In this document: piece after piece, positions 1-64,000 of the stretch
Numbering within the stretch: the first letter of the stretch is position 1
Layout of the letters: each line of letters starts with the position of its first letter
DNA from: an uncultured virus (IMG/VR IMGVR_UViG_3300011445_000001)
Lineage: Duplodnaviria > Heunggongvirae > Uroviricota > Caudoviricetes
Virus record (IMG/VR): IMGVR_UViG_3300011445_000001
Length of the DNA: 64,000 nucleotides
Direction: 5' to 3' (one strand)
Position numbers and translations under genes: made by a program
The notes under the pieces: model-generated
What the model saw: only the letters and a program-made list of their open reading frames with translations
Told to the model about the DNA's origin: nothing
Databases searched by the model: none

Positions 1-123
1 GGATGATATCGCCCTCACACTCGTAGATCTGGCATAGCAGAACATGGAGTCGGACCCGCTGTGCTACCAGCAAGTCCTTCGCATGTCTGGCTACAAGATC
101 GACAGCCGTGGGCTGCTTCGACA

Positions 124-282
124 CTATAATCCCTCTACGACCCGGTTTGCAAGGGCAGCCAACAGAAAAGTGACGGTGGCGCCCAACCCCAATGAAGCCA
201 AAACCCCAAGCGGTGTGATCCAGTAGACCACGGCGCCGAACAGGGTCGTAAACCCAAGCCCAATTACGAAGCTCCAGATCAT
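124..282 (-). CDS. small membrane protein (2 predicted TM)
   Basis: MIWSFVIGLGFTTLFGAVVYW...; hydrophobic throughout; ATG just after the upstream stop. Confidence 0.5.
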   Translation of the reverse strand: MIWSFVIGLGFTTLFGAVVYWITPLGVLASLGLGATVTFLLAALANRVVEGL

Positions 283-283
283 G

Positions 284-550
284 TTATCCTTTCTCCGGAA
301 AGCCGTACTCGGCCTCCAGATGCCGATAGGTTTCAACCGCCCGGCGCGCGAACGGGATGGCTATAGTGCCGGGTTCGTCGCGTACCCACGTCAGCAGCCG
401 CTCCGACCACGTCCCGAGGTACGGCAGGGCCAACCCGCGACGCTCGAGGGCGCGGGCGCACCTTTCGCGGAGGGCGCGTTCAGAGTGGGGCCACGGCGTG
501 CGCTGGATCAGAAAGAAAGTATAGACGGCAAGCAACTTGGCCTTCTGCAT
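284..550 (-). CDS. hypothetical protein
   Basis: ORF from MQKAKLL; fits the minus-strand gene packing. Confidence 0.4.
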   Translation of the reverse strand: MQKAKLLAVYTFFLIQRTPWPHSERALRERCARALERRGLALPYLGTWSERLLTWVRDEPGTIAIPFARRAVETYRHLEAEYGFPEKG

Positions 551-626
551 TGCCACATCGGCCTCCCGGCGTAGGTTACGCCCGTTGGTCGTGATGTTTG
601 CGATTGATTCCATGCCACTCCTTGAG

Positions 627-965
627 CTAATGTGCTGTGCCTTCAACCGAGGCGACGACATGCTTGCCGTTGGACGTCTCAGTCAACCACGTCTCACCGT
701 TCTTGGTGACCCGGACCACAACCGACCCGAAGGTCGAATCAAGGCGCCGGGCCTCTAAATATACCCAATCGCCGTCCGCGCGTCTAAATACCGGCGATTC
801 CCACGGGGTTGTGGTCTGCTGCTGACCAAACCCCTCGGTGGTGATCACCACTTCGGAGCCATCAGATGTGGTGACGTAGTAGACGTACTCGTCATTAGAG
901 TCCAGTAGGCAGCCGTTTAACAGGCACACGGCCGCCGCGCAGGCCACAACCGACGCACTACTCAC
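627..965 (-). CDS. putative lipoprotein
   Basis: Hydrophobic N-terminus ending in lipobox-like LNG-C. Confidence 0.55.
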   Translation of the reverse strand: MSSASVVACAAAVCLLNGCLLDSNDEYVYYVTTSDGSEVVITTEGFGQQQTTTPWESPVFRRADGDWVYLEARRLDSTFGSVVVRVTKNGETWLTETSNGKHVVASVEGTAH

Positions 966-1218
966 TTTGGGTCTCCTTCCTACTACCCTTGATCCGAAAC
1001 TCGATCAGCGTTCTCGGGGTCCACGACGAGCCCAAAGCGGCATCGCCACGCATCTCCACCAAGCCCCGCTTAACCAACGAGCGCAAAGTGGACAAAGATT
1101 CTCGCAGACCATACGAGCAATGCCACGGCTCTGAAGTTGCGGCCTCAAGAGCGGCCAGCCTTTCGTACGCTCGACGCTGGGTGGGCGACAGCCTATCGTA
1201 GTCTACGAGGCCCCTCAC
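958..1218 (-). CDS. hypothetical protein, possible winged-helix
   Basis: LSPTQRRAY...STLRSLVKRGLVE pattern; overlaps neighbouring genes. Confidence 0.45.
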   Translation of the reverse strand: MRGLVDYDRLSPTQRRAYERLAALEAATSEPWHCSYGLRESLSTLRSLVKRGLVEMRGDAALGSSWTPRTLIEFRIKGSRKETQSE

Positions 1219-1568
1219 TTTTGCCCCCTATCACAGGAACCGCATCCGCCCGGATCGACCATGGCACCACACTTCAGGCACCGAAGGGTCGGTTCCTCTT
1301 TCTCGCGGGCATCGTGGAGGGCATCAAGGCAATCCTCACACTCGCAGTCGGACATGCCCATCGAGGCGCGATCCGCAATATCGGCGTACGCTTCGCTCAT
1401 AGGCCACCCATGACGACCCCGAACCGGGCAAAGGATGCTGTGCCCGGCATTGGCGTTCCATACCTTACCAGCGGGGGCGTCGATCCCAACCGTATAATCG
1501 TTTTCGTACAGGATGCCGCCCGACTTCTCGACGGCCACCAAGAATCGCTTCCGGGACATGCTAGACAC
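1215..1568 (-). CDS. hypothetical Cys-rich (Zn-binding) protein
   Basis: CECEDC, CLKC and CGSC motifs. Confidence 0.5.
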   Translation of the reverse strand: MSSMSRKRFLVAVEKSGGILYENDYTVGIDAPAGKVWNANAGHSILCPVRGRHGWPMSEAYADIADRASMGMSDCECEDCLDALHDAREKEEPTLRCLKCGAMVDPGGCGSCDRGQK

Positions 1569-1833
1569 TGGCTACCTCCTTTTGGGCCCTCTTCGCTTCG
1601 GCACGCTTCCGAGCCTCGCGTACCATCTCCTGCGCGCACTTCGCGCAAGTGCCATGGTCGGCATACTTCGGCCAATCAGCCGCAGCAATGGGAGCAACCG
1701 GGCGGTTGTGAATCATGGTGTGATGGCACCACGAACACGCCATGCCGGGCGAGCACTTCCGACGGGCAACCGTCAGCTGGCTCAGATGGCGGGCGAGTTC
1801 CCGCTGATCCTTCGTCCAACCTTGCCGTTCCAT
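1561..1833 (-). CDS. small Zn-finger protein, probably leaderless
   Basis: MERQGWTK...CSWC...CAKC; ATG 14 nt downstream of the -12 C of a sigma54-type motif; no SD. Confidence 0.6.
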   Translation of the reverse strand: MERQGWTKDQRELARHLSQLTVARRKCSPGMACSWCHHTMIHNRPVAPIAAADWPKYADHGTCAKCAQEMVREARKRAEAKRAQKEVASV

Positions 1834-1846
1834 GCCCCAATAAACC

Positions 1847-1862
1847 GCAAATCCAATGCCCG
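1847..1862 (-). promoter_or_regulatory. sigma54-type -24/-12 promoter
   Basis: Minus strand GGGCAT-TGGAT-TTGC (GG-N10-GC), intergenic. Confidence 0.7.
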
Positions 1863-2039
1863 GGGGGTATGCAAGGGAAGGGGCGGGGAGGCCTCCTAAG
1901 GGTGCAAAGGGATGCAGATCTGCACTGGGTGGGGGTAGAGGGCCCATAATCTGTGGGATGCGCAGATTAGAGCGAGGAACCGTGGGAGGCGGGGGCCCGA
2001 CGACCAGAAACAAGCCGCCCAAGCCCCGGCCTGCGCCAC

Positions 2040-2327
2040 CTACTTCTTAACCGCGACCTGAACGCCCGCCTCAAAGAGGCTCTGAATCTCGGCCCAAGAG
2101 TAGACGTTCTTCTCCGGGAAGTGATTCTGGAAGGCCGTAACGACGTAGCGGGTGTCCTGCGGAGGAAGCTCCTCGTTCTCGGCCCGGAACTGCACCTTGG
2201 CCGACGATCGCGCCACCGGACTCGAGCTGTCGGTTCTGAGGGTCTCCTCGATCTGTGCGCCTAAAGCAGCGAGGCCGCTGCTGGCGTCGCTTAGCTGGCC
2301 GGGGCCGTCGATAAAATCGTCGCTCAT
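2040..2327 (-). CDS. hypothetical protein
   Basis: 95-aa ORF with upstream AGGA and GTGTA motif. Confidence 0.55.
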   Translation of the reverse strand: MSDDFIDGPGQLSDASSGLAALGAQIEETLRTDSSSPVARSSAKVQFRAENEELPPQDTRYVVTAFQNHFPEKNVYSWAEIQSLFEAGVQVAVKK

Positions 2328-2362
2328 GTTTGGTATCCTACGTTAGGGTTCGTGGTACTTCA

Positions 2363-2380
2363 AGTAGGCGTTTAGTACAC
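2363..2380 (-). promoter_or_regulatory. GTGTA-type phage promoter motif (variant)
   Basis: GTGTACTA-N6-TACT just downstream of a terminator. Confidence 0.5.
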
Positions 2381-2390
2381 CGAGGGGCCG

Positions 2391-2432
2391 AAATTAAATA
2401 AGCCGGGTCCGTTATCTGGGGAGGACCCGGCT
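2391..2432 (-). terminator. intrinsic terminator
   Basis: AGCCGGGTCC/GGACCCGGCT inverted repeat followed on the minus strand by TATTTAATTT. Confidence 0.7.
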
Positions 2433-2529
2433 CTGGTTTGACCCCGCCTATTCTAGCGGAGCAACGTCAACGCGGCGGCCAGCTCAATGGTGGCCACCAA
2501 CGCCCACCAAATCTGTCTGCGAACGCGCA

Positions 2530-2763
2530 TCATATAGGCAACCCCCTTTCTGCCAGAAGCAGCACCCCAAGGTACTTGCGGAGGCCGTCAATCTTCTGGG
2601 CGTGGATTTCAATCTCGATCTGCGTGGTGACCACGTTATCCTCGAGAAGCTCCTCCGAGGAGTTAAAGCTGGCGGCTTCTAAGGCCCGTTGGGCGTCAGC
2701 CAGCTTCCGGATGGCCGAGTCCAGATGACAGGCGGCCTTCTTCATAAGATCGCTGTTCTTCAC
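2530..2763 (-). CDS. hypothetical coiled-coil protein
   Basis: ORF with GGAGG SD upstream. Confidence 0.5.
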   Translation of the reverse strand: MKNSDLMKKAACHLDSAIRKLADAQRALEAASFNSSEELLEDNVVTTQIEIEIHAQKIDGLRKYLGVLLLAERGLPI

Positions 2764-2774
2764 GTATGGCCTCC

Positions 2775-3014
2775 TTATCCGTTGACTTTTCTAAACTTGG
2801 TCACCGCGCGCAGCATGCCACGCAGCACCCGGCCAGAAAACCGAGCCTGCAGAACCTCCTCAAGCGGCCTAGACTCACGGCCGGACCCAAGGCCCTCCTC
2901 AACCTCGCTCAACACCTCGAGGTGTCGGGCCAGATTGTCGAGGCTTTTTACGTTGTCTGTGATGGCACACCGCAGGGCGGCGCCGAGGATCGGGTCTTTC
3001 AGCTTGTTCTTCAT
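2775..3014 (-). CDS. hypothetical protein, probably leaderless
   Basis: MKNKLKDP...; ATG 14 nt downstream of the -12 C of a sigma54-type motif. Confidence 0.55.
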   Translation of the reverse strand: MKNKLKDPILGAALRCAITDNVKSLDNLARHLEVLSEVEEGLGSGRESRPLEEVLQARFSGRVLRGMLRAVTKFRKVNG

Positions 3015-3027
3015 GCCCTTGTAGATC

Positions 3028-3043
3028 GCAAGGTTGGTGCCAG
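3028..3043 (-). promoter_or_regulatory. sigma54-type -24/-12 promoter
   Basis: CTGGCAC-CAACC-TTGC; the 28 bp at 3021-3048 are identical to 27692-27719. Confidence 0.8.
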
Positions 3044-3105
3044 CCCAAAGTGGCCTTGAGGGGGTTCTTGGGTCCTGTAGGATTGGGAAGACCCCACAGA
3101 TGGGG

Positions 3106-3528
3106 CTAGGAGGCCAAGAGGCGGTCGACAACCGCGTTAAGCTTCTGTAGGTCCTCGTAGACAAGGTCCCTCTTGTCTCGGGCTAGGTCGAGGGCCACAA
3201 AGACCCTCTTGAACCGGGCGGGGCTTTTGTTGGCCGACCGAATCTTAAGCAGGATCTGGTTCTCGAAGGCGTCGACCATCTCGAGGGCCGACTTGGGCTT
3301 AATTGCCCCGGCTTCCGGCTCGCCGCGCGCCGCCTTCTCAAATTGCTCCGGGGTCCACGAACGGCGGCAGGCGTAGCAGAAGGCCTGATTCTTGTCGAGG
3401 TCCAGCTTCATCGAGGGGGTGCTGTCCGGGTGAAATGGGCAGTGCACCATCTGCGACTGGTTAACGGGTCGGGTTAGCTCTCCGATCAAATCCTGAAAGA
3501 TCTCGGTGATTAGGATGTCGGTTTTCAT
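3106..3528 (-). CDS. stand-alone CHC2 zinc-finger (primase zinc-binding domain) protein
   Basis: CPFHPDSTPSM...FCYAC motif; ATGA overlap with the DnaB stop. Confidence 0.75.
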   Translation of the reverse strand: MKTDILITEIFQDLIGELTRPVNQSQMVHCPFHPDSTPSMKLDLDKNQAFCYACRRSWTPEQFEKAARGEPEAGAIKPKSALEMVDAFENQILLKIRSANKSPARFKRVFVALDLARDKRDLVYEDLQKLNAVVDRLLAS

Positions 3529-5003
3529 TCTGGTCTGTTGAAGCCTTCTTCGTTGCCTATGAACGAGTACTGGAAGCGGGTAGTCAGGTTGAAGGGCTTT
3601 CCAGATTCGCCTTCTCGGTTCTTCACAAACCCGGCGCGCACGTAATGGTTCTTCTTGTACTCTTCGCGAAGCAACAACCACAACGCCACATCGGCGCTTT
3701 TCTCAGCCTCTGACGTCCCGGCCAGCGAACGCATGGTGTACGGCACGATATCCTCGGGCGCATGGTCCGCCCCGCGCCGAGTAGATGGCTTCATTAGCCG
3801 GTCGGCTTCGTCTCGACTGACCCTATTCAGCTGGTGTGCGGTAACCACCGCTAGCTGGTCGCGCGTACCGAAATTAAGGGCCAGCATCTTACAGGCCCGA
3901 ATACGGGACGAGTACGACTCACGGATATCTGTAGTCTTCACGTGCTCGGCGAACAGCAGCGCATAGTCCAAGAAGACCGCGTCAATCTTGTGCATACGGT
4001 TCTTTGCCACCAGATAGTCGCCGAGGTCGGGGATGGTCATCTTGCCCGGGACCTGTAGAATATCAAGCAGCCCGTACTTCCCGGAGCGGTATCCGTCACG
4101 CATGTCATCCTTCGCCATGCGCAGCGTTTCCTCCTCTTCGACCGAGAGGCTTCCGTCGCGCATCCCCCGAAACGGCACCGGGGCAACCGCACACGGCGCC
4201 CACTTCGGACGCCCATCGCGGTGGTAGGTGTGACGAGAGATCATCATCTTCTCGATTTGCTGCTTGGTCATTTCGGCCGTGGCGTAAACCACGTTCTTGC
4301 CCTGCAGCACGGCCAGATTGTAAGCCATATTGCGCAGAAGGGTGCTTTTGCCCTCGCCCGAATAGGCGCCCACGATCCAGAACTCCCCGCCACCCATACC
4401 GTTCGTTAACGCGTCGATTTGTTGAATACCGGTCGACATTCGGCCCGGGACTTCCTTGTTCGGGCCCAGTTGGGACTTCAGTGTGTGATATCGCTCCCAT
4501 AGGCGCTCGGCGTTCTCAAATAGGTTGCCGGAATTGTCGACTTGATCGCGAACATCTGCGATCTTTTGCTTTACCTCCTGTAGGTACTGCCACGCGGCGT
4601 CAATGCCACGCATCTCCACGCGCCCCACCTTATACCCCGACACAACGATCTCTTGGGCAACCTTGGTGGAGGCGAGGGTAGTTCGCTCGATCCACTTATC
4701 GCGAAGAGCTTGCAAGGCGGTCGGGAAGAGATTTAGGTCGCCGACGTAGCCACGAAGGTCGTCGATGGCAATGCGGGCAGCGAAGGCGGGTCCGGTGTTC
4801 GCCGAGGCCACGTCGGCCTCAAGGACCTCGTAGTTGGGCAGCTTCTGGTCGTCCCGATACTTGACGACGAGGCCGAACAGCATACCCTGCGCACCGTCGA
4901 ACGGATTTACGCCCTTGAAAGTCTCTTTGAACTTAAGCCAACAAGACCCCTCCGGATCGTGGGTCAGGTGGTAGAGAACCTCGTTCTCGAGATTATATGC
5001 CAT
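3525..5003 (-). CDS. dnaB: DnaB-like replicative helicase
   Basis: STGIQQID, Walker A GAYSGEGKS, TAEM, FLDY, HQLNR, EKSAD, KNREG. Confidence 0.9.
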   Translation of the reverse strand: MAYNLENEVLYHLTHDPEGSCWLKFKETFKGVNPFDGAQGMLFGLVVKYRDDQKLPNYEVLEADVASANTGPAFAARIAIDDLRGYVGDLNLFPTALQALRDKWIERTTLASTKVAQEIVVSGYKVGRVEMRGIDAAWQYLQEVKQKIADVRDQVDNSGNLFENAERLWERYHTLKSQLGPNKEVPGRMSTGIQQIDALTNGMGGGEFWIVGAYSGEGKSTLLRNMAYNLAVLQGKNVVYATAEMTKQQIEKMMISRHTYHRDGRPKWAPCAVAPVPFRGMRDGSLSVEEEETLRMAKDDMRDGYRSGKYGLLDILQVPGKMTIPDLGDYLVAKNRMHKIDAVFLDYALLFAEHVKTTDIRESYSSRIRACKMLALNFGTRDQLAVVTAHQLNRVSRDEADRLMKPSTRRGADHAPEDIVPYTMRSLAGTSEAEKSADVALWLLLREEYKKNHYVRAGFVKNREGESGKPFNLTTRFQYSFIGNEEGFNRPE

Positions 5004-5532
5004 TTAGCACCTTCGGGGCCCAATCCTTAGATAGCACCTGCGGAAGCTGGCGCAACATGGCCGGGAAGTCCGTGTCGTGTACCTGCATCTTTGGTGTGTA
5101 GTGGTTATAGAGAATTGAACCACCAATGTGGGAGATTAGGTAGAGAGGCTTGCGCTTCGCGCGGCGGTAGAGCATGATCCGCCCCATCACCATAGATATG
5201 CCCTTGGGCTTCATTTCCCCGCGCTTCGGGTCTAGGGTAATGAACAAAAGGTCTGGGCGCATGAAGTCGAAGTGCCCCTCGCGGCCAAATTCGATATCCA
5301 CAATGGGCTGGGCGTGCTCGTGTCCCACCTGAATCTCCCACCCGTTGTCGTGGTAGCGGCCATAGTTCTGCTGCGAAAAGTTGAAGATGATGGAATTAAC
5401 GATCAGATCCGTATTCGGTGACTCCCCAACAATGACAGCCTGCTCACCCGGCGTGGTGAAGTCATCAAGGTAGCCGACCTCGGGGCGCTCGCACCAGCGC
5501 TTAAATTCGTCGGACTTAATGTGCTTTTGCAT
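4993..5532 (-). CDS. possible degenerate DnaC/IstB-like helicase loader
   Basis: Directly upstream of dnaB; PDLLFITLD and YRRAKRKPLYLISH resemble IstB/DnaC; no intact Walker A. Confidence 0.35.
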   Translation of the reverse strand: MQKHIKSDEFKRWCERPEVGYLDDFTTPGEQAVIVGESPNTDLIVNSIIFNFSQQNYGRYHDNGWEIQVGHEHAQPIVDIEFGREGHFDFMRPDLLFITLDPKRGEMKPKGISMVMGRIMLYRRAKRKPLYLISHIGGSILYNHYTPKMQVHDTDFPAMLRQLPQVLSKDWAPKVLNGI

Positions 5533-7186
5533 TAGCCATGGCCTCCAACAGCCCGACGCTGAAAGTCTGGTCCATCTCGTCCACCGAATCCATAAAGTCC
5601 TTTTTCCCAAACACGGCTTCGATCGTTAGTTTCTTTTGCTTAAGGATCGTCAGCACGTGCTCATCGAAGGTATTCTCGGCCACGAAGTAGCAGACCACCA
5701 CATGCTTGAACTCCGACCCCGCGCGACGAATGCGACCTATAATCTGGCCCAACTCGCCGAACGAGAACGGCATGTCTATCAAGAAAAGGGCCCGGGCTGC
5801 TTGTAGATTTAGCCCCATGCCCCCGGCTTGGCTCATCAACATCACCCTACACGTCGGATCGGTTGAAAATCTAATTTTGTTCTGTTCCCTTTGCTCTTGG
5901 GTCTCAGACCCGGTAATACGAACCGGGTTAAACCGCTTAAGGGCCTTCTCTAGGGCGTCAATATAAGTGCGGAACTTGGAGAAGATGACGACCTTCTCGC
6001 CGTCGAACTCACCATCCAGAAGCCGCTCGATCTCGTCCAGCTTGGGGTTCTCATCCAACCCAGCACGAAGATTCGGATCAAAGAAGCGCAGCCCATTGAC
6101 AATCCTTTGCATTTGCAGCATCTTGGTTAAGATGTTTTGCGGGCGGTCCATTTTGGTAAGCCGCAGGTGGCCCATGATCTCCTGAAAGAGGGCCGTGCCC
6201 AGCAGATCCTGTTCCGTCGCGTCGTACGCCTTGCGCTGATTCGGACCGAGCTGCAGAACCACCTGCTTTTCAATCAGGGCTGGAAGTTGGACACCCAAAT
6301 CTGAGTAGTTACGACCAAGGTAATAGGGCTTGATGCGCTCGGCCAAGAGGTTGAGGTTCTTGCCTCCGGCGTAGACGTAGATCTCGCCGCCCGAGGCCGT
6401 GCGGATTGCGCGCTGCTTGGTATAGAGACCCCGAAACAGCGACACGCCCATATAGTGCTGCGTGTGTCCGGCCCGGTCGGTTCTCGCCACACCGAAGAGA
6501 GACGGTACGATTACCGAATAGATGCCGAATATCTCTATGGGGTTGTTGCTCATGGCGTAGGCCGTCAGGGCCCACGCATACTTAGCCTTTGCGGCCAGCG
6601 TACGCGCTGCCTGAAACACAGCCGTTTGATAGTTCTTGAAGACGGCCGCCTCGTCGAATATGACAATATCGAAATCCAGCGTCTCGAGCCAGCCCTTCGA
6701 AACCTTAGTAGTCGGGGTGGTCAGCTTCGCTCCCTTACGCGGGCGAGTCCTTGACGAATAGGAGGTGTCGTTGCGCATAAGGGCGTAGTTGATTATCAGA
6801 ACGTCCCGGGGCTTTAGGGATTTGCAGATTTGATACCGCTGGGTTGGCGAATACTCGGAGGTCAGCACCACCGGTCGAAAGCCCCGCAGGAATCGACGCG
6901 CCTCGGACTGCCACTGTAGCACGGCGGAATTAACGGTTACTATCAGCACCTTGGGGTTTGGCGCCTTCCGGTCGTGAACGGTAGCCACGGCAAGAAGGGA
7001 TTCGATTGTCTTTCCAGCGCCGGTGGCATCGCCAAGCAGGGCGCGGTTGTTTGCGTAGAGGAAAGCGGCGCCCGAGAACTGATATCCGTAAGGAGTGCCA
7101 ACAAAAGAGGGAGGCAGCGGAAAAGAATCCGGCAGCTTCGGGCTTGCCCTAACTGCCGGAGTTACGTCGTCATCTAACAGCATCAC
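5516..7186 (-). CDS. SNF2-family helicase
   Basis: GDATGAGKT, IFDEA, VVIFS, GGMGLNLQ, QIIGRIRRAG. Confidence 0.9.
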   Translation of the reverse strand: MMLLDDDVTPAVRASPKLPDSFPLPPSFVGTPYGYQFSGAAFLYANNRALLGDATGAGKTIESLLAVATVHDRKAPNPKVLIVTVNSAVLQWQSEARRFLRGFRPVVLTSEYSPTQRYQICKSLKPRDVLIINYALMRNDTSYSSRTRPRKGAKLTTPTTKVSKGWLETLDFDIVIFDEAAVFKNYQTAVFQAARTLAAKAKYAWALTAYAMSNNPIEIFGIYSVIVPSLFGVARTDRAGHTQHYMGVSLFRGLYTKQRAIRTASGGEIYVYAGGKNLNLLAERIKPYYLGRNYSDLGVQLPALIEKQVVLQLGPNQRKAYDATEQDLLGTALFQEIMGHLRLTKMDRPQNILTKMLQMQRIVNGLRFFDPNLRAGLDENPKLDEIERLLDGEFDGEKVVIFSKFRTYIDALEKALKRFNPVRITGSETQEQREQNKIRFSTDPTCRVMLMSQAGGMGLNLQAARALFLIDMPFSFGELGQIIGRIRRAGSEFKHVVVCYFVAENTFDEHVLTILKQKKLTIEAVFGKKDFMDSVDEMDQTFSVGLLEAMANAKAH

Positions 7187-7198
7187 CCGCTTAGTACA

Positions 7199-8332
7199 CT
7201 AAGCCGGGGTCAGCTGCCCAACCGACTTCGCGGCCGTGGTGGCCGAGGAGGTGCGGAGCCCCTTGCTGTACTTGCGCGGGACGCGGTTCAGGTGCTTGAA
7301 CTCGGGGCCGGTGCCGATGAAGCCCACCTGTACGCCGGTCACTTCCTGTACCTTCTGCACGAACTCCCGGGTGGCCGGGGTCAACAGGTGGTAGCTGCCC
7401 CTACCGCGATTCTTGTAGTCGAGGTAGTCCAGCGCCACAAGGGCGATCTGTGTCGGACGGTTGATCAGGCACGCGCGCTTGGCCTGATCGTAATCGAATC
7501 GCCCAACCCGACGAACCTTCTTCGTCACCTGCGTCATTTCGGTGAGGTCACTGGGCGCCCCGCTTTCGGCCGTCACCTGAGCCCACGTCAGCTCATCCTT
7601 GATCGGCCCGGCCTGCTGGCCGGATACACGGATTGGGAAGGCGCGCATCACCAGAATCACATCGGTGACGAGGAACGGCGACAATCCCACCTCACTGACG
7701 AAGGCGGCGGCGCCAGTGTCGCGTGAGGTGGCGCAGGGATAGGATTCACCGTGGTAGAGCGACAACCCAAATCCCTGCGTGCCCTCGATCATGATGTTCT
7801 CACCGGCATCCACGGCGTCGTTCAGGATCTTGGCCGTGTCGGCCAGCATGGACGCCCACGGCAACCCATCGACCGTGATATCCTTGGCGAGCTTGACGTC
7901 CTTGCCGCGCATGATACGACGAGCCGAGGCTGCGCCCACGCCGCTCTGCGTAGACGAAATCTGGTCGAACATACCGGCGCCGGACTCGACCTCGATGTCC
8001 TGTCGTTCAATGATCATGGCGTTCCGGTCGACGAGGATGCGGTCGGCCGTGATCGCAAACCGCTCCATCTCCGCCTTCAAGATCTCCGGATTGATGAGCG
8101 ACCCGGCGGGAAGCACCAGCTTCACCGACTGACTGACCAACCCCGACACGGAAAGCTGTCTGGCCGACTGGATGGTACCATCGGCAGAGGTCAGAGAATG
8201 TCCGGCATTCGTACCACCGCAGCGCACCGCGTACGTACAGTTGTTCTCTACAACGATCTTGGCGGCAACGCGGCCCTTGCCTTCCGACCCGAACTGTCCG
8301 CCGCTGACAACAAACACTCTACCCTTCTTCAT
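7199..8332 (-). CDS. purZ: adenylosuccinate-synthetase-family protein, PurZ0-like (2-amino-dAMP succinate synthetase candidate)
   Basis: GGQFGSEGKG (Ser where PurA has catalytic Asp), GGTNAGH, EGTQGFGL, TSRD, FPIRV (Ile where PurA has Thr), RRVG, GTGP; AAGGAG SD. Family is certain; the PurZ0 subtype is inferred. Confidence 0.7.
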   Translation of the reverse strand: MKKGRVFVVSGGQFGSEGKGRVAAKIVVENNCTYAVRCGGTNAGHSLTSADGTIQSARQLSVSGLVSQSVKLVLPAGSLINPEILKAEMERFAITADRILVDRNAMIIERQDIEVESGAGMFDQISSTQSGVGAASARRIMRGKDVKLAKDITVDGLPWASMLADTAKILNDAVDAGENIMIEGTQGFGLSLYHGESYPCATSRDTGAAAFVSEVGLSPFLVTDVILVMRAFPIRVSGQQAGPIKDELTWAQVTAESGAPSDLTEMTQVTKKVRRVGRFDYDQAKRACLINRPTQIALVALDYLDYKNRGRGSYHLLTPATREFVQKVQEVTGVQVGFIGTGPEFKHLNRVPRKYSKGLRTSSATTAAKSVGQLTPA

Positions 8333-8337
8333 TCTGC

Positions 8338-8544
8338 CTAGCTCCTTTGTGTGCCCCACTTTATCCGTAGTTCTGTGATCCTCTTCAGCTTGCTGGTACA
8401 CTCGGCGCACCAGAGAGCCTCGGGTATCACTGAGTTAATGTTCGCGCCAAAGTCGTCGATAATCACCTGCCCGCCCTCGCATTCGGTGATCAAAGTCATT
8501 AGGCCGACTAGGGCCTGAAACTGTGCCTCATTGAGCGGTGCCAT
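8338..8544 (-). CDS. hypothetical protein
   Basis: MAPLNEAQ...CAEC; preceded by GTGTATAA. Confidence 0.4.
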   Translation of the reverse strand: MAPLNEAQFQALVGLMTLITECEGGQVIIDDFGANINSVIPEALWCAECTSKLKRITELRIKWGTQRS

Positions 8545-8551
8545 CTCATGA

Positions 8552-8749
8552 TTATACACCCATCCTGTCGTCCCACTCCCGCATCGCCATCCCAAGAATC
8601 GCCGAATTAGATGCGGCCTCTTGGTGTCGCTTCAACACCCGAACTATACTGCTCAAAACCGCCTCTCGCTTAGTCGGGTGGACCTTTAGGTAAAGCCAAT
8701 TCCGAAGTTCCTGTGCTTGGGGTCCGTTGAGTATCTTGGTGGCCGCCAC
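8552..8749 (-). CDS. hypothetical protein
   Basis: Packed ORF. Confidence 0.45.
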   Translation of the reverse strand: MAATKILNGPQAQELRNWLYLKVHPTKREAVLSSIVRVLKRHQEAASNSAILGMAMREWDDRMGV

Positions 8750-9222
8750 TAAACACCCTCCTCGAAGATGAACTTATCAAAGGCCTCTTGCCCGATCAGG
8801 GCAATCAGTCGCTTCTCCCACTGCGCAAGCGACCGGGCGGTTAAAGCGTGAAAGGAACCGCCCATTCTCTGTCTCTGTTCTCTCAACCGCTTCACATACA
8901 CCTTACAGGATTCGGGTGTAAAGCATCCCTCGCGCTCGACCTGAAGAATCGGCTGGGGCGGTTGGGGGGCAGCGCTGTCGTGTATCTCCCGGGCGAGCTT
9001 TTGGGCCGCCGGGCTGAGGTGCTGGGTCTTGTCGATCAGCTGGTCTAGCTCCTTTTTGGCTGCCTTATCCTTGCGCCGGTCGCGGTTCCGCTTAGCGGCG
9101 ATCTTACCACACGGCTTGCAGTACCAATGCTTACCATCCGGCTGCGACTTGTTGTTGCCGAAGTTCTCAATAGCAACCGGCAACTTGCACATCTTACAGA
9201 CCTTCGTAGTCTGCTCTTCCAT
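8749..9222 (-). CDS. Zn-ribbon protein
   Basis: CKMC...NF...DG...YCKPC N-terminal finger; strong SD. Confidence 0.6.
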   Translation of the reverse strand: MEEQTTKVCKMCKLPVAIENFGNNKSQPDGKHWYCKPCGKIAAKRNRDRRKDKAAKKELDQLIDKTQHLSPAAQKLAREIHDSAAPQPPQPILQVEREGCFTPESCKVYVKRLREQRQRMGGSFHALTARSLAQWEKRLIALIGQEAFDKFIFEEGV

Positions 9223-9255
9223 AGGCCCTCCTTCTAGAGTCCTACCCTAAATGTC

Positions 9256-9271
9256 GCAAACACCATGCCAC
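9256..9271 (-). promoter_or_regulatory. sigma54-type -24/-12 promoter
   Basis: TGGCAT-GGTGT-TTGC in an intergenic gap. Confidence 0.7.
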
Positions 9272-9334
9272 CCGGTAAGGCCTTGAGATGCTGGTGAAGC
9301 CAAAGGTATGGGAACGACACTGCACACCTTGGAC

Positions 9335-9565
9335 CTAAGACATATCTCGGGTAGATGCGTCGATCTCAAGGCCGTAGACTTCCCACAACTTACCATTGGC
9401 GTCGCACACCATGTAACGCATGCCTCCGCGCACCACCTCGTTGCCTGAAATTCGGAAGTCCTCGGTGAAGCCAACCTCAACCACAATCGCCACCTCAAAC
9501 CGCAGCCGGGCCCTTGTGTATTGCGAGGGCTCGACCCTCTGCCCAAGCTGAAACTTCTGCTTCAT
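9335..9565 (-). CDS. hypothetical protein (SH3/KOW-like)
   Basis: KFQLGQRVE start typical of small beta-barrel phage proteins. Confidence 0.45.
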   Translation of the reverse strand: MKQKFQLGQRVEPSQYTRARLRFEVAIVVEVGFTEDFRISGNEVVRGGMRYMVCDANGKLWEVYGLEIDASTRDMS

Positions 9566-9849
9566 AATGGCACCACCTTGTACTTCTGTCCGTCCGTAGG
9601 CCCGGTCTCTTTCATCTGGAGACCGACCCGCTTCAGAAGCCTAGCGGCATCCAAAAGGTCGGTTCGCATATGGCCATCTTGCAGAACCCGCTGCACCCGA
9701 ATGAGCTTACCCGGGGCCTTGGGTGGGCGGCGGGCAAAGGCGGCCATAACCGCCTCGAGGATCGTCGTCGCCTCCTGCCTCCACTGTTCGCTGCCGGTCT
9801 GGATTAGGTAGACGCGGCGGATCGGCCTTTCTGTTCGCTTTTTTGCCAC
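9562..9849 (-). CDS. hypothetical protein
   Basis: GGAGG SD, GTG start. Confidence 0.5.
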   Translation of the reverse strand: MAKKRTERPIRRVYLIQTGSEQWRQEATTILEAVMAAFARRPPKAPGKLIRVQRVLQDGHMRTDLLDAARLLKRVGLQMKETGPTDGQKYKVVPL

Positions 9850-9874
9850 CGTTTTGCCCTCCAGTGAAGAGGTA

Positions 9875-9898
9875 GGGGGCCGGGTCGCCCCAGCCCCC
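9875..9898 (-). terminator. GC-rich hairpin, possible terminator
   Basis: GGGGGCCGGG...CCCAGCCCCC imperfect stem after the DUF932 gene; weak U-tract. Confidence 0.4.
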
Positions 9899-9914
9899 GA
9901 TCCTTGGGGTTGTA

Positions 9915-10976
9915 CTACTTGATCAAGGCCAACGCGTGGGCGTAGGCCCGCTGCTTTTCCTTCGCGCGGTTGCCGAAGAGGACCGACGCGCCCACGTCCG
10001 AGCCAAAGGACTCGCGCCAGTCGGAGACTTCGGTTACCGCATTATACGCCGCCCACACCGAGCCACGAAGGTGGGCCGGGTCAAACGCCTCGAACTGCTG
10101 TACACCGGTGGCGCGCAAAGCGCGAGCATGGCGCACGTCCCGATGCCACACTTCCTTGGCCTTCACAACCGCATTGAGGCGCGTGCCGAACGCCGACGTC
10201 ACGATGTTCTCGTCGGACGTCCCGGAGGCCCGCTCAAGAAGACGGACTTCATTGGGCATCGGCGGATCGGGCCATGCCGCCAACAGAAGCTCCTGCAGGT
10301 TGGCCTCGGTGATCTGCACACTGGCGAACCGGTCGAAGACCTCTTTCGACTGGGCAGTGATGGTACGGAACTTCGCGATCAGCTCGGTGGCGAACTGCAG
10401 CCGCTCCTCAGCCTTGTCGTTGTGCGGGATCGCCAGATTGATGGAGGCACTGCTCTGGGCGATCAAGTTCGTGTTGTTGCACACCACGCGCACCTTCGAC
10501 GAAAACGCGCGATGGGCGGTGCCGGGCTGATTCGACAGGTTGACGATGTAGTAGTCCCGCATCTCATCGCCCTTCACATCGAAGTCGGGGCCCCGTAGCG
10601 ACAGAAAGCAGAGAGCGCCTTCCTTCAGAAGCCCAGCGGTTTCGACCTTGTAGGTCCCGGAAAGCAGGTCCAGCCGCTGGGCCAGCGCCACGTAGTCGAT
10701 GTACTGCCAGTCACCCGACACCACACCAAACACCCGATACTCCGGGTCGTCGGAGGTAGGGCGGCGGATGATGGCCCTATGCCCAGTCTCCATCGCGGTG
10801 GGCTGGTTTGGTAGATGGACAACGAGCGGCTGCGACACTATCTCAATGTCGCCTGCGACCTCGCGCACTGCGTCGCTAGCCGACACCGCCGCATCCTCAG
10901 GGAAGACGCGGCCAAGCTCGTGCCACGCCGGTTTGCTTCGCGCCAGAAAGCGCTTGCCGAGAATGTCATGTGCCAT
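9915..10976 (-). CDS. DUF932 family protein
   Basis: PAWHELG, ETAGLLKEG, VRVVCNNT, GSVWAAYNAVTEVSD; AAGGAG SD before MAHDI. Confidence 0.85.
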   Translation of the reverse strand: MAHDILGKRFLARSKPAWHELGRVFPEDAAVSASDAVREVAGDIEIVSQPLVVHLPNQPTAMETGHRAIIRRPTSDDPEYRVFGVVSGDWQYIDYVALAQRLDLLSGTYKVETAGLLKEGALCFLSLRGPDFDVKGDEMRDYYIVNLSNQPGTAHRAFSSKVRVVCNNTNLIAQSSASINLAIPHNDKAEERLQFATELIAKFRTITAQSKEVFDRFASVQITEANLQELLLAAWPDPPMPNEVRLLERASGTSDENIVTSAFGTRLNAVVKAKEVWHRDVRHARALRATGVQQFEAFDPAHLRGSVWAAYNAVTEVSDWRESFGSDVGASVLFGNRAKEKQRAYAHALALIK

Positions 10977-11055
10977 TTGCGGAATCTCCTTAGATTGGGG
11001 TGGGCCGAGGCTCTCATGGTAAGACCGTGACCTCGGCCCGCTCCCCTGTGGTTGG

Positions 11056-11334
11056 TTACTTGGTTTCGGTGATCGTCGTCTGGGTGTACTCCTTGATCCG
11101 CGCGTACGGTTCCTTGACTTCCTTCGGAACATCATACTGCGTCATGGTCTTTTTGACGTTCTGCACCACGAACCGGCCCACCTGCACGACCGGGCCCATC
11201 TCACGAAGCTCTTCCTTCACCTCGTCGTCAAGCTTCTTGAACTCCTTGGCGGCGGCTTCAAGTTCCGCGCGGCGTTCCAGCTTCTGTGCCAGCGCCGAGT
11301 TTCCGTGAACCTTCTCAATTTCAAGCGTCTTCAT
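11056..11334 (-). CDS. hypothetical protein
   Basis: GGAGG SD; first gene after a sigma54-type motif. Confidence 0.6.
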   Translation of the reverse strand: MKTLEIEKVHGNSALAQKLERRAELEAAAKEFKKLDDEVKEELREMGPVVQVGRFVVQNVKKTMTQYDVPKEVKEPYARIKEYTQTTITETK

Positions 11335-11377
11335 CTTGCCTCCACTTGGTTAGGGTCGCTTCTTGCGCTAAAAGACC

Positions 11378-11393
11378 GCAAACCCAATGCCGA
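11378..11393 (-). promoter_or_regulatory. sigma54-type -24/-12 promoter
   Basis: TCGGCAT-TGGGT-TTGC-GGTCTTTTA; downstream TTTGCGGTCTTTTA is shared with the 27276 promoter. Confidence 0.75.
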
Positions 11394-11501
11394 ATTGGTT
11401 GGGGGTCCAAGGTCCACAAGAGGGGCTAAAGGGCCAAACGGGGGCGCAACCGATTGCGAATCTAGAGCAAGGGAGGGGTAAGGGCTATGGGTGTAGGGTG
11501 G

Positions 11502-11786
11502 CTAGACCAAATCCCCGGGCGGGGTGGGCGGCAAGTCGCCGTTTTTGAGCATGGCCCCATCCTCGTAGGGGCCGAGGTGGCGGCGGAGGAACTCGACCTT
11601 AACGCACTCAAGCATACCGACTAGGTTGTTGGCGGTGGCATACCGGCGCTCCTGCTCCCATTTGTACCAGACAATTCTGGAGATCAGGTAATTCAGCTCG
11701 CCGGGGGTGGCAAACTTCAGAAGCGAAAGAAGGGGCTCGAGAGCGCGGTCAAATCTGACACGATCCTCCGGTGGAATATAGGGCAC
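11502..11786 (-). CDS. conserved phage protein (MPYI...GELNY...PYED...NGD family)
   Basis: Recognisable motif string; GTG start with AGGAG SD. Confidence 0.65.
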   Translation of the reverse strand: MPYIPPEDRVRFDRALEPLLSLLKFATPGELNYLISRIVWYKWEQERRYATANNLVGMLECVKVEFLRRHLGPYEDGAMLKNGDLPPTPPGDLV

Positions 11787-11890
11787 GGCTAGTCTCCTGA
11801 TCCGTCCCACTGGTAGAAAATTGGCACCGGGGTCGCATTGCAGCGGTAGGCGCCCCAGTCGAAATCGTGTTGGTAGTAAAGAATCAGCAT

Positions 11891-12562
11891 CTAGAATTCG
11901 CGGGGAGGTCTGGGCTGAAAGTCGAACTGCCCAAGCTCGTTGACGGAGTAGCAGTGGCCGTAGGGCTTGAACCGACGCTGAATTCGCTTGAGGGACTCAC
12001 GACCGAAGGGCCCGTAGGCAGAAATCAGCTTGCCCTCGAGATGGTCGTACTCGTGTTGGGCATGTCTAGCCTCGGGGCCGCTCAACACTCCCCGACGGGT
12101 CTGGCCATCCTCGGTCATATACTCGATCCGAACCTCGTTTGGCCGGAGCACAAGAGCCGAGAATTCGGGGATCGAGAAGCAATGCTCCCGCGCCGAAGTT
12201 AGCTGAGACCCCTCGATGGAGGAAAGCACCGGATTCTGCATAATCTCGAGGTTGCCGTCATTAAGCCGCACAATCATGACGCGCACGCTGTACCCCAGCT
12301 GGTTGGCTGCAAACCCAGCCGCGCCCAGTATCGCAGCAACGGCCTTCAGATCTTCAATAGCTTTCGGGGCCTCGGAGAGCGAACAGAGCACGTGATCTAT
12401 TGAGTCAACCGGCCCAAGACAAGCATTGCCATAGGTGGCAATGTAGAACTTCCGCAGTGGCTTAGGAGTAGTGGGGGCGGTCGGAGTCAGACCGAAACCC
12501 TCTTGCCCGGGAATGGTGGCGGGGGCTATGGTCTGCGGTGCGGGGGCCTTCTCTTCGTTCAC
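11891..12562 (-). CDS. def: peptide deformylase
   Basis: AGFAANQ (motif 1), EHCFS (EGCLS variant), QHEYDHLEG (HExDH). Confidence 0.8.
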   Translation of the reverse strand: MNEEKAPAPQTIAPATIPGQEGFGLTPTAPTTPKPLRKFYIATYGNACLGPVDSIDHVLCSLSEAPKAIEDLKAVAAILGAAGFAANQLGYSVRVMIVRLNDGNLEIMQNPVLSSIEGSQLTSAREHCFSIPEFSALVLRPNEVRIEYMTEDGQTRRGVLSGPEARHAQHEYDHLEGKLISAYGPFGRESLKRIQRRFKPYGHCYSVNELGQFDFQPRPPREF

Positions 12563-12855
12563 TCGGACTCCTCTGCCTTTGGGGCCTTTTTGCTTCGCGG
12601 CATCTTCAGCTCTACCTGCCTACGAATCCACGACTTCGGGATTGTGACGTCGCCATCGAAATGCTCAGCGTTGACACTCGAAGCGATGGTGATGGCATCG
12701 GTGTTTTCGTGCAAGAGCCAGCCAACAGACCAGCACACAACCGGATTGGGGTCGATGCTCTCAAGGGCCTTCCACCCGGGCTCAGATTCGGATGCGGCGT
12801 CGAGCCACTCCACAAAGAGTAATTTGCGTTTCGTTTCCATATTAGGCGTACCCAT
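12559..12855 (-). CDS. conserved hypothetical phage protein
   Basis: VEWLDA...SVGWL...IP..WI pattern. Confidence 0.6.
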   Translation of the reverse strand: MGTPNMETKRKLLFVEWLDAASESEPGWKALESIDPNPVVCWSVGWLLHENTDAITIASSVNAEHFDGDVTIPKSWIRRQVELKMPRSKKAPKAEESE

Positions 12856-13300
12856 AGCGGAAGATTTCGACTAGAAAATCGCACGCCGGAGCAAGGTCGC
12901 CGAACACGCCCACCGAGTGCTTCAGCACCCAAGGGCTTCGCTCATCGGCCTTTCCGAAGCATACCACCGGCATATTCAAGACGTGGTTAGCGTAAAAGAT
13001 CTCCATGGCCGTTCCCCAACTCGGGCGGCCAATGTTCACCAGCAGGCCTTGGCACTTCTTAATAATCTCAAGGTCCTTCCAGACGATGTAATTCACGCCC
13101 GGGATGTCGTAGGTCAGCTGGGATTCGTGCTCGGGCTTCGTGCCACCGCTCAGGCGGTCGTATACCGCGCCCTCGAGGCAAAGGGGCGAAATGCCCTCGA
13201 CCCCGCTCGATGCAAAGATGGCCGTGGCCTCATCACGCCAGCCGCGCGATTCCGAAAAGCCAAGCCCCTGAATTCCGCCAGCAAGGTATACCCTCTTCAT
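12842..13300 (-). CDS. nucleoside 2-deoxyribosyltransferase / dNMP N-glycosidase family
   Basis: VYLAGG...WR...DLEII...SWGTAMEIFYA. Confidence 0.8.
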   Translation of the reverse strand: MKRVYLAGGIQGLGFSESRGWRDEATAIFASSGVEGISPLCLEGAVYDRLSGGTKPEHESQLTYDIPGVNYIVWKDLEIIKKCQGLLVNIGRPSWGTAMEIFYANHVLNMPVVCFGKADERSPWVLKHSVGVFGDLAPACDFLVEIFRYGYA

Positions 13301-13331
13301 GGGATGTGGTACACCGGCGGTTGGCGGGCGG

Positions 13332-14180
13332 TTAATCATGGTACAGCGTGCCAACTTCGTCGCCATTTGCCTTGCGCACCAGATACCCCATCTCGCGGAT
13401 TCGGTCGCATAACTCGTCGAAGTAGTACACGCCATCGATCAGGCCCATCTGATACCCAACGTCGCTTGTATAGGCCGCTCCGTTGGCAACGGATAGCGTG
13501 TATTGAACCACCGATCCCGTATCTGACGCGCCGAGGGTTAACAGGGCGCGGGTCCGAAGCCGATCAAACCGGTGCACCAGAATCTGATTTACAAACTGCA
13601 CGTATGTGGGGCGCACGGCGTTCGAAAGCGACATCCACTCCTCTATGGTCAAAGGAGTGTGCGGGCTTCCCTCCATCTTTCGTGCGCCGCTGGTGAAGAA
13701 GTAGTAACGCAAACCGATCATAGAGTCTTGAGAAGTGGCATCGATTCGCACGATATAAACCCCAATAGACCCCACCAAGCTTACGGGAGATGCGAAGATT
13801 GAGTCGGCCCCACAAGCAACCCAATACGCACCGGAGGCCAGCATGTACTCTGAGTAGACCCAAATGGGCTTGTTGTATTTGGCCTTAAGAACCTCAAGTC
13901 CATGGGCCAGAAGCTTCGTGTTCTGAACAGTTCCACCGGGGGAATCAAGCCACAGCACCAGAAGCTTGGTTTCAGACTTCATAACCACCGACTCGATCTT
14001 GTGCAGCCACTCGGGCGTGACCGAACCCTCAAACTTGACCACCACGGCCACATCTGGACTCAGCACCTCGCCGATCCGAACGAAGGGCTTTGTTGGTCCA
14101 CAGCCAGCACAACTAAGCACGGCGGCCATCAAAACCGACGCAACCGCCAACCCCAAAACCAGCCGTAGTAACTTTCTCAT
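13332..14180 (-). CDS. S49 (SppA-like) serine peptidase with lipoprotein signal
   Basis: LDSPGG, ASGAYW, VGSIGV, SGARK; N-terminal MRKLLRLVLGLAVASVLMAAVLS-C. Confidence 0.85.
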   Translation of the reverse strand: MRKLLRLVLGLAVASVLMAAVLSCAGCGPTKPFVRIGEVLSPDVAVVVKFEGSVTPEWLHKIESVVMKSETKLLVLWLDSPGGTVQNTKLLAHGLEVLKAKYNKPIWVYSEYMLASGAYWVACGADSIFASPVSLVGSIGVYIVRIDATSQDSMIGLRYYFFTSGARKMEGSPHTPLTIEEWMSLSNAVRPTYVQFVNQILVHRFDRLRTRALLTLGASDTGSVVQYTLSVANGAAYTSDVGYQMGLIDGVYYFDELCDRIREMGYLVRKANGDEVGTLYHD

Positions 14181-14208
14181 GGTTTCCTCTCTATTCTCGT
14201 TCTTGTCC

Positions 14209-14709
14209 TTAATGCGGTCGAATGGCCTGCACACCCAAATCATACCTGTAGGCATTTGGGCGAGGCGCCCTACCCACCACCCGAAGACCGGCGTGATGCA
14301 CCAACGCAATTAGGCGGTTCTGGTCATATGCGGCGTGGTGCAAATTGAGATCGTACGTCTGTGCACCAAAGAAGAGCGTACTGAACTCCTCAATATCGAT
14401 GCGCCCCGTAACCAAGTCCTCAGCCAACAGTCGCGAGTCGGGGCAGTAAATTCGCAACAAACCGCCCGGCTTTAAAATCAGGGCCCAGCGCTTTACCGCC
14501 TCAATCGCGTCAGGGTTAGTCATGTGCTCAATAACGTGGGAGGCCCGGATCTCGTCAACCTGCCCCAACATAGTATCTGGGAGATTGCGGATGTCGCACA
14601 CGATATGCACACCCGGCAGCGGTCTGGCATCAACATTTACAAAATCAACCAAGCGGGGCGAGCCAGATCCTCCATCAAATTCCTCATTGCCACCGAGATT
14701 TAGGCGCAT
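14209..14709 (-). CDS. class I SAM-dependent methyltransferase (type 11-like)
   Basis: LNLGG, VNVD, SHVIEH, LKPGG.LRIYCPD. Confidence 0.8.
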   Translation of the reverse strand: MRLNLGGNEEFDGGSGSPRLVDFVNVDARPLPGVHIVCDIRNLPDTMLGQVDEIRASHVIEHMTNPDAIEAVKRWALILKPGGLLRIYCPDSRLLAEDLVTGRIDIEEFSTLFFGAQTYDLNLHHAAYDQNRLIALVHHAGLRVVGRAPRPNAYRYDLGVQAIRPH

Positions 14710-15683
14710 AGACCCTCAAAGAATTGAGTATATCGCTCACCGACGACAGGGTAGTCGTGCACGTCAAGAACGAACTGCCGCGCGCGTTTGGATAACACGT
14801 CGTAATCCTGTGCCAAGGCCGCCTCTAGCGCAAGGCGCATACTCGGCTCATGTGGAGTGATATCAAAGATCGGGATGTTCGGCCAAAGTTTCTTGGCCTG
14901 CCAGCAAACCGAATTGAAAACAGGGACACCGAGCGCCATAGCTTCAATGGCCGACTGCCCATAGGAGATCATACGACAATCCGTGTGCTGCATAAAGAAA
15001 TGGCACCGGGCCAAGCGCCTTAAATGCTCTTCGTGGGGCACCCGGGTTTTACAAGTCACCGACCAACCCGGAAAGTAATCGCGCAGCACTCCCTCGAGGT
15101 GCGCGATATCGCTATTGGCCGTGGTACTCAAATGTGGATACACACCGATGGTCTGCTGATGACGCCGCTCAAACGGTAGGGGCTCCAATACCTTGGCGTC
15201 AATGGCGTGTGGGATGAGAAACGAGTCGATTTCTTCAAAGCCAAGAAACGCCGGGGTCTCTACAACCAGTCGGACGTTCGTATCGTGCAGGCGCCGGTTA
15301 ATTTCAACGTGGTGCTGCCGATACCATGTGCCCGTAAACGTGACGGACCGGTACTTCTTGGGGTAATGCGGGAACTCGCCCGCAAACGCCTTGGTGGGAG
15401 TCTTGGCCCACCCAACAAAGTCATGGTACTCGTCGTTCCAGCAGTGGATGAAATCGGCTTGCTCAAGGACCTCGCAAGCTTCGTCGTAGGCAGGACCATC
15501 ATTTACCGGAGGCATGTCACGCCAGCCGCACACCGAATCGAACACCAGATCGGCAGCAAAGTTAAGGGGGTGTTTAAAGCAGGTGATGTGGCGGGCCTGA
15601 ATGCGACCCACCCGATTTACGGCCTGCGCTGCCTTATAAGCATTGCCCGCGTGATCAGCTTGACACAAGAATGCAACCCTCAC
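14700..15683 (-). CDS. GT-B glycosyltransferase
   Basis: IPHAID, SYGQSAIEAMALGVPV, ARQFVLDVHD. Confidence 0.75.
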   Translation of the reverse strand: MRVAFLCQADHAGNAYKAAQAVNRVGRIQARHITCFKHPLNFAADLVFDSVCGWRDMPPVNDGPAYDEACEVLEQADFIHCWNDEYHDFVGWAKTPTKAFAGEFPHYPKKYRSVTFTGTWYRQHHVEINRRLHDTNVRLVVETPAFLGFEEIDSFLIPHAIDAKVLEPLPFERRHQQTIGVYPHLSTTANSDIAHLEGVLRDYFPGWSVTCKTRVPHEEHLRRLARCHFFMQHTDCRMISYGQSAIEAMALGVPVFNSVCWQAKKLWPNIPIFDITPHEPSMRLALEAALAQDYDVLSKRARQFVLDVHDYPVVGERYTQFFEGLCA

Positions 15684-16885
15684 GAGTTGACCGCCTCCAA
15701 CAACTTTTCACTTACGTAATCCACCTCGTCGGTGGTTAGGGACGCCGACGACGGCAAATAAAACCCACACTCCATTAACCACTCAGAACGCGGGTAACGC
15801 TGGCCCTTGAACCGGTCGTAGTGCACAGGCTGTAGATGCATGGGGACAAAGAAGTTTCGAGTTTCAATTCCGGCCATCGCCAAATCACGGCGCACCCTAT
15901 TCTTAATCCCACGGCTCACCAAAACACCAAACATCCAACACACCGGACGAGTGATCGATGGAAAGTTGTAGTAACGACCACAATCAACCGCGCGAACACC
16001 GCGCAGATTCTGCAGATAGCGCTCCTGCACCAGCCTGCGTCTGCCGATCAGATCGTCCCACCTCGCCACCTGTGCACGACCCAGCGCCGCCTGTAGAGCC
16101 GTTAGGCGATAATTGTACCCAAGAAACCGGTGGCAGAAATGGCGCTCAGGAGAAAACGCGTGGTTCATCAACGTCCGGACCCGCTCGGCCAACTCCGGCT
16201 CATTGGTGGTGATCATACCGCCCTCGCCCGTTGTAATCAGCTTATTGGCGTAGGAGGAGAATGCGCCGATATCTCCAATAGACCCGGTTACTTTGCCATC
16301 GTACTTGGCGCCATGGCTTTCGGCCACGTCCTCAATGACCCACAGACCGTGCTGCTTGGCCACGTGGTTGACGGCCAACATGTTGCAGGGCATGCCGTAG
16401 ATGTGGACAACAACAATAGCCCGGGTGCGATCCGTTACCGCTGCCTGCAGTTGGCTAACATCGAGGTTAAAGCTGGCGTCGGCGTCCAGCAGAACAGGAG
16501 TTGCTCCACAGTAGAGCACCGCATTAAGGGTAGCCACCATGGTGAAAGTGGGCAAGATCACCTCATCGCCCGGCCCAATACCAAGGGCGGCGATGGCTAG
16601 ATGCAGGGCCGCCGTTCCGCTAGTACAGGAAACGGCGTGCCGCACGCCGATCTTCTCTGCAAACTCGGTCTCGAACTGCCGGACGGCCGGGCCCAAGGAA
16701 GACACCCACCCCGAATCTATTACCCGCTGCATGTACCTCCGCTCCAAAGATCCAATGACCGGTTCGCACACCGAGATCTTAGAATGGGTCTTGGTGCAAA
16801 TGGGCGGCTCAGACTCAGGAAAGATCAAGCCCATCTCCGATTCAAAGGCCATCGAAGCGGGTTCGGGTATCGGCCTTTTCAGCAT
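15680..16885 (-). CDS. DegT/DnrJ/EryC1/StrS sugar aminotransferase (perosamine synthase-like)
   Basis: SGTAALHLA, EDVAESHG, FSSYANKLITTGEGG, GYNYRL, LPS. Confidence 0.92.
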   Translation of the reverse strand: MLKRPIPEPASMAFESEMGLIFPESEPPICTKTHSKISVCEPVIGSLERRYMQRVIDSGWVSSLGPAVRQFETEFAEKIGVRHAVSCTSGTAALHLAIAALGIGPGDEVILPTFTMVATLNAVLYCGATPVLLDADASFNLDVSQLQAAVTDRTRAIVVVHIYGMPCNMLAVNHVAKQHGLWVIEDVAESHGAKYDGKVTGSIGDIGAFSSYANKLITTGEGGMITTNEPELAERVRTLMNHAFSPERHFCHRFLGYNYRLTALQAALGRAQVARWDDLIGRRRLVQERYLQNLRGVRAVDCGRYYNFPSITRPVCWMFGVLVSRGIKNRVRRDLAMAGIETRNFFVPMHLQPVHYDRFKGQRYPRSEWLMECGFYLPSSASLTTDEVDYVSEKLLEAVNS

Positions 16886-17931
16886 GCAATGGTCTCCAGC
16901 TTAGTGAGTATCTTTTGGGCAACCACGGATGGTGCCAAGTTTGCCGCCACCCACGCGCTCCCAAGGGTGGCCTGCTCCACAGCCGATCCGTAGTCTTTGT
17001 ACACACCCAAAATGGCCTCTCCCATCGCGCGCCAATCGCCCGGCTCTACATAGATGGAATAGCCCCCCTCAATGGCCCGCTGGGCGGGGTAGTCGAAGAT
17101 GATGGAGGGCTTCCTGCAGTACAAGGCTTCAGCCGACGGGATGCACGGAGCCTCTGCCCACATCTGGGTAAAGATATGCAACTTGCATCGGCGCAGCAGG
17201 GAAGCCTTGACCCGATCAGACGCAAGGGGTATGAACTGAAAATCTGGAGTACCGGTGCCTGCCTCATGAAAACCAAGCTCACGCGCAAGATTATGTAGGG
17301 TCTGGTGGTGGTCATCCTGCGTAACCAGAACGATGCTCTTTTTCGCGTAGGCGCACGCGCGCAGCGCCAAATCAACCCTCTTAAAGTCGGTATGGCGGCT
17401 GACGATAAGAACGAAGTCCTCGGTTTGGGCCTCGGGCGCCGAGTCAAGAAGTTCGGTGTCCACAGGATAGAACACACAATCACAGTCGGTTCGACCGGTC
17501 AGGGCCTCGATCTGTGGGGGGATGGCCGGATTGATTCCGGTCAGGTGCCGGATTTTCGAGTAGGTGGCAATTAGCGGGGCTTGTGCGGCGAGAATGTCGG
17601 GTAAATTGCTGTCCGCAATGTCGAGAATCTGTAGCAACGCTGGAATCCCAAGACGATCTTGGTACTTCAGGACCTCGAGGGCGGCCCCATGCTGCGTCCC
17701 GAAAATCACATCGAAACGACCACATGACCGCATCCGGTACGAATGGTCAAAATCGGCCCACGTCGAGAATCTCACATTTAGACCACCGAACTCGTCCTCG
17801 AACGTCCGGCCACAGAGGGCATTGCGCCAAGATGGGTTGGTGAATACAACCTCATGCCCCATCTTCGCAAAATGGCGGGGATACTTAGCCAGCTGAACGA
17901 TATTGCCGCTAGATGCGACCAGAATTCTCAT
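16879..17931 (-). CDS. GT4-like glycosyltransferase
   Basis: YPVD, VSR..DFKR, EAPCIPSAEA (ExxxxxxxE). Confidence 0.75.
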   Translation of the reverse strand: MRILVASSGNIVQLAKYPRHFAKMGHEVVFTNPSWRNALCGRTFEDEFGGLNVRFSTWADFDHSYRMRSCGRFDVIFGTQHGAALEVLKYQDRLGIPALLQILDIADSNLPDILAAQAPLIATYSKIRHLTGINPAIPPQIEALTGRTDCDCVFYPVDTELLDSAPEAQTEDFVLIVSRHTDFKRVDLALRACAYAKKSIVLVTQDDHHQTLHNLARELGFHEAGTGTPDFQFIPLASDRVKASLLRRCKLHIFTQMWAEAPCIPSAEALYCRKPSIIFDYPAQRAIEGGYSIYVEPGDWRAMGEAILGVYKDYGSAVEQATLGSAWVAANLAPSVVAQKILTKLETIAC

Positions 17932-18898
17932 ATCTCTGTCCTTTGGTGGTTAGCATTCTCTCCATGAAACTCCAGCACTCCCCTGCTCGATGTACATCCA
18001 AGTGAGACCGGTAGACGGCGTCTTGTCCAGCCTTAGCGATTATACCCCGCAGATCCGGCTCTTCGTATAGGAACCGGCGGGCGATGTCGATCAGGCCGTG
18101 CGCCCCATGAAACATAACCAGATGCTTACCGTCCCTAAATGGGATATTGGCGTGTCGAATGCCCGACATCAGATAGAACGACCCCGATCCAAGCACCTGC
18201 CACAACCGGTCGGAGGTTGCGGCGTGCTGATTGGGCAATCGTGGCAACCCAACCACTATCCGACATCGCGCATAGAAATTCCCAACCTCGGCACCAAGCA
18301 AAAGCCCATCAGCTGCGGGGTTGTGAATTACCCAGTTAGAGGAAATGCGAGGAAACGCCTCCATCAAGATGCGACGCCGGTAGTCATTAACATAACCCAA
18401 AAAGCCGATATCATAGATCTTGTCTGTGGTGGTGGGCTCAAGGCAGCGGTTAAAAGACGGCGGCAACCAGTAGGCCCCAAGGGGGTAGGCCCGCGCTCGC
18501 GCGTCTGCTATACTTTTGTGCTCCTGCAACAGCATAGCAGCACTGCGTTGAAGCTCGTTCAAGATTGCGTCGTGAGACGGATGAATTACCTCGTCGGAGT
18601 CGTGCACAACCACGTTGGTGAACCCATAGCGACGCAAGTGGCGCACCAGATCGAAATCCGACCGAGACGCAACCACAATCCAGTCCGGCTGCGACTTCTG
18701 AATATCGCGCAAAATCTCGGGGAATTGGGCTTGGTCTACGCGAAAGGACGTGGCTCGGCGGGTGGAATTGGAAAGGGACAGGTGGACATCGCGGCCCTGC
18801 TGCTTATAGAGTTCAAAGAATCGCTGCGTACCAGAGGCGCCGCATCCGGGCTCCCATGGACGACAAACAAAATGGAGTCTCACGCTGGTTTCTGACAA
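17909..18898 (-). CDS. CgeB/Glyco_trans_1_2-like glycosyltransferase
   Basis: YDIGFLG...RR, SDRLWQVLGSG, IAKAGQ..V...H....RA. Confidence 0.75.
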   Translation of the reverse strand: MSETSVRLHFVCRPWEPGCGASGTQRFFELYKQQGRDVHLSLSNSTRRATSFRVDQAQFPEILRDIQKSQPDWIVVASRSDFDLVRHLRRYGFTNVVVHDSDEVIHPSHDAILNELQRSAAMLLQEHKSIADARARAYPLGAYWLPPSFNRCLEPTTTDKIYDIGFLGYVNDYRRRILMEAFPRISSNWVIHNPAADGLLLGAEVGNFYARCRIVVGLPRLPNQHAATSDRLWQVLGSGSFYLMSGIRHANIPFRDGKHLVMFHGAHGLIDIARRFLYEEPDLRGIIAKAGQDAVYRSHLDVHRAGECWSFMERMLTTKGQRYENSGRI

Positions 18899-19371
18899 TA
18901 AACCACGAGATTGGTGCGGGCGTCATGGCGCGAGTAACAGGCCTGCGGGCCTTCGTGGATATTACTAAACCCGGCACTAAACAAGAGATCATGCAAATAC
19001 ACCCAGTCAAACATCAACGTTTGTCTGAGGCCGGGCTCGTTCACACCGTAAATACCCTGAATTACGGTTTCGGCCCCAATCCGGCCCGACAAATACTCGC
19101 GCAACAAGGGCTTAGAATCGGGAACCTCAATGTTGAGGGTCCCGCCGGGACGCAACACCCGGAACCACGAGGCCAGCGTCGTTGGCACCAAACTGCGATC
19201 AGGGAGGCACTGCAAAGCGTGGGCGGAATAAATGGCGTCCACGCTTTCGGTCTGGATAAGACGGAGGTAGCAAATATCACAAGCAATCTCCGCCGCATCA
19301 CCCAGCTCGATGTCGACCCCAACAAAGCCGTCTACGCGCTGGTTGCCACACCCAACATTAAGCCTGTACAT
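18880..19371 (-). CDS. class I SAM-dependent methyltransferase (type 11-like)
   Basis: LNVGCG, GVD, WFRVLRPGG.L.IEVPD; paralog of 14209-14709. Confidence 0.82.
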   Translation of the reverse strand: MYRLNVGCGNQRVDGFVGVDIELGDAAEIACDICYLRLIQTESVDAIYSAHALQCLPDRSLVPTTLASWFRVLRPGGTLNIEVPDSKPLLREYLSGRIGAETVIQGIYGVNEPGLRQTLMFDWVYLHDLLFSAGFSNIHEGPQACYSRHDARTNLVVYCQKPA

Positions 19372-20377
19372 GCACCAAAACCCCAGCCTTCATAAGGTAG
19401 CCGTTCAACTCATCGAAGTAGGCCTTCTTGTCAATATAGGGCAAGAAGGACGCGTTGATATTGCGCCTCAAAAATCCAACGGTACGCGCCTCGCCAAGCT
19501 CTCCCATCAACAGACATAACTCGTCGGTCAGAGTTGTATCGAACATCGTCGGGTCGTCCGAATGCACGGTTACGTTAAGGCCCCGGCGCTCCATCTCCAA
19601 GATGGGGTGGTTGGCGAACCGATCTACCAAGCCTACGCGGATGTTGGACATTGGGCAGACCTCAATCGGTATCTGCGTGATAGCCAGAAAGTCCATTAGC
19701 TGCGGGTCCTTCACGGCCGTGATACCGTGCCCAATCCGCTCCACGTTGAGATTGCGCACTACATCCCAGATCACCTGTGTGTCTTTCCATTCACCGGCGT
19801 GGGCCACAACCCGAAGGCCCGAATCGGCCGCCGTTTGGAAGATACCGGCAAATCGCTTCGAATCACCGCGCTCAGACCCACCCAAACCAAGGCCAATGAT
19901 GTACTCGCTTTTCTTGCGGATCGTGGCCTTCAGTGCATCTAGAGCCACCCCAACATCCCGGTCGCGGGACACGTCGGGGATGCAGCGCAGCTTGATATTG
20001 TACTTGATCTCGGCCTGTCGACACGCCCGGGCAATCACAGATAGGGCCTCTTCCGGGTTTACCTCGTGCAGGATGTGCAGCGCCAACGACACAAAGAACT
20101 CACAGTAGCGAATGTTCTCATCGGCTCGAGATTTAGCGAAGCGGTCCACCAGCAGATAAAAATCCTCGGGCTTCCGGATGGCGGTGGTGCAGGTATGGTA
20201 AACCTCAAGGAAATGAACGAGGTTCTTGTACTGAAAATACCGCTCCCCCTCCGCAACGGTAGTGAACGGAAGGTTAACGCCGTTCTCGCGCGCAAGCTGA
20301 AGGTAGGTCTCGGGGGTAGTGGCGCCCTCGAGATGGCAATGCAGCTCAACCTTAGGAGCTTCGCTAAGCCAGCTCAT
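19358..20377 (-). CDS. add: adenosine/adenine deaminase family
   Basis: PKVELHCHLEG, AHAGE, ERIGHG, EVCPMSN, SDDP; all metal and catalytic motifs present. Confidence 0.92.
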   Translation of the reverse strand: MSWLSEAPKVELHCHLEGATTPETYLQLARENGVNLPFTTVAEGERYFQYKNLVHFLEVYHTCTTAIRKPEDFYLLVDRFAKSRADENIRYCEFFVSLALHILHEVNPEEALSVIARACRQAEIKYNIKLRCIPDVSRDRDVGVALDALKATIRKKSEYIIGLGLGGSERGDSKRFAGIFQTAADSGLRVVAHAGEWKDTQVIWDVVRNLNVERIGHGITAVKDPQLMDFLAITQIPIEVCPMSNIRVGLVDRFANHPILEMERRGLNVTVHSDDPTMFDTTLTDELCLLMGELGEARTVGFLRRNINASFLPYIDKKAYFDELNGYLMKAGVLVHVQA

Positions 20378-21300
20378 GAGTGTGCTTCCATCAAGGCCCA
20401 GTACTGGTCGATGCGCGTGCGCAAGGTGTGGTTGGCCTCAATTTCCCGCTGACCATTTAGCGCCACCAGTTCCCGTTCGACTTCGTGCTTCAAGTACTCT
20501 CGAATCTTGAAGACCATATCGCCATAACTGCCGTAGGTAATTAAATGCCGATCGGGCATGAAGAGACGTTCGATCTTCGGAATCCCGAAGGTCAAGTACA
20601 TAGCCCCGCACCCCATGGCCTTGTAAATTCGGTCGGACGTCGTAAAGTCGCCATATTCAAAGTTGCCCCGCTTGATGTCAATGGCAATCTTGCTTTGGCG
20701 GTAAAGATTGGCCATCTCGGTGCCGAATGCCGGAGTCATAGTGCCATCCGCAAGGCGATTAGACCCACGAATACAGCACTTAAACCCCTCCCTTCGCAGG
20801 AGGCGCAACCAAGTCTGTCGCGTATCGTCATGATCCGAATCGCCAAAGAAGGCCACGTCGAAGATCTCGTGATCGGGACTTAGTCGGGAGATTGTAGGGG
20901 CGTAATAATCACTGTCATAGTACTGCGGCACCCACTCCAAGCACCGCGCCAGACCCTTGTACCGATTCACCACATCTAGGGTGGAGTTAACTACGACGTG
21001 CGGGACCCCAACCGTTTCGCGCCAAATGGAGTCACGCGTGGCATCTACGGCGTCGGCGTCCCAAACCATAAGCTTGTAGGTGGAAGCAAGGCGTCTCAAC
21101 ACAGGAAGACCGAGACTGCGGATGCCGGTCACAAACACCCAGTCCGGCTTGTTGGCCTCTACCGTATTCCAGAGGCGGTGATCAGGCAGTCCGGCGTAAC
21201 TAACAAACCCGACGTGCTTCTGGCGAGCAAGCGCCGCGTGGTAAATCAAGAGCCCATTCTGCCAAGGCGTCGACCCATTTCCGAGGATTACCACCTTCAT
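20374..21300 (-). CDS. CgeB/Glyco_trans_1_2-like glycosyltransferase
   Basis: FDVAFFG, YRQSKIAI, SDRIYKAMGCG, NHTLRTR. Confidence 0.78.
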   Translation of the reverse strand: MKVVILGNGSTPWQNGLLIYHAALARQKHVGFVSYAGLPDHRLWNTVEANKPDWVFVTGIRSLGLPVLRRLASTYKLMVWDADAVDATRDSIWRETVGVPHVVVNSTLDVVNRYKGLARCLEWVPQYYDSDYYAPTISRLSPDHEIFDVAFFGDSDHDDTRQTWLRLLRREGFKCCIRGSNRLADGTMTPAFGTEMANLYRQSKIAIDIKRGNFEYGDFTTSDRIYKAMGCGAMYLTFGIPKIERLFMPDRHLITYGSYGDMVFKIREYLKHEVERELVALNGQREIEANHTLRTRIDQYWALMEAHS

Positions 21301-22340
21301 GCGGCCACTGCCTCAAAAATGTCTTTCATGATGGGGCCAAGGGTCGTCCACGAGTGACATCGCTCAATGTGCGCGCGGGCGCGGGACGAGCGTTCGGGAA
21401 GGTTATTACAGGCCTTGGCGGCAAGCATCTTCATCATCAAGCTTCCGGTGTTTGGCTGGTAGACCAATCCGTTTTGAACTCGGCCGATAGGGCCGCTGGC
21501 GGGAGCCTCCACGAGCCAATCGACGTCGGGAATAACCTCGTTCAGTGGCGGTATGTTGGAACCGATAACGGGAATGCCACACGACATCGCCTCACGGAAG
21601 GGAAGACCAAGCCCCTCGCGCCGAGATGGAGACAGGTAAACGTCGCCCTCTTTATAGAGGTCAACGGCCTGAGGAAAGTTACCAAGGCGAAAGTCTACAT
21701 TGCGCAGCAGGCCCGGGTCTACTGGGATTTGCGAGTGCACAATCAAACGGCACCCAGACTGATCAATTCGGCGCCAAGCCTGAAACACAAAATCCCACCC
21801 CTTGCGCATGCCATCGCCGCCGTGGCCTATGTTGTGCAGGAAAGTTAGAGGGCGGTCGACCCCGCGCGGGGTGAAAGCGAAGTACTCAGTGTCAATCGGC
21901 CACGGCAAGTAGACCGACGGCAATCCCTCTTGTGTCAGGGTATTGTGGCAGTACTGCGACGGGGAAACGAACAAATCAATTAAGCCGATGTACCCCGACT
22001 TGCGAATCCACGGCGTACCAACGCTGTCGATCATCGGAAACCACACAATCTTGATGCCAGCGGCCTTTAGCTGCGGAAGGAAGTGCCAGTTGTACGGGTA
22101 CTCGAATATGACCGCGATATCCGGCTTAGAAGCAAGGAATCTACGAAAGTTGGCGTCGAGCGAGGCGTCCCACTGGTCGGCGACGATATAATCACCCCGC
22201 ACAAACTCGAGATCGGTGCCCTTCTCGTGATGTGGGATCACAAAGTGCATGTAGACGTCGACATTTCGGTGAAACTGCTTCGCCATCTGTCCGAGGCCGG
22301 AGTTGTTGATGGTGGCGATCAGGCCGATCTTAGGGCTCAT
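21297..22340 (-). CDS. GT4 glycosyltransferase
   Basis: RKG, PSRREGLGLPFREAMSCGIPVI. Confidence 0.85.
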   Translation of the reverse strand: MSPKIGLIATINNSGLGQMAKQFHRNVDVYMHFVIPHHEKGTDLEFVRGDYIVADQWDASLDANFRRFLASKPDIAVIFEYPYNWHFLPQLKAAGIKIVWFPMIDSVGTPWIRKSGYIGLIDLFVSPSQYCHNTLTQEGLPSVYLPWPIDTEYFAFTPRGVDRPLTFLHNIGHGGDGMRKGWDFVFQAWRRIDQSGCRLIVHSQIPVDPGLLRNVDFRLGNFPQAVDLYKEGDVYLSPSRREGLGLPFREAMSCGIPVIGSNIPPLNEVIPDVDWLVEAPASGPIGRVQNGLVYQPNTGSLMMKMLAAKACNNLPERSSRARAHIERCHSWTTLGPIMKDIFEAVAA

Positions 22341-22447
22341 GGGTCTGAGCAGTCCCGTTTAAATCCGCAGTTGTCGCAGACGAGCTTGCACGCCCGAGTC
22401 GACATGGGAGATCCGCAAAGATCGCACGTTGGTGTTTCGTCTGCCAT
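22337..22447 (-). CDS. small Zn-ribbon protein
   Basis: MADETPTCDLCG...CKLVCDNCGFKRDCSDP. Confidence 0.6.
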   Translation of the reverse strand: MADETPTCDLCGSPMSTRACKLVCDNCGFKRDCSDP

Positions 22448-22451
22448 AAGC

Positions 22452-23222
22452 CTAGACGCCCACCCTCGGCTTAATCTCTTGGACGTTCTTGGTATCGCGG
22501 CCCCATCCACCACACTCAGTACAGGAGAACGCATGGTACTTGGTCGTTTTGTTCCTGTACCAGCCCTCCCACTTCAGCACGCCCGGACCACCGGCCCCAC
22601 ACTTAGGGCAAGTGTCGCCGGGGCGGTCCATCGCCATGTTCGGGTGGCTGACCATCCATGGACGGATCTTGAGGTACAACTGCTCGAGAATCGTGACGTC
22701 CCTCTTGTTATATCGAAGCATCTCACGCCACGCCGATGGGTCTCCCTTCATGCAGCGCGTCCAGCACGAGAAACCGCCGTGACCCATCTTTCTTGGAATG
22801 CCGAAGTAGGAGCACAGATCGTCGAGGCTGTGGCTGGGCAACCTGACGTACTTCTTGGCTTCGATCTTCGTGTCAATCACCCTGTATGGTGAAGGTGGGG
22901 TTAGGCCATGCGCAATAAACCGGGCGTTAACGACCTTGACGTCGAAATCCCGGCCGTTGTGGGCAACGACGGCGTCGGCTTGATTGAAGAACGACCGAAT
23001 GTCGGCCACAATCGCCTTGTCGTTCATCGCCCCGGCTTTGTATCCCTTGTAGTTTGGCCAGCCCCTCGTGATGTGGGAGCCACCAAGCCACTTAGCGGAA
23101 AAGCTTAAGATCCGGGTGTGAGCCAGCACCTCAATAAGGTTGGTTTGCCATTTGGGCCCCCACGTGTAAGCCACCAATGGCGTGGTCTCAATATCGAAGA
23201 ACAGAATCTTGGGTTGGCTCAT
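22452..23222 (-). CDS. RNase H-like (DnaQ/YprB-type) 3'-5' exonuclease with C-terminal Zn ribbon
   Basis: FFDIET, AHNGRDFD, YNKRDV, CPKC...CTEC. Confidence 0.85.
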   Translation of the reverse strand: MSQPKILFFDIETTPLVAYTWGPKWQTNLIEVLAHTRILSFSAKWLGGSHITRGWPNYKGYKAGAMNDKAIVADIRSFFNQADAVVAHNGRDFDVKVVNARFIAHGLTPPSPYRVIDTKIEAKKYVRLPSHSLDDLCSYFGIPRKMGHGGFSCWTRCMKGDPSAWREMLRYNKRDVTILEQLYLKIRPWMVSHPNMAMDRPGDTCPKCGAGGPGVLKWEGWYRNKTTKYHAFSCTECGGWGRDTKNVQEIKPRVGV

Positions 23223-23238
23223 CGTGCCTACTTTTACA

Positions 23239-23499
23239 CTATTGGGGTTGGGTGGGTAGGGGGCCCAAAACTCTCTGTTTCCACTCGGGCCACGACTTAA
23301 CCATCTTAGAGCAGTATTCTAGATGGTGTTGGAAGTGAAGAGCATCTCGCTCTTCCCAAGACCCGTCGGTCATAAGAGGCGCCAGTCTGTGTGCTAGAGT
23401 CACGGCCTCGTCTTCGGCCAAGTAAACCTGTCCATCCCAAGAATGACGAAAGGACCGCAACCACGCAATTAGTTCAGAAAAGTTCTTGTCGTTCAACAT
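23239..23499 (-). CDS. hypothetical protein
   Basis: Packed ORF. Confidence 0.45.
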   Translation of the reverse strand: MLNDKNFSELIAWLRSFRHSWDGQVYLAEDEAVTLAHRLAPLMTDGSWEERDALHFQHHLEYCSKMVKSWPEWKQRVLGPLPTQPQ

Positions 23500-23732
23500 T
23501 ACTCAGGTCGTCCCCTCTGAATCCACTCATACAGCAGCTGTTCCATCTGATCTGCACCAAATTTCCGGTAAAACTCAGAGACATTGCCCAGCTCGGCCAT
23601 CCCGGAGGTGCTGGCATCCGCGTTGGCTTGCTGCATCAGGTGCCAGTTCACCATACGGCGTATGTCCTTGTGGACGTGCACAACATAGTTAACTTTCAGG
23701 CGCATGGGGTCACTCGTACAACGACGGATCAA
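23499..23732 (-). CDS. hypothetical protein
   Basis: Packed ORF. Confidence 0.4.
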   Translation of the reverse strand: MIRRCTSDPMRLKVNYVVHVHKDIRRMVNWHLMQQANADASTSGMAELGNVSEFYRKFGADQMEQLLYEWIQRGRPE

Positions 23733-23895
23733 ATTGAGACTTCGGTCCGGTAGAGGAATGGTGCTGCATTTTCCGCTCCGTCACCATAGTGGTGGTAACG
23801 TCTCGGATGAATCCAGAAGACTTGATCTCCTCGAGCAGGGGTCGGAGCTTTTCAACCACCCGATCGGCAATCTTGTCGATATCAGAGTCGTCCAT
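23710..23895 (-). CDS. hypothetical protein
   Basis: MDDSDIDKIAD..., GGAG upstream. Confidence 0.45.
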   Translation of the reverse strand: MDDSDIDKIADRVVEKLRPLLEEIKSSGFIRDVTTTMVTERKMQHHSSTGPKSQFDPSLYE

Positions 23896-23896
23896 G

Positions 23897-24490
23897 CTAC
23901 TCGGGGTCTCCTCCACTGATGGTGATGGGCGGCGGATTTTCAATGTTGCGAAGGATGGTGATCAAGCTGTGGGCCGCCTTATGATCACGCTCGAACACCT
24001 CACTAATGTCCTTGTAGTAGTTAAGCTTAAACTCCCGGACGGACGATACACCCATGTGCTTCAATCGAGCAACAGCAAGGCCAGAACCGTGCAAGCCTTC
24101 GGGGTCGTTGTCAGGCACAAGAACTACCCGTTCGTAGAATCTCGAGACCACACGAAGCTGGGCACCAAGCAACGTGTTGTTGATGTAGGCGGCAGCATGA
24201 AGCCCGGCCGTAAGTAGCCAGCCGACGTCAAACACGCCTTCAACAAGGAAGAGAACACGGTCGGACTCAACTCCGCGCCAGAGAAAGTAGCCATGCGATG
24301 ATTTCTGGATCTTGATGTTGTAGGATTTGTGGGTTATGCTGCGACCAATCACCCCAACCACGCGGTCGGTATAATCGCGCAAAGGGAAGTAGACTACATC
24401 GCCCTCAGAGTAGACGCCAAGGTGCTCGTAATCGGCAGGGGACCAGCCTCGACGCTCGATGTAATCTTTGGCGGCCTTGCTTAGGCTCAT
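23897..24490 (-). CDS. DnaG-type primase catalytic/TOPRIM core lacking zinc-binding domain
   Basis: YIERRG, YFPLRD...VVGVIGR, LVEGVFD, VPDNDPEG, KDISE. Confidence 0.8.
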   Translation of the reverse strand: MSLSKAAKDYIERRGWSPADYEHLGVYSEGDVVYFPLRDYTDRVVGVIGRSITHKSYNIKIQKSSHGYFLWRGVESDRVLFLVEGVFDVGWLLTAGLHAAAYINNTLLGAQLRVVSRFYERVVLVPDNDPEGLHGSGLAVARLKHMGVSSVREFKLNYYKDISEVFERDHKAAHSLITILRNIENPPPITISGGDPE

Positions 24491-24651
24491 ATCGCTAGCT
24501 TTTTGAACCAACCACGGAGGGTCTTTATGCTAACGCGAAATACGATCGTGATGTCAATGTTGGTCTTACCTTCCGATCGCAATTCGCGGATCAAGGCGCG
24601 GAGGGCGGCGGGATTTGCTTCAATGCGGTTTTCACGACAAACACGCCGCAT
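24487..24651 (-). CDS. small HTH protein
   Basis: EGKTNIDITIVFRVSIKTLRGW helix-turn-helix pattern. Confidence 0.55.
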   Translation of the reverse strand: MRRVCRENRIEANPAALRALIRELRSEGKTNIDITIVFRVSIKTLRGWFKKLAI

Positions 24652-24664
24652 GGCGTCCGTTAGT

Positions 24665-24862
24665 TCAATCAAGGGACCACCCAGCCCAGTTCTTCGCCAT
24701 GTTCGCCGCCACGTCGTTGCATACACGACGGGCGAATCCCTTGCACATAGCACCAGAACAAAGACGAGTTCGACATTCTTGTGGGCGGTTGCGATCAGCA
24801 ATTGCCACCAGATCTTCAAACTCTTTACCACAGGCCGGGCATTTGTAAGTATAGAGCGGCAT
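24665..24862 (-). CDS. FmdB-family zinc ribbon protein
   Basis: MPLYTYKCPACGKEFE. Confidence 0.75.
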   Translation of the reverse strand: MPLYTYKCPACGKEFEDLVAIADRNRPQECRTRLCSGAMCKGFARRVCNDVAANMAKNWAGWSLD

Positions 24863-24863
24863 T

Positions 24864-24882
24864 GTGCGTGTGGTAGCGCGAC
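24864..24882 (-). repeat. 19-bp dispersed repeat, copy 1
   Basis: GTCGCGCTACCACACGCAC (minus strand), identical to 56560-56578. Confidence 0.75.
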
Positions 24883-24885
24883 AAA

Positions 24886-25014
24886 CTAGCCTGTGGTGTA
24901 AAGGCGCCTTGTGGATTCGACCAGAAGCTGGTGCTGAATGAGAACCAGCTGCGCGTGCGAGAGGGTAGGCACCACCGCGAGGAAGTCCGCTACCGCTTTA
25001 TTGGTGTCAGCCAT
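24886..25014 (-). CDS. small hypothetical protein (42 aa, below ORF-track cutoff)
   Basis: MADTNKAVADF...YTTG with AGGAG SD. Confidence 0.5.
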   Translation of the reverse strand: MADTNKAVADFLAVVPTLSHAQLVLIQHQLLVESTRRLYTTG

Positions 25015-25065
25015 TTTTATCTCCTGTGCTATTGCTCTCAAGTGTCTGAGCAGGTTTGTGTGCAT

Positions 25066-25473
25066 CTACTTCTTACCACCAAACTTTTCCATCATCGATG
25101 GTGCAACCTTCTCAACCGACCGCCCGATCACGTAGCCGCCGAGACCAAGCTGAAGGAGCGTCCACGCCTCTGGAGCGAGGCGATTAGACAACCAACCGAA
25201 GGAGTCGCACACAACGAGAACCAAAAACGTAAGCATCGTGACGGGGCGCCAATTGCGCTGCATCCACGACGCGCCGGTGGCCTCGGACTTGATAACCGAG
25301 GTTTGGAGGTCCAGAACCTTGGCCTCATACTCAAGCATCTTAGAGGCAATATCGTTCTGGAGTTTCTGCATCTCATTGACGAGCTTGCCCTTTTCCTCGG
25401 CCGAAGTGTGTATGCTGCCAATAAGCTCCGTAACCGGCTTAATCGCGTCCCCAAGAAATGCAAAGAGCCCCAT
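25066..25473 (-). CDS. 3TM holin (GTA-type)
   Basis: IKSEA...SWMQRNWRP...LGLGGYVIGRSVEK. Confidence 0.8.
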   Translation of the reverse strand: MGLFAFLGDAIKPVTELIGSIHTSAEEKGKLVNEMQKLQNDIASKMLEYEAKVLDLQTSVIKSEATGASWMQRNWRPVTMLTFLVLVVCDSFGWLSNRLAPEAWTLLQLGLGGYVIGRSVEKVAPSMMEKFGGKK

Positions 25474-25492
25474 AGACTACCCCCACTAAAGG

Positions 25493-25509
25493 TGTAGCCA
25501 ATTTTACAC
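25493..25509 (-). promoter_or_regulatory. GTGTA-type late promoter motif
   Basis: GTGTAAAA-TTGGC-TACA upstream of the holin. Confidence 0.6.
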
Positions 25510-26204
25510 TAGGCAATAGGGTCTTTAGGCTTCCAATCGGCGTAGCTGGTCGCCCGGTCGTCTTGCTCGGGGTGGGTGGACTCAAACTCCAGAAGCACGG
25601 CTGCATTCCACATCAGCTGGCCGAGGTGATGACATCTAGGAAGCTCCTCGTCGCGCCTCGACCCGGCGAGCCACTTCAACCAATGGCGCCAGAGAGGGCC
25701 GATTACCTTGGACCACGGCATGCCCTTCTCCCAATTACGGGCCGGGTACTTCTTAACCCCCTCGGTGAACACCAATCCAAGCTCTCGGATAGCGCTCTTC
25801 GGGATGAGGTCAATGCGGAGATCGGGGTTCTCGGTCATAACCTCGGCGATCATAGACAGAAACTCGGGGTGGATGAGGTCGGTGCGCAGCTTACCTTCGG
25901 TATATCGAAGGCCGACCGGCGATGCTTCCTGCTGGGCGTCGGTCACAACCACGACGTCATACGCCCAATCCCGAAAGTTCCGGACCTCGATCCGATACTC
26001 AACCTTGATGGTCTGCTGGTGGCAGAAATAGAGATTCGGCGGAGCATCTGCGGCAGCCAACAGCGCCGACGAGCCATCAGCAAACTGAACGATGAAATGC
26101 TCTGGTGTGGGGGGCGTATCGAACAGCGTGTCGAGGGTAGCGGGGTGCACCAGCACCGCGTGCCTGATGATACCAAATCGCTTTTGAGGGAGGGTTGCGT
26201 CCAT
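25509..26204 (-). CDS. dATP/dGTP diphosphohydrolase (DUF5664) with N-terminal extension
   Basis: GKLRTDLI, GVKKYPARNWEKGMPWS, RH, D.E....HHL...WNA; start uncertain. Confidence 0.8.
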   Translation of the reverse strand: MDATLPQKRFGIIRHAVLVHPATLDTLFDTPPTPEHFIVQFADGSSALLAAADAPPNLYFCHQQTIKVEYRIEVRNFRDWAYDVVVVTDAQQEASPVGLRYTEGKLRTDLIHPEFLSMIAEVMTENPDLRIDLIPKSAIRELGLVFTEGVKKYPARNWEKGMPWSKVIGPLWRHWLKWLAGSRRDEELPRCHHLGQLMWNAAVLLEFESTHPEQDDRATSYADWKPKDPIA

Positions 26205-26217
26205 AGGTCCTTGTACC

Positions 26218-26484
26218 CTAACGGGCGCCGGATGGAAAGGGAGGGCAGACCGATCCGTGGTCCTGCGCCTCCGCGTGTTCACGGAGGGCCTTGCGGGCGC
26301 AGTCGATGCCAAACTCGAACCACCCCTGTGAGAACCCGGGCGGGATGTTCTCTGCGTCCGTGAACGTCCCGGTTCGTTGGTCTAGCTCGAGCGACGCGAC
26401 CCGCTGACCGGTTAGGTCAACCCCACATCTCTCACAGGCGGAGTGGGCGTGGGCCGCCGGGCCGATGAATTTGGGCTTGGTCAT
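26218..26484 (-). CDS. hypothetical Zn-binding protein
   Basis: CERC...SQGWFEFGIDCA. Confidence 0.55.
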   Translation of the reverse strand: MTKPKFIGPAAHAHSACERCGVDLTGQRVASLELDQRTGTFTDAENIPPGFSQGWFEFGIDCARKALREHAEAQDHGSVCPPFPSGAR

Positions 26485-27023
26485 GTGGCCACCGACCTAT
26501 GGGTTCTGAGAGCCAGTGAAAGCTGCTTACAGTCCTTAACCAACTGAGCGTGCGAGTACCGGGCGTCTAGCTCAGCCCAGATCTGCCGAGCCAACTCGGG
26601 CGTAAGACCGAATTGCTCCATCTTCGCAAGGCATGTCTCGGCATAGTTGTCCACTTGACCATTCCGGCGCCAGGCAACCTGAAGATTCTCAAAATCCTCT
26701 GGCGAATCTGGCAGGCACCAGTGGTCGTGCTCAAGCAGGCCAAGGAACTTGGGGTCGTGCAGCACCAAAGCGACCTTGAAGCGGACGCGTTTGCCGACGA
26801 TCGACAGTAACTCTCTATCGGCCATGTTGTAGCTGCGGCTGTGTCCCATCCGTTCGGTGCCCACGGCCTCACCCACAAGGATCTGGTCGCTCTTCAACAT
26901 CCACTGCTTCCAGTGGTTGTGAGGCACCGTGTTTTCCCACTTACCATCAGAAAGCTGGCCTTCCATCTCGTAGAGGAAGATCACCTTCTGGGCCAGATTC
27001 GATACGGTTAAGGTGGCGTTCAT
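26481..27023 (-). CDS. hypothetical protein
   Basis: MNATLTV...EGQLSDGKWEN; GGAGG SD. Confidence 0.6.
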   Translation of the reverse strand: MNATLTVSNLAQKVIFLYEMEGQLSDGKWENTVPHNHWKQWMLKSDQILVGEAVGTERMGHSRSYNMADRELLSIVGKRVRFKVALVLHDPKFLGLLEHDHWCLPDSPEDFENLQVAWRRNGQVDNYAETCLAKMEQFGLTPELARQIWAELDARYSHAQLVKDCKQLSLALRTHRSVAT

Positions 27024-27024
27024 G

Positions 27025-27246
27025 TTAGTTCCCCTCCATTTGGTAGTCGTTAGTGCTGAAGATGCGGTACTCGTTCTGGTCGAGGTAGTCCTCGGGGCCG
27101 GTGAACACCTGTTGAAGGTCCGGCGACAGATCCCGGAGGTCCTCAACAAAGGCCTTAATCTCTGACTCCTGCGTGTTGATGCGGACGCCCATCTTCGCGT
27201 CGCCCTGCAGGTTGTACTCGATCACCCAAAAGATCTCGTTGCTCAT
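27025..27246 (-). CDS. hypothetical protein
   Basis: MSNEIFW..., GAGGAG SD, first gene after a sigma54-type motif. Confidence 0.6.
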   Translation of the reverse strand: MSNEIFWVIEYNLQGDAKMGVRINTQESEIKAFVEDLRDLSPDLQQVFTGPEDYLDQNEYRIFSTNDYQMEGN

Positions 27247-27275
27247 CGTAGTATCTCCTCTTGCCGTAAAAGACC

Positions 27276-27291
27276 GCAAAATCAGTGCCAA
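27276..27291 (-). promoter_or_regulatory. sigma54-type -24/-12 promoter
   Basis: TTGGCAC-TGATT-TTGC-GGTCTTTTA. Confidence 0.8.
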
Positions 27292-27415
27292 CCACAGATC
27301 CGGGCTTTGGGGCTTTGAAGGGCTTTTCGCGGGGCTTGATTGTGCGCCTATGGGCTTGAAGCTGTGGGACTATTGTGGTGTCCCCACACCCCATATGCTC
27401 AGAGGTTGAGCAGTT

Positions 27416-27455
27416 AAAAAGGCCAGCCGCCGGGAGGAGGTGGCCCAGCGGCTGG
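27416..27455 (-). terminator. intrinsic terminator
   Basis: CCAGCCGC...GCGGCTGG stem followed by TTTTT on the minus strand. Confidence 0.7.
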
Positions 27456-27478
27456 AGCAGGATGCTAAGAGTCCCCGC

Positions 27479-27685
27479 CTAGCATCCAGTCAGATCAAGT
27501 GCTTTTCGACGACGCTCTTCCTGACGCTTTTGGGCGCGTAGGACGGCACGCCGCATGGCATACCTTAAGGCCTCTTTGATGTCCGCGTTGCGCTTGTCCA
27601 GCCAAGCGCAGAGGCGCTCGACCCGTCTTTGGTTCGCGGCCGCTACGGCTGCGCTGACCCTGAACTGGCTTCTGGTTGTCTTCAT
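27479..27685 (-). CDS. small basic protein, probably leaderless and monocistronic
   Basis: MKTTRSQF...; between a sigma54-type motif and a terminator. Confidence 0.6.
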   Translation of the reverse strand: MKTTRSQFRVSAAVAAANQRRVERLCAWLDKRNADIKEALRYAMRRAVLRAQKRQEERRRKALDLTGC

Positions 27686-27698
27686 GCCTAAGTAGATC

Positions 27699-27714
27699 GC
27701 AAGGTTGGTGCCAG
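27699..27714 (-). promoter_or_regulatory. sigma54-type -24/-12 promoter
   Basis: CTGGCAC-CAACC-TTGC, identical to the 3028 copy. Confidence 0.8.
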
Positions 27715-27792
27715 CCCAAGGTCTGCGAAAAGGCCTTGGAAGGCCACGCCGCTGTGCAGGTAGCTGCACAATATAGAGCAGATCCCATCACC

Positions 27793-28485
27793 CTATGGGC
27801 CCGGCATATTCACGACGTCGGCCCGGATCTCAAACCCACCCGGTGTGGGGCGGTAGGTCCGGTGCTCGGCCCCGGCGTGGTCGATGACGGTTTCTACCAT
27901 CGAGCCGGACCAGCACCCAAAGGCGGAGGCCACTTTCTGTGGTGGGCCCTCGACGAACCCGATTGGCTTTTGGGTGTCGTTGGCGCCGAAGTGCTTTAGG
28001 GCGTGCTCCCAAGCCACAAGGAGACAGCACCCGGGGCAGTAGGTTTGGCGAAGGACCTCTAGCCCACCCAAGCCAATCTTCGGACAGCGGTCCGAGGACA
28101 CGTGCCTGAAGCCCGAAAGGGCCCGCAAACCTAGCGGAAAGAAGCGGGAGTACACTTCTAACATCGCCTTTCCCCAGCCCGGCGAAAAAACGACGTCGTC
28201 GTCGCAGAACAGGGCGTGCGTTGGGGGGCTTTCGTAGCCGGTTCGCAGGGAAGGCTCGCCGAGAATCTTCAGGCCCACGTTCCACGCGTAGCCCTTACCG
28301 TAGTTGATGGGAAGCATGAGGGTGGTCACGGGCTGAGTGAGGAGCCACTCCCGGGTCCCGGCCTCTGTAGCCCCCTGCTCGACCACCACAACCCGACCAG
28401 TGAAGCCGGAGTCAAAGAGGGTTCCTAGCGACTGCTTCAAGAGGGGAAGGCGCCCCATGGACACCATCAGCACCGCCAGACCCAT
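27793..28485 (-). CDS. GT2 (GT-A) glycosyltransferase
   Basis: VVVEQG, NYGKGYAWNVGL, FCDDD, GCCLL, IDHAG. Confidence 0.8.
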   Translation of the reverse strand: MGLAVLMVSMGRLPLLKQSLGTLFDSGFTGRVVVVEQGATEAGTREWLLTQPVTTLMLPINYGKGYAWNVGLKILGEPSLRTGYESPPTHALFCDDDVVFSPGWGKAMLEVYSRFFPLGLRALSGFRHVSSDRCPKIGLGGLEVLRQTYCPGCCLLVAWEHALKHFGANDTQKPIGFVEGPPQKVASAFGCWSGSMVETVIDHAGAEHRTYRPTPGGFEIRADVVNMPGP

Positions 28486-28491
28486 ATAGGG

Positions 28492-28713
28492 CTACGGCTC
28501 GAGCTGGTGTTGTAGGCGGCGGTAGAGGAGGCCGATCACGGCATAAGCCTCGAGAAGAGTGGTACCACCCCGAAGATGAAGGCCACAAGCGCCCTTCTCA
28601 TCGGCGAAAAGAAACACACCGCGTTCGGGAGCGGGTAGCTTTTGCTTCTCGTGAATGATCTGGTCGTGAATGGTCCTGATGGGCTCTGCTGGCTTGTTGT
28701 CGGTGTTGGTCAT
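28492..28713 (-). CDS. hypothetical protein
   Basis: AAGGAG SD. Confidence 0.5.
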   Translation of the reverse strand: MTNTDNKPAEPIRTIHDQIIHEKQKLPAPERGVFLFADEKGACGLHLRGGTTLLEAYAVIGLLYRRLQHQLEP

Positions 28714-28814
28714 CTCACTCCTTCATTTGGAATCATCTTTGTTGATGTTGTTCTCAATTTCAACAACACATAACGCGTACACCTAAGAAAGCGAAGTTGT
28801 TAACCGCGCGCCTC

Positions 28815-29741
28815 TTAGACCTCTGATGAGGCAATGACGTCCCCGAAGGTATAGGTATCTGGGGTCGGATCTTCATTCTCTTGCTCAATATCCTCGAACG
28901 GAAACGCGACGGGCACCAGCTCCTCGTTCGCCTGAGTCGTATCTCCGAAGTCAAACGCATCGGGCGTCGGATCCTCGTTGTCTTGGATGTGGTTCCCAAA
29001 GTCGTAAACATCTCCAATCCCGAGGGTCTCCTCTGAGACGACACCAATCGGGACGATAGCCGCCCCTAGTACGAAGGTATAGGTATCACCGAAGGCTTCG
29101 GACGAGAGCGCCCCCACGGCGTTGATCTGCTGATTAAGCTGCGGCGTTCCGAAGGCTTCTGCCGACGGGACACCGGTTTCCTCGGTCTCTTGGTTAGCGG
29201 ACGGGGTTCCAAACGCCTCTGCCGAGGGGATGCTGGTACAGTTTATCTGCTGATTGAGCTGAGAAGTTCCAAAGGCCTCTGCACTGGTGACACCCGCTAG
29301 ATAGAGGATTTGGCCCGCAACAGCCTCGACGAACGGGGTTCCAACGGCTTCTGTGCTTGCAATCCCGGTACAATTGATCTGCTGATTAAGGCGGGTGGTT
29401 CCAAAAGCCTCTGCACTAGAGATTCCAGACGGTACAATCTGAAGATTGAGGGTAGCGGTACCAAAGGCCTCGGCTGTGGGGATGCCGGTACAGTTTATCT
29501 GCTGATTGAGTTGGGCTGTACCAAATGTCTCTGCGCTGACAATGCCGGTGGCTAAAATTTGCTGGTTGAGTTGGGCCGTGCCGAACGCTTCAGCCGATGC
29601 TATGCCGACGGTGGTGATGGTCGAGGCTTCCGTTCCGGCGGTCAGGAGAGCTTCGTCGAATATACCCTCGTTTTGCAGAAGGGGGTCGAACATCCCCTCG
29701 TTGTCTAGGGACGGATCAAATAGGCCGGTGTTGTTCGCCAT
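28815..29741 (-). CDS. virion fibre-associated protein with ~10 x 20-aa GIxSAEAFGT repeats
   Basis: Tandem repeats; acidic C-terminus shared with 31751-34189. Confidence 0.65.
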   Translation of the reverse strand: MANNTGLFDPSLDNEGMFDPLLQNEGIFDEALLTAGTEASTITTVGIASAEAFGTAQLNQQILATGIVSAETFGTAQLNQQINCTGIPTAEAFGTATLNLQIVPSGISSAEAFGTTRLNQQINCTGIASTEAVGTPFVEAVAGQILYLAGVTSAEAFGTSQLNQQINCTSIPSAEAFGTPSANQETEETGVPSAEAFGTPQLNQQINAVGALSSEAFGDTYTFVLGAAIVPIGVVSEETLGIGDVYDFGNHIQDNEDPTPDAFDFGDTTQANEELVPVAFPFEDIEQENEDPTPDTYTFGDVIASSEV

Positions 29742-29743
29742 GA

Positions 29744-30298
29744 CTACCCAGTCTTCCAGACCACCAACGAGGACCCGGCCTTAAGCGTAGTGGCGGCTGC
29801 AACTTCAGATCCGTGGTATAGTTCGATATCACCAGCAACGGTAACCACCATCACCCCATCGATGCGGATCATTAGATCGGAATTTGCTGCGTCTACTGAC
29901 ACCGAGGTTCCCCAGCCAGCGGTCGATTTCGCGCGAGCGGCCATAACCGTGAACACCTGCCCAGCACCGCCCGCCCCGGCCTGAGTGGCGGCAGCCGTTG
30001 CGCCCGTAGCCTGTGTGTCGCAGAAATGGAGGTTTGCGACAAACGCCGTGACGGTGCCGGTGAAGTTCACAGAGAACCGAATTCCTGTCGTAGTCGCCGC
30101 CGCCTGATACCTTAAGTAGTACTGGAAAGCATACGTGCCTACAGGCAAGGATAGGCTCATCGAGGTGGCTTCAGAGGGCGTCGTCGAGCTAGTGCTCTTG
30201 TCCGAAAAGAGGAAGGAGCGCCACACCTGATTGTTGGTGACGGTGAGATTCTTCTTAGTGGCGCCGGTCGTGGCCAAAGGCCGAAATCCCTTACTCAT
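29744..30298 (-). CDS. fibre tip/receptor-binding-like protein, paralog 3
   Basis: Shares YxFQY, AARA and GDIELY motifs with the two upstream genes. Confidence 0.55.
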   Translation of the reverse strand: MSKGFRPLATTGATKKNLTVTNNQVWRSFLFSDKSTSSTTPSEATSMSLSLPVGTYAFQYYLRYQAAATTTGIRFSVNFTGTVTAFVANLHFCDTQATGATAAATQAGAGGAGQVFTVMAARAKSTAGWGTSVSVDAANSDLMIRIDGVMVVTVAGDIELYHGSEVAAATTLKAGSSLVVWKTG

Positions 30299-30849
30299 TA
30301 GCCCACCCTATGGAGGTAAAGTGTCGATCCCGTAGAAATCGTAAGCTGGTTGCCGCCCCCGTCTGAGGATTGGTAGAGTTCAATATCGCCCGGAGAGATT
30401 ACCGACACCATGCCTTCGATGCGCGTGAACATATCGGCGTTGGCCGTGTCTACGTTGCCAATGGTGTTTACAGACACCGTGCCTGCGGCCCGAGCCGAAT
30501 TTACGCAATAACACTGTCCGGCAGCACCAACCGCGTCTTGGTCGGCTACAAGTGTGGAGGCCGTCGCGCTTGTATCAACGAGGAAGAAGTTGTATATGAA
30601 GAAGTCGGTTGTGCCGGTCGAGAAATTGACAGACAGCTTAAACCCTGCGGCAGTATTGTTGGACTGCCAGATGATGAAGTACTGAAAGATATAAACCCCG
30701 GGGGTTAGGGTTGTACTCAGCCCCGTAACTTCCGCCTGGGTGGCGCTCGTCGTTACGTGGTCAGCGGCCAGCCGCACGAAGGTAAGATAGGGGTTGGTTT
30801 CCTGTACCACCACTACCGGGATACCGTTTGCGTCATATTGTGTGAACAT
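30298..30849 (-). CDS. fibre tip/receptor-binding-like protein, paralog 2
   Basis: LTPGVYIFQYFII...ADQDAV...NADMF...GDIELY. Confidence 0.55.
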   Translation of the reverse strand: MFTQYDANGIPVVVVQETNPYLTFVRLAADHVTTSATQAEVTGLSTTLTPGVYIFQYFIIWQSNNTAAGFKLSVNFSTGTTDFFIYNFFLVDTSATASTLVADQDAVGAAGQCYCVNSARAAGTVSVNTIGNVDTANADMFTRIEGMVSVISPGDIELYQSSDGGGNQLTISTGSTLYLHRVG

Positions 30850-31400
30850 TAGACCACCTTCATCAGGACTAGCGATGTGCCCGGACGCACTGAGGTTGCG
30901 GTGGCGTCTTCAGAACCGTGGTACAGGCGAATATCACCCTGAGTGGTTACGACCATAATTCCCTCAACCTTAGCGAACATATCGGCATTTTGCGTATCTA
31001 CCGAGATCGTGGTGCCCCAACCAGCCGAGGACTTCGCGCGCGCGGCAAACGCGCAATACACCTGCCCGCCCGCAGCGACTGCGTCTTGATCGGCTGCCGC
31101 AGTAGAAGCAGCGGCCGTGTTGTCGCACACGTGCCAGTTGGCCACGAACTTCGAAGTCGTTCCAGTATAATCAACCGAAAAGCGAACCCCGGTGCCGGTG
31201 GCTGTGGACTGGTATATGATGAAGTACTGAAACACGTATGTGCCGGGCTGCAGCGTCAGGCTAAGAGCCACAACCTCGGTGGGCGAAGCCGTACTATTCG
31301 ACTGGGAAGCCGACAACGACACCGCCGCGATGCGCGGATCAGACACGGCCTGGGCTTCTTTCAGCTGGCCAAGGGCGTCTCGATATGAGAAATTACCCAT
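30849..31400 (-). CDS. fibre tip/receptor-binding-like protein, paralog 1
   Basis: LQPGTYVFQYFII...ADQDAV...NADMF...GDIRLY. Confidence 0.55.
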   Translation of the reverse strand: MGNFSYRDALGQLKEAQAVSDPRIAAVSLSASQSNSTASPTEVVALSLTLQPGTYVFQYFIIYQSTATGTGVRFSVDYTGTTSKFVANWHVCDNTAAASTAAADQDAVAAGGQVYCAFAARAKSSAGWGTTISVDTQNADMFAKVEGIMVVTTQGDIRLYHGSEDATATSVRPGTSLVLMKVV

Positions 31401-31719
31401 CGTAAGAGAACGACTCCCCGGCGGCTAAAGTCACCTTATAGAGGTTGGCACCAACCGATCCGTCGTAGATCTCGACCGTGACTGTGTTCGGGGTGCTGGC
31501 ATCAGTGTTGAACACAAACAGGGACTTGACGTTGCGCTGCACAGAGCTAGCGGGCGCGGCTACCACGGTGGTAGTGGTGTTGGTCGAGATTGAGGTGTTG
31601 GTGCTTCCGGGAGTTGAGGTGGCGCCGTCCCAGTCAACATAGGATGCGTGGACTTCAACTACCGTAGAGGCCGATGTGACGATTCGAATGACCTTGCTGG
31701 TTGTGTCTAAGATAACCAT
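31393..31719 (-). CDS. small beta-rich virion protein
   Basis: Thr-rich; TTTTVVAAPASSVQRNVK; AAAGGA SD. Confidence 0.55.
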   Translation of the reverse strand: MVILDTTSKVIRIVTSASTVVEVHASYVDWDGATSTPGSTNTSISTNTTTTVVAAPASSVQRNVKSLFVFNTDASTPNTVTVEIYDGSVGANLYKVTLAAGESFSYDG

Positions 31720-31750
31720 AGTAATTCCTTTCTAACTCCTACACGAGGGG

Positions 31751-34189
31751 CTAAACCTCCTCGCTCTCTTGTACTAGGTCTCCGAAATCATAGACGTCGG
31801 GTACGGGATCTTCGTTATCTTGAATGATGTCGCCATAGTCAAACAACAGGCCAACCCCAAAGGCTTCAGCCGAAACCACACCCACCGGAAATACCGAGAA
31901 ATTTAGGGTTAGAGTTCCGAACGCCTCGGCCGTGGGGATACCGACGGCGTAAACCAATGGGCGGACAGAAGTCGTACCGAACGCCTCTGCTGAAGCAATT
32001 CCGGCGGTGTTAATTTGTTGATTTAAAGTGGCCGTGCCGAAGGCTTCAGCCGAAGGAATGCCCGACGGGGATATGGACGACCGGACCGATGCCGTTCCGA
32101 CCGCTTCGGCCGAGGGAATACCGGTACAATTTATCTGCTGATTTAGTTGGGGTGTTCCAAACGCTCCCGCACTCGCAATTCCGGTGCACACAATCTGTAG
32201 ATTTAACTGAGCCGTACCAAAGGCCTCGGCGCTGGCCACCCCAGTAGCACGGATCTGCTGATTTAGTTGGGGCGTTCCGAACGCTTCGGCCGAGGGAATA
32301 CCCGACGGGGATACGAGTTGGGCCTCCGTCTCTACGGACGGCGTACCAAACGCCTCAGCACTTGCAATACCGGTACAATTTATCTGCTGATTTAGTTGGG
32401 GTGTTCCAAACGCCTCTGCACTAGCAACGCCGGTACAATTTATCTGCTGATTTAGTTGTGGAGTTCCAAACGCTTCTGTGCTCGCGATTCCCGATGGGGA
32501 GATACTCAGCCCAATGGAAGCTGTACCAAACGCTTCTGTGCTCGCGATTCCTGCACAAACAACCTGCTGGTTTAATTGTGCGGTTCCGAAAGCTTCGGCG
32601 CTCGCGATGCCGGAAGGTGAAATAGCCGGATTGATGGACGCAGTGCCAAAAGCTTCCGCTGAAGCAATGCCGTTAGCGCCTGTATCTAGACTGATGCCCT
32701 GATTAAAGGCGGGGAGTCTGAACGTAACACCAAGGTACGCGTAAAAGCCTTGGGCCGGAGCAGAGGCAGAGGGGGTTGTGGCAACCTGCGCAGCCGAAAT
32801 GTCGTCTTTGCGTATGGTTTGAAACGAGGCGTCTGTACCTGTGGTGGTGCTGGCCGCTGTACCTTCATCCCAACCACTGTTCACCATGGAAAACGCCTGA
32901 TCGTCCAGCGAAATACCAAATTGAATAGCAGTACGCGCGGACGCGCCACTAGAAAGCTGGGTGACAGGGCCGTTTTGATTGGCGGTGGTGTACGGGTTGG
33001 AAGCGACAGCAAAGTCCCACGGCGTTTGCGCAAACGCCGCATTCCGGACTACGTAAGCGCGACCAGCAAAGCAGGTATCAGTGCCTGTGTCCCACCCGGC
33101 CCCGCGCGTACACACCGGATTTGTTTCCGACGAAGACGCCGCCACTTTATAAAACCAAGCCACCCAACCATCAACGTCAGCGCCGGGTCCATCTCCCACC
33201 TGACTTACAATCGCCGTATACCCAGAGGGTGTGGGAATTTCTAAAATTTCATCATCCAAGGAATTAGGCGCCCAGATACCCAAAGCCAAAACAATGATGT
33301 CGTTGGTGGCGTGCTCGGGAAGGGTAACGGTCAAGCTACCGGAAGTGTTCGAAGCTACTGCGCCTTCGCGGAACAAATACGGGGCGTCCAAGTGCCGCGC
33401 CAAAGAACCAAAAGCCTCAGCAGAAGCAATGCCATCAGCCGAGATAGTCTGTGCAAAGGGCTTTTTAAACGAAATACCCATGAAGCAGTAATAGCCCGTA
33501 CCAACCGCCGAGACCACAGACGCGGTTTCGGACGTCGAGGCGTTTATGTTTTCTTTTCTAGCAGTCTGGAAAGCGCAATCAGTACCGGTAGTGTCGTTTA
33601 CTTCGAGTCCGGGAGTCCACCCGGTCGGCGCCATGGAAAACGCGGTGTTGTCCATGCACACGCCGAACACGATACCGGTACGCTGCTCACCATTAACGTC
33701 CATGCCCGGCATGTTTTGGTTGGCGGCTGTGTAGGCACCGTTGATATCTGTTTCATCAAAAGAACCATTGGCGCCTATCGTCATGCTCCCATGTGCAGCG
33801 CCGCGAATCGTATACGCACGACCAGCAAAGCAGGTGTCGGTGCCTGTGTCCCAAGCCACAGGAAGAGTAAACGATGGGTTGGTTTCAGATGAGGACTCGG
33901 CGGCCTTAGCTATCCAAAAGGCTATGCCGTCAAGGCTTCCCTCAGCTATGTAATTAGAAAGCAGCGTCCAACCAGCGGGGTAGGCGATTACGTCAAAATC
34001 CGGGGAGTTTGGCGCCCACAACCCGAGGCTGACAATTAAAACGTCGCCTGATTGGTGGGCGGGCAGAGTTACAGTAAGGGCGCCAGTGGTGCTAGCGGCA
34101 ATCGCGCCTTCTGCAAATAGAAACGGTGCGCCATGTGGCGTAATTTCACCAAACGAGGACGAGCAAAAACTGCCTTGCCCAAAACACAT
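31751..34189 (-). CDS. virion fibre-associated protein: two tandem globular domains plus ~14 x 20-aa GIxSAEAFGT repeats
   Basis: Duplicated APxLFxEG...WDTGTDTCFAGRAY domain, repeat array, acidic QDNEDP...DFGD tail. Confidence 0.7.
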   Translation of the reverse strand: MCFGQGSFCSSSFGEITPHGAPFLFAEGAIAASTTGALTVTLPAHQSGDVLIVSLGLWAPNSPDFDVIAYPAGWTLLSNYIAEGSLDGIAFWIAKAAESSSETNPSFTLPVAWDTGTDTCFAGRAYTIRGAAHGSMTIGANGSFDETDINGAYTAANQNMPGMDVNGEQRTGIVFGVCMDNTAFSMAPTGWTPGLEVNDTTGTDCAFQTARKENINASTSETASVVSAVGTGYYCFMGISFKKPFAQTISADGIASAEAFGSLARHLDAPYLFREGAVASNTSGSLTVTLPEHATNDIIVLALGIWAPNSLDDEILEIPTPSGYTAIVSQVGDGPGADVDGWVAWFYKVAASSSETNPVCTRGAGWDTGTDTCFAGRAYVVRNAAFAQTPWDFAVASNPYTTANQNGPVTQLSSGASARTAIQFGISLDDQAFSMVNSGWDEGTAASTTTGTDASFQTIRKDDISAAQVATTPSASAPAQGFYAYLGVTFRLPAFNQGISLDTGANGIASAEAFGTASINPAISPSGIASAEAFGTAQLNQQVVCAGIASTEAFGTASIGLSISPSGIASTEAFGTPQLNQQINCTGVASAEAFGTPQLNQQINCTGIASAEAFGTPSVETEAQLVSPSGIPSAEAFGTPQLNQQIRATGVASAEAFGTAQLNLQIVCTGIASAGAFGTPQLNQQINCTGIPSAEAVGTASVRSSISPSGIPSAEAFGTATLNQQINTAGIASAEAFGTTSVRPLVYAVGIPTAEAFGTLTLNFSVFPVGVVSAEAFGVGLLFDYGDIIQDNEDPVPDVYDFGDLVQESEEV

Positions 34190-34207
34190 GGCGCGTGTTC
34201 CATCTTT

Positions 34208-34399
34208 CTAAGTAAGTGGGACAACTCTAAGGTTTGATATATCTGCAAGAGTGAAAGTCCTATTTGGGTCTTCCCTCTGTATGGTGCTAACCACCGATGC
34301 CCTCAGTGTGGACTTGGATGCTGGCAAATCAACCGGGTCCGTAGAAACGTCGCGCCCCAGCCTAACAATCCAAGCAGTGAACATGACCAACATGGCCAC
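34208..34399 (-). CDS. small hypothetical protein
   Basis: Fills the gap between fibre genes. Confidence 0.4.
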   Translation of the reverse strand: MAMLVMFTAWIVRLGRDVSTDPVDLPASKSTLRASVVSTIQREDPNRTFTLADISNLRVVPLT

Positions 34400-34402
34400 A
34401 CC

Positions 34403-35488
34403 CTAGGTGCCCGACAACCTACCACGTCGGTCAATCCACCCGAAAGTTGAAATATCGAACGTTTCACCAGTGGACCCCGCAGCAATCGCCGCGTCCCACT
34501 CGATTTGCGAGCTTGAGCTTACACGCAATTCAAAGTGGCCTGAGGCTCCAGAGTCATTGGCGCCCGCTGTACCGTCGCCCTCTCTCATCATTAAAGACGC
34601 AATGCCGGTAGTTGACGCTGGGGTGACGTTGCCCTCGACCAACTCCGAAAATACGATGATGGTTTCGCCCCCAACGTTCATAGCCGTACACGAACACGCT
34701 GCACGAAACCTCGCAATTGACGAGGGTGGTGCAGTTAGAGTCACTGCCGCAGCGGTTGAAGTTGGGGTCTGTGATAGGTCGTTTACCTGCGTTGTGAGAG
34801 TAAAGTGGTCATCGATCTGCGTAAACTGCAGAATGTTGCCGCTGCCGTCGTTACGAATCCAGCCAATGCGGCGCTGCACCGTATAGCTGGCCGGAAGAGT
34901 GGCCCTATTTGCGGTGGTGGTGAACATCACATCAACCACACCAGTGTCCAGCCGCTTGATTAGGTGGACCTCATACCACGTGCTGTTGGCTTCGGCGCCT
35001 GTGTTGATGCCGCCGTTACCGGTACCAACCGCCCAAGCCGCATCCAGCCGCTTGGTTATCGCGGCAGTCAAAACCATATCGTGGTTGCCGTTTTCGTCGC
35101 GGCATTCACCAGCGGCAACGGTTATGTCGTTAGCAGTATCGGCCGCATTCGACATGGTGAGGCCCCAAATATGGCCTCGGGGCATAAAGCCCGTTGCAGG
35201 CAGAGCGCAGTAAATGAAGCGAGTACCTGCGGCCCAGCTTACAGCCGCATTGGAATTGCTGGACGCTATAATGGTGGTGCGAGCTAGGGTATCAGTGCCA
35301 GCGTCTGTTACGGTCCCTACGCCGATTTCCCAATTAGTGCCGTCCTCAGCAACATAATAGCACGTGTTGGTATTGCCGATACCCGCAACAAACGTCTGAA
35401 AACCAGTAACGGCACCTCCAAGATTGTAAGTGCCGGTGCCGGTTGTGGTCGAAGTTTCCTTAACTCGATTAGCGTGAACTAAAGCCAC
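34403..35488 (-). CDS. tail/fibre protein
   Basis: ALVHANRVKETSTTTGTGT N-terminal domain typical of phage structural proteins, followed by a TKRLDAAWAVG fibre-like domain. Confidence 0.65.
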   Translation of the reverse strand: MALVHANRVKETSTTTGTGTYNLGGAVTGFQTFVAGIGNTNTCYYVAEDGTNWEIGVGTVTDAGTDTLARTTIIASSNSNAAVSWAAGTRFIYCALPATGFMPRGHIWGLTMSNAADTANDITVAAGECRDENGNHDMVLTAAITKRLDAAWAVGTGNGGINTGAEANSTWYEVHLIKRLDTGVVDVMFTTTANRATLPASYTVQRRIGWIRNDGSGNILQFTQIDDHFTLTTQVNDLSQTPTSTAAAVTLTAPPSSIARFRAACSCTAMNVGGETIIVFSELVEGNVTPASTTGIASLMMREGDGTAGANDSGASGHFELRVSSSSQIEWDAAIAAGSTGETFDISTFGWIDRRGRLSGT

Positions 35489-35528
35489 AAACAATCCTCA
35501 CAATTCTGGGGGCCGTAATACAAACGCT

Positions 35529-35580
35529 AATACAAGCCAAAGAGCTTGTATCGGGCCAATACAAGCCAAAGAGCTTGTAT
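35529..35580. repeat. tandem duplication of a 23-bp palindrome
   Basis: AATACAAGC-CAAAGA-GCTTGTAT at 35529-35551 and 35558-35580. Confidence 0.85.
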
Positions 35581-36008
35581 TACAGCTTGAAGATCTTGTT
35601 TGCTCCGTTGTCCCATACCACGGTGATATCACCACCGTTGGGAGTGATCGGCAGACCGGTAGCCGTGTCGATGTACGCGATCAGAAGATCGGTCGTACCC
35701 GAAGCGGACGTACCACCGCCACCACCATCCTTCCAGATGATGAGGGCTTCAGACTGGTCGCCAGACACCGTGCTGAAGACCGCGTCTGTGGCGTCAGCAA
35801 CCCCCAGCGCCGCAGATTTACCGGAGAGGGTGGCCGTAGCGACTTTGGCCGCCGCAGGCACCGTATCGGTGTTCATGTACTGGTGCACATCGATCGAAAC
35901 CGCGTAGTCGGCCGCATCGATCAACGTTACCTTGATAGTGTCAGCGACCCAGTCGATATCGCCCAGAAGGAAGGCGTTTCGCCCGAGACCATAGAGTGCA
36001 TTTGCCAT
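35580..36008 (-). CDS. conserved 142-aa virion structural protein
   Basis: MANALY...DTIKV...LIAYIDTATGLPITPNGGDITVVWDNGANKIFKL; own promoter motif and strong SD. Confidence 0.7.
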   Translation of the reverse strand: MANALYGLGRNAFLLGDIDWVADTIKVTLIDAADYAVSIDVHQYMNTDTVPAAAKVATATLSGKSAALGVADATDAVFSTVSGDQSEALIIWKDGGGGGTSASGTTDLLIAYIDTATGLPITPNGGDITVVWDNGANKIFKL

Positions 36009-36026
36009 GACTAGTATCCTTTCCTA

Positions 36027-36043
36027 AGTACCCGATTTTACAC
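36027..36043 (-). promoter_or_regulatory. GTGTA-type late promoter motif
   Basis: GTGTAAAA-TCGGG-TACT. Confidence 0.65.
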
Positions 36044-37794
36044 TAGGCTGGGAATACCGGGATTCGCCAGCTAGTACCGTTGAGGTTAACCAGAATATAG
36101 TCGTCAAAGGAGACCATCGGAGACGCGGTTGTGCTTGGGGTTTGGTCGATTCGAAGGCTGTCGCACCGGGCCTCGCCCGATACGTCTGAAGAGGTGCCCA
36201 AAAGCGCCCCGGTGGCCGTAAGGTCGCCGGTTACGGTAAGCGGCTGGTTCATGATGAACTGCCCGACTCCGTTGTTCCACTGGAGATATGACCCGGTGGG
36301 GGTGGAGTTATAGAAATAGAGGTGGGCGTTACCGTTAGGACCGTCGTAGTTGGCATAGATACTGCCATTCGACCTAAGCTCGGATGCGGTTGCCACACCG
36401 TTTACAAACAACGCTTCACTAAACTCAAACCGATCGTCGACATCGTCCCACTTCAGGTGCGCACCGGTTGGAGACCCGCCTTCAAAGAAGTAGAGGAAGC
36501 CATCCTCATCCGGGTTTGGGTAGCCCCACGCCTCAACTTCGGTGCAGTTAAGTTGGTCGCCATTGAACGCCGCGATCGCATTTTCGGGGGCGTGCATCTT
36601 CCAGTAGCGGGCGGCTGCTGGCGTGGTTAGCGTAAGCTCGACGTAGTGCACGTTTCCGCTACCGGTGTCTATGCGAACCACCGGATTGTACGTCTGGTGG
36701 AGCGTCCACGTTGAATTATCGTCGCTAGAATAAATTGCCAATGAATCAAACCCGCCGCCTGTGTAGATGTTGTCACTGGCCGAGTTGCCATCGTAGCGGC
36801 GCATTCTAGTTACGGTCTTCGACACACCGAGGTCAAACCCAACCGAGTCCTTGTTCACAGAAAAGGCAACCGCCTCTGTGGCAAGATTACCGTTGACTAG
36901 GGCCGCAATCCCCGTCGTCAAGACGCTTGAGGTCGGGGTGTTGTCTGAGTCCTTGTAGAGACCGTCTGTTAAAGTGAACTGCATCTCAGTGCTGGTGTCG
37001 GCCCCGTCGTAGTTGATGTGCACGTTGCTGTTAGCCCGGATATCTCCGTTCACCACCAGCAATTTTGAGAAGTAGAATCCCGTATAAGCGTCAACCCACT
37101 GTAGGAAAGCGCCTCGCGGTGACGCGCCCTCATAGAAGTAGATGAACGAGTTCCCATCAACCCCATCGTAGTTGACTTCGATGTTTCCGTTAGATCGAAA
37201 CCCGGCGGCTGTAATGATCTGGTCTGTGGTTGCACCCCGGTCGCATACGTCATCAAGGTCGTCGGTTGAAGATCCTGAGTCTACCATAGTATCGACTTCG
37301 ATGACCGGCATGTAGAGGTAGCCGTGCACCGGCTCGTCTTGGAAGGACGTCACATCAAAGATCAGGTCTACCCGAATCTCGAGGTTATCGCCTTCAATAA
37401 ACCCATTACCAGCCAGCGCTCTGGTGATTTCGACCACTTCAGATGGATTGGCGTACTCGGTCGTTACGACCTGATCGGAGTACACAGTGTCCACATAAAG
37501 ACGCACCGTATAGGACCCAGAAATATCCGCCGTGCGCCACGCTAGACCGTGAAGCACCACCTCGGTGTGGTCTTCATGATAGATATAGGGAAGGCGGATT
37601 GCTGTGCGGGTCTGGGTGCTTTTGCCCTGCGCCGCGTTGGCCGACACCGTATAGAGTCGGTTCGGGAAGTTGGCGTCATCTCCGTCTGTGATAAGCGACG
37701 GACTGCTCTCTACGGCGGCGCCCAATCCAACGTACGGACTGTGAATCCCGGCGCCTAATTCGCGCGTATCTTCGTTGAATAAGACAATCCGCAT
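36043..37794 (-). CDS. tail fibre/spike protein with discoidin (F5/8C)-like domain
   Basis: FDLG...YSSDDNSTWT...ARYWK...EVEAWG; internal RSNG..VNYDG repeats; follows tail tip genes. Confidence 0.65.
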   Translation of the reverse strand: MRIVLFNEDTRELGAGIHSPYVGLGAAVESSPSLITDGDDANFPNRLYTVSANAAQGKSTQTRTAIRLPYIYHEDHTEVVLHGLAWRTADISGSYTVRLYVDTVYSDQVVTTEYANPSEVVEITRALAGNGFIEGDNLEIRVDLIFDVTSFQDEPVHGYLYMPVIEVDTMVDSGSSTDDLDDVCDRGATTDQIITAAGFRSNGNIEVNYDGVDGNSFIYFYEGASPRGAFLQWVDAYTGFYFSKLLVVNGDIRANSNVHINYDGADTSTEMQFTLTDGLYKDSDNTPTSSVLTTGIAALVNGNLATEAVAFSVNKDSVGFDLGVSKTVTRMRRYDGNSASDNIYTGGGFDSLAIYSSDDNSTWTLHQTYNPVVRIDTGSGNVHYVELTLTTPAAARYWKMHAPENAIAAFNGDQLNCTEVEAWGYPNPDEDGFLYFFEGGSPTGAHLKWDDVDDRFEFSEALFVNGVATASELRSNGSIYANYDGPNGNAHLYFYNSTPTGSYLQWNNGVGQFIMNQPLTVTGDLTATGALLGTSSDVSGEARCDSLRIDQTPSTTASPMVSFDDYILVNLNGTSWRIPVFPA

Positions 37795-37803
37795 TGGTCT
37801 TCC

Positions 37804-40290
37804 CTAGGCGTACAGTTGAATGGCTTCGATTTTGGTGCCACCCATTTCATGGGTCACACGGTTCACAAGGAACTTCAACCCGGCCCACGTCTCTCCGTAG
37901 AACAGGAATCTTGCATCCCAACTGTTTGAATCCAGCTCAATCCAGTCGCCCGGCTCGAGATCGATTCCGAATGTGTCAATCAACGTAAGCGCGATCGTCT
38001 TGTGGGTCCGAGCCAGTAGAGAGTTGGAGTCGGTAATTAGGAGGTCCGTCACGGTTTTGACCGAAGCGTCCCCTACTCCGTCGGCGGGGCCCGCAATATT
38101 AGCCCACGACTGGGCGTATTGACGCTCACCATTATCATCGATCGAGTCTTGGTTTTCAAAGATGTTGATATCCGCAAACGATCCTTGCTCCTGCCAGAAA
38201 CGGGAGTTGATCTCCATGGAGTTGTAGATCTCCTCGGTCTGGGACAGGCTAACGCGCCCATTCAGGACCTGATGGAACAGGATCGTTTTGTTGACGGTGG
38301 GGCTTGTATTGTTCAGGGCAATGGCCCGCGCGCGGCCAAACGCCGACACCGCGAACACAAAGGTCGACTGAATGGAGAGGTTCTGAATGGCGTTCGCGGC
38401 CGACATCTCATTGTCGGAGTGGAAATTGATGCGGGCCTGTACGCTAGAGTTGGCTGCGGCATCGAAGGAAGCTGTGTCGATGTCTGCGGTCTGGCCAACA
38501 AAGGAGGTGTGGCTGCGGAGGAGGTCTTCGATGATATAGACCGGGTCCTCAATTAGGTCGCCCTCATCGTACGAGTTTGATCTGCCCCCCGCATCGATCC
38601 ACGATCCGAACGTCTTACCGGCGCACTTAACCCAGTACTCAGAAATGTTCACCGGCTCATACTCGAGCTGCAGGTAAGCCGAGTACACCTTCAGGATGTA
38701 AGTGGGGGTGCCAACAACACTCCCATCAGAGTTGCTGTCAATGAAGGTCTGTGTGGGAAAGGCCGTGATCAAAAACAGCCACGGCTGGATTCTCCTGCTT
38801 CCGGGAAAGAACCGATCGCCCAATCGCCACCCGTAATCAGACGCTATGTAAAGGTTGCTGGAAGATCCGGGCTGAATGTCGGTTGTTTCATCGAAGGTGG
38901 TTGTTACGGTGCTGGGGGTGGTTGAGGTGCCGATGACCGCAAAGCTAGCAATGAACCGATCGGCCGACATGTTAAACCCATCCGCACCAGCCGCCAAGCA
39001 ATAAGCATCAACCTTCCCGGAGTTGATCGACCCAGTAGTATAAGCCGCCGTTCGCACGGAAAAGGTGCCAGTCCCGACCATGCGACCGATACCGTTTGTT
39101 GCATCGATGGCCCTCTCATTCCCTAAGCTAGGGAAGATCAGGGGGAAATGAGAGGCAAGCTTCTTAGGGGCCGTGTTCTTATCGAACGTATCTCGCTGAA
39201 AGGCGAAGGTGGTCTCATCGTCGTCGTAGATGTTGGAGAGATCCTCGGGCTCGCGGATCTGGTAAACCCCGTTGACGTCTCCGGGCAGAGAATAAGTATA
39301 GAGGTGGTATGATGTCTCTTTTCCGGCCTGAATCTCCTCTGCGCTCAGGCCCTGCTCGAAGTCACCGGGCTTCCAGTCGCAGGGCTTCACACGCACATAG
39401 GCGCGTAGGCCGGGCGTAATAACGGCGCGAAAGACCGCGTCGTCCTGCTCCTCGTTCACATCGATGGTCAATAGGCTCGTCTTGAACCACTGCAGGCCGT
39501 GCGTGAAGCTGGACTTTTCAATGGTAGGCTGGCGACACCAGAGCGGAGACGTGTTTCCGGACGGGTCGCTGATCGAGTAGATCGGATGGTCGGCCACCAC
39601 AAGCTTCGGGCGATTGGTGCCCGTCATGTCGTCGGTGGCTAGAGCAACAGCCATCCCCGTACCGGGCGTGGTGAGCCACGGCTCGGATCCAGTGAAGGAG
39701 CCGTAGACAATGGGGATCTTGCGAGACAGAACCACCCGCTTGTTCCGCGTATCCTGCGACCCGAGAACGTCATTGTTCGGGTTGACCGGGGCATTGGGGT
39801 AGGCGCTACGCAGGGTGCGGCGAGGCAACGGAGTCTCTGAGATCAGAGGCACGCGGCTGGTTGCCAAAAGCTGTACTTCGTCCCGGTTTACGCTCTTACA
39901 ATCCAAGAGAAATCCCCGAAACACCAGCAACATCGAATCGGCCACGGTATCTTCGCCTTTGAGGCGCCACACGTTAACCGGGTAGCCCTTCCAGTTCTTC
40001 ATTTGCTCGTCGATGTAGAGCGGGCCACCGTTCGAGTCCATAGAGTACTGGTGATTGAACAGCGAGAAGGTCACGTCGTTGACCCGAAATTCCTTGCCGA
40101 AGAGCGGGTCTATGCTCGCATCGATTGCGGAGATGCGCTTGAGGAAGGGGTGGGTTAGGTACGTAGTAAGATTGCGGAATTCCTCAGAATAGTAGAAGGT
40201 CGTCGTCCCGTTCGTGAACGACACCACCCACCCTGAAGCCACCCCCGACCTCAGCATATTGTTCGCAAATCCAGACGTGGTGGTTAGCAT
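37804..40290 (-). CDS. tail tip/baseplate hub protein
   Basis: KIPIVYG, IEDPVYIIEDLL, DLEPGDWI; position after the distal tail gene. Confidence 0.65.
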   Translation of the reverse strand: MLTTTSGFANNMLRSGVASGWVVSFTNGTTTFYYSEEFRNLTTYLTHPFLKRISAIDASIDPLFGKEFRVNDVTFSLFNHQYSMDSNGGPLYIDEQMKNWKGYPVNVWRLKGEDTVADSMLLVFRGFLLDCKSVNRDEVQLLATSRVPLISETPLPRRTLRSAYPNAPVNPNNDVLGSQDTRNKRVVLSRKIPIVYGSFTGSEPWLTTPGTGMAVALATDDMTGTNRPKLVVADHPIYSISDPSGNTSPLWCRQPTIEKSSFTHGLQWFKTSLLTIDVNEEQDDAVFRAVITPGLRAYVRVKPCDWKPGDFEQGLSAEEIQAGKETSYHLYTYSLPGDVNGVYQIREPEDLSNIYDDDETTFAFQRDTFDKNTAPKKLASHFPLIFPSLGNERAIDATNGIGRMVGTGTFSVRTAAYTTGSINSGKVDAYCLAAGADGFNMSADRFIASFAVIGTSTTPSTVTTTFDETTDIQPGSSSNLYIASDYGWRLGDRFFPGSRRIQPWLFLITAFPTQTFIDSNSDGSVVGTPTYILKVYSAYLQLEYEPVNISEYWVKCAGKTFGSWIDAGGRSNSYDEGDLIEDPVYIIEDLLRSHTSFVGQTADIDTASFDAAANSSVQARINFHSDNEMSAANAIQNLSIQSTFVFAVSAFGRARAIALNNTSPTVNKTILFHQVLNGRVSLSQTEEIYNSMEINSRFWQEQGSFADINIFENQDSIDDNGERQYAQSWANIAGPADGVGDASVKTVTDLLITDSNSLLARTHKTIALTLIDTFGIDLEPGDWIELDSNSWDARFLFYGETWAGLKFLVNRVTHEMGGTKIEAIQLYA

Positions 40291-40291
40291 T

Positions 40292-41155
40292 CTAGTACGT
40301 CGATCCGTCCTGCACGTATGGCAGGGTGGTGAACTTCAGCTGATACTTGCGAACCTCGAACTCGAGGTCCTCCCAGTTCGGAACGTCCTTGTCGAAGCGG
40401 CAAAGGAACGCGTCATAGATGGTGGTTCCCTCGTTGTAGATGAAGGGAAGGAGCGACCCCCGGCAGTTGTTGAAGAGGGTCTCGATCATCTCTGCGTTCG
40501 TGTCGTCCGTGGCCGGGTTGTCGAACGTCAGGATGTTGCGCTCAAAGTGGATCACAGGCTGGCGCGCGTCGGCGATGAAATGGCGGCTTCCGTCCCGGGC
40601 CTTGAACTCAGTGTTCATGTACTCCGGGAGATCTGATATCGGGTATTCGCCAGTGGCTGTGGTCTCATACTCCTTCATCAAGAAGATTTCGCCGAATTCC
40701 GGGATGCCCGGGAAATCAAGAGAGAACGGGGCGGCGGTGCTGAAAGAGAACTTCCACCACACAGCCGTTACGATTATCGGGTCTTGTACGATGGTATACC
40801 ACAGTGGAAACCGGTTGTTGGACGCGTCGGTGTTGTCGACCGGGATGTCGGCCACCAGCTCGTTCCATATGGCCCCATCGTCCGACCACGACACCGTGAG
40901 AAGCATGGTCTGCCAGATCGTGTCGTAGTGGGTAAGCCATACACCGAAAGTATCCCACGGAGGTGGGGTGGTGGCGGTGAACTTGACGACGATCTCCTGC
41001 GGCGGACTGGTTAGCCCAGATGCCTTCCACGTAGCGGCGAGATGGCCATCGAGTAGGTGGTTCTTGTTGTACTGCGAACCCGTGAACGTGCTCGTCACGC
41101 TGTAGACGATCGTCTGGCCAAAGCCTACCGGCGTATAGAACTTAATGAACCCCAT
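40292..41155 (-). CDS. distal tail-like protein
   Basis: Directly after the tape measure; SWSDDG.IW beta domain. Confidence 0.55.
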   Translation of the reverse strand: MGFIKFYTPVGFGQTIVYSVTSTFTGSQYNKNHLLDGHLAATWKASGLTSPPQEIVVKFTATTPPPWDTFGVWLTHYDTIWQTMLLTVSWSDDGAIWNELVADIPVDNTDASNNRFPLWYTIVQDPIIVTAVWWKFSFSTAAPFSLDFPGIPEFGEIFLMKEYETTATGEYPISDLPEYMNTEFKARDGSRHFIADARQPVIHFERNILTFDNPATDDTNAEMIETLFNNCRGSLLPFIYNEGTTIYDAFLCRFDKDVPNWEDLEFEVRKYQLKFTTLPYVQDGSTY

Positions 41156-41164
41156 AGTCGTCTC

Positions 41165-43393
41165 CTACGAGAAGCTCTCTTCGGCATCGGTTTGGCCGCC
41201 CTTACCGCCGCCACCCGCGCCACCACCGCCCGGGATGCCGTTGAATCCGCTACGGTAAGAGGCGCTGGGCCCTCCAAGGGGGTTGCGGCTCCGGGCCAAT
41301 ACGCGCGTCTGATTTACGTCAGCGGCGCGAACCACCTCAGGCAACACTGTCCGACGAACGAACTCCTCATCGGCCATGCCACTGAAGTTCAGCTGGATCA
41401 TCTGAACCATACCTCCCCCAGCAACAGCACCTCCCGACTGAGACGCGACCACCGAGCGACCGAACTGCGGGGCGCCCGTCACGGACTTAAACCCCTGCAT
41501 ATACTGATTCCCCGCGTCGCGACCCCACTTGCGTGCGATAGCGTCGTTGCGTGGGTCATCGAATCCAGCGATGAGAGCAGTCAGGCCCCCAGCCACTGCA
41601 ATACCGGCTGCAACCGCAAGGGCAGGACCGACGATCGGAATGCTCGCTACGGCCTTGGCAGCGAGGACCGCTGCGTGGGCGATGTACTTCATCGTCGACA
41701 GGATCAAGGCAGCGACTTCCTTACCCAACTGAATCACGAACTTGGCCGAAGCAACGATGGCTTCGCCAATCCCGCCAGTCACAGCCTTCAGGGCTGAGCC
41801 CATGGCGCCCAACACGTTCTTGACTGTGTTGCCGATTTGGATGGTTCCACTAAAGGCGGTGTTCAGGGTCTTAACCCCGTTGATCATGGCATTAACGCTA
41901 TTGCCAATGGTCTCCATCTGCTGAATCAGTTGGGGCGAGATATCGGCTCCAAACACGTTCGAAAGATCAACGAACCCGCCCATGGCATCGGTCAGGGCGA
42001 AGTACGCGTCGCGCTGTGCCTCCTGCTGAGCGAGGATCTCTGCGTTCTGGTCCTTGAGGATCTTGTCTGCGTCGGCCTTGTTTTTGGCGTTTTGGATCAG
42101 CCCCTCTGTGATCTCATCATCCGTGGCGGCGTACCTCTTCAGGTCAGCCTCGAGGTCAGCGGTCCAGTTCGTCTTGGTCTTCGTTGCCCCGGCTTTCATT
42201 TCGATCTTGAGAGGTGGCGGCTTGAACTCCGCAAGCGTCTTGTTGATGTCGGCCATCGCTTCCTGATGAATATCAAGACGCTTGGCGGAGGTGTCAGACT
42301 CTTCCTTCAGCATGGCCTTGTTGATGGTGCGTAACGTACCTAGCCTCTCAAACAGGGCGTCGGCTTCTACCTTCAGCCCGGCGGCGCTGTTCTTGACGGC
42401 CATCTCATAGAGATTGTGGAGGTAGGCTTCCTGCTCCTTGGTGTTCAACTTGCGGAAGTTGTTTTGCTCGGCGATCATGCCCTTATTCTTGTCGATAGAC
42501 GCCTGCAGCTCCTCCTGCGACACGGTAAGGAAGACCTTAAGGGCGCCAAACAAGCCGTCGGCGTTGGACATCTGCCGGAACTGCTCGGCAGTTAACTCGG
42601 CGAGACTGCTCAGGACCGGGATCAGCTTCCCGCCTACGACCTCCTTCAGGTCATCGTAGTTCTCGGACAGCAGCCGGACCTTGCCCGCGTAGGTGTTGAG
42701 ATCGGCTTGGGCCGCCCCAGCAAAGCGTTCGCCAATGGCCCGCTGTAGCTCGGCCATACGCTCTTGGGTTGAGGAAGCGGCGGTGATTTCGGTCTTCAGG
42801 CCCCGGATCTCGTTCGACGCGCCCGAGATAAACTTAGTCATTTTATCGACCGTAGAGAGCAGATCCTCACCTGTACCCGCAGCCAGATCGGCGGCGGACG
42901 CCATAAGGGCCAAGGATGCTTGCACCCCGAGGCCCGCGTCGTGGAGCCTCTGGAACGCCTGTCCGGACATCTCGTCGGAGATCCCGGTCAGCTGCTGCAT
43001 CCCTGTGGCGAACTGCTGTACCAGTCGGGTGTTCGCCCCGGTTTCGTCGCCGTGGCGCTTCAGAGATGCCGTTACCGAATTCCAAACCTTCTCGGATTCG
43101 ACGGCCGCCCCGATAGTGCTGGCGATCTCATTCTTGAGGAAGCTGAACGCCTTGGTCACGGCATTAGCCACAATCGTACCGACTGCGATGCCCTGTGTGA
43201 AGCGGGTCCAGAGAGGCGAACCGGTCTTGGCCTCCCCGTTCAAGAGGCGGATTTCGCGGTTGAGCTTGTTGATTTCCTTCTGCGAGGCGACGGCGGCTTC
43301 ACCACCCAGCTTGACCAGCTCGTTCTGTAAACGCTGAATCTCGGCGCTTGCCGAGTTCGAGGCTTCTAACGAGATTTTATACTTATCAGCCAT
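41165..43393 (-). CDS. tail tape measure protein
   Basis: Ala/Gly-rich helical protein, SIPIVGPALA motif, follows the tail chaperones. Confidence 0.85.
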   Translation of the reverse strand: MADKYKISLEASNSASAEIQRLQNELVKLGGEAAVASQKEINKLNREIRLLNGEAKTGSPLWTRFTQGIAVGTIVANAVTKAFSFLKNEIASTIGAAVESEKVWNSVTASLKRHGDETGANTRLVQQFATGMQQLTGISDEMSGQAFQRLHDAGLGVQASLALMASAADLAAGTGEDLLSTVDKMTKFISGASNEIRGLKTEITAASSTQERMAELQRAIGERFAGAAQADLNTYAGKVRLLSENYDDLKEVVGGKLIPVLSSLAELTAEQFRQMSNADGLFGALKVFLTVSQEELQASIDKNKGMIAEQNNFRKLNTKEQEAYLHNLYEMAVKNSAAGLKVEADALFERLGTLRTINKAMLKEESDTSAKRLDIHQEAMADINKTLAEFKPPPLKIEMKAGATKTKTNWTADLEADLKRYAATDDEITEGLIQNAKNKADADKILKDQNAEILAQQEAQRDAYFALTDAMGGFVDLSNVFGADISPQLIQQMETIGNSVNAMINGVKTLNTAFSGTIQIGNTVKNVLGAMGSALKAVTGGIGEAIVASAKFVIQLGKEVAALILSTMKYIAHAAVLAAKAVASIPIVGPALAVAAGIAVAGGLTALIAGFDDPRNDAIARKWGRDAGNQYMQGFKSVTGAPQFGRSVVASQSGGAVAGGGMVQMIQLNFSGMADEEFVRRTVLPEVVRAADVNQTRVLARSRNPLGGPSASYRSGFNGIPGGGGAGGGGKGGQTDAEESFS

Positions 43394-43395
43394 AG

Positions 43396-43875
43396 CTACC
43401 TCCGCTTACCGCTAAGCTTCCTTTGCGCTGCTTCCACGTCGTTCTTTTCCTTCTTCGCCTTCACCCGGTTGATCTCGTTTAGCTCAGCCGTGATAACGTC
43501 AATTGCATCGTCAATGATGCAAGGAAAGTTGAGGTACTCCTCGGTTGAGTTGAATGACTTCGACCAAATCCGCTGGTAGAACTTCAGAAGCTGCCACGAC
43601 AGCGGGGTGACCAGCGACTCCACACACACGCTGTAGTATAGGGTCAGAGCGACGAGGGGTGGTACGGGGCGTCCGGCTGAGCAGGACGCGTGCTCGACGC
43701 AAACCAACCAATGCTGCTTGTCCAGATCGACCGGAGGTAGCTTTCCACCGATAGCCGTCGCAATGTGGTTGCTGCATCTCAGACAGGCTCGGCGGCCCTT
43801 CTTGCACGTCTCCGAATGCTTGTTTTCCTCACCAACAGCGGAGTTGACTAGGCTGGTGAGGATACGGAGTTTCCC
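43396..43875 (-). CDS. tail assembly chaperone, -1 frameshift extension (gpGT-like)
   Basis: -1 frame is open from the slippery site to 43396. Confidence 0.75.
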   Translation of the reverse strand, partial: GKLRILTSLVNSAVGEENKHSETCKKGRRACLRCSNHIATAIGGKLPPVDLDKQHWLVCVEHASCSAGRPVPPLVALTLYYSVCVESLVTPLSWQLLKFYQRIWSKSFNSTEEYLNFPCIIDDAIDVITAELNEINRVKAKKEKNDVEAAQRKLSGKRR

Positions 43876-44186
43876 GCTTCGGCCTCCGTAAGACCGGCCT
43901 CAGACATCAGGGTCTGGGCCACCTTAAGAATGTCGCGCCAAGACTCGAAGTCCGAGATGATGGTCTTGGGGTCGCCCTCAATGCCCTCGATGGAGACGAT
44001 CTGCTCGGCGAGGATGTCAATCAGGGAGTCGCAGCGTTGGATGGGGGAGTCCGAGCTGTTGGTTTCAAGCTCGGCGATCCGGGAGGCCAGTATCATCTTA
44101 TCCCGGACCGACATGGGCTTGACGGTGAAGACCGTACCGTCTACCGTCATGGTTCTGTTCTTGGAACGATCGATGATGCGGAGCAT
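43848..44186 (-). CDS. tail assembly chaperone (gpG-like)
   Basis: Between tail tube and tape measure; ends EAGN. Confidence 0.8.
   Translation of the reverse strand: MLRIIDRSKNRTMTVDGTVFTVKPMSVRDKMILASRIAELETNSSDSPIQRCDSLIDILAEQIVSIEGIEGDPKTIISDFESWRDILKVAQTLMSEAGLTEAEAGNSVSSPA
43869..43875 (-). other. programmed -1 frameshift slippery site G GGA AAC
   Basis: XXXYYYZ heptamer in the correct frame near the end of the chaperone gene. Confidence 0.8.
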
Positions 44187-44241
44187 TGTACCACCTTCCA
44201 CTTAGACCACATTAACCGCTTGCCCGGCTCGAGCCGGGAGT

Positions 44242-45234
44242 TTACCAGCCGCGCAACTCGGAGTTGGTGATCGTCACCACCAGAGCATCGTTGGCGGTAT
44301 GGGACGATGCCTCGCCCACGATGGTGATGGTCGCACCATACGAGCCGTCAGTCGTCGAAGCAACGTCCGTGATCTTGCCCTTGAGGGTGACCGTAACGTT
44401 ACCAAAATCGACGTCGAGGGTGATGTCAGTACCCGCCTGCAGAGCGTCGTTCGAGTCGTTGTAGTTCTCATCGTAGAGGATGCTCAGCGACCCCGAGATG
44501 GTGCGGTTCGTGAACCCCACACTCAGGAAGCCCCCAATACCGTCGATACCCACCGGGGTAACGTCGTGGGTGGCTTCAACCGAGAACCCCGAGATCAGCA
44601 CGTCGGTCAGGCCCGCGCCCGTATTCAACTGGGCGCTCAAAATGTTGTCATCATAAAGGCGGCCATAGGAGTCGGTGCCTTCGGGGGTTGGGGTGATGTT
44701 GCTGGGGTTCGAAGTCGTCGACAGGGTCGATCCGTTGGCCACCACATCAGCCGCGAACTTGAGGGGGTTGCCCCGCTCCCAACTGAGCATGAAGCGCTTC
44801 GTGACGGCGCCCCCTACCTTGTGAGACTTGGATGCGTCCGGGCTGACCTTCACAAAGGACAGAAAGTGGCCCGCGTCGGCCCCAAAGTCGGGATTTGTCG
44901 TGAAGTACGAGAACGACTTCGTATAGTCCGGAGATACACCCTCCGTGACGTTCTGGAAGTGGGCCGCCGCCAGCAGGTCGAGGACATGGACATCCACGTC
45001 GCCCGACACGGTGAAGTTCGGCATGGCTCCACCGTCCTTGTGGACCGTGTTCCGGGTGGTCTGGTTCTTGTTGGCGTGAACCCCCGGGGTCGTATAGATC
45101 TTGGTGTCGAACTTGATGTCGAAATGCTCGCAATCAAGCCCCTGCCACGGCCCGGCATCAACGGTAGCGGCTGCGAAGTCGGTGCCCTCGGCAACCGCGT
45201 ACTGTAAGTCTCTTGCTTCTCTAAAAGTCGTCAT
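44242..45234 (-). CDS. major tail tube protein
   Basis: Position, size, beta-rich (RTISGSLSILYD); strong SD and own promoter motif. Confidence 0.75.
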   Translation of the reverse strand: MTTFREARDLQYAVAEGTDFAAATVDAGPWQGLDCEHFDIKFDTKIYTTPGVHANKNQTTRNTVHKDGGAMPNFTVSGDVDVHVLDLLAAAHFQNVTEGVSPDYTKSFSYFTTNPDFGADAGHFLSFVKVSPDASKSHKVGGAVTKRFMLSWERGNPLKFAADVVANGSTLSTTSNPSNITPTPEGTDSYGRLYDDNILSAQLNTGAGLTDVLISGFSVEATHDVTPVGIDGIGGFLSVGFTNRTISGSLSILYDENYNDSNDALQAGTDITLDVDFGNVTVTLKGKITDVASTTDGSYGATITIVGEASSHTANDALVVTITNSELRGW

Positions 45235-45251
45235 GGCAGTATTCTCCTGAT

Positions 45252-45268
45252 AGTATTCGGTTTTACAC
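45252..45268 (-). promoter_or_regulatory. GTGTA-type late promoter motif
   Basis: GTGTAAAA-CCGAA-TACT. Confidence 0.65.
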
Positions 45269-45276
45269 CGGTCTTC

Positions 45277-45702
45277 TTAGACTTGGGTGTGCCTCTGGAC
45301 CTTGAGGATAGTGGCTAGGACCTCACCGCCCCGGGTCTTGGAATCGTCGAACTCGGCGTCCATACTCGTGACCTTCACCTCGAGGACGCGGTAATTGTCG
45401 CCTAGGTCGACGTTGGCCTTTAGGACCTCAACCACCCGGTCGATGTTCGCGCGGGTTGAAGGGTTGTTTCGGGCGAACCCAATGAAGGATGAGTGCACAT
45501 GGATCGAGATTACTATCTCGTGTCGGTTTAGAATGTCGTTCGACCACCCCTCGTGGTTGGTGTCCTCACCCACAACCTGAACCGTCACCGAAGGTAGGGT
45601 GAGATGGGCCAGCGCATGGTAGTTAGCCGACTGGGTAAGGAACTCCCCATCCATCAACGAGTAGATCTTGTTGTGGGCGATATTGAGTACATTGAGGGCC
45701 AT
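45277..45702 (-). CDS. tail completion/terminator-like protein
   Basis: Position and size. Confidence 0.5.
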   Translation of the reverse strand: MALNVLNIAHNKIYSLMDGEFLTQSANYHALAHLTLPSVTVQVVGEDTNHEGWSNDILNRHEIVISIHVHSSFIGFARNNPSTRANIDRVVEVLKANVDLGDNYRVLEVKVTSMDAEFDDSKTRGGEVLATILKVQRHTQV

Positions 45703-45703
45703 G

Positions 45704-46114
45704 TTAGTTCTCGTCCCTCGGGGCCCAATAGACCATCGCCACCGTAAAGCGTGCGCTGCTGTTTTGGTTATTCTCCCAAAGCTCGGGCCCCGCTACCGAC
45801 ACCAGCTCGAACCCCAAGCAATGTTCGCCTAGGTCAATGGGCTCGAGGATCGCATTCTTGATTTCGGCGACCAGTTCCTCAATGGCGTTGTAATTCTCCT
45901 TCGTGAACACGATCAGCTCGATACGCGCCATGAACCGGGAGTCCGTAGCATCGATCACTAGGGTAACCTCATCTCCGGGCACGACCGCTACGTAGGGGGC
46001 TAGGTTCTCAATCACAGGCTGATCATCCACAAAGCGCGAGGCCTTGTTGACAAGGGGCAGCGCCTCGAGCGAGGTCACTATCGAGTTCAGCAAATCAATT
46101 CGAGTACTAGGCAT
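45704..46114 (-). CDS. tail terminator-like protein
   Basis: R..LL.SI...L...PYVAVVPGDE pattern; position. Confidence 0.5.
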   Translation of the reverse strand: MPSTRIDLLNSIVTSLEALPLVNKASRFVDDQPVIENLAPYVAVVPGDEVTLVIDATDSRFMARIELIVFTKENYNAIEELVAEIKNAILEPIDLGEHCLGFELVSVAGPELWENNQNSSARFTVAMVYWAPRDEN

Positions 46115-46484
46115 TGTCTCGATCCACGAACGGCGGGGGTACCCGCTTCTGAATTTCGTCTAACCGCTCCCGAAGAGCGGGGGCCAGCTTGGGTATGTTG
46201 GTTGTCGGTACGTAGACCGGCTCCTTGGTGATCTCGACGGGCGGATCTCCCGGGGCGGTTCTCGGTGACGCTTCCTCGACGAAGTAGTAGGCCATGGTGT
46301 CGGTCCAGACGCAGTCGGGCGCCCGCATCGTGCGGCCCCGCCGAAGCTGCTCGAAGGCCTGTAAACGCTTCAGCCCGAACAGGGGGCGCAGGGCAACCTC
46401 GATGAACTTCCGGCAGAGGGGGTTGCGGTTCGACATGCTCTTGTACTTCGCCAGCGCCGCGTCGTTTAGCTTAATATACCTCAT
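46107..46484 (-). CDS. hypothetical protein in head-tail module
   Basis: ATGA-coupled ORF. Confidence 0.45.
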   Translation of the reverse strand: MRYIKLNDAALAKYKSMSNRNPLCRKFIEVALRPLFGLKRLQAFEQLRRGRTMRAPDCVWTDTMAYYFVEEASPRTAPGDPPVEITKEPVYVPTTNIPKLAPALRERLDEIQKRVPPPFVDRDNA

Positions 46485-46879
46485 CGGAATAGCTCTCCCA
46501 ATTTCCGCTCAAGAATCCTCAGCACGAAGTCATTGTCGAATTCCTTGCTGAAGTAGCGGCTGGGCCGAATGCGTGTGCGATGACCCCTGCCTGTCAGACC
46601 ACCCAGATCCTGAATACGGGCGTAGGGCATGTTCGATTCTACGGTCAGGGTCGTAATTAAGCCCTTCTCGGTGACCGAGCTTTTGATCGAGCGACCAAGG
46701 CGCCCGGTTATTGGGCCGATCACCCGCCCCATGGCGTTGAAGGAGATGAGATCTTCGAGCTTGACCGCCGCCTCTTCCATCCCATCGAAGACGTACTTCT
46801 TGAAATTCTTCTGAATGTTGGCCAGCTGCGGGGGCGTGGTCTTGGGAACCTTGATCTGGAGGAACACTAGAACGTCCAC
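46481..46879 (-). CDS. HK97 gp10-like / virion morphogenesis protein
   Basis: TGRLGRSI...SNMPYARIQDLGG...RPSRYF. Confidence 0.7.
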   Translation of the reverse strand: MDVLVFLQIKVPKTTPPQLANIQKNFKKYVFDGMEEAAVKLEDLISFNAMGRVIGPITGRLGRSIKSSVTEKGLITTLTVESNMPYARIQDLGGLTGRGHRTRIRPSRYFSKEFDNDFVLRILERKLGELFR

Positions 46880-47352
46880 CCTAGAAATCCCGGCTGCGAT
46901 AGGAACGCTCCCACGTCGGGCATGAGGTCAAGGGGGCTGCCAAAATAGCGGTAGGGCTCGAGCATTTCTTTGATTTTGGCTGGCTCGGCGAGATTTAGTG
47001 ACCGCTGCTTGTCTCCATCGGCCCAAGAAGCGACCCCGATGTTCGAAGCCACAAGCATACGCCAGTCGACCAGCAGGTGGCATGCGTCCTTGATATCAAG
47101 AGGGAGTTCATCTACGTCCGCATAGGGGGCGTAGGAAATGCCCGGGTTGGGCGACATTGGCTCCGGGATTGTGCTATCTGGAAGGAGGGGGCGCTTGAGG
47201 TAGAGCTCAATCGCGCGCGAGGCGCGGTTAATGAAGAACTCAAAGCGGGCGCATTCCGCTACTGAAAGTTCCCGCGTGATTCCCTTGTATAGCGCATGTT
47301 CTTCGGCGGTGACAAGGGCTATAGGCGTTAGGTCCGAACCTGAACAGGCCAC
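46867..47352 (-). CDS. head-tail adaptor (gp6/gp15-like)
   Basis: ASRAIELYLKR...LPLDIKDAC...MLEPYR. Confidence 0.7.
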   Translation of the reverse strand: MACSGSDLTPIALVTAEEHALYKGITRELSVAECARFEFFINRASRAIELYLKRPLLPDSTIPEPMSPNPGISYAPYADVDELPLDIKDACHLLVDWRMLVASNIGVASWADGDKQRSLNLAEPAKIKEMLEPYRYFGSPLDLMPDVGAFLSQPGFLGWTF

Positions 47353-47393
47353 CGTCGTTGCTCCAGTTGAAAGGTTAGATAAGATACGCGACA

Positions 47394-47411
47394 GGGGGCC
47401 ATTCGGCCCCC
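47394..47411 (-). terminator. hairpin after the capsid gene
   Basis: GGGGGCC-ATTC-GGCCCCC. Confidence 0.55.
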
Positions 47412-47435
47412 TTCATTATCGCGTTACTGGAGCTA

Positions 47436-48320
47436 CTACACGACCTCGGTGACGAGGCGGTAGGCCGCACGCTTGGAGCCGTACACCAGCTGCGAGCGCA
47501 GCACTACGTCCCACACCTCGGACAGATTTCCGGCGGTCTGCTTCGGTCCATCGACCAAGAACAGGCCCCCGTCAGCCGACACCATCTCGCAACCTTCCGG
47601 CCCAATGTTGTAGAAATTGAAGGCCATGCGGTTGGAGGCGTCAGCGGTGATCTGATCCGCGTTGAAGAACAGCACGCCGTCGTTGTGGATGGTCGAGAAG
47701 CCGAAATCCTGCATCGCAAGAATCGCGGCCGTGTTTCCACCTGCAGCGGCGCGGAGTGCACGCTTGACGCAGTTGTAACCTGCGTCACCGGTGATGCAGA
47801 CGTTGTAACCCGACTTGGGCAGACTGGTCAGCACACCGTCAAGGACGTCCAGAATGTCCGCAGCCTCGCCACCCACCAGATCGGTCTGGAGGGGAGCATT
47901 GGCCACGAAGTCCTGAATGCCCCACATATCGAACGCCGTGCCGTCGCCTGACCCAACGATCTGGGCCACCGTGGTACGGTAGATCTGTGCCACCGCAGCC
48001 TCGCTCGAGCGGGCCGACTGGAAGCCATCTTCCGTCGCCTTGGAGCGGTAAGCCTGCGATGCGATCTGGCCGAGCCCGAGGGTGAACGTATCGTCCACCT
48101 GAGCGGCCACACCGGAGTTGGGAATGCCAGCGGACGTGCCGAGTGAAGCGGCCGTCGCACCGTCAGTCCAGTTGATGCGGAGTCCCGCAAGCGGAACCGG
48201 ACGCGGTACGCCCAGCGCCATCACGATCGGCGCCTGACCCATCAGAGCCTGACCGAGAGAGGGGTAAACGGTCAAACCCTCGATGGCGGCGTCCCACTGT
48301 GCCTTTGTAGGATAAGCCAT
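47436..48320 (-). CDS. major capsid protein (HK97 fold inferred)
   Basis: Follows scaffold; IVGSGDGTAF..GI and LDVLD patterns; terminator downstream. Confidence 0.7.
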   Translation of the reverse strand: MAYPTKAQWDAAIEGLTVYPSLGQALMGQAPIVMALGVPRPVPLAGLRINWTDGATAASLGTSAGIPNSGVAAQVDDTFTLGLGQIASQAYRSKATEDGFQSARSSEAAVAQIYRTTVAQIVGSGDGTAFDMWGIQDFVANAPLQTDLVGGEAADILDVLDGVLTSLPKSGYNVCITGDAGYNCVKRALRAAAGGNTAAILAMQDFGFSTIHNDGVLFFNADQITADASNRMAFNFYNIGPEGCEMVSADGGLFLVDGPKQTAGNLSEVWDVVLRSQLVYGSKRAAYRLVTEVV

Positions 48321-48442
48321 GTGAAACCTCTTGTGTTAAGTGCTTCGGGTTGATCGCTACTTGCTCCCGGCCGAATCTCCATTCGGGCCTAGCAAATGAA
48401 CGAAGTTAATTCTTGCCTTCCGGCAAACGCCAAATCTGAAAT

Positions 48443-49156
48443 CTACTTCGACGCCGCTACCGGCTTGGCCGGGAACAGGGCGTTGAACTGCTTCTCCTGC
48501 GGAGTCCGACCGGGCGTGCCCTCGGGGGCGTCGTCGGCCTTGGCCTGTACCTGCGCCCACGGATTCGCGGGCTTCGGCTTCTCGGCAGGAGGCGCCGGAG
48601 CGAGGGTATCCTTCCACTCGGCGGCGAATTCCTTGATGAAATTCTCGGCGGTATCCTCTGACAGGTTGGGGGCGGTCGAGATTGCCATCTTGACAATCTT
48701 CGGGGCGAAGCCCTTGCCAACCAGCGCTTCAGTCACCTTCGACACCACCCTGTCACGGACGATCGAACCCTCGAGGTTACTGTACTTGGTCTTCAAGTCG
48801 AGGATCTCCGCGTCACGCTTGGCGAGCAATTCGACAGCTCGCATGTCTTCCTCGGAAGCCAACTTCTCGGCCTCCTCATACTTTTCCAGCTTCTTCTGCA
48901 TCTCATCGATCTTGATCCGACGGGCCTTTGCTTCCGCATTGGCGGCGAGCTTGGCGTCCCGTTCCGCGTTCAGAGCATCGAGCATGTCCTTCTTGCTCTT
49001 GCTTTCCCATTCCTTGACACGTGCTTCATCGGCTGCCTTCTGATCGGCTGCCTTCTGTTCCTCTGCCTTCGCTTCGGCTGCTTTGGCCTCGGCGGATTGG
49101 GTTTCGGCTGCCTTTGCGTCGGCTGCCTTTTGCTCGGGAGTCTGTTCGTCGGCCAT
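48443..49156 (-). CDS. capsid scaffolding protein
   Basis: Charged coiled coil with Pro-rich C-terminus, between portal and capsid. Confidence 0.75.
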   Translation of the reverse strand: MADEQTPEQKAADAKAAETQSAEAKAAEAKAEEQKAADQKAADEARVKEWESKSKKDMLDALNAERDAKLAANAEAKARRIKIDEMQKKLEKYEEAEKLASEEDMRAVELLAKRDAEILDLKTKYSNLEGSIVRDRVVSKVTEALVGKGFAPKIVKMAISTAPNLSEDTAENFIKEFAAEWKDTLAPAPPAEKPKPANPWAQVQAKADDAPEGTPGRTPQEKQFNALFPAKPVAASK

Positions 49157-49194
49157 TATTTACTGCTTTCTGCCCATCCGGGCGATTCACGGTT

Positions 49195-49211
49195 AGTAGC
49201 ACCTTGTACAC
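49195..49211 (-). promoter_or_regulatory. GTGTA-type late promoter motif
   Basis: GTGTACAA-GGTGC-TACT upstream of scaffold/capsid. Confidence 0.65.
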
Positions 49212-49219
49212 ACTAGGAA

Positions 49220-50740
49220 TTAATATGCTTCCTCTGAGGAGGTATCTCTGGGGGGCTTGGGAGGACCGGGGGGCGGCGTTGGTGTTTCGTTCGGGGGCGT
49301 CTCATCCTCCGGGGTTTCCCCTTTGGCTTGGGGCTTGGCCGCGTCGTTGATCTTCTTGTTCTCGTCGATGCGCTCCTGCGCCGCTTCTACGGAGAGGTCG
49401 GGGTTCTCTCGGCGACCTATCTCAGCGGCCGTGATCAGGTTATTAGCCAGCATGAACTCGTAGTAGGCAATCTTCTCCGGGATTGAGGCAAAGACGTTCG
49501 TCTCGTCCGGGGCGAAGTCAATAGTTAGCTCGATACCCGGGGGTATCTGAACCGCACCCTCTTCCTTGTTGGCCTCTACCCAGATCAGCTCCCAGAGTTC
49601 CTGCTCAAAGGATGAGAGGATTGGGCGCCGGGACCGTACGAGATCAAGCAGCCCCGACTGAGAGTTCTGTAGGGATTCGGCCGTCTGGACCTGTGCACTG
49701 TTACCCTCGAAATTCTTGAGAGCATGGCCCCGCATCGAGAGCATGGTGCGGTAGATGTTTTGCAGAAGCTCGAATACCACCGCTGGCTCAGTTTGAGATG
49801 GGCCGACGTAGGAGATCTCCTTGGGTAGGGGCTTGCCTTCGTCGTCAAGCTGATTCTCGTAGTTGATCTGGCGACACCCCGACACGATCTTCTGGGCTAT
49901 AGAAGTAGCCTCAACGTGTGAGAACCCGCCCAGCACTAGGAACTCGAATAGGGAGGTCTGGGTGGTCATGACCGAGTGCGAGGCGAGCAGGGATCGCACC
50001 TTGCAGAACGACAGCAGGCCCCCGTCAACCGGGCCCCAAAATCGCTTCGAATCGGGCGTCAGGCGGAGGACAGCCCACGGAAGTCGGTCGTGTCCGTGTG
50101 GCTCGGTGATCACCTGCGGCTCCTGCTGCTTGACCTTGATGGTGGTCACCACATTCTCTTCATCCCACACCACTTCGACCGAAGCGACCTTGCCCTCGGG
50201 GGTCTTAGTCTTGTACTTGTATATCACCTTGGCGGCGATAGAGGGGCGCATCATGTCCACCTCTACATCAAGACCCCGGTATGACGGACACTCCTTGACC
50301 AGCTCCATTTTGCCGGTAAACTGGTTGTAGGTAGGTCGCACAAGCACGGTGCCCTCGTAGGCAGCCTGTCGCTCGTACTGGAGCATCCACATGTCGAAGT
50401 CCATCTCCTTGTAGATCTCCTCGATGCGCTCGAGCACCTCTTCGGACGGCTCCTCACCGTCGATGAGGAAGTAGCGAATGGGGGGTCGAATATAGGTCTT
50501 GCACTCGGCGTCGATGATCTTGCGGACAACCGACAGGTAGAGCGAGTAGATTGTCAGTCGCTCCTTGTTGACCAACGACCGGACCCGCTCGTCGATGTTG
50601 ACTTCATCAACCCCAACGCCCGAACCCCGGTACTCGATATCGAGCATCAGGGCGTCGCACGCTAGCTGGGATCGGGAGGGGTCTCGGGCTTCGAACTTTG
50701 CCGGATAGGGCATGCCCATAAAGCTAAACGGTTCGGCCAT
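49220..50740 (-). CDS. portal protein (SPP1-like)
   Basis: 506 aa after terminase; ENPDLS.E.A...I.EN C-terminus. Confidence 0.75.
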   Translation of the reverse strand: MAEPFSFMGMPYPAKFEARDPSRSQLACDALMLDIEYRGSGVGVDEVNIDERVRSLVNKERLTIYSLYLSVVRKIIDAECKTYIRPPIRYFLIDGEEPSEEVLERIEEIYKEMDFDMWMLQYERQAAYEGTVLVRPTYNQFTGKMELVKECPSYRGLDVEVDMMRPSIAAKVIYKYKTKTPEGKVASVEVVWDEENVVTTIKVKQQEPQVITEPHGHDRLPWAVLRLTPDSKRFWGPVDGGLLSFCKVRSLLASHSVMTTQTSLFEFLVLGGFSHVEATSIAQKIVSGCRQINYENQLDDEGKPLPKEISYVGPSQTEPAVVFELLQNIYRTMLSMRGHALKNFEGNSAQVQTAESLQNSQSGLLDLVRSRRPILSSFEQELWELIWVEANKEEGAVQIPPGIELTIDFAPDETNVFASIPEKIAYYEFMLANNLITAAEIGRRENPDLSVEAAQERIDENKKINDAAKPQAKGETPEDETPPNETPTPPPGPPKPPRDTSSEEAY

Positions 50741-50742
50741 CT

Positions 50743-50988
50743 CTACTTCCAGTGCAGCTTATCGAAGAAGGTTAGAATTAGCCCAGCAATTGTCACAATT
50801 CCGGCGCCTATCCACCGGATGGTCCGGGTCGTGGCATCCAAACGAATAAGGGACTTCTCACAGTCCTCTACCCGTTCGGTTAGCTTCTCCATGACCGGAG
50901 CGTGGGCGGCGAGGGCCTTTTCTGCGCCCTTAGAAGCCGCAAGCTCCACCCACAGCGGGATCTCGTGGTCGGACATGCTGTCGGACAT
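50743..50988 (-). CDS. small coiled-coil protein with C-terminal TM
   Basis: IRWIGAGIVTIAGLILTFF. Confidence 0.55.
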   Translation of the reverse strand: MSDSMSDHEIPLWVELAASKGAEKALAAHAPVMEKLTERVEDCEKSLIRLDATTRTIRWIGAGIVTIAGLILTFFDKLHWK

Positions 50989-51228
50989 CTACCTGCCCTT
51001 AAGCCAGTCCAGTACGGCCTCTGCCTTGAGCCGGACCCACAGCGCCACGGCGCGCACAGCATCGCGCACCTTGTCCCACTGGTCGAGTAAGAACCACTTC
51101 ACGCGGTCAAGCCACGTGGGCGGCAGGAAATAGACGTCGATCTCGGGATCGGGTAGGGGGGTTCTCTTCGCCGCGCGTTTGCGCGGGACTAGAGACCGGG
51201 TCTTCCTTGTGGATTTGCGCTTGGCCAT
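50989..51228 (-). CDS. small basic hypothetical protein
   Basis: MAKRKSTRK..., AGGAG SD. Confidence 0.5.
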   Translation of the reverse strand: MAKRKSTRKTRSLVPRKRAAKRTPLPDPEIDVYFLPPTWLDRVKWFLLDQWDKVRDAVRAVALWVRLKAEAVLDWLKGR

Positions 51229-51235
51229 GTTGCTC

Positions 51236-51379
51236 CTACTTGGGTTTGCGGACGTGCTTGAACATCTGCATCTGCCGTTCGCGTTCTTTGGCGTCGTCCT
51301 TGGTGGAATAAACCTTGGGGTAGAGATGGCCGGTAGACTTCGACCGGATTCTGTACCCACCCTTTGCTTTCTCGATCAT
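51236..51379 (-). CDS. small conserved-type phage protein (47 aa, not in ORF track)
   Basis: MIEKAKGGYRIRSKSTG...AKERERQMQMFKH; directly downstream of a GTGTA motif. Confidence 0.6.
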   Translation of the reverse strand: MIEKAKGGYRIRSKSTGHLYPKVYSTKDDAKERERQMQMFKHVRKPK

Positions 51380-51394
51380 TTCGGGCCTCGTGGG

Positions 51395-51411
51395 GATACG
51401 CCCTTGTACAC
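51395..51411 (-). promoter_or_regulatory. GTGTA-type late promoter motif
   Basis: GTGTACAA-GGGCG-TATC. Confidence 0.6.
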
Positions 51412-51415
51412 CCGG

Positions 51416-53098
51416 TTAGCCGAACGCTTGGTTAAACAAGGCAACCTCAGCGGCCGTGAGTACGTGTGGTTCCGCCTGTGCGCCCCGATTCTTGTAGATA
51501 AGCGAGGCTATGAGGGCATAGTTGTCTGCGTGGCGGTAATCGTCGCCGTGGGGGCCCTTGTTCCATCGGGGCCACCGGAACTCACCTTTGTCTACCATCA
51601 CCCGGACCGACGACAGGAGGTGGGATACAAACTCCCCATTGCAGATCTGGGTCACGAAAGTGGGCAGTGCTATACCCCCGTTGCGATAGGCCTGTGCGGT
51701 GAAGTCAAGAGACTCTTGTCGGTTGGCGATGATGCGGCCCCCGGGTTCGTGGTGGTACATGCGCTTATTGTCTTCCTTGCCGAGGTCGGTATACTTGCAG
51801 GTGAATACCCGATTGGGGTGGCGCTTACGCAAGGCTTGGGCGCCCTCACCCGCTAGCCAATCGCCGCCGCCTTCGTCGATCACGACTACTGCGGCATTGA
51901 ACACGGCCATGGCCTCCTCGAGGTCGGCCCACCGGCTGAACTTGCTGGCGTGGATCAGCTGGCGTTGACCATCTCGGATCTGCTCTATGGCCATATAACC
52001 GGGCTGGTCAACCCCAATGACGACGGGATACTCGAACCGGGTGCCCTTGGCTTGCTCTACCGTCGGGTAGTAGACGACCTTCGGAGTGGCGGCCTTCAGG
52101 ATGTCAGAGATTCCAATCTTGGCGGTGGCCTCGACGTAGGGCAGCCCGAGATCGAACCGGTAGAAGATCGCCAGCTTGTGGGGCGAGCCTTGGGCCTTGA
52201 TCCACCGGTCGAGCATCTCGTGGATGGTGCGTTCCTGTGGGGCGGCGAAGAGCTTGGGGATGTGGTACCCCGATGTCGTGCTCTCGGGGTTCTCGGCCAC
52301 CCACGTCCCTGCGCCTAACCTATCGAATGGGTCTCCACACTTGATGCAGACCGGCTGACCCGATGGGTGGTTCAGTACCCACTGGTCGTTCTCGAGGTGG
52401 ACGAAGTGGATGAGCCAGTCGAGCTCTTGGGGGTGGCCACATTGACAACGAACGTGCCATTTGTTGCGGGTCGTCTCTTCCTCGAAGATCTTGTGTAGCC
52501 CCATACCCGGGTGGGTTGGATTTCCAAGGCGAATTGTGTGCGGGTTGTCTGAGGCGCCTTGGCGGGTATAGGCGAGGTCGAGGTTACCACCGGCCAAGCA
52601 GAGGTCGTACTCGTCGATGAACACCACGTCGGTAGCGTTGACGAAGAAGGTCTTCTCGGTTGTTGCGCCGCCGAACATCCACCCGGTACCATAGATCGAC
52701 TTCAAGGCGGACGAGTCGGCTGCCTTCTTGGATTGCTGCATCTCTCCTACCGCCGACCGATACTCGGGTACCCGGGCGACAAGGCCGTCTAGGCGGTCAC
52801 GGATGAAGTAGCGCATCAGAGTCACGTCGGGCAGTAGGTAGATTCCGCGCAAACCTCGCTTAGCAAAGCTGAACATCGAGGCAAAGGCCAAGGTAGACAT
52901 GCCTATCTGCGATGCCTTCATCCAAACTTGATTGGGGTTGTTATCCTTGAGGATGTCGACCATCCACAGGCGGTTATCAAACTGAAGTGGTGCGTGTCGA
53001 GTGCTTAGGTGGTAGAAGTGAGCATAGAAGAGCTTGGGGTACTTCTCCCATAGCTCCGATGCGACCTGTGCGTCGTCGAGCACCTCCGGTTGCGACAT
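51416..53098 (-). CDS. terL: terminase large subunit (GpA-like ATPase)
   Basis: MKASQIGMST, VFIDEYD, GNPT, CQC/CIKC Zn motif, IGVDQ, DDYRHADNY. Confidence 0.88.
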   Translation of the reverse strand: MSQPEVLDDAQVASELWEKYPKLFYAHFYHLSTRHAPLQFDNRLWMVDILKDNNPNQVWMKASQIGMSTLAFASMFSFAKRGLRGIYLLPDVTLMRYFIRDRLDGLVARVPEYRSAVGEMQQSKKAADSSALKSIYGTGWMFGGATTEKTFFVNATDVVFIDEYDLCLAGGNLDLAYTRQGASDNPHTIRLGNPTHPGMGLHKIFEEETTRNKWHVRCQCGHPQELDWLIHFVHLENDQWVLNHPSGQPVCIKCGDPFDRLGAGTWVAENPESTTSGYHIPKLFAAPQERTIHEMLDRWIKAQGSPHKLAIFYRFDLGLPYVEATAKIGISDILKAATPKVVYYPTVEQAKGTRFEYPVVIGVDQPGYMAIEQIRDGQRQLIHASKFSRWADLEEAMAVFNAAVVVIDEGGGDWLAGEGAQALRKRHPNRVFTCKYTDLGKEDNKRMYHHEPGGRIIANRQESLDFTAQAYRNGGIALPTFVTQICNGEFVSHLLSSVRVMVDKGEFRWPRWNKGPHGDDYRHADNYALIASLIYKNRGAQAEPHVLTAAEVALFNQAFG

Positions 53099-53569
53099 CT
53101 AGTTCAAGAACCCGCGTGCGGCTTCGAGGCGTTCGGGCGTAGACTGGATGGTTAGGGTCCGAACCGAGCCGGACTGCTGGACGGCCGCATTGCGCTCCCG
53201 CTCGCTCATCATGTCGTGGATGGCCCGGAGTGCGTGAACCTTAAGGGCCGTCTTGATTGAGGGGGAAGTGGCAATTTCGCTAAGCTTCTTGACCCGCTGA
53301 AAGAGGCTGGCGAACTGGACCCGGTTCAAGATGTCTTCGGCCGCGCGCCTACGTTCCTCGAGAATACGGGCTGGCCATCCCTCGGGCCCGGTGTTCTTCA
53401 TGTAGAGGCCACAAGAGGTTCTGAAGGACTGGTATGAAACGGAAAGCGGAGGCTTACCTGAGTCCTCTGTCCACTGGGGCGAGGTTAGGTAACCGTAGAT
53501 GTCCTTCGGCCTTTCGAAGCTTGCTAAGGCCGTTATGATGTGGTCTATGTGGGCTTTTGTGAGTCGCAT
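53099..53569 (-). CDS. putative terminase small subunit
   Basis: Immediately upstream of terL; helical. Confidence 0.55.
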   Translation of the reverse strand: MRLTKAHIDHIITALASFERPKDIYGYLTSPQWTEDSGKPPLSVSYQSFRTSCGLYMKNTGPEGWPARILEERRRAAEDILNRVQFASLFQRVKKLSEIATSPSIKTALKVHALRAIHDMMSERERNAAVQQSGSVRTLTIQSTPERLEAARGFLN

Positions 53570-53592
53570 CGTGGTACCCCTCCGGGTTGTTC

Positions 53593-53609
53593 ACTAGCGA
53601 CTTGTACAC
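53593..53609 (-). promoter_or_regulatory. GTGTA-type late promoter motif
   Basis: GTGTACAA-GTCGC-TAGT at the head of the virion module. Confidence 0.6.
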
Positions 53610-53716
53610 GGCCCGGATGTGTGTCGGGGGCCTACGACGGTACTACGAAGGGCGGTTTAGGCGGTCTTGGGGGGCCCTGAACCGGGTCTGAAGCGGCTTT
53701 AGAGGGGCGTCAGGGG

Positions 53717-53836
53717 CTACTCTTTGCGTCTTGGGTGGCAGATGGGACAGTCGTCACCACAGCATGAGAAGACCCCGCCAAGCACAAGCGCAACTAAGAT
53801 TACGATGGCGGTGCAAATGGCCTGCGTGGCGCTCAT
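53717..53836 (-). CDS. 39-aa membrane peptide with Cys cluster (not in ORF track)
   Basis: MSATQAICTAIVILVALVLGGVFSCCGDDCPICHPRRKE. Confidence 0.4.
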   Translation of the reverse strand: MSATQAICTAIVILVALVLGGVFSCCGDDCPICHPRRKE

Positions 53837-53975
53837 GTCGTTCGATCACTTCTCGAAGGTCGGCTTGCCACAAGCTGGGCATCTAACGGGCGGATACTGA
53901 TCCAAGAAGGCGTCCCCGCATGCGGTCTGGTAGATGCCGTCGTTGTCTAGCTCCCATCGGCAACGGCTAAGTGAG

Positions 53976-54791
53976 TTATCGGCCACTGTAGTCGTACTGC
54001 GATCCTTCGTCCGAACCGGGAAAGCTGTCGGGGTGGGTCGGCACTTCCGCGAGATTGCCGACGTTTTGCCAGCCGGGTTCATAGGCGAATAGGCACTCGT
54101 TACATGCGGTCTCCTGCTTGTGGGCGACCGCGATGGTATCTCCGAACTGAACTACCGGCTTCCAGTTGGGGGGTGCGATGAACTCTGAGGCGGTGACGTG
54201 GTTGGCCTTGGTGAGATGTTCGGCAAAGGCCCAGTACGCTTGGCTGTCGAACTTGCCCTTGGGTCCGGGTGCTGAACGACCGGCATAGGGCGGATCGAGG
54301 TAGAAAGTGGCGCCCGTATAGTTCTCGTAGGTGAGGTAGTCGACACAGACGAGGGTGATTTGGTCACGGTGGGCCTTGAGGATGTCTACCTTCTTGGTCC
54401 ACATGCGCTTGAGCGAGGCGCTCATGTCGCCCTTCTTGCTACGAGCATAACCACCGAACCACGAAGCCGCGAAAGCCATTCCGAAGCCGACGTAGGCCGT
54501 CATTGGGTCGTTCGGGTCGCGTATGGCCTTGTATTGCTTGAAATCGGCCTCAGATACGGTGTCAGGAGGAACCCACCCGTCGAGTGACGCCATCCATGTC
54601 GTCATCAACGCCGGGTGGAGGTCGGATAGAACAATGCGGACGTCCTTGGGCAGTTGGGGGATCACCTTCATGGCGGCTCCCAAGGCGCCGCAGAACGGCT
54701 CAACGTAGAGCTTGCATTCGGGGTCCCAGTTGGCAATGATATAGTCGGCGATTCGGCCGCCCTGTCGCATCTTTCCGCCCAAATATCGCAT
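53976..54791 (-). CDS. D12-class (Dam-like) DNA N6-adenine methyltransferase
   Basis: MRYLGGK, YVEPFCG, LSD, YLDPPY, SE. Confidence 0.85.
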   Translation of the reverse strand: MRYLGGKMRQGGRIADYIIANWDPECKLYVEPFCGALGAAMKVIPQLPKDVRIVLSDLHPALMTTWMASLDGWVPPDTVSEADFKQYKAIRDPNDPMTAYVGFGMAFAASWFGGYARSKKGDMSASLKRMWTKKVDILKAHRDQITLVCVDYLTYENYTGATFYLDPPYAGRSAPGPKGKFDSQAYWAFAEHLTKANHVTASEFIAPPNWKPVVQFGDTIAVAHKQETACNECLFAYEPGWQNVGNLAEVPTHPDSFPGSDEGSQYDYSGR

Positions 54792-54962
54792 CTAGTACCT
54801 CGGGTCCCAACGCTTGAGGGCGTCGATGAAGGTGAGTTCAGGAACTACGGTTTTCGCGTACTTGCCGGTCGTCACGGCCGCACCAAGCCGAATTGCGGCG
54901 AAGTATACCACTCGACGGGGCAGCATGGCGGCAACGGTGGCCGCAAGCCAGTCTTTGATCAT
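54792..54962 (-). CDS. small hypothetical protein (56 aa, not in ORF track)
   Basis: MIKDWLA...LPRRVVYFAAIR...ALKRW; GAGGAG SD. Confidence 0.5.
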   Translation of the reverse strand: MIKDWLAATVAAMLPRRVVYFAAIRLGAAVTTGKYAKTVVPELTFIDALKRWDPRY

Positions 54963-55162
54963 GTCGTCTCCTCAACTTTGATGGTTACTAGGCGCGGCAT
55001 CAATTCGCCGCCATATCTGGTATAGTCGCGGCCACCGTCAACGAAGGACTTGCCGCACGGACAGTGGCGAAAATCGTGCCGATGCCTCGACCATACGATC
55101 TCATGGCACTCTCGGCAGATGATGCCGGTGAACTCGGTCGGGATCACAGACTGGTAGGCCAT
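54959..55162 (-). CDS. small Zn-binding conserved phage protein
   Basis: CREC...SRHRHDF..CPCG...VDGG.DY.R. Confidence 0.7.
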   Translation of the reverse strand: MAYQSVIPTEFTGIICRECHEIVWSRHRHDFRHCPCGKSFVDGGRDYTRYGGELMPRLVTIKVEETT

Positions 55163-55341
55163 GGCGAGACGCGCTTCGAATCGCGACCCTTCTTCTGGCG
55201 CTTCTGGAGGATCTTTATGGCCGCTTTAGCGTGCTTGACGACCGATCCGGGCAGGGCGTCGCGGTTGAGCTTGTCGAGGGCTATGATCTGTGATAGCAGG
55301 CGCAGGGCCCATGCCTCGTGATTGTGGCTAACGTGAGGCAT
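55144..55341 (-). CDS. hypothetical protein
   Basis: Packed ORF. Confidence 0.4.
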   Translation of the reverse strand: MPHVSHNHEAWALRLLSQIIALDKLNRDALPGSVVKHAKAAIKILQKRQKKGRDSKRVSPWPTSL

Positions 55342-55436
55342 TTAGGGCCTTCTTCCGATTCGGGCCTTGATTATGGGGGCGGCCACAGCGCACACCGCCA
55401 CTCCAGCGACTACGACTTCAGTGCAGACGAAGCACA

Positions 55437-55805
55437 TTAGCGGTTATCTCCATCACCATGAAGGGTGTCCTTCTTGGCGCGTTCGTCGAGCTTCTTGATG
55501 TTGGCGGCGGCGACGTCCGATAGCTTGGCGCCTATTTCGTCGCAAGTGGCCGAGAGATACCACAAGGCGTCTCCCAACTCCTTGAGAATGGCCTTGCGGT
55601 TCTCCTCGGTAATCTCCCCGCCTTGGTCGCGCGCGATCTTCTTGACCTTACCAGCAACCTCGCCAGCCTCGTTGGTTAGACCGAGGACCGTATACTCAAG
55701 AGCCCCAAGCGGATCGGCATGCTTACAGTGGCAGTAGTCGCAAAACCGATGGCGCGGGTAGATCTTGAACCGGCGGGCTTTCTGCTGGTAGTCGTTGAAA
55801 TTCAC
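55437..55805 (-). CDS. MazG-like NTP pyrophosphohydrolase
   Basis: MNFNDYQ, LGLTNEAGEV, KELGDALWY, NIKKL..R, GDGDNR. Confidence 0.88.
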   Translation of the reverse strand: MNFNDYQQKARRFKIYPRHRFCDYCHCKHADPLGALEYTVLGLTNEAGEVAGKVKKIARDQGGEITEENRKAILKELGDALWYLSATCDEIGAKLSDVAAANIKKLDERAKKDTLHGDGDNR

Positions 55806-56194
55806 TGCGCGACTACGATTGGCAGGTTACAGTTCTCGCCGAGCGGGTACCCCGGGGTCAGGTCGAGTGTCAGATTGGTGCCCGGCGCCAGCCACACGCC
55901 AACGAGGCAAGGGTCGGTGGGGTGGTGTCGCATATTCACCACTTGTGGCTGATCACAGGGCGAAAGCTCGGTGGTCGTGAAATACTGAATCTGGTGGGCC
56001 GTATTGCCAACCAACCGCCAATTGCATGGTTCTGCCTCAGGAGGTGGTGCGGCCGAGGTGGTCGGCTCGGTCATCGACCTGTGGTGGTCTACAGGGCTCA
56101 CGGAGTTCGAACAGCCGGTCGGTCCGGCGCTGATAAGCAGCAAGAGGACCAAAATCAGCACAAACAGGGCGATCATCTTCACGTATTTGGACAT
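55802..56194 (-). CDS. putative lipoprotein
   Basis: Signal peptide followed by TG-CSN. Confidence 0.55.
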   Translation of the reverse strand: MSKYVKMIALFVLILVLLLLISAGPTGCSNSVSPVDHHRSMTEPTTSAAPPPEAEPCNWRLVGNTAHQIQYFTTTELSPCDQPQVVNMRHHPTDPCLVGVWLAPGTNLTLDLTPGYPLGENCNLPIVVAQ

Positions 56195-56242
56195 TAGTTC
56201 TTTCTCCTTGTTGGCACACGTACACCCCTCTGGGCCAAACGC

Positions 56243-56545
56243 TTAACTGGGCGGCTTCTGGACGGCCCCAAGGGCCCGAATCAGGGCAAGCTTCCGCTGC
56301 AAGCGCCACTTCTTGGCCCGTCGTCGGGCCTTTTCCTTAGCAACAGCCCCTTGCCGGTAGATGCGGGCATTCTCCGCTCTGCACTCTAAGCATACCGAAT
56401 TGCGCTGATCCTTATAGCGGGCGTCCATGCCGAAGGCCGAGAGGGGCTTTCGGGTCCGGCAATGTGGGCATGGCTTAGATTGCCCCTCCTGCTGCTGGTC
56501 CAAAAGCCTGCGCATCTCGAGATTAATTCTCTGAGATTGGTTCAT
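56243..56545 (-). CDS. Zn-ribbon basic protein
   Basis: CPHC...KPLSAF...CLEC; similar finger to 8749-9222. Confidence 0.55.
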   Translation of the reverse strand: MNQSQRINLEMRRLLDQQQEGQSKPCPHCRTRKPLSAFGMDARYKDQRNSVCLECRAENARIYRQGAVAKEKARRRAKKWRLQRKLALIRALGAVQKPPS

Positions 56546-56559
56546 GGCCGGGAATTCCC

Positions 56560-56578
56560 GTGCGTGTGGTAGCGCGAC
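56560..56578 (-). repeat. 19-bp dispersed repeat, copy 2
   Basis: Identical to 24864-24882. Confidence 0.75.
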
Positions 56579-56583
56579 TCGGT

Positions 56584-57300
56584 TCACAAGCCCTCGTCCG
56601 GCTTATCAACAATCAGCCGCCGTGGGCGTTTAGTCCCCGGGTGCCAAGAGCGCTGCTTGGACCCGGCGTGATCGATGAGACTGGTGGTGGTCGAGGCGCA
56701 CCAGAACCCCTCATGGTGGATGCGGCGCATGACGGCACCCTCGACGTCGCCTATAAGTCTATCGGTTGGGAAGGGATGGCCGAATCGCATAGCATCATCG
56801 AACCGCATCAGAAGGCAGCACCCCGGCACGAAGGGTCGAACCCCGCCCTCGACCACCTGAAGCGGGCCCGCATCAAACACCCGGGCCTCCTCTTGCGAGG
56901 AGTGCCTAAATCCCGATAGAGCTCTTAAACCGGTCGGGTAGAATCGCTCGAGAGTGGCGACCATGGTGGACTCCCACTCATGCGAGAAGGTGAGATCGTC
57001 ATCGCACAGCAAGACGTAATCGGGCGGACAACCAGCAGGAACCACATAGCAAGCCTCAGTCAGGAAAGATAGGCCCACGTTCCACGCGTAGCCCTTACCG
57101 TAGTTGTCATCGAGGAGGATGGCGGTCAACGGGAGGGTCTCAAGGTACTTTCGGGCGGTGGAGGTTCGAACCCCCTGCTCGACCACCACCAGCGGACCCG
57201 CAAACTCCGAATCAAAGAGGGAGGTCAGAGTAGCCCGAAGAAGGGCCGCCCGCCCCATGCTGGCCATTACAACGCCGACGGTACCGTCTTTAGGCGGCAT
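56584..57300 (-). CDS. GT2 (GT-A) glycosyltransferase, paralog of 27793-28485
   Basis: NYGKGYAWNVGL, LCDDD, LRALSGFRH, PGCCLL, IDHAG. Confidence 0.8.
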   Translation of the reverse strand: MPPKDGTVGVVMASMGRAALLRATLTSLFDSEFAGPLVVVEQGVRTSTARKYLETLPLTAILLDDNYGKGYAWNVGLSFLTEACYVVPAGCPPDYVLLCDDDLTFSHEWESTMVATLERFYPTGLRALSGFRHSSQEEARVFDAGPLQVVEGGVRPFVPGCCLLMRFDDAMRFGHPFPTDRLIGDVEGAVMRRIHHEGFWCASTTTSLIDHAGSKQRSWHPGTKRPRRLIVDKPDEGL

Positions 57301-57360
57301 CTCGGTGCCCTTTCAGACCGGCGCGCGCGACGTCGCGGCTTTTTGGCCGCCCCTTGTGGC

Positions 57361-57383
57361 AACAAAAGGCGCCCCCGGGCGCC
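57361..57383 (-). terminator. intrinsic terminator after endolysin
   Basis: GGCGCCC/GGGCGCC stem plus TTTTGTT on the minus strand. Confidence 0.55.
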
Positions 57384-57386
57384 GCC

Positions 57387-57950
57387 TTAGCCAATTTGAA
57401 TTCTCTTCAGCCAGCCTCGGGCGAAGGCCTCTTGGGTTGGGTTGGCCCGCATGATATCGAGGTAGAACGCGCCGCGCAGCACGACAACCACCTTCTCGAT
57501 CAGCTCGTAGTCCTCTTTCCGCTCAAGGAGCTGGGCGCGGGTAACAGGTCCAAAGAGCCCGTCCACCTTCAGGTCGGGGTAGAGGGTCTGGTTACGGTTC
57601 AACACATTCAGGGCCTCCTGCAAGAACTTAATGGCCCTTCCGTTGCCCATATTAACCGCGATATCGAACAACTCGTCGGCAAGCGGCTGGTGGTCTATCT
57701 CATCGAGACTCATCAAATCCCAGATCACCTTGTAGAAGGACTCAACATGAAAGCGCAAGTCGATTCCTACTTGGATCCAATCAACATCACCCTTCGTTGC
57801 CGCCCGGTCAAGGTACGCCCACCCCGACCACTCCGGAAAGTGAACGCGCGAGATGCCCTTGTAGGTTTCGCCGCCCTTGTCGTTGGGGTGGTTCGAGTAG
57901 CCGCCCTCGTACTGAAGCGTCTTGGTCAGTGCAACCGAGAACATCACCAT
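57387..57950 (-). CDS. endolysin, glycoside hydrolase family 108 with PG-binding domain
   Basis: EGGYSNHPNDKGGETYKGI, FDIAVNMG, VDGLFGPVT, FARGWLKR. Confidence 0.92.
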   Translation of the reverse strand: MVMFSVALTKTLQYEGGYSNHPNDKGGETYKGISRVHFPEWSGWAYLDRAATKGDVDWIQVGIDLRFHVESFYKVIWDLMSLDEIDHQPLADELFDIAVNMGNGRAIKFLQEALNVLNRNQTLYPDLKVDGLFGPVTRAQLLERKEDYELIEKVVVVLRGAFYLDIMRANPTQEAFARGWLKRIQIG

Positions 57951-57962
57951 GGTTAAGTCCTT

Positions 57963-58433
57963 TCAGCCCACAAGCGTGACGGAGGCCACCCCATTCGGGA
58001 TGCGATTTTGGAGCTTCTCGTACGCCGCTTGTAGAGACGGGTCCGGGTAGGTCCAGCCGTCACGGTAATACACCTTGACGATTCCGGCTTGTATCAGCTC
58101 CTTCGTGCAGCCAAAGCAGGGGCGCATCGTACAGAACATCTCGCCACCCTCGACGGCAATACCAAACCGAGCCGCAGATAGGAGGGCGTTCTGCTCGGCG
58201 TGCACACAAACACAAATGTCGTAATTCGTACCGGATAGGTACTTCACGCTATCTGCGCACCGATCGCAACCACCGTCAAGGCAGTTGGTCATGTTCGAAG
58301 GTGTGCCATTGTATCCAGTCGAGACCACGCGATTGCCAACCACGATAACGGCCCCGACGCGGCGGCCCAGACAATTAGCCTTGGTCCCAACCGCCACCGC
58401 AATCCCCATGAAGTACAAGTCACGATTCTGCAT
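57963..58433 (-). CDS. dCMP deaminase family
   Basis: VGAVIV, TGYNG, HAEQNA, PCFGC. Confidence 0.9.
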   Translation of the reverse strand: MQNRDLYFMGIAVAVGTKANCLGRRVGAVIVVGNRVVSTGYNGTPSNMTNCLDGGCDRCADSVKYLSGTNYDICVCVHAEQNALLSAARFGIAVEGGEMFCTMRPCFGCTKELIQAGIVKVYYRDGWTYPDPSLQAAYEKLQNRIPNGVASVTLVG

Positions 58434-58704
58434 CGCGGCCCTTCTGCTCTTCCTTAGCGACCATCAGCTTCATCTCCTCGGCCCTATCAAATACCATCAG
58501 CATCTTGTGGCAATTAGAGCATTCGGCGTTCGGCTCAAGGGCAATCGGACTTGGGCAAACCAAAATCGCCACAAAATCGCACGCAATGCAGTGGGCCTTG
58601 CCCACCAGCCAAAGCGGCTCGCCGGATTCTAACATCCGCTCGGCCATACGCTTGGCCCATTCTTCGTCTAACTCATCGGCCACGAGACAGATCCTCAATC
58701 TCAT
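58420..58704 (-). CDS. hypothetical Zn-ribbon protein
   Basis: CIAC...CSNC. Confidence 0.5.
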   Translation of the reverse strand: MRLRICLVADELDEEWAKRMAERMLESGEPLWLVGKAHCIACDFVAILVCPSPIALEPNAECSNCHKMLMVFDRAEEMKLMVAKEEQKGRDAES

Positions 58705-59983
58705 GTAGCCGCTCGAGAGTGCGTCGAGACTCCCACTGCCCGGGGGTGCTGTAGTACAGACTTTCTAAGTCGATGTTGTGCTTTGCACACACCTGTTCAG
58801 CAAGCCTCTTAATGCGAGCCCGCCAAATAGCCACAGCCCCGCGCGAGGATTGAAATCTCGCAGCAATCTCCTTCGATTCGTACCCCAGATAGAACAGGGC
58901 GTTCACCGCCGTCAAGCTTTTGATGGTGCCTCTATGGTCTCGCCATGGCTTGGTTTGCTCTAGCTCTGCCTGCAGGAGCGTAAGGAACCGCTCAAGGGGC
59001 GAAGACACCACATCACCATTATCGCAAAGCTTACTGACCTCGGGGTGCAGGAACTCCTCGCCGTCGTTGCCTGTGAAGAACAGGGGCTCGGCTTGTGACA
59101 GAACATTGCGGACCGGGCGCTCCCTCTCGTCGCGACAAGCCCGACAGACCCTACAGTCGACGCACACCTTCCGGTTCTTGCACTGCTTACACAGAGTGAA
59201 CTGGTAAGAGTCGTCACACGTCAAACACGCCGGAGCCTTGGCGGGCTTATGGCCCACGCAATCGGGGCAGTGATTGCACGCCTTACATACTCGACACATG
59301 GAATTGGGCCGTGCCGGGCTACAAGACTTACATTTCTCACAGAAGCCGGGCGTCAGACACCCCCCATGGATGGCGCACCTCGAACATTCCTTGGTGCGGC
59401 CGTTATCGCGAAGATGGTTGAGGCAGACGGTGCGGATGACTCCAAACACGTGGGTGGTGAAAGAAGCGCCCACCGGACTGGGTAAAGCGCATATACACTC
59501 CTCGATAACGCGGAACTTGATCATACGAACGTAGACGTTCTGCTCTAAATCGTCTATTAGGCTTGAGTCCCGCACCCCGAAGTTCTTGATGGCAGCACGA
59601 ACCCGATCCTTCCACGTCCGATAGAAGGTGTCCATGTCCATGGCGTGATCACACTTACACCGCTTACGGGCATCGCTTTTCTTGACAAACTGCGGCGTCT
59701 TCTCGCCGTGCTTGGGCGTCGGGGGCGTAGAGCCGAGGAAGGTGGCCGTATCGGGGAAGCGCCCCCGATGCGCCTTGCTGATCTTGCCAACACCATAAAC
59801 AAACGCCGTCCGAACTTCATCGGTATCCAACATCCGGAATGTGTAGGACTCTCGTTCTTCTGCTGGGCAATCCTTCAACACGCCCTCAAGGTCGGCCGAG
59901 AGGTAAAGTGAGAAGGCCTCTCCGTTGACAATGATGTAATCCTCGGGGCTGGTCTGTAGCTTAGAGATTAGGGACTTTTTCAT
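58673..59983 (-). CDS. ECF-like sigma70-family factor with Cys-rich insertion
   Basis: Region 2 DDLEQNVYVRM...SFTTHVFGVIRTVCLNHLR; region 4 LGYESKEIAARFQSSRGAV...RAR; 19-Cys insert between them. Confidence 0.7.
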   Translation of the reverse strand: MKKSLISKLQTSPEDYIIVNGEAFSLYLSADLEGVLKDCPAEERESYTFRMLDTDEVRTAFVYGVGKISKAHRGRFPDTATFLGSTPPTPKHGEKTPQFVKKSDARKRCKCDHAMDMDTFYRTWKDRVRAAIKNFGVRDSSLIDDLEQNVYVRMIKFRVIEECICALPSPVGASFTTHVFGVIRTVCLNHLRDNGRTKECSRCAIHGGCLTPGFCEKCKSCSPARPNSMCRVCKACNHCPDCVGHKPAKAPACLTCDDSYQFTLCKQCKNRKVCVDCRVCRACRDERERPVRNVLSQAEPLFFTGNDGEEFLHPEVSKLCDNGDVVSSPLERFLTLLQAELEQTKPWRDHRGTIKSLTAVNALFYLGYESKEIAARFQSSRGAVAIWRARIKRLAEQVCAKHNIDLESLYYSTPGQWESRRTLERLHEIEDLSRGR

Positions 59984-60443
59984 TCAACTCCTGAAGAACT
60001 TCGAAGGCGTGGTACTTCTTCCACAACTCCGAGTCATCGTAGAAGGGATAGCGCCGAGCCATTCGCAGGAAGACGGCATCGTGCGGATTGATTAGGTCGA
60101 ACCCACGGTGCAGGTGAATTAACTCCTCCAACAGCGTCGAGTAGACGACCTCGGTTGGTACCATCGGTAGAAATAGGGCAAGGTTGATGCGCAGCACCGG
60201 AGGTAAGTCATAAGCCGCCCGCCCGGGCAAGTGGATCTGCCTCCGCTTAACCTCGGCCCAACACAGTTCCTTATCTCCCGGCTTAGAGGCGAACAGATCG
60301 ACCACGAACTCCGGCGTTGGGTGGTTGCAGACCTCCACGAAGATAGCACAAGCATCGGAGATCAGCCCAACAGAACCCGGGCGGATCGCATGCAAGACAT
60401 GCCTGTGCCGCAGAAACATCCGCAGCCCGTCATCACCGGGCAT
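59961..60443 (-). CDS. SprT-like zincin-fold protein with EELIH in place of HExxH
   Basis: LRINL...STLLEELIHL...PHDAVF. Confidence 0.5.
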   Translation of the reverse strand: MPGDDGLRMFLRHRHVLHAIRPGSVGLISDACAIFVEVCNHPTPEFVVDLFASKPGDKELCWAEVKRRQIHLPGRAAYDLPPVLRINLALFLPMVPTEVVYSTLLEELIHLHRGFDLINPHDAVFLRMARRYPFYDDSELWKKYHAFEVLQELNEKVPNL

Positions 60444-60444
60444 A

Positions 60445-60891
60445 CTAGCCCTCAATGTCATTTGGGGCATCAGCCTCGTTGTACTGCTCCGGCTTGGGCG
60501 CTGAAGCGTCAGACATGGAGTTCTGTATTTCCTCGATCTCCTTGTTGATGTGGGCACGCTGCTCAGCATCAACCCCCTCACTGGCCAAGACCTCCTGCAG
60601 GAATTTAACGCGATCCCGTTTGATCTCGTCTCGGATCTCGATGATATTGGGGATGGTCGCACCGAGGGCCGCAGCCAAGTGCTTGAACATGTAGACAAAC
60701 TCCAAGTGCGCCACTTGAAGATGCGCGATCTGCTGCTGGGTCACGTGCTCCATATGCGCCAGCTGGTTCATGCCCGTCGCCATCTTCGGCGTGATGGCCC
60801 ATACCTGCTCAATCATGGAGGGGATGGGAGGAAGAATGGAGGTGGGGGCGGGAGCCGCTTGCTGTCCCGGGATTTGAATTTTAGTGCTCAC
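60445..60891 (-). CDS. hypothetical protein
   Basis: Packed ORF, helical. Confidence 0.55.
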   Translation of the reverse strand: MSTKIQIPGQQAAPAPTSILPPIPSMIEQVWAITPKMATGMNQLAHMEHVTQQQIAHLQVAHLEFVYMFKHLAAALGATIPNIIEIRDEIKRDRVKFLQEVLASEGVDAEQRAHINKEIEEIQNSMSDASAPKPEQYNEADAPNDIEG

Positions 60892-61522
60892 GTGGGGTTT
60901 CTCGTTTCTTGATGGTGGTTGGTCCGTCGTTCTTCTTTTCCACTTGATATACCGTGTTAGCGAAGGCCAGCAACTCCTCCGAATGCGTAATGAGCAAGAT
61001 GGTAATTCCCAGCTTCTCGGTCAGGAAGTGCAGGAAGTCGCCCACTTTCTCGAGATGCTCCCGGCCAACTTCGGCGAAGGCCTCATCAAGCACCAAGAAC
61101 CGCTGCATGTCCTTCCGCTTCTGAAGGATTAACACAAGAATGGTCAGCACGGAGATGATGTCCACGTAGCCGCCACCGCGACTGTCCATGATGTCGGTCT
61201 TAGTGTCCTTGCCCAGCCGCATGTAAGCATATACAGACCGAACCTTGGTTTCCATATCGATCGAGAAGGTATCTTGCTCGTCGAAAATCACGCGGAGGCC
61301 GTGGTTAACGATATTCTCCATCACCTGCTTAGATGACATCTCACAGATCTCGGCCACTTTCTTCAAAAGCTGGGTTGCCTCTCCGGCTGTTGCCTCGAGG
61401 GCGGACAGCCTCTCTAGAGTGGCTCCTAGCGTGGCGACTTCCGACAACAAGGCCGCCCGGCGCTTCTGTAGCATGCCGAAGGTGGTTTGAAGGGCCACCA
61501 ACCGCTCTAGGTGGGTGGGCAT
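60881..61522 (-). CDS. SbcC/Rad50-like ABC ATPase, C-terminal half
   Basis: Coiled coil, SRGGG signature, LVLDE Walker B, LITH. Confidence 0.85.
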   Translation of the reverse strand: MPTHLERLVALQTTFGMLQKRRAALLSEVATLGATLERLSALEATAGEATQLLKKVAEICEMSSKQVMENIVNHGLRVIFDEQDTFSIDMETKVRSVYAYMRLGKDTKTDIMDSRGGGYVDIISVLTILVLILQKRKDMQRFLVLDEAFAEVGREHLEKVGDFLHFLTEKLGITILLITHSEELLAFANTVYQVEKKNDGPTTIKKRETPREH

Positions 61523-61756
61523 TTACTTAATGGCGCCTAACTCGGATTCGGCCTTGGAGATCTGGGCCTCGAACTCGGTGATGCGCCTCTCAACTTCGGC
61601 CCGCAGAGCGTCCAAGTCCTGCTCGGTGTCGATGCCCAAAGCCTTCAGCTCGACTAGGGTTTCATCCAGCTGCTTCTGAGCGAGGTCCGCTTCCGCCTTA
61701 GCGGCGGCCCGCTTTTCCTTCAGCGAATCTAACCGGGCTAGTAAGTCTTGAGCCAT
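61523..61756 (-). CDS. small coiled-coil protein
   Basis: Heptad pattern, AAGGAG SD. Confidence 0.65.
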   Translation of the reverse strand: MAQDLLARLDSLKEKRAAAKAEADLAQKQLDETLVELKALGIDTEQDLDALRAEVERRITEFEAQISKAESELGAIK

Positions 61757-61784
61757 GTTGGTATCTCCTTAAGGGCAAACGAGG

Positions 61785-61800
61785 GCAAACCGCGTGCCCG
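61785..61800 (-). promoter_or_regulatory. possible sigma54-type -24/-12 promoter
   Basis: GGGCAC-GCGGT-TTGC in a short intergenic gap. Confidence 0.45.
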
Positions 61801-61802
61801 GG

Positions 61803-62747
61803 CTAAATGTCGATACTTCCGCCGTCAAGATAGGTCCGGGCCAGCTCTCGGACCGCGTCGGGCACGTCCAGCCCATCTAGGACCACCACAGGATCTGAAG
61901 ACGAAGTCACATGTGCAGAATCATCGAGCATCTCTACGAACGACTCGATCTGGGTGTCGTGTGCATCCCTGCGCTCCTTCTTCTCTAAATCAAACACCTG
62001 CGCCGAGGGCGCGACATCAAGAGCGAACTTCTTGTATTGAATGGCCTCATCGAACTTGAACAGCACCACGCACACTTCCCGGTCAAGGTTGTCCTTATGG
62101 AGGGTGCCGCGCATCAGCGCCCCGGGGTTGACGAACCAAATGCCATTAACCTTGGTGATCACCGTCGGGGTGTGGATGTGCCCAAAGGCCAACACGTCGA
62201 TCTGGGCGTCGATCTCGTTAAAGTTAATGGTCGGCTCATTCGGCAGCTGACCCTTCTCCATAAAGTTCTGATGGGCACACACAATCAGGTACTTCTCGTC
62301 GCCGCGTTGGTACCGGTGCAGGTCCTGCTTGGTGAAGGCCGGATCGAAGTCGTGCGCTACAATCCGCATGGAAGGATCAGCAAGGATAAGATCGCGCCTA
62401 ACAAACGGCTGAGCCAGTATAGTCCCAATAGGCTGAGACTCGACAAAATCAACGTTCCCATAAGGGACATCATGATTACCCACCACAACGACGATCTTGC
62501 AGCCATTCGCATCGACTTCCTTTAGCCAGTTAACGAACCGGTTCGTTAACCAATAGGGGTTCTTGGTCCACGACTTCAGATGGAAGATATCGCCGAGGAC
62601 TACAAGGACATCCACATCCAACCGCCGAATCAGGTCTGATACCTGCGCCAGCTTGGCGAAAGCGGCCTCGGCGTAATTGTCGGTGCGGGAACCTGGAGAT
62701 ACCGAGCTTAGGTGTAGATCCGCGAGAAAGAGGACTTTCTTGCTCAT
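61803..62747 (-). CDS. sbcD: SbcD/Mre11-like metallophosphoesterase nuclease
   Basis: ADLH, GDIF, GNHD, AH, GHIH, NPGALMR. Confidence 0.88.
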   Translation of the reverse strand: MSKKVLFLADLHLSSVSPGSRTDNYAEAAFAKLAQVSDLIRRLDVDVLVVLGDIFHLKSWTKNPYWLTNRFVNWLKEVDANGCKIVVVVGNHDVPYGNVDFVESQPIGTILAQPFVRRDLILADPSMRIVAHDFDPAFTKQDLHRYQRGDEKYLIVCAHQNFMEKGQLPNEPTINFNEIDAQIDVLAFGHIHTPTVITKVNGIWFVNPGALMRGTLHKDNLDREVCVVLFKFDEAIQYKKFALDVAPSAQVFDLEKKERRDAHDTQIESFVEMLDDSAHVTSSSDPVVVLDGLDVPDAVRELARTYLDGGSIDI

Positions 62748-63847
62748 TGTGGTTCCCCCGACTTGATCAGGCCCTGTCCGTCACAAGCCGGACATTCCAC
62801 AAACCCCTCCGCAGCCATCGACTCGTAGAGGGCCCGCAGATTCTCCTCGGCCGTTGCGTACCCCGCTCGGGAACGCAGCACCGCCGCAATTTGAAGGCGG
62901 GCGCGCGCGAGATCTTTATACTCCCCGAGATCGGGCAACCCAACAGATACGGCGGGGCGCCGGGAGTACTTCACAAAGGCGGCGCGGGCAGAGAGGTACG
63001 TGAAGATGTCTTGCTTGGTGGGTAGGTCGGTCACAGCCTTCACCTGAAGCGGGTTCAAGCGCAGGCGCAAGGCCCGCCACCGGCTTATCAGGCTCAGCGT
63101 CCCCAACTCTCGGGATACGTCGCCGGACTGGGGAATGGGGGTGTTCAAAGCATTCAGGCGTTCAGCTTTGGTGAACAGCGCTTGGCGCTGAACAACAAGG
63201 GCTTCGGCCCGGGCAAGCTTATCTTGGGCCTCTTTCACTGGGGCGTAGTTGATAGCAGCAATGGTAGAACCCACCAAGTCGAGGGCAGAGAGGGATTCCA
63301 ATTCCCTCCGCTTAGAGAGGACAAGCAACTCGATCTGCCCCCGCTTGGTGCGAATTTGGGCCGCATCACCTTGCAAAGCCTTGATGGCAGCGTAGACCTT
63401 CTCAGTCTGAACCAACGACCCCACCACCTTACCGAGGTCAGGGGCCGACAAGATAAGGGGCCAAGCCTTATCGAACTGCTTTCGGATCTGGGGCTTGACC
63501 GTGATGTCTTGCATCTCCAACTCATAGAACCCCAACGCCGCAATCTCTTCCGGTACGGCGCGGCCGACCTTGTCGAACTTTACCCCGTCGATAACATATC
63601 CGTTGACTGCGTCACCCTTAACCCACGAGATGCTGTGGTTGTCCCACTGGATGGTGACGGCTGCCGCCTTGGCGCCATTACGAACAATCCCGCGCGGGGC
63701 ATTTCCAAACAGCACGGCATCGATGGCCCGCACCACGGCCGACTTGCCAATCGAGGAGTGTGGTCCCCAGATGACTGTCAGGCCCGATACCTCAAGATTG
63801 GCGGACTCGATTGATTGGAAGTTGCGGATATTAATCTGGTATGTCAC
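62744..63847 (-). CDS. SbcC/Rad50-like ATPase, N-terminal half ending in CxxC hook
   Basis: IRNFQSI, GPHSSIGKS Walker A, Q-loop KQFD, C-terminal CPAC. Confidence 0.85.
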   Translation of the reverse strand: MTYQINIRNFQSIESANLEVSGLTVIWGPHSSIGKSAVVRAIDAVLFGNAPRGIVRNGAKAAAVTIQWDNHSISWVKGDAVNGYVIDGVKFDKVGRAVPEEIAALGFYELEMQDITVKPQIRKQFDKAWPLILSAPDLGKVVGSLVQTEKVYAAIKALQGDAAQIRTKRGQIELLVLSKRRELESLSALDLVGSTIAAINYAPVKEAQDKLARAEALVVQRQALFTKAERLNALNTPIPQSGDVSRELGTLSLISRWRALRLRLNPLQVKAVTDLPTKQDIFTYLSARAAFVKYSRRPAVSVGLPDLGEYKDLARARLQIAAVLRSRAGYATAEENLRALYESMAAEGFVECPACDGQGLIKSGEPQ

Positions 63848-64000
63848 CGGCTACCTTTGACAGAACGTCCTTCATGGCCGCCGAAATGGCGTTGCGAAAG
63901 GCTGGGTCCTCGGCAATCCGCTTGCGGGTGCCCTCCTTGCCGTTGATTTTGACCTCGGTGCCGTCTGGCATGATGAACACGAAGAACGAGCTACGCTGCT
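63831..64000 (-). CDS. C-terminus of a possible RecA-like recombinase (partial)
   Basis: QRSSFFVF...KINGKEGTRKRIAEDPAF resembles the RecA C-terminal domain; truncated by the window edge. Confidence 0.4.
   Translation of the reverse strand, partial: QRSSFFVFIMPDGTEVKINGKEGTRKRIAEDPAFRNAISAAMKDVLSKVAGDIPD

Follow-up and report, generated by a model that had tools for sequence, protein, structure and literature searches.

A phage sigma-70-family factor with a cysteine-rich insertion between its sigma2 and sigma4 domains, and a candidate single-element GTGTA promoter class

The window analyzed in this study, the whole stretch of 64,000 nucleotides from an uncultured virus of the Caudoviricetes (IMG/VR record IMGVR_UViG_3300011445_000001), contains a gene encoding a sigma-70-family factor (P0001). 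The gene lies in a co-oriented run that begins at position 61756, passes through the sigma gene, and closes at a terminator-like hairpin (Table 1). No second sigma-like gene was seen among the phage genes scanned, a set outside which some small genes fell, and no anti-sigma factor was identified in the genes adjoining the sigma gene.

Table 1. Features of the sigma gene, its neighborhood, and the candidate promoter elements (positions of the window).
Feature	Position	Strand	Remarks
Gene for the sigma-70-family factor P0001 (436 aa)	58673..59983	-	Pfam and fold matches
N-terminal extension, residues 1-112	59648..59983	-	Without Pfam family
Sigma2 domain, residues ~113-196	59396..59647	-	Pfam, fold, conservation
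Net insertion, residues 197-291, 95 aa	59111..59395	-	Absent in P0005, P0006, and L004/P0013
Cys-rich core, residues 200-283	59135..59386	-	19 Cys and invariant His206 make 20 candidate ligands; relatives have 16
Acidic linker, residues 292-327, net charge -5, predicted beta-hairpin 302-312	59003..59110	-	Sigma-finger-like, kept in insert-less relatives
Sigma4-like HTH domain, residues ~328-405	58769..59002	-	Pfam and fold
Upstream gene, 160 aa	59961..60443	-	Also upstream of the insert-less sigma gene in L004, 30% identity
Small downstream gene, two CxxC pairs	58420..58704	-	Overlaps the sigma stop codon
Terminator-like hairpin closing the run, after GH108 lysozyme gene	57368..57383 (L003:12601-12616)	-	
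Sigma54-type -24/-12 box in 46-nt gap	61785..61799	-	Heads the co-oriented run containing the sigma gene; one mismatch
Sigma54-type box	27276..27290	-	One of the seven boxes
Further sigma54-type boxes	27699-27713, 11378-11392, 9256-9270, 3028-3042, 1847-1861		
GTGTA box, 35 nt upstream of the gene ahead of terminase large subunit	53605..53609	-	
GTGTA box, 50 nt before putative scaffold/capsid genes	49207..49211	-	Genes assigned by position
GTGTA box, 29 nt before tail tube gene	45264..45268	-	
GTGTA box, 31 nt before holin gene	25505..25509	-	

Profile and fold together make the assignment of P0001 to the sigma-70 family nearly certain. Sigma70_r2 (PF04542) matched residues 120-197 above the Pfam cut-off (E = 2.7e-5; 24.3 bits against 24) and exceeded that cut-off in five of nine relatives, and Sigma70_r4_2 (PF08281) matched residues 363-393 below its cut-off (E = 0.037; 14.1 bits against 25.7). 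No match to sigma3 (PF04539) was found in P0001 up to an E value of 1. In addition, the Atlas feature search with P0001 gave sigma-like clusters at 0.95-0.96. In the AlphaFold2 model, 10-residue blocks had pLDDT values of 50-90 in sigma2 and 76-87 in sigma4, and values were poor across the N-terminal extension. Residues 111-194 of the model aligned to sigma2 of the ECF factor SigK (4nqw; Z 9.2, rmsd 1.9, 76 aa) and residues 328-405 to region 4 of sigmaE (2h27; Z 8.0, rmsd 2.4, 68 aa). For helical domains such Z values are moderate, yet both modelled domains match one family in the correct order. An initial annotation of this DNA had described an ECF-like region 2, a region 4 helix-turn-helix, and an N-terminal extension of about 115 aa, and had named a profile search as the check on sigma homology. 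Pfam bears out sigma2, the folds bear out both domains, and the extension is real, with a length of about 112 aa; it is common to the three closest relatives (P0002-P0004), and a short motif of it also occurs in P0008.

In fold as well as in sequence, both domains came closest to group 4 (ECF) sigmas, namely SigK, SigL, AlgU, and sigmaE. P0001 further resembles this group in its acidic linker and in the lack of a sigma3 Pfam match, and differs from it in having no conserved -35 element seen at its putative target promoters, no anti-sigma seen, and a 112-aa extension. The distance between sigma2 and sigma4 is 138 aa in P0001, 116-117 aa in P0002-P0004, and 42-44 aa in the insert-less relatives, whereas the Casas-Pastor definition, as given in the available text of PMC7826278, allows at most 50 aa between the two domains of an ECF sigma. 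P0001 therefore fails the formal ECF definition, and the earlier label "ECF-like" is apt for the folds but not for this limit.

The excess distance is due to an insertion. The insert-less orthologue encoded on L004 aligns contiguously to residues 116-196 and 292-377 of P0001, and because both flanks align without a break, the net insertion comprises the 95 residues from 197 to 291. The 84-aa insert with 19 cysteines that had been noted earlier was borne out by translation as the core of this larger segment. A search of 1.84 billion representatives returned 11 matches, including the insert-less P0005 and P0006; the existence of such relatives indicates that the insert is dispensable for the basic function of this protein family. 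P0002-P0004 carry the insert and share 38-46% identity with P0001. P0007 and P0008 have an unrelated insert, not rich in cysteine, at the same site, which suggests that the insertion site is permissive. Two sequences were left out of the alignments (P0011, a repeat artefact, and P0009, a 60-aa fragment). In a tree of 11 family rows and one outgroup (L005, an ordinary bacterial ECF-like gene), the four insert-bearing proteins formed one clade with a UFBoot value of 72, deeper nodes being weak. All 15 ungapped cysteine columns are invariant in the four inserts, compared with 8 of 61 other columns, and the codon usage of the insert agrees with that of the remainder of the sigma gene. The insert is thus a genuine addition, under selection and confined to one lineage, and not a product of chance.

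The insert is also rare, with four proteins found, and the promoter logic described below is a firmer result than the function of the insert. No match to it elsewhere was obtained in Pfam, in the Atlas, or by tblastn of phage records, and four of 132 candidate longer proteins carried it, all of them already known, a count that the tool's own note rates as weak evidence. Further family loci were sought in viral contig scans, which returned this phage alone, and in genome scans and by tblastn of phage and plasmid records, which returned none; DNA encoding P0002-P0008 did not turn up. The four inserts all matched phrog_15341, a family of unknown function, weakly (best E = 0.0021). Neither a tandem repeat inside the insert nor an Rfam match was found. 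The CxxC product of the small downstream gene has no similarity to the insert. In the main texts of the literature searched, we found no account of an internal sigma insert of this size or of a cascade such as the one proposed here.

An acidic segment of 35-37 aa with a net charge of -5 to -8 follows the insertion site in all seven proteins checked, with or without an insert. According to the available text of PMC6372665, the acidic linkers found in ECF and group 1 sigmas run through the active-site cleft, and the DNA immediately upstream of the -10 element is read by sigma3; a similar long linker is described for phiEco32 gp36 in the available text of PMC12276001. From these two accounts we infer that the linker of P0001 may serve as a sigma finger. 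Lying between sigma2 and this finger-like linker, the insert would occupy the slot of sigma3 in group 1-3 sigmas. The insert had been suggested to re-space the DNA-binding domains; this is unlikely, because the docking positions of sigma2 and sigma4 on the core enzyme would be set and the insert leaves the polymerase-threading linker unbroken.

The inserts of the relatives contain 15 cysteines and one invariant histidine, and that of P0001 contains 19 cysteines and the same histidine, the latter picked by invariance from the 2-5 histidines of each insert. Putative ligands total 16 in the former and 20 in the latter; a step of four is what four and five tetrahedral sites would give, and the insert is probably a module of four or five zinc ions. 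Spacing of the Cys/His residues in P0002 (2,2,2,4,2,2,8,2,2,8,2,5,2,2,2) is nearly symmetric, and the extra cysteine unit of P0001 sits at the midpoint of this near-palindromic pattern. This arrangement points to a nested hairpin with adjoining ends, as an insertion into a loop requires. DnaJ and zf-CXXC offer analogies for such a topology, and DnaJ and metallothionein motifs are absent from all four inserts. The net charge of the insert is +6 to +11 in all four proteins, and most of it had pLDDT values under 50 in two AlphaFold2 models. Outside the insert, C109, H113, C163, C165, C187, and C320 are invariant in the insert clade; all but C109, which also occurs in P0007 and P0008, are absent from the other six rows. 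These residues may make up a further site, located on the specificity loop of sigma2, and could alter the ligand arithmetic.

Promoter motifs were counted in 69,983 bases, consisting of the window and 5,983 bases from L003, with gene calls made by our own script. GTGTA occurred 5-75 nt before 16 of 50 gene starts preceded by a gap and before none of 51 packed ones (p = 3.5e-10). It ranked first among the 1024 5-mers, and its reverse complement was found at 1 of the 50 starts. Position +7 was A in 13 of the 16 sites, giving GTGTAnnA. In addition to the genes listed in Table 1, GTGTA precedes genes for a helicase, a PurZ-like protein, and an NDT-like protein, and therefore marks middle and late units. 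The association with late transcription proposed in the initial annotation is right in that late genes such as those for the tail tube and holin have the motif, but too narrow, since the helicase, PurZ-like, and NDT-like genes have it too. No 3- or 4-mer upstream of the 16 sites exceeded shuffled sequences (best fraction 0.195). TTAA at a distance of 17 nt was tried as a -35 element and rejected, as it was present at 3 of 16 sites, within the shuffle range. No second phage-specific motif came near GTGTA in rank. In two scanned ranges, the number of sigma70-type promoters did not depart from chance (5 versus 4.2 and 3 versus 6.2). These results place the motif far above chance and support a single-element phage promoter, and the association of motif and protein makes it probable that P0001 reads GTGTA. 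In RNA run X1, three contigs ended 19-25 nt downstream of GTGTA boxes among the 8 of 14 contigs viewed, and none of these 8 covered the sigma gene; we gave the ends no weight because contigs cannot show transcription starts and DNA was possibly present.

The sigma gene itself appears to be under different control. Sigma54 promoters have the consensus GG-N10-GC. In the 69,983 bases, TGGCAY-N5-TTGC occurred at four sites against 0.28 expected, and the relaxed form GGCAY-N5-TTGC at seven (shuffle mean 0.85). All seven lie on the sense strand and wholly in non-coding DNA, which makes up 7.6% of the sequence scanned, and none is antisense. On L004, a perfect box (1136-1151) is located about 30 nt before the start codon of the insert-less orthologue (chance 0.01), so that the cascade appears to be a trait of the family, independent of the insert. 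The sigma54-type boxes that had been pointed out earlier are thus real, and the cascade from host sigma54 to phage sigma proposed with them is well supported by the box heading the sigma run and by the perfect L004 box. Expression of the sigma gene from its sigma54-type box is likely on this sequence evidence; read-through from the upstream replication genes could also express it. The 69,983 bases contained no GAFTGA-type activator motif, which indicates that the sigma54 step would need a host activator, and no shared upstream or enhancer element was found among the seven sites.

Taken together, we lean towards the following programme. The host sigma54 holoenzyme would transcribe the phage sigma gene, and the phage sigma would bind the host core RNA polymerase and direct it to single-element GTGTAnnA promoters of the -10 type before middle and late genes, a switch that would work as with phiEco32 gp36. 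The insert would be a folded basic module with four (relatives) or five (P0001) tetrahedral zinc sites, probably shaped as a nested hairpin that brings both ends together. It would hang from the end of sigma2, clear of the active-site cleft, without obstructing the sigma-finger-like linker. Its likeliest task there would be to steady a complex that has a -10 element and no -35 contact, by sequence-independent contact with upstream DNA, with the polymerase, or with both; we put forward this stabilizing role only tentatively.

The closest known counterparts are phiEco32 gp36, which acts with gp79, and gp47 of phage 7-11 (PDB 9m7y). As described in the available texts of PMC8948821 and PMC12276001, these also combine sigma2- and sigma4-like domains with a long linker threading the cleft, and gp36 recognizes tAATGTAtA as a lone element ahead of middle and late genes (PMC8948821). 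This element and GTGTA have TGTA in common, and GTGTA, too, is a putative single-element promoter. The available parts of these two papers mention no zinc insert in gp36 or gp47, and they give the early promoters of the two phages as sigma70-type, in contrast to the sigma54-type boxes found here. P0001 had no tblastn match among 50,697 phage records, and its fold comparison with gp36 (Z 6.8) was no better than that with bacterial sigmas. P0001 would work like gp36-type phage sigmas and, in its model, folds like ECFs.

Other readings, which are not mutually exclusive, concern mainly the role of the insert. It could be a redox or metal sensor that is unfolded by oxidation or metal exchange, switches the sigma, and gates middle and late transcription. 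CorE and CorE2 (ECF238), as described in the available text of PMC8999054, depend on a Cys-rich domain at the C terminus and on a CXC in the linker, and OrbS detects Fe(II) through cysteines (available text of PMC9023288). Like P0001, these sigmas have a built-in Cys-rich module and no anti-sigma; the six additional invariant Cys/His residues on sigma2 and the linker could couple the insert to the -10 reader, and a first step driven by sigma54 already couples the phage to the state of its host. In CorE and OrbS, however, the module is described as a tail some 20 aa long that has 4-6 cysteines, whereas in the insert clade 16-20 ligands lie in an internal position directly after sigma2, and their rigid spacing and increase in a step of four suggest a structural role. 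P0001 also has no linker CXC and no CorE-type tail; its last cysteine, C399, is unconserved in all three relatives, and the invariant CxC of the insert clade lies inside sigma2 (163-165), with none in the four inserts. We therefore regard a sensor as unlikely.

The insert, with or without the N-terminal extension, might instead be a protein-binding module, either a built-in co-activator that, like gp79, holds the sigma on core polymerase or displaces host sigma, or a dock for a phage replication protein. This reading has a precedent in gp36, which depends on the separate gp79 (available texts of PMC8948821 and PMC12276001). The best matches in a PDB profile search with the insert were a ZZ finger (PRT1 ZZ, E = 0.058) and a PHD finger (E = 0.43), both peptide-binding types, and ZZ-type cysteine spacing occurs in all four inserts; moreover, the gene for a small CxxC protein overlaps the sigma stop codon. 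These PDB matches are non-significant, the basic charge suits nucleic acid equally, and no partner was identified, so this role too is improbable. More doubtful still is a stronger version of the zinc reading, in which a tandem zinc-finger array would replace sigma3 as a DNA-contacting domain and carry an on-board redox or metal switch. The phage would then follow a two-gate programme, with host sigma54 and its activator as the first gate and oxidation state as the second. If, in addition, the PurZ0-like cluster gives 2-aminoadenine DNA, the ATP-driven sigma54 step and the zinc module may both help to open promoters that are harder to melt.

There is a small chance that GTGTA is read by another factor, such as an alternative sigma of the host or a different protein of the phage, with P0001 having other targets or sequestering core polymerase. 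The link between protein and motif is one of association, sigma4 is divergent, and about 1.1 kb of the 71-kb contig lay outside the analysis. The lack of a rival phage-specific motif argues against such a reader, as does the resemblance of GTGTA to the element of a structurally similar phage sigma.

Binding of Fe-S clusters, iron, or Cu(I) instead of zinc is very unlikely. Sites of the 4Fe-4S and rubredoxin types likewise take four cysteines each, and the cysteine density of the insert is 20%. The motifs CxxCxxCxxxC, CxxxCxxC, and CxxCH are those of ferredoxin, radical-SAM, or c-type haem proteins. None of the three, and neither CC nor CxC, occurs in any of the four inserts. Two 4Fe-4S clusters take about 55-60 residues, and 75 residues would be short for four. 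The earlier proposal of a multi-zinc or Fe-S module thus retains the metal module, in keeping with the ligand counts, and loses the Fe-S part. It is just as hard to see the insert as a near-neutral passenger or selfish element at a permissive site, for although it is missing in close relatives, replaced in P0007 and P0008, and not found in other proteins searched, its invariant cysteine columns, host-gene codon usage, single clade, and correlated gain of cysteines outside the insert all speak against this. Inteins have a Hint domain and splice-junction residues as their hallmarks; an intein was rejected here, since the insert has no Pfam match and hence no Hint domain, is 75-95 aa long, and lacks a His-Asn end.

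The region between sigma2 and sigma4 of sigma-70 factors has been thought to vary little, being either sigma3 with a linker or a short linker. In the present family, three natural states occur at one site, namely no insert, an insert not rich in cysteine, and a putative metal module with 16 or 20 ligands. They offer a direct comparison, by deletion or swapping, of domains in the sigma3 slot at a minus-10-only promoter. Standard ECF surveys miss such proteins through the 50-aa rule. A different zinc-containing arrangement is cited in the available text of PMC7826278 for Gp17 of Bacillus phage vB_BceM-HSE3, a sigma-like protein in which a double zinc ribbon (PF12773) is said to replace sigma2 and which has no sigma4 match; P0001 keeps both domains, and its insert has no PF12773 match.

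With its conserved sigma54 box upstream of the sigma gene, this family would provide a clear case of a phage cascade hung on an activator-dependent promoter of the host. In Pseudomonas phage YuA, a sigma54-like promoter and a phage motif that needs a phage factor have been reported, with one such promoter mapped in the available text (10.1101/2023.10.13.562163), whereas seven boxes occur here, one of them heading the sigma run, with the same arrangement in L004. The GTGTA promoter and its sigma may additionally serve as an orthogonal expression pair.

A perfect match to the sigma54-type box was found immediately upstream of an orthologue (locus L004) of the phage sigma factor, an orthologue that lacks the Cys-rich insert. 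Two further relatives, known as proteins only (P0007 and P0008), carried a different, non-Cys insert of approximately 50 aa at the site of the Cys-rich insert, and P0008 also contained a short motif of the sigma N-terminal extension. The neighboring gene of the sigma gene was conserved with L004. Its product had no match in Pfam and contained an EELxHxH motif, which we consider reminiscent of SprT-like metalloproteins, though without the first His. Additionally, a 41-nt cassette that contains one of the sigma54-type boxes as well as a start codon occurred twice in the window (93% alike), and two further sigma54-type boxes outside these cassettes shared a 14-nt tail.

Four GTGTA boxes, the putative promoter motif of the phage sigma factor, were located 9-12 nt upstream of start codons, and the ribosome-binding site was weak or absent at three of them. 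Judging from this arrangement, mRNAs from these boxes would likely be leaderless or near-leaderless. In a single metatranscriptome run (freshwater sediment according to its record), 14 contigs of at least 99% identity, for which DNA carry-over is possible, matched in patches across 44031-56202 and partly covered the tail tube gene and the putative genes for capsid and scaffold.

The PurA/PurZ-like, DUF5664 (dATP/dGTP diphosphohydrolase), NDT-like, MazG, and adenosine deaminase genes might constitute a kit for 2-aminoadenine (Z) DNA. PurZ0 has been described together with DUF5664 and NDT-like genes (PMC12884076). The PurA/PurZ-like gene scored 216 bits against the PurZ model, below the cut-off of 300, and the phage DNA polymerase scored far under the cut-off of the DpoZ model. 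The N-terminal loop of the PurA/PurZ-like product has Ser at the position of Asp in archaeal PurA, a replacement that we take to be significant for the Z-DNA reading.

The glycosyltransferase cluster suggests glycosylation of DNA or the virion, and peptide deformylase-like and SppA-like protease genes were also identified. An identical 36-nt stretch was present in two glycosyltransferase-like genes.

Coordinates of the features described (in the window unless L004 is named)
Feature	Position	Strand
PurA/PurZ-like	7199-8332	-
DUF5664	25509-26204	-
NDT-like	12842-13300	-
MazG	55437-55805	-
Adenosine deaminase	19358-20377	-
Glycosyltransferases (at least four), DegT aminotransferase, two methyltransferases	14209-22340	-
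Peptide deformylase-like	11891-12562	-
SppA-like protease	13332-14051	-
Start-proximal GTGTA boxes	23235-23239, 13310-13314, 8555-8559, 7195-7199	-
Neighboring gene of sigma	59961-60443	-
Perfect sigma54-type box	L004:1136-1151	+
41-nt cassettes	27679-27719, 3008-3048	-
36-nt identical stretch	28271-28306, about 57071-57106
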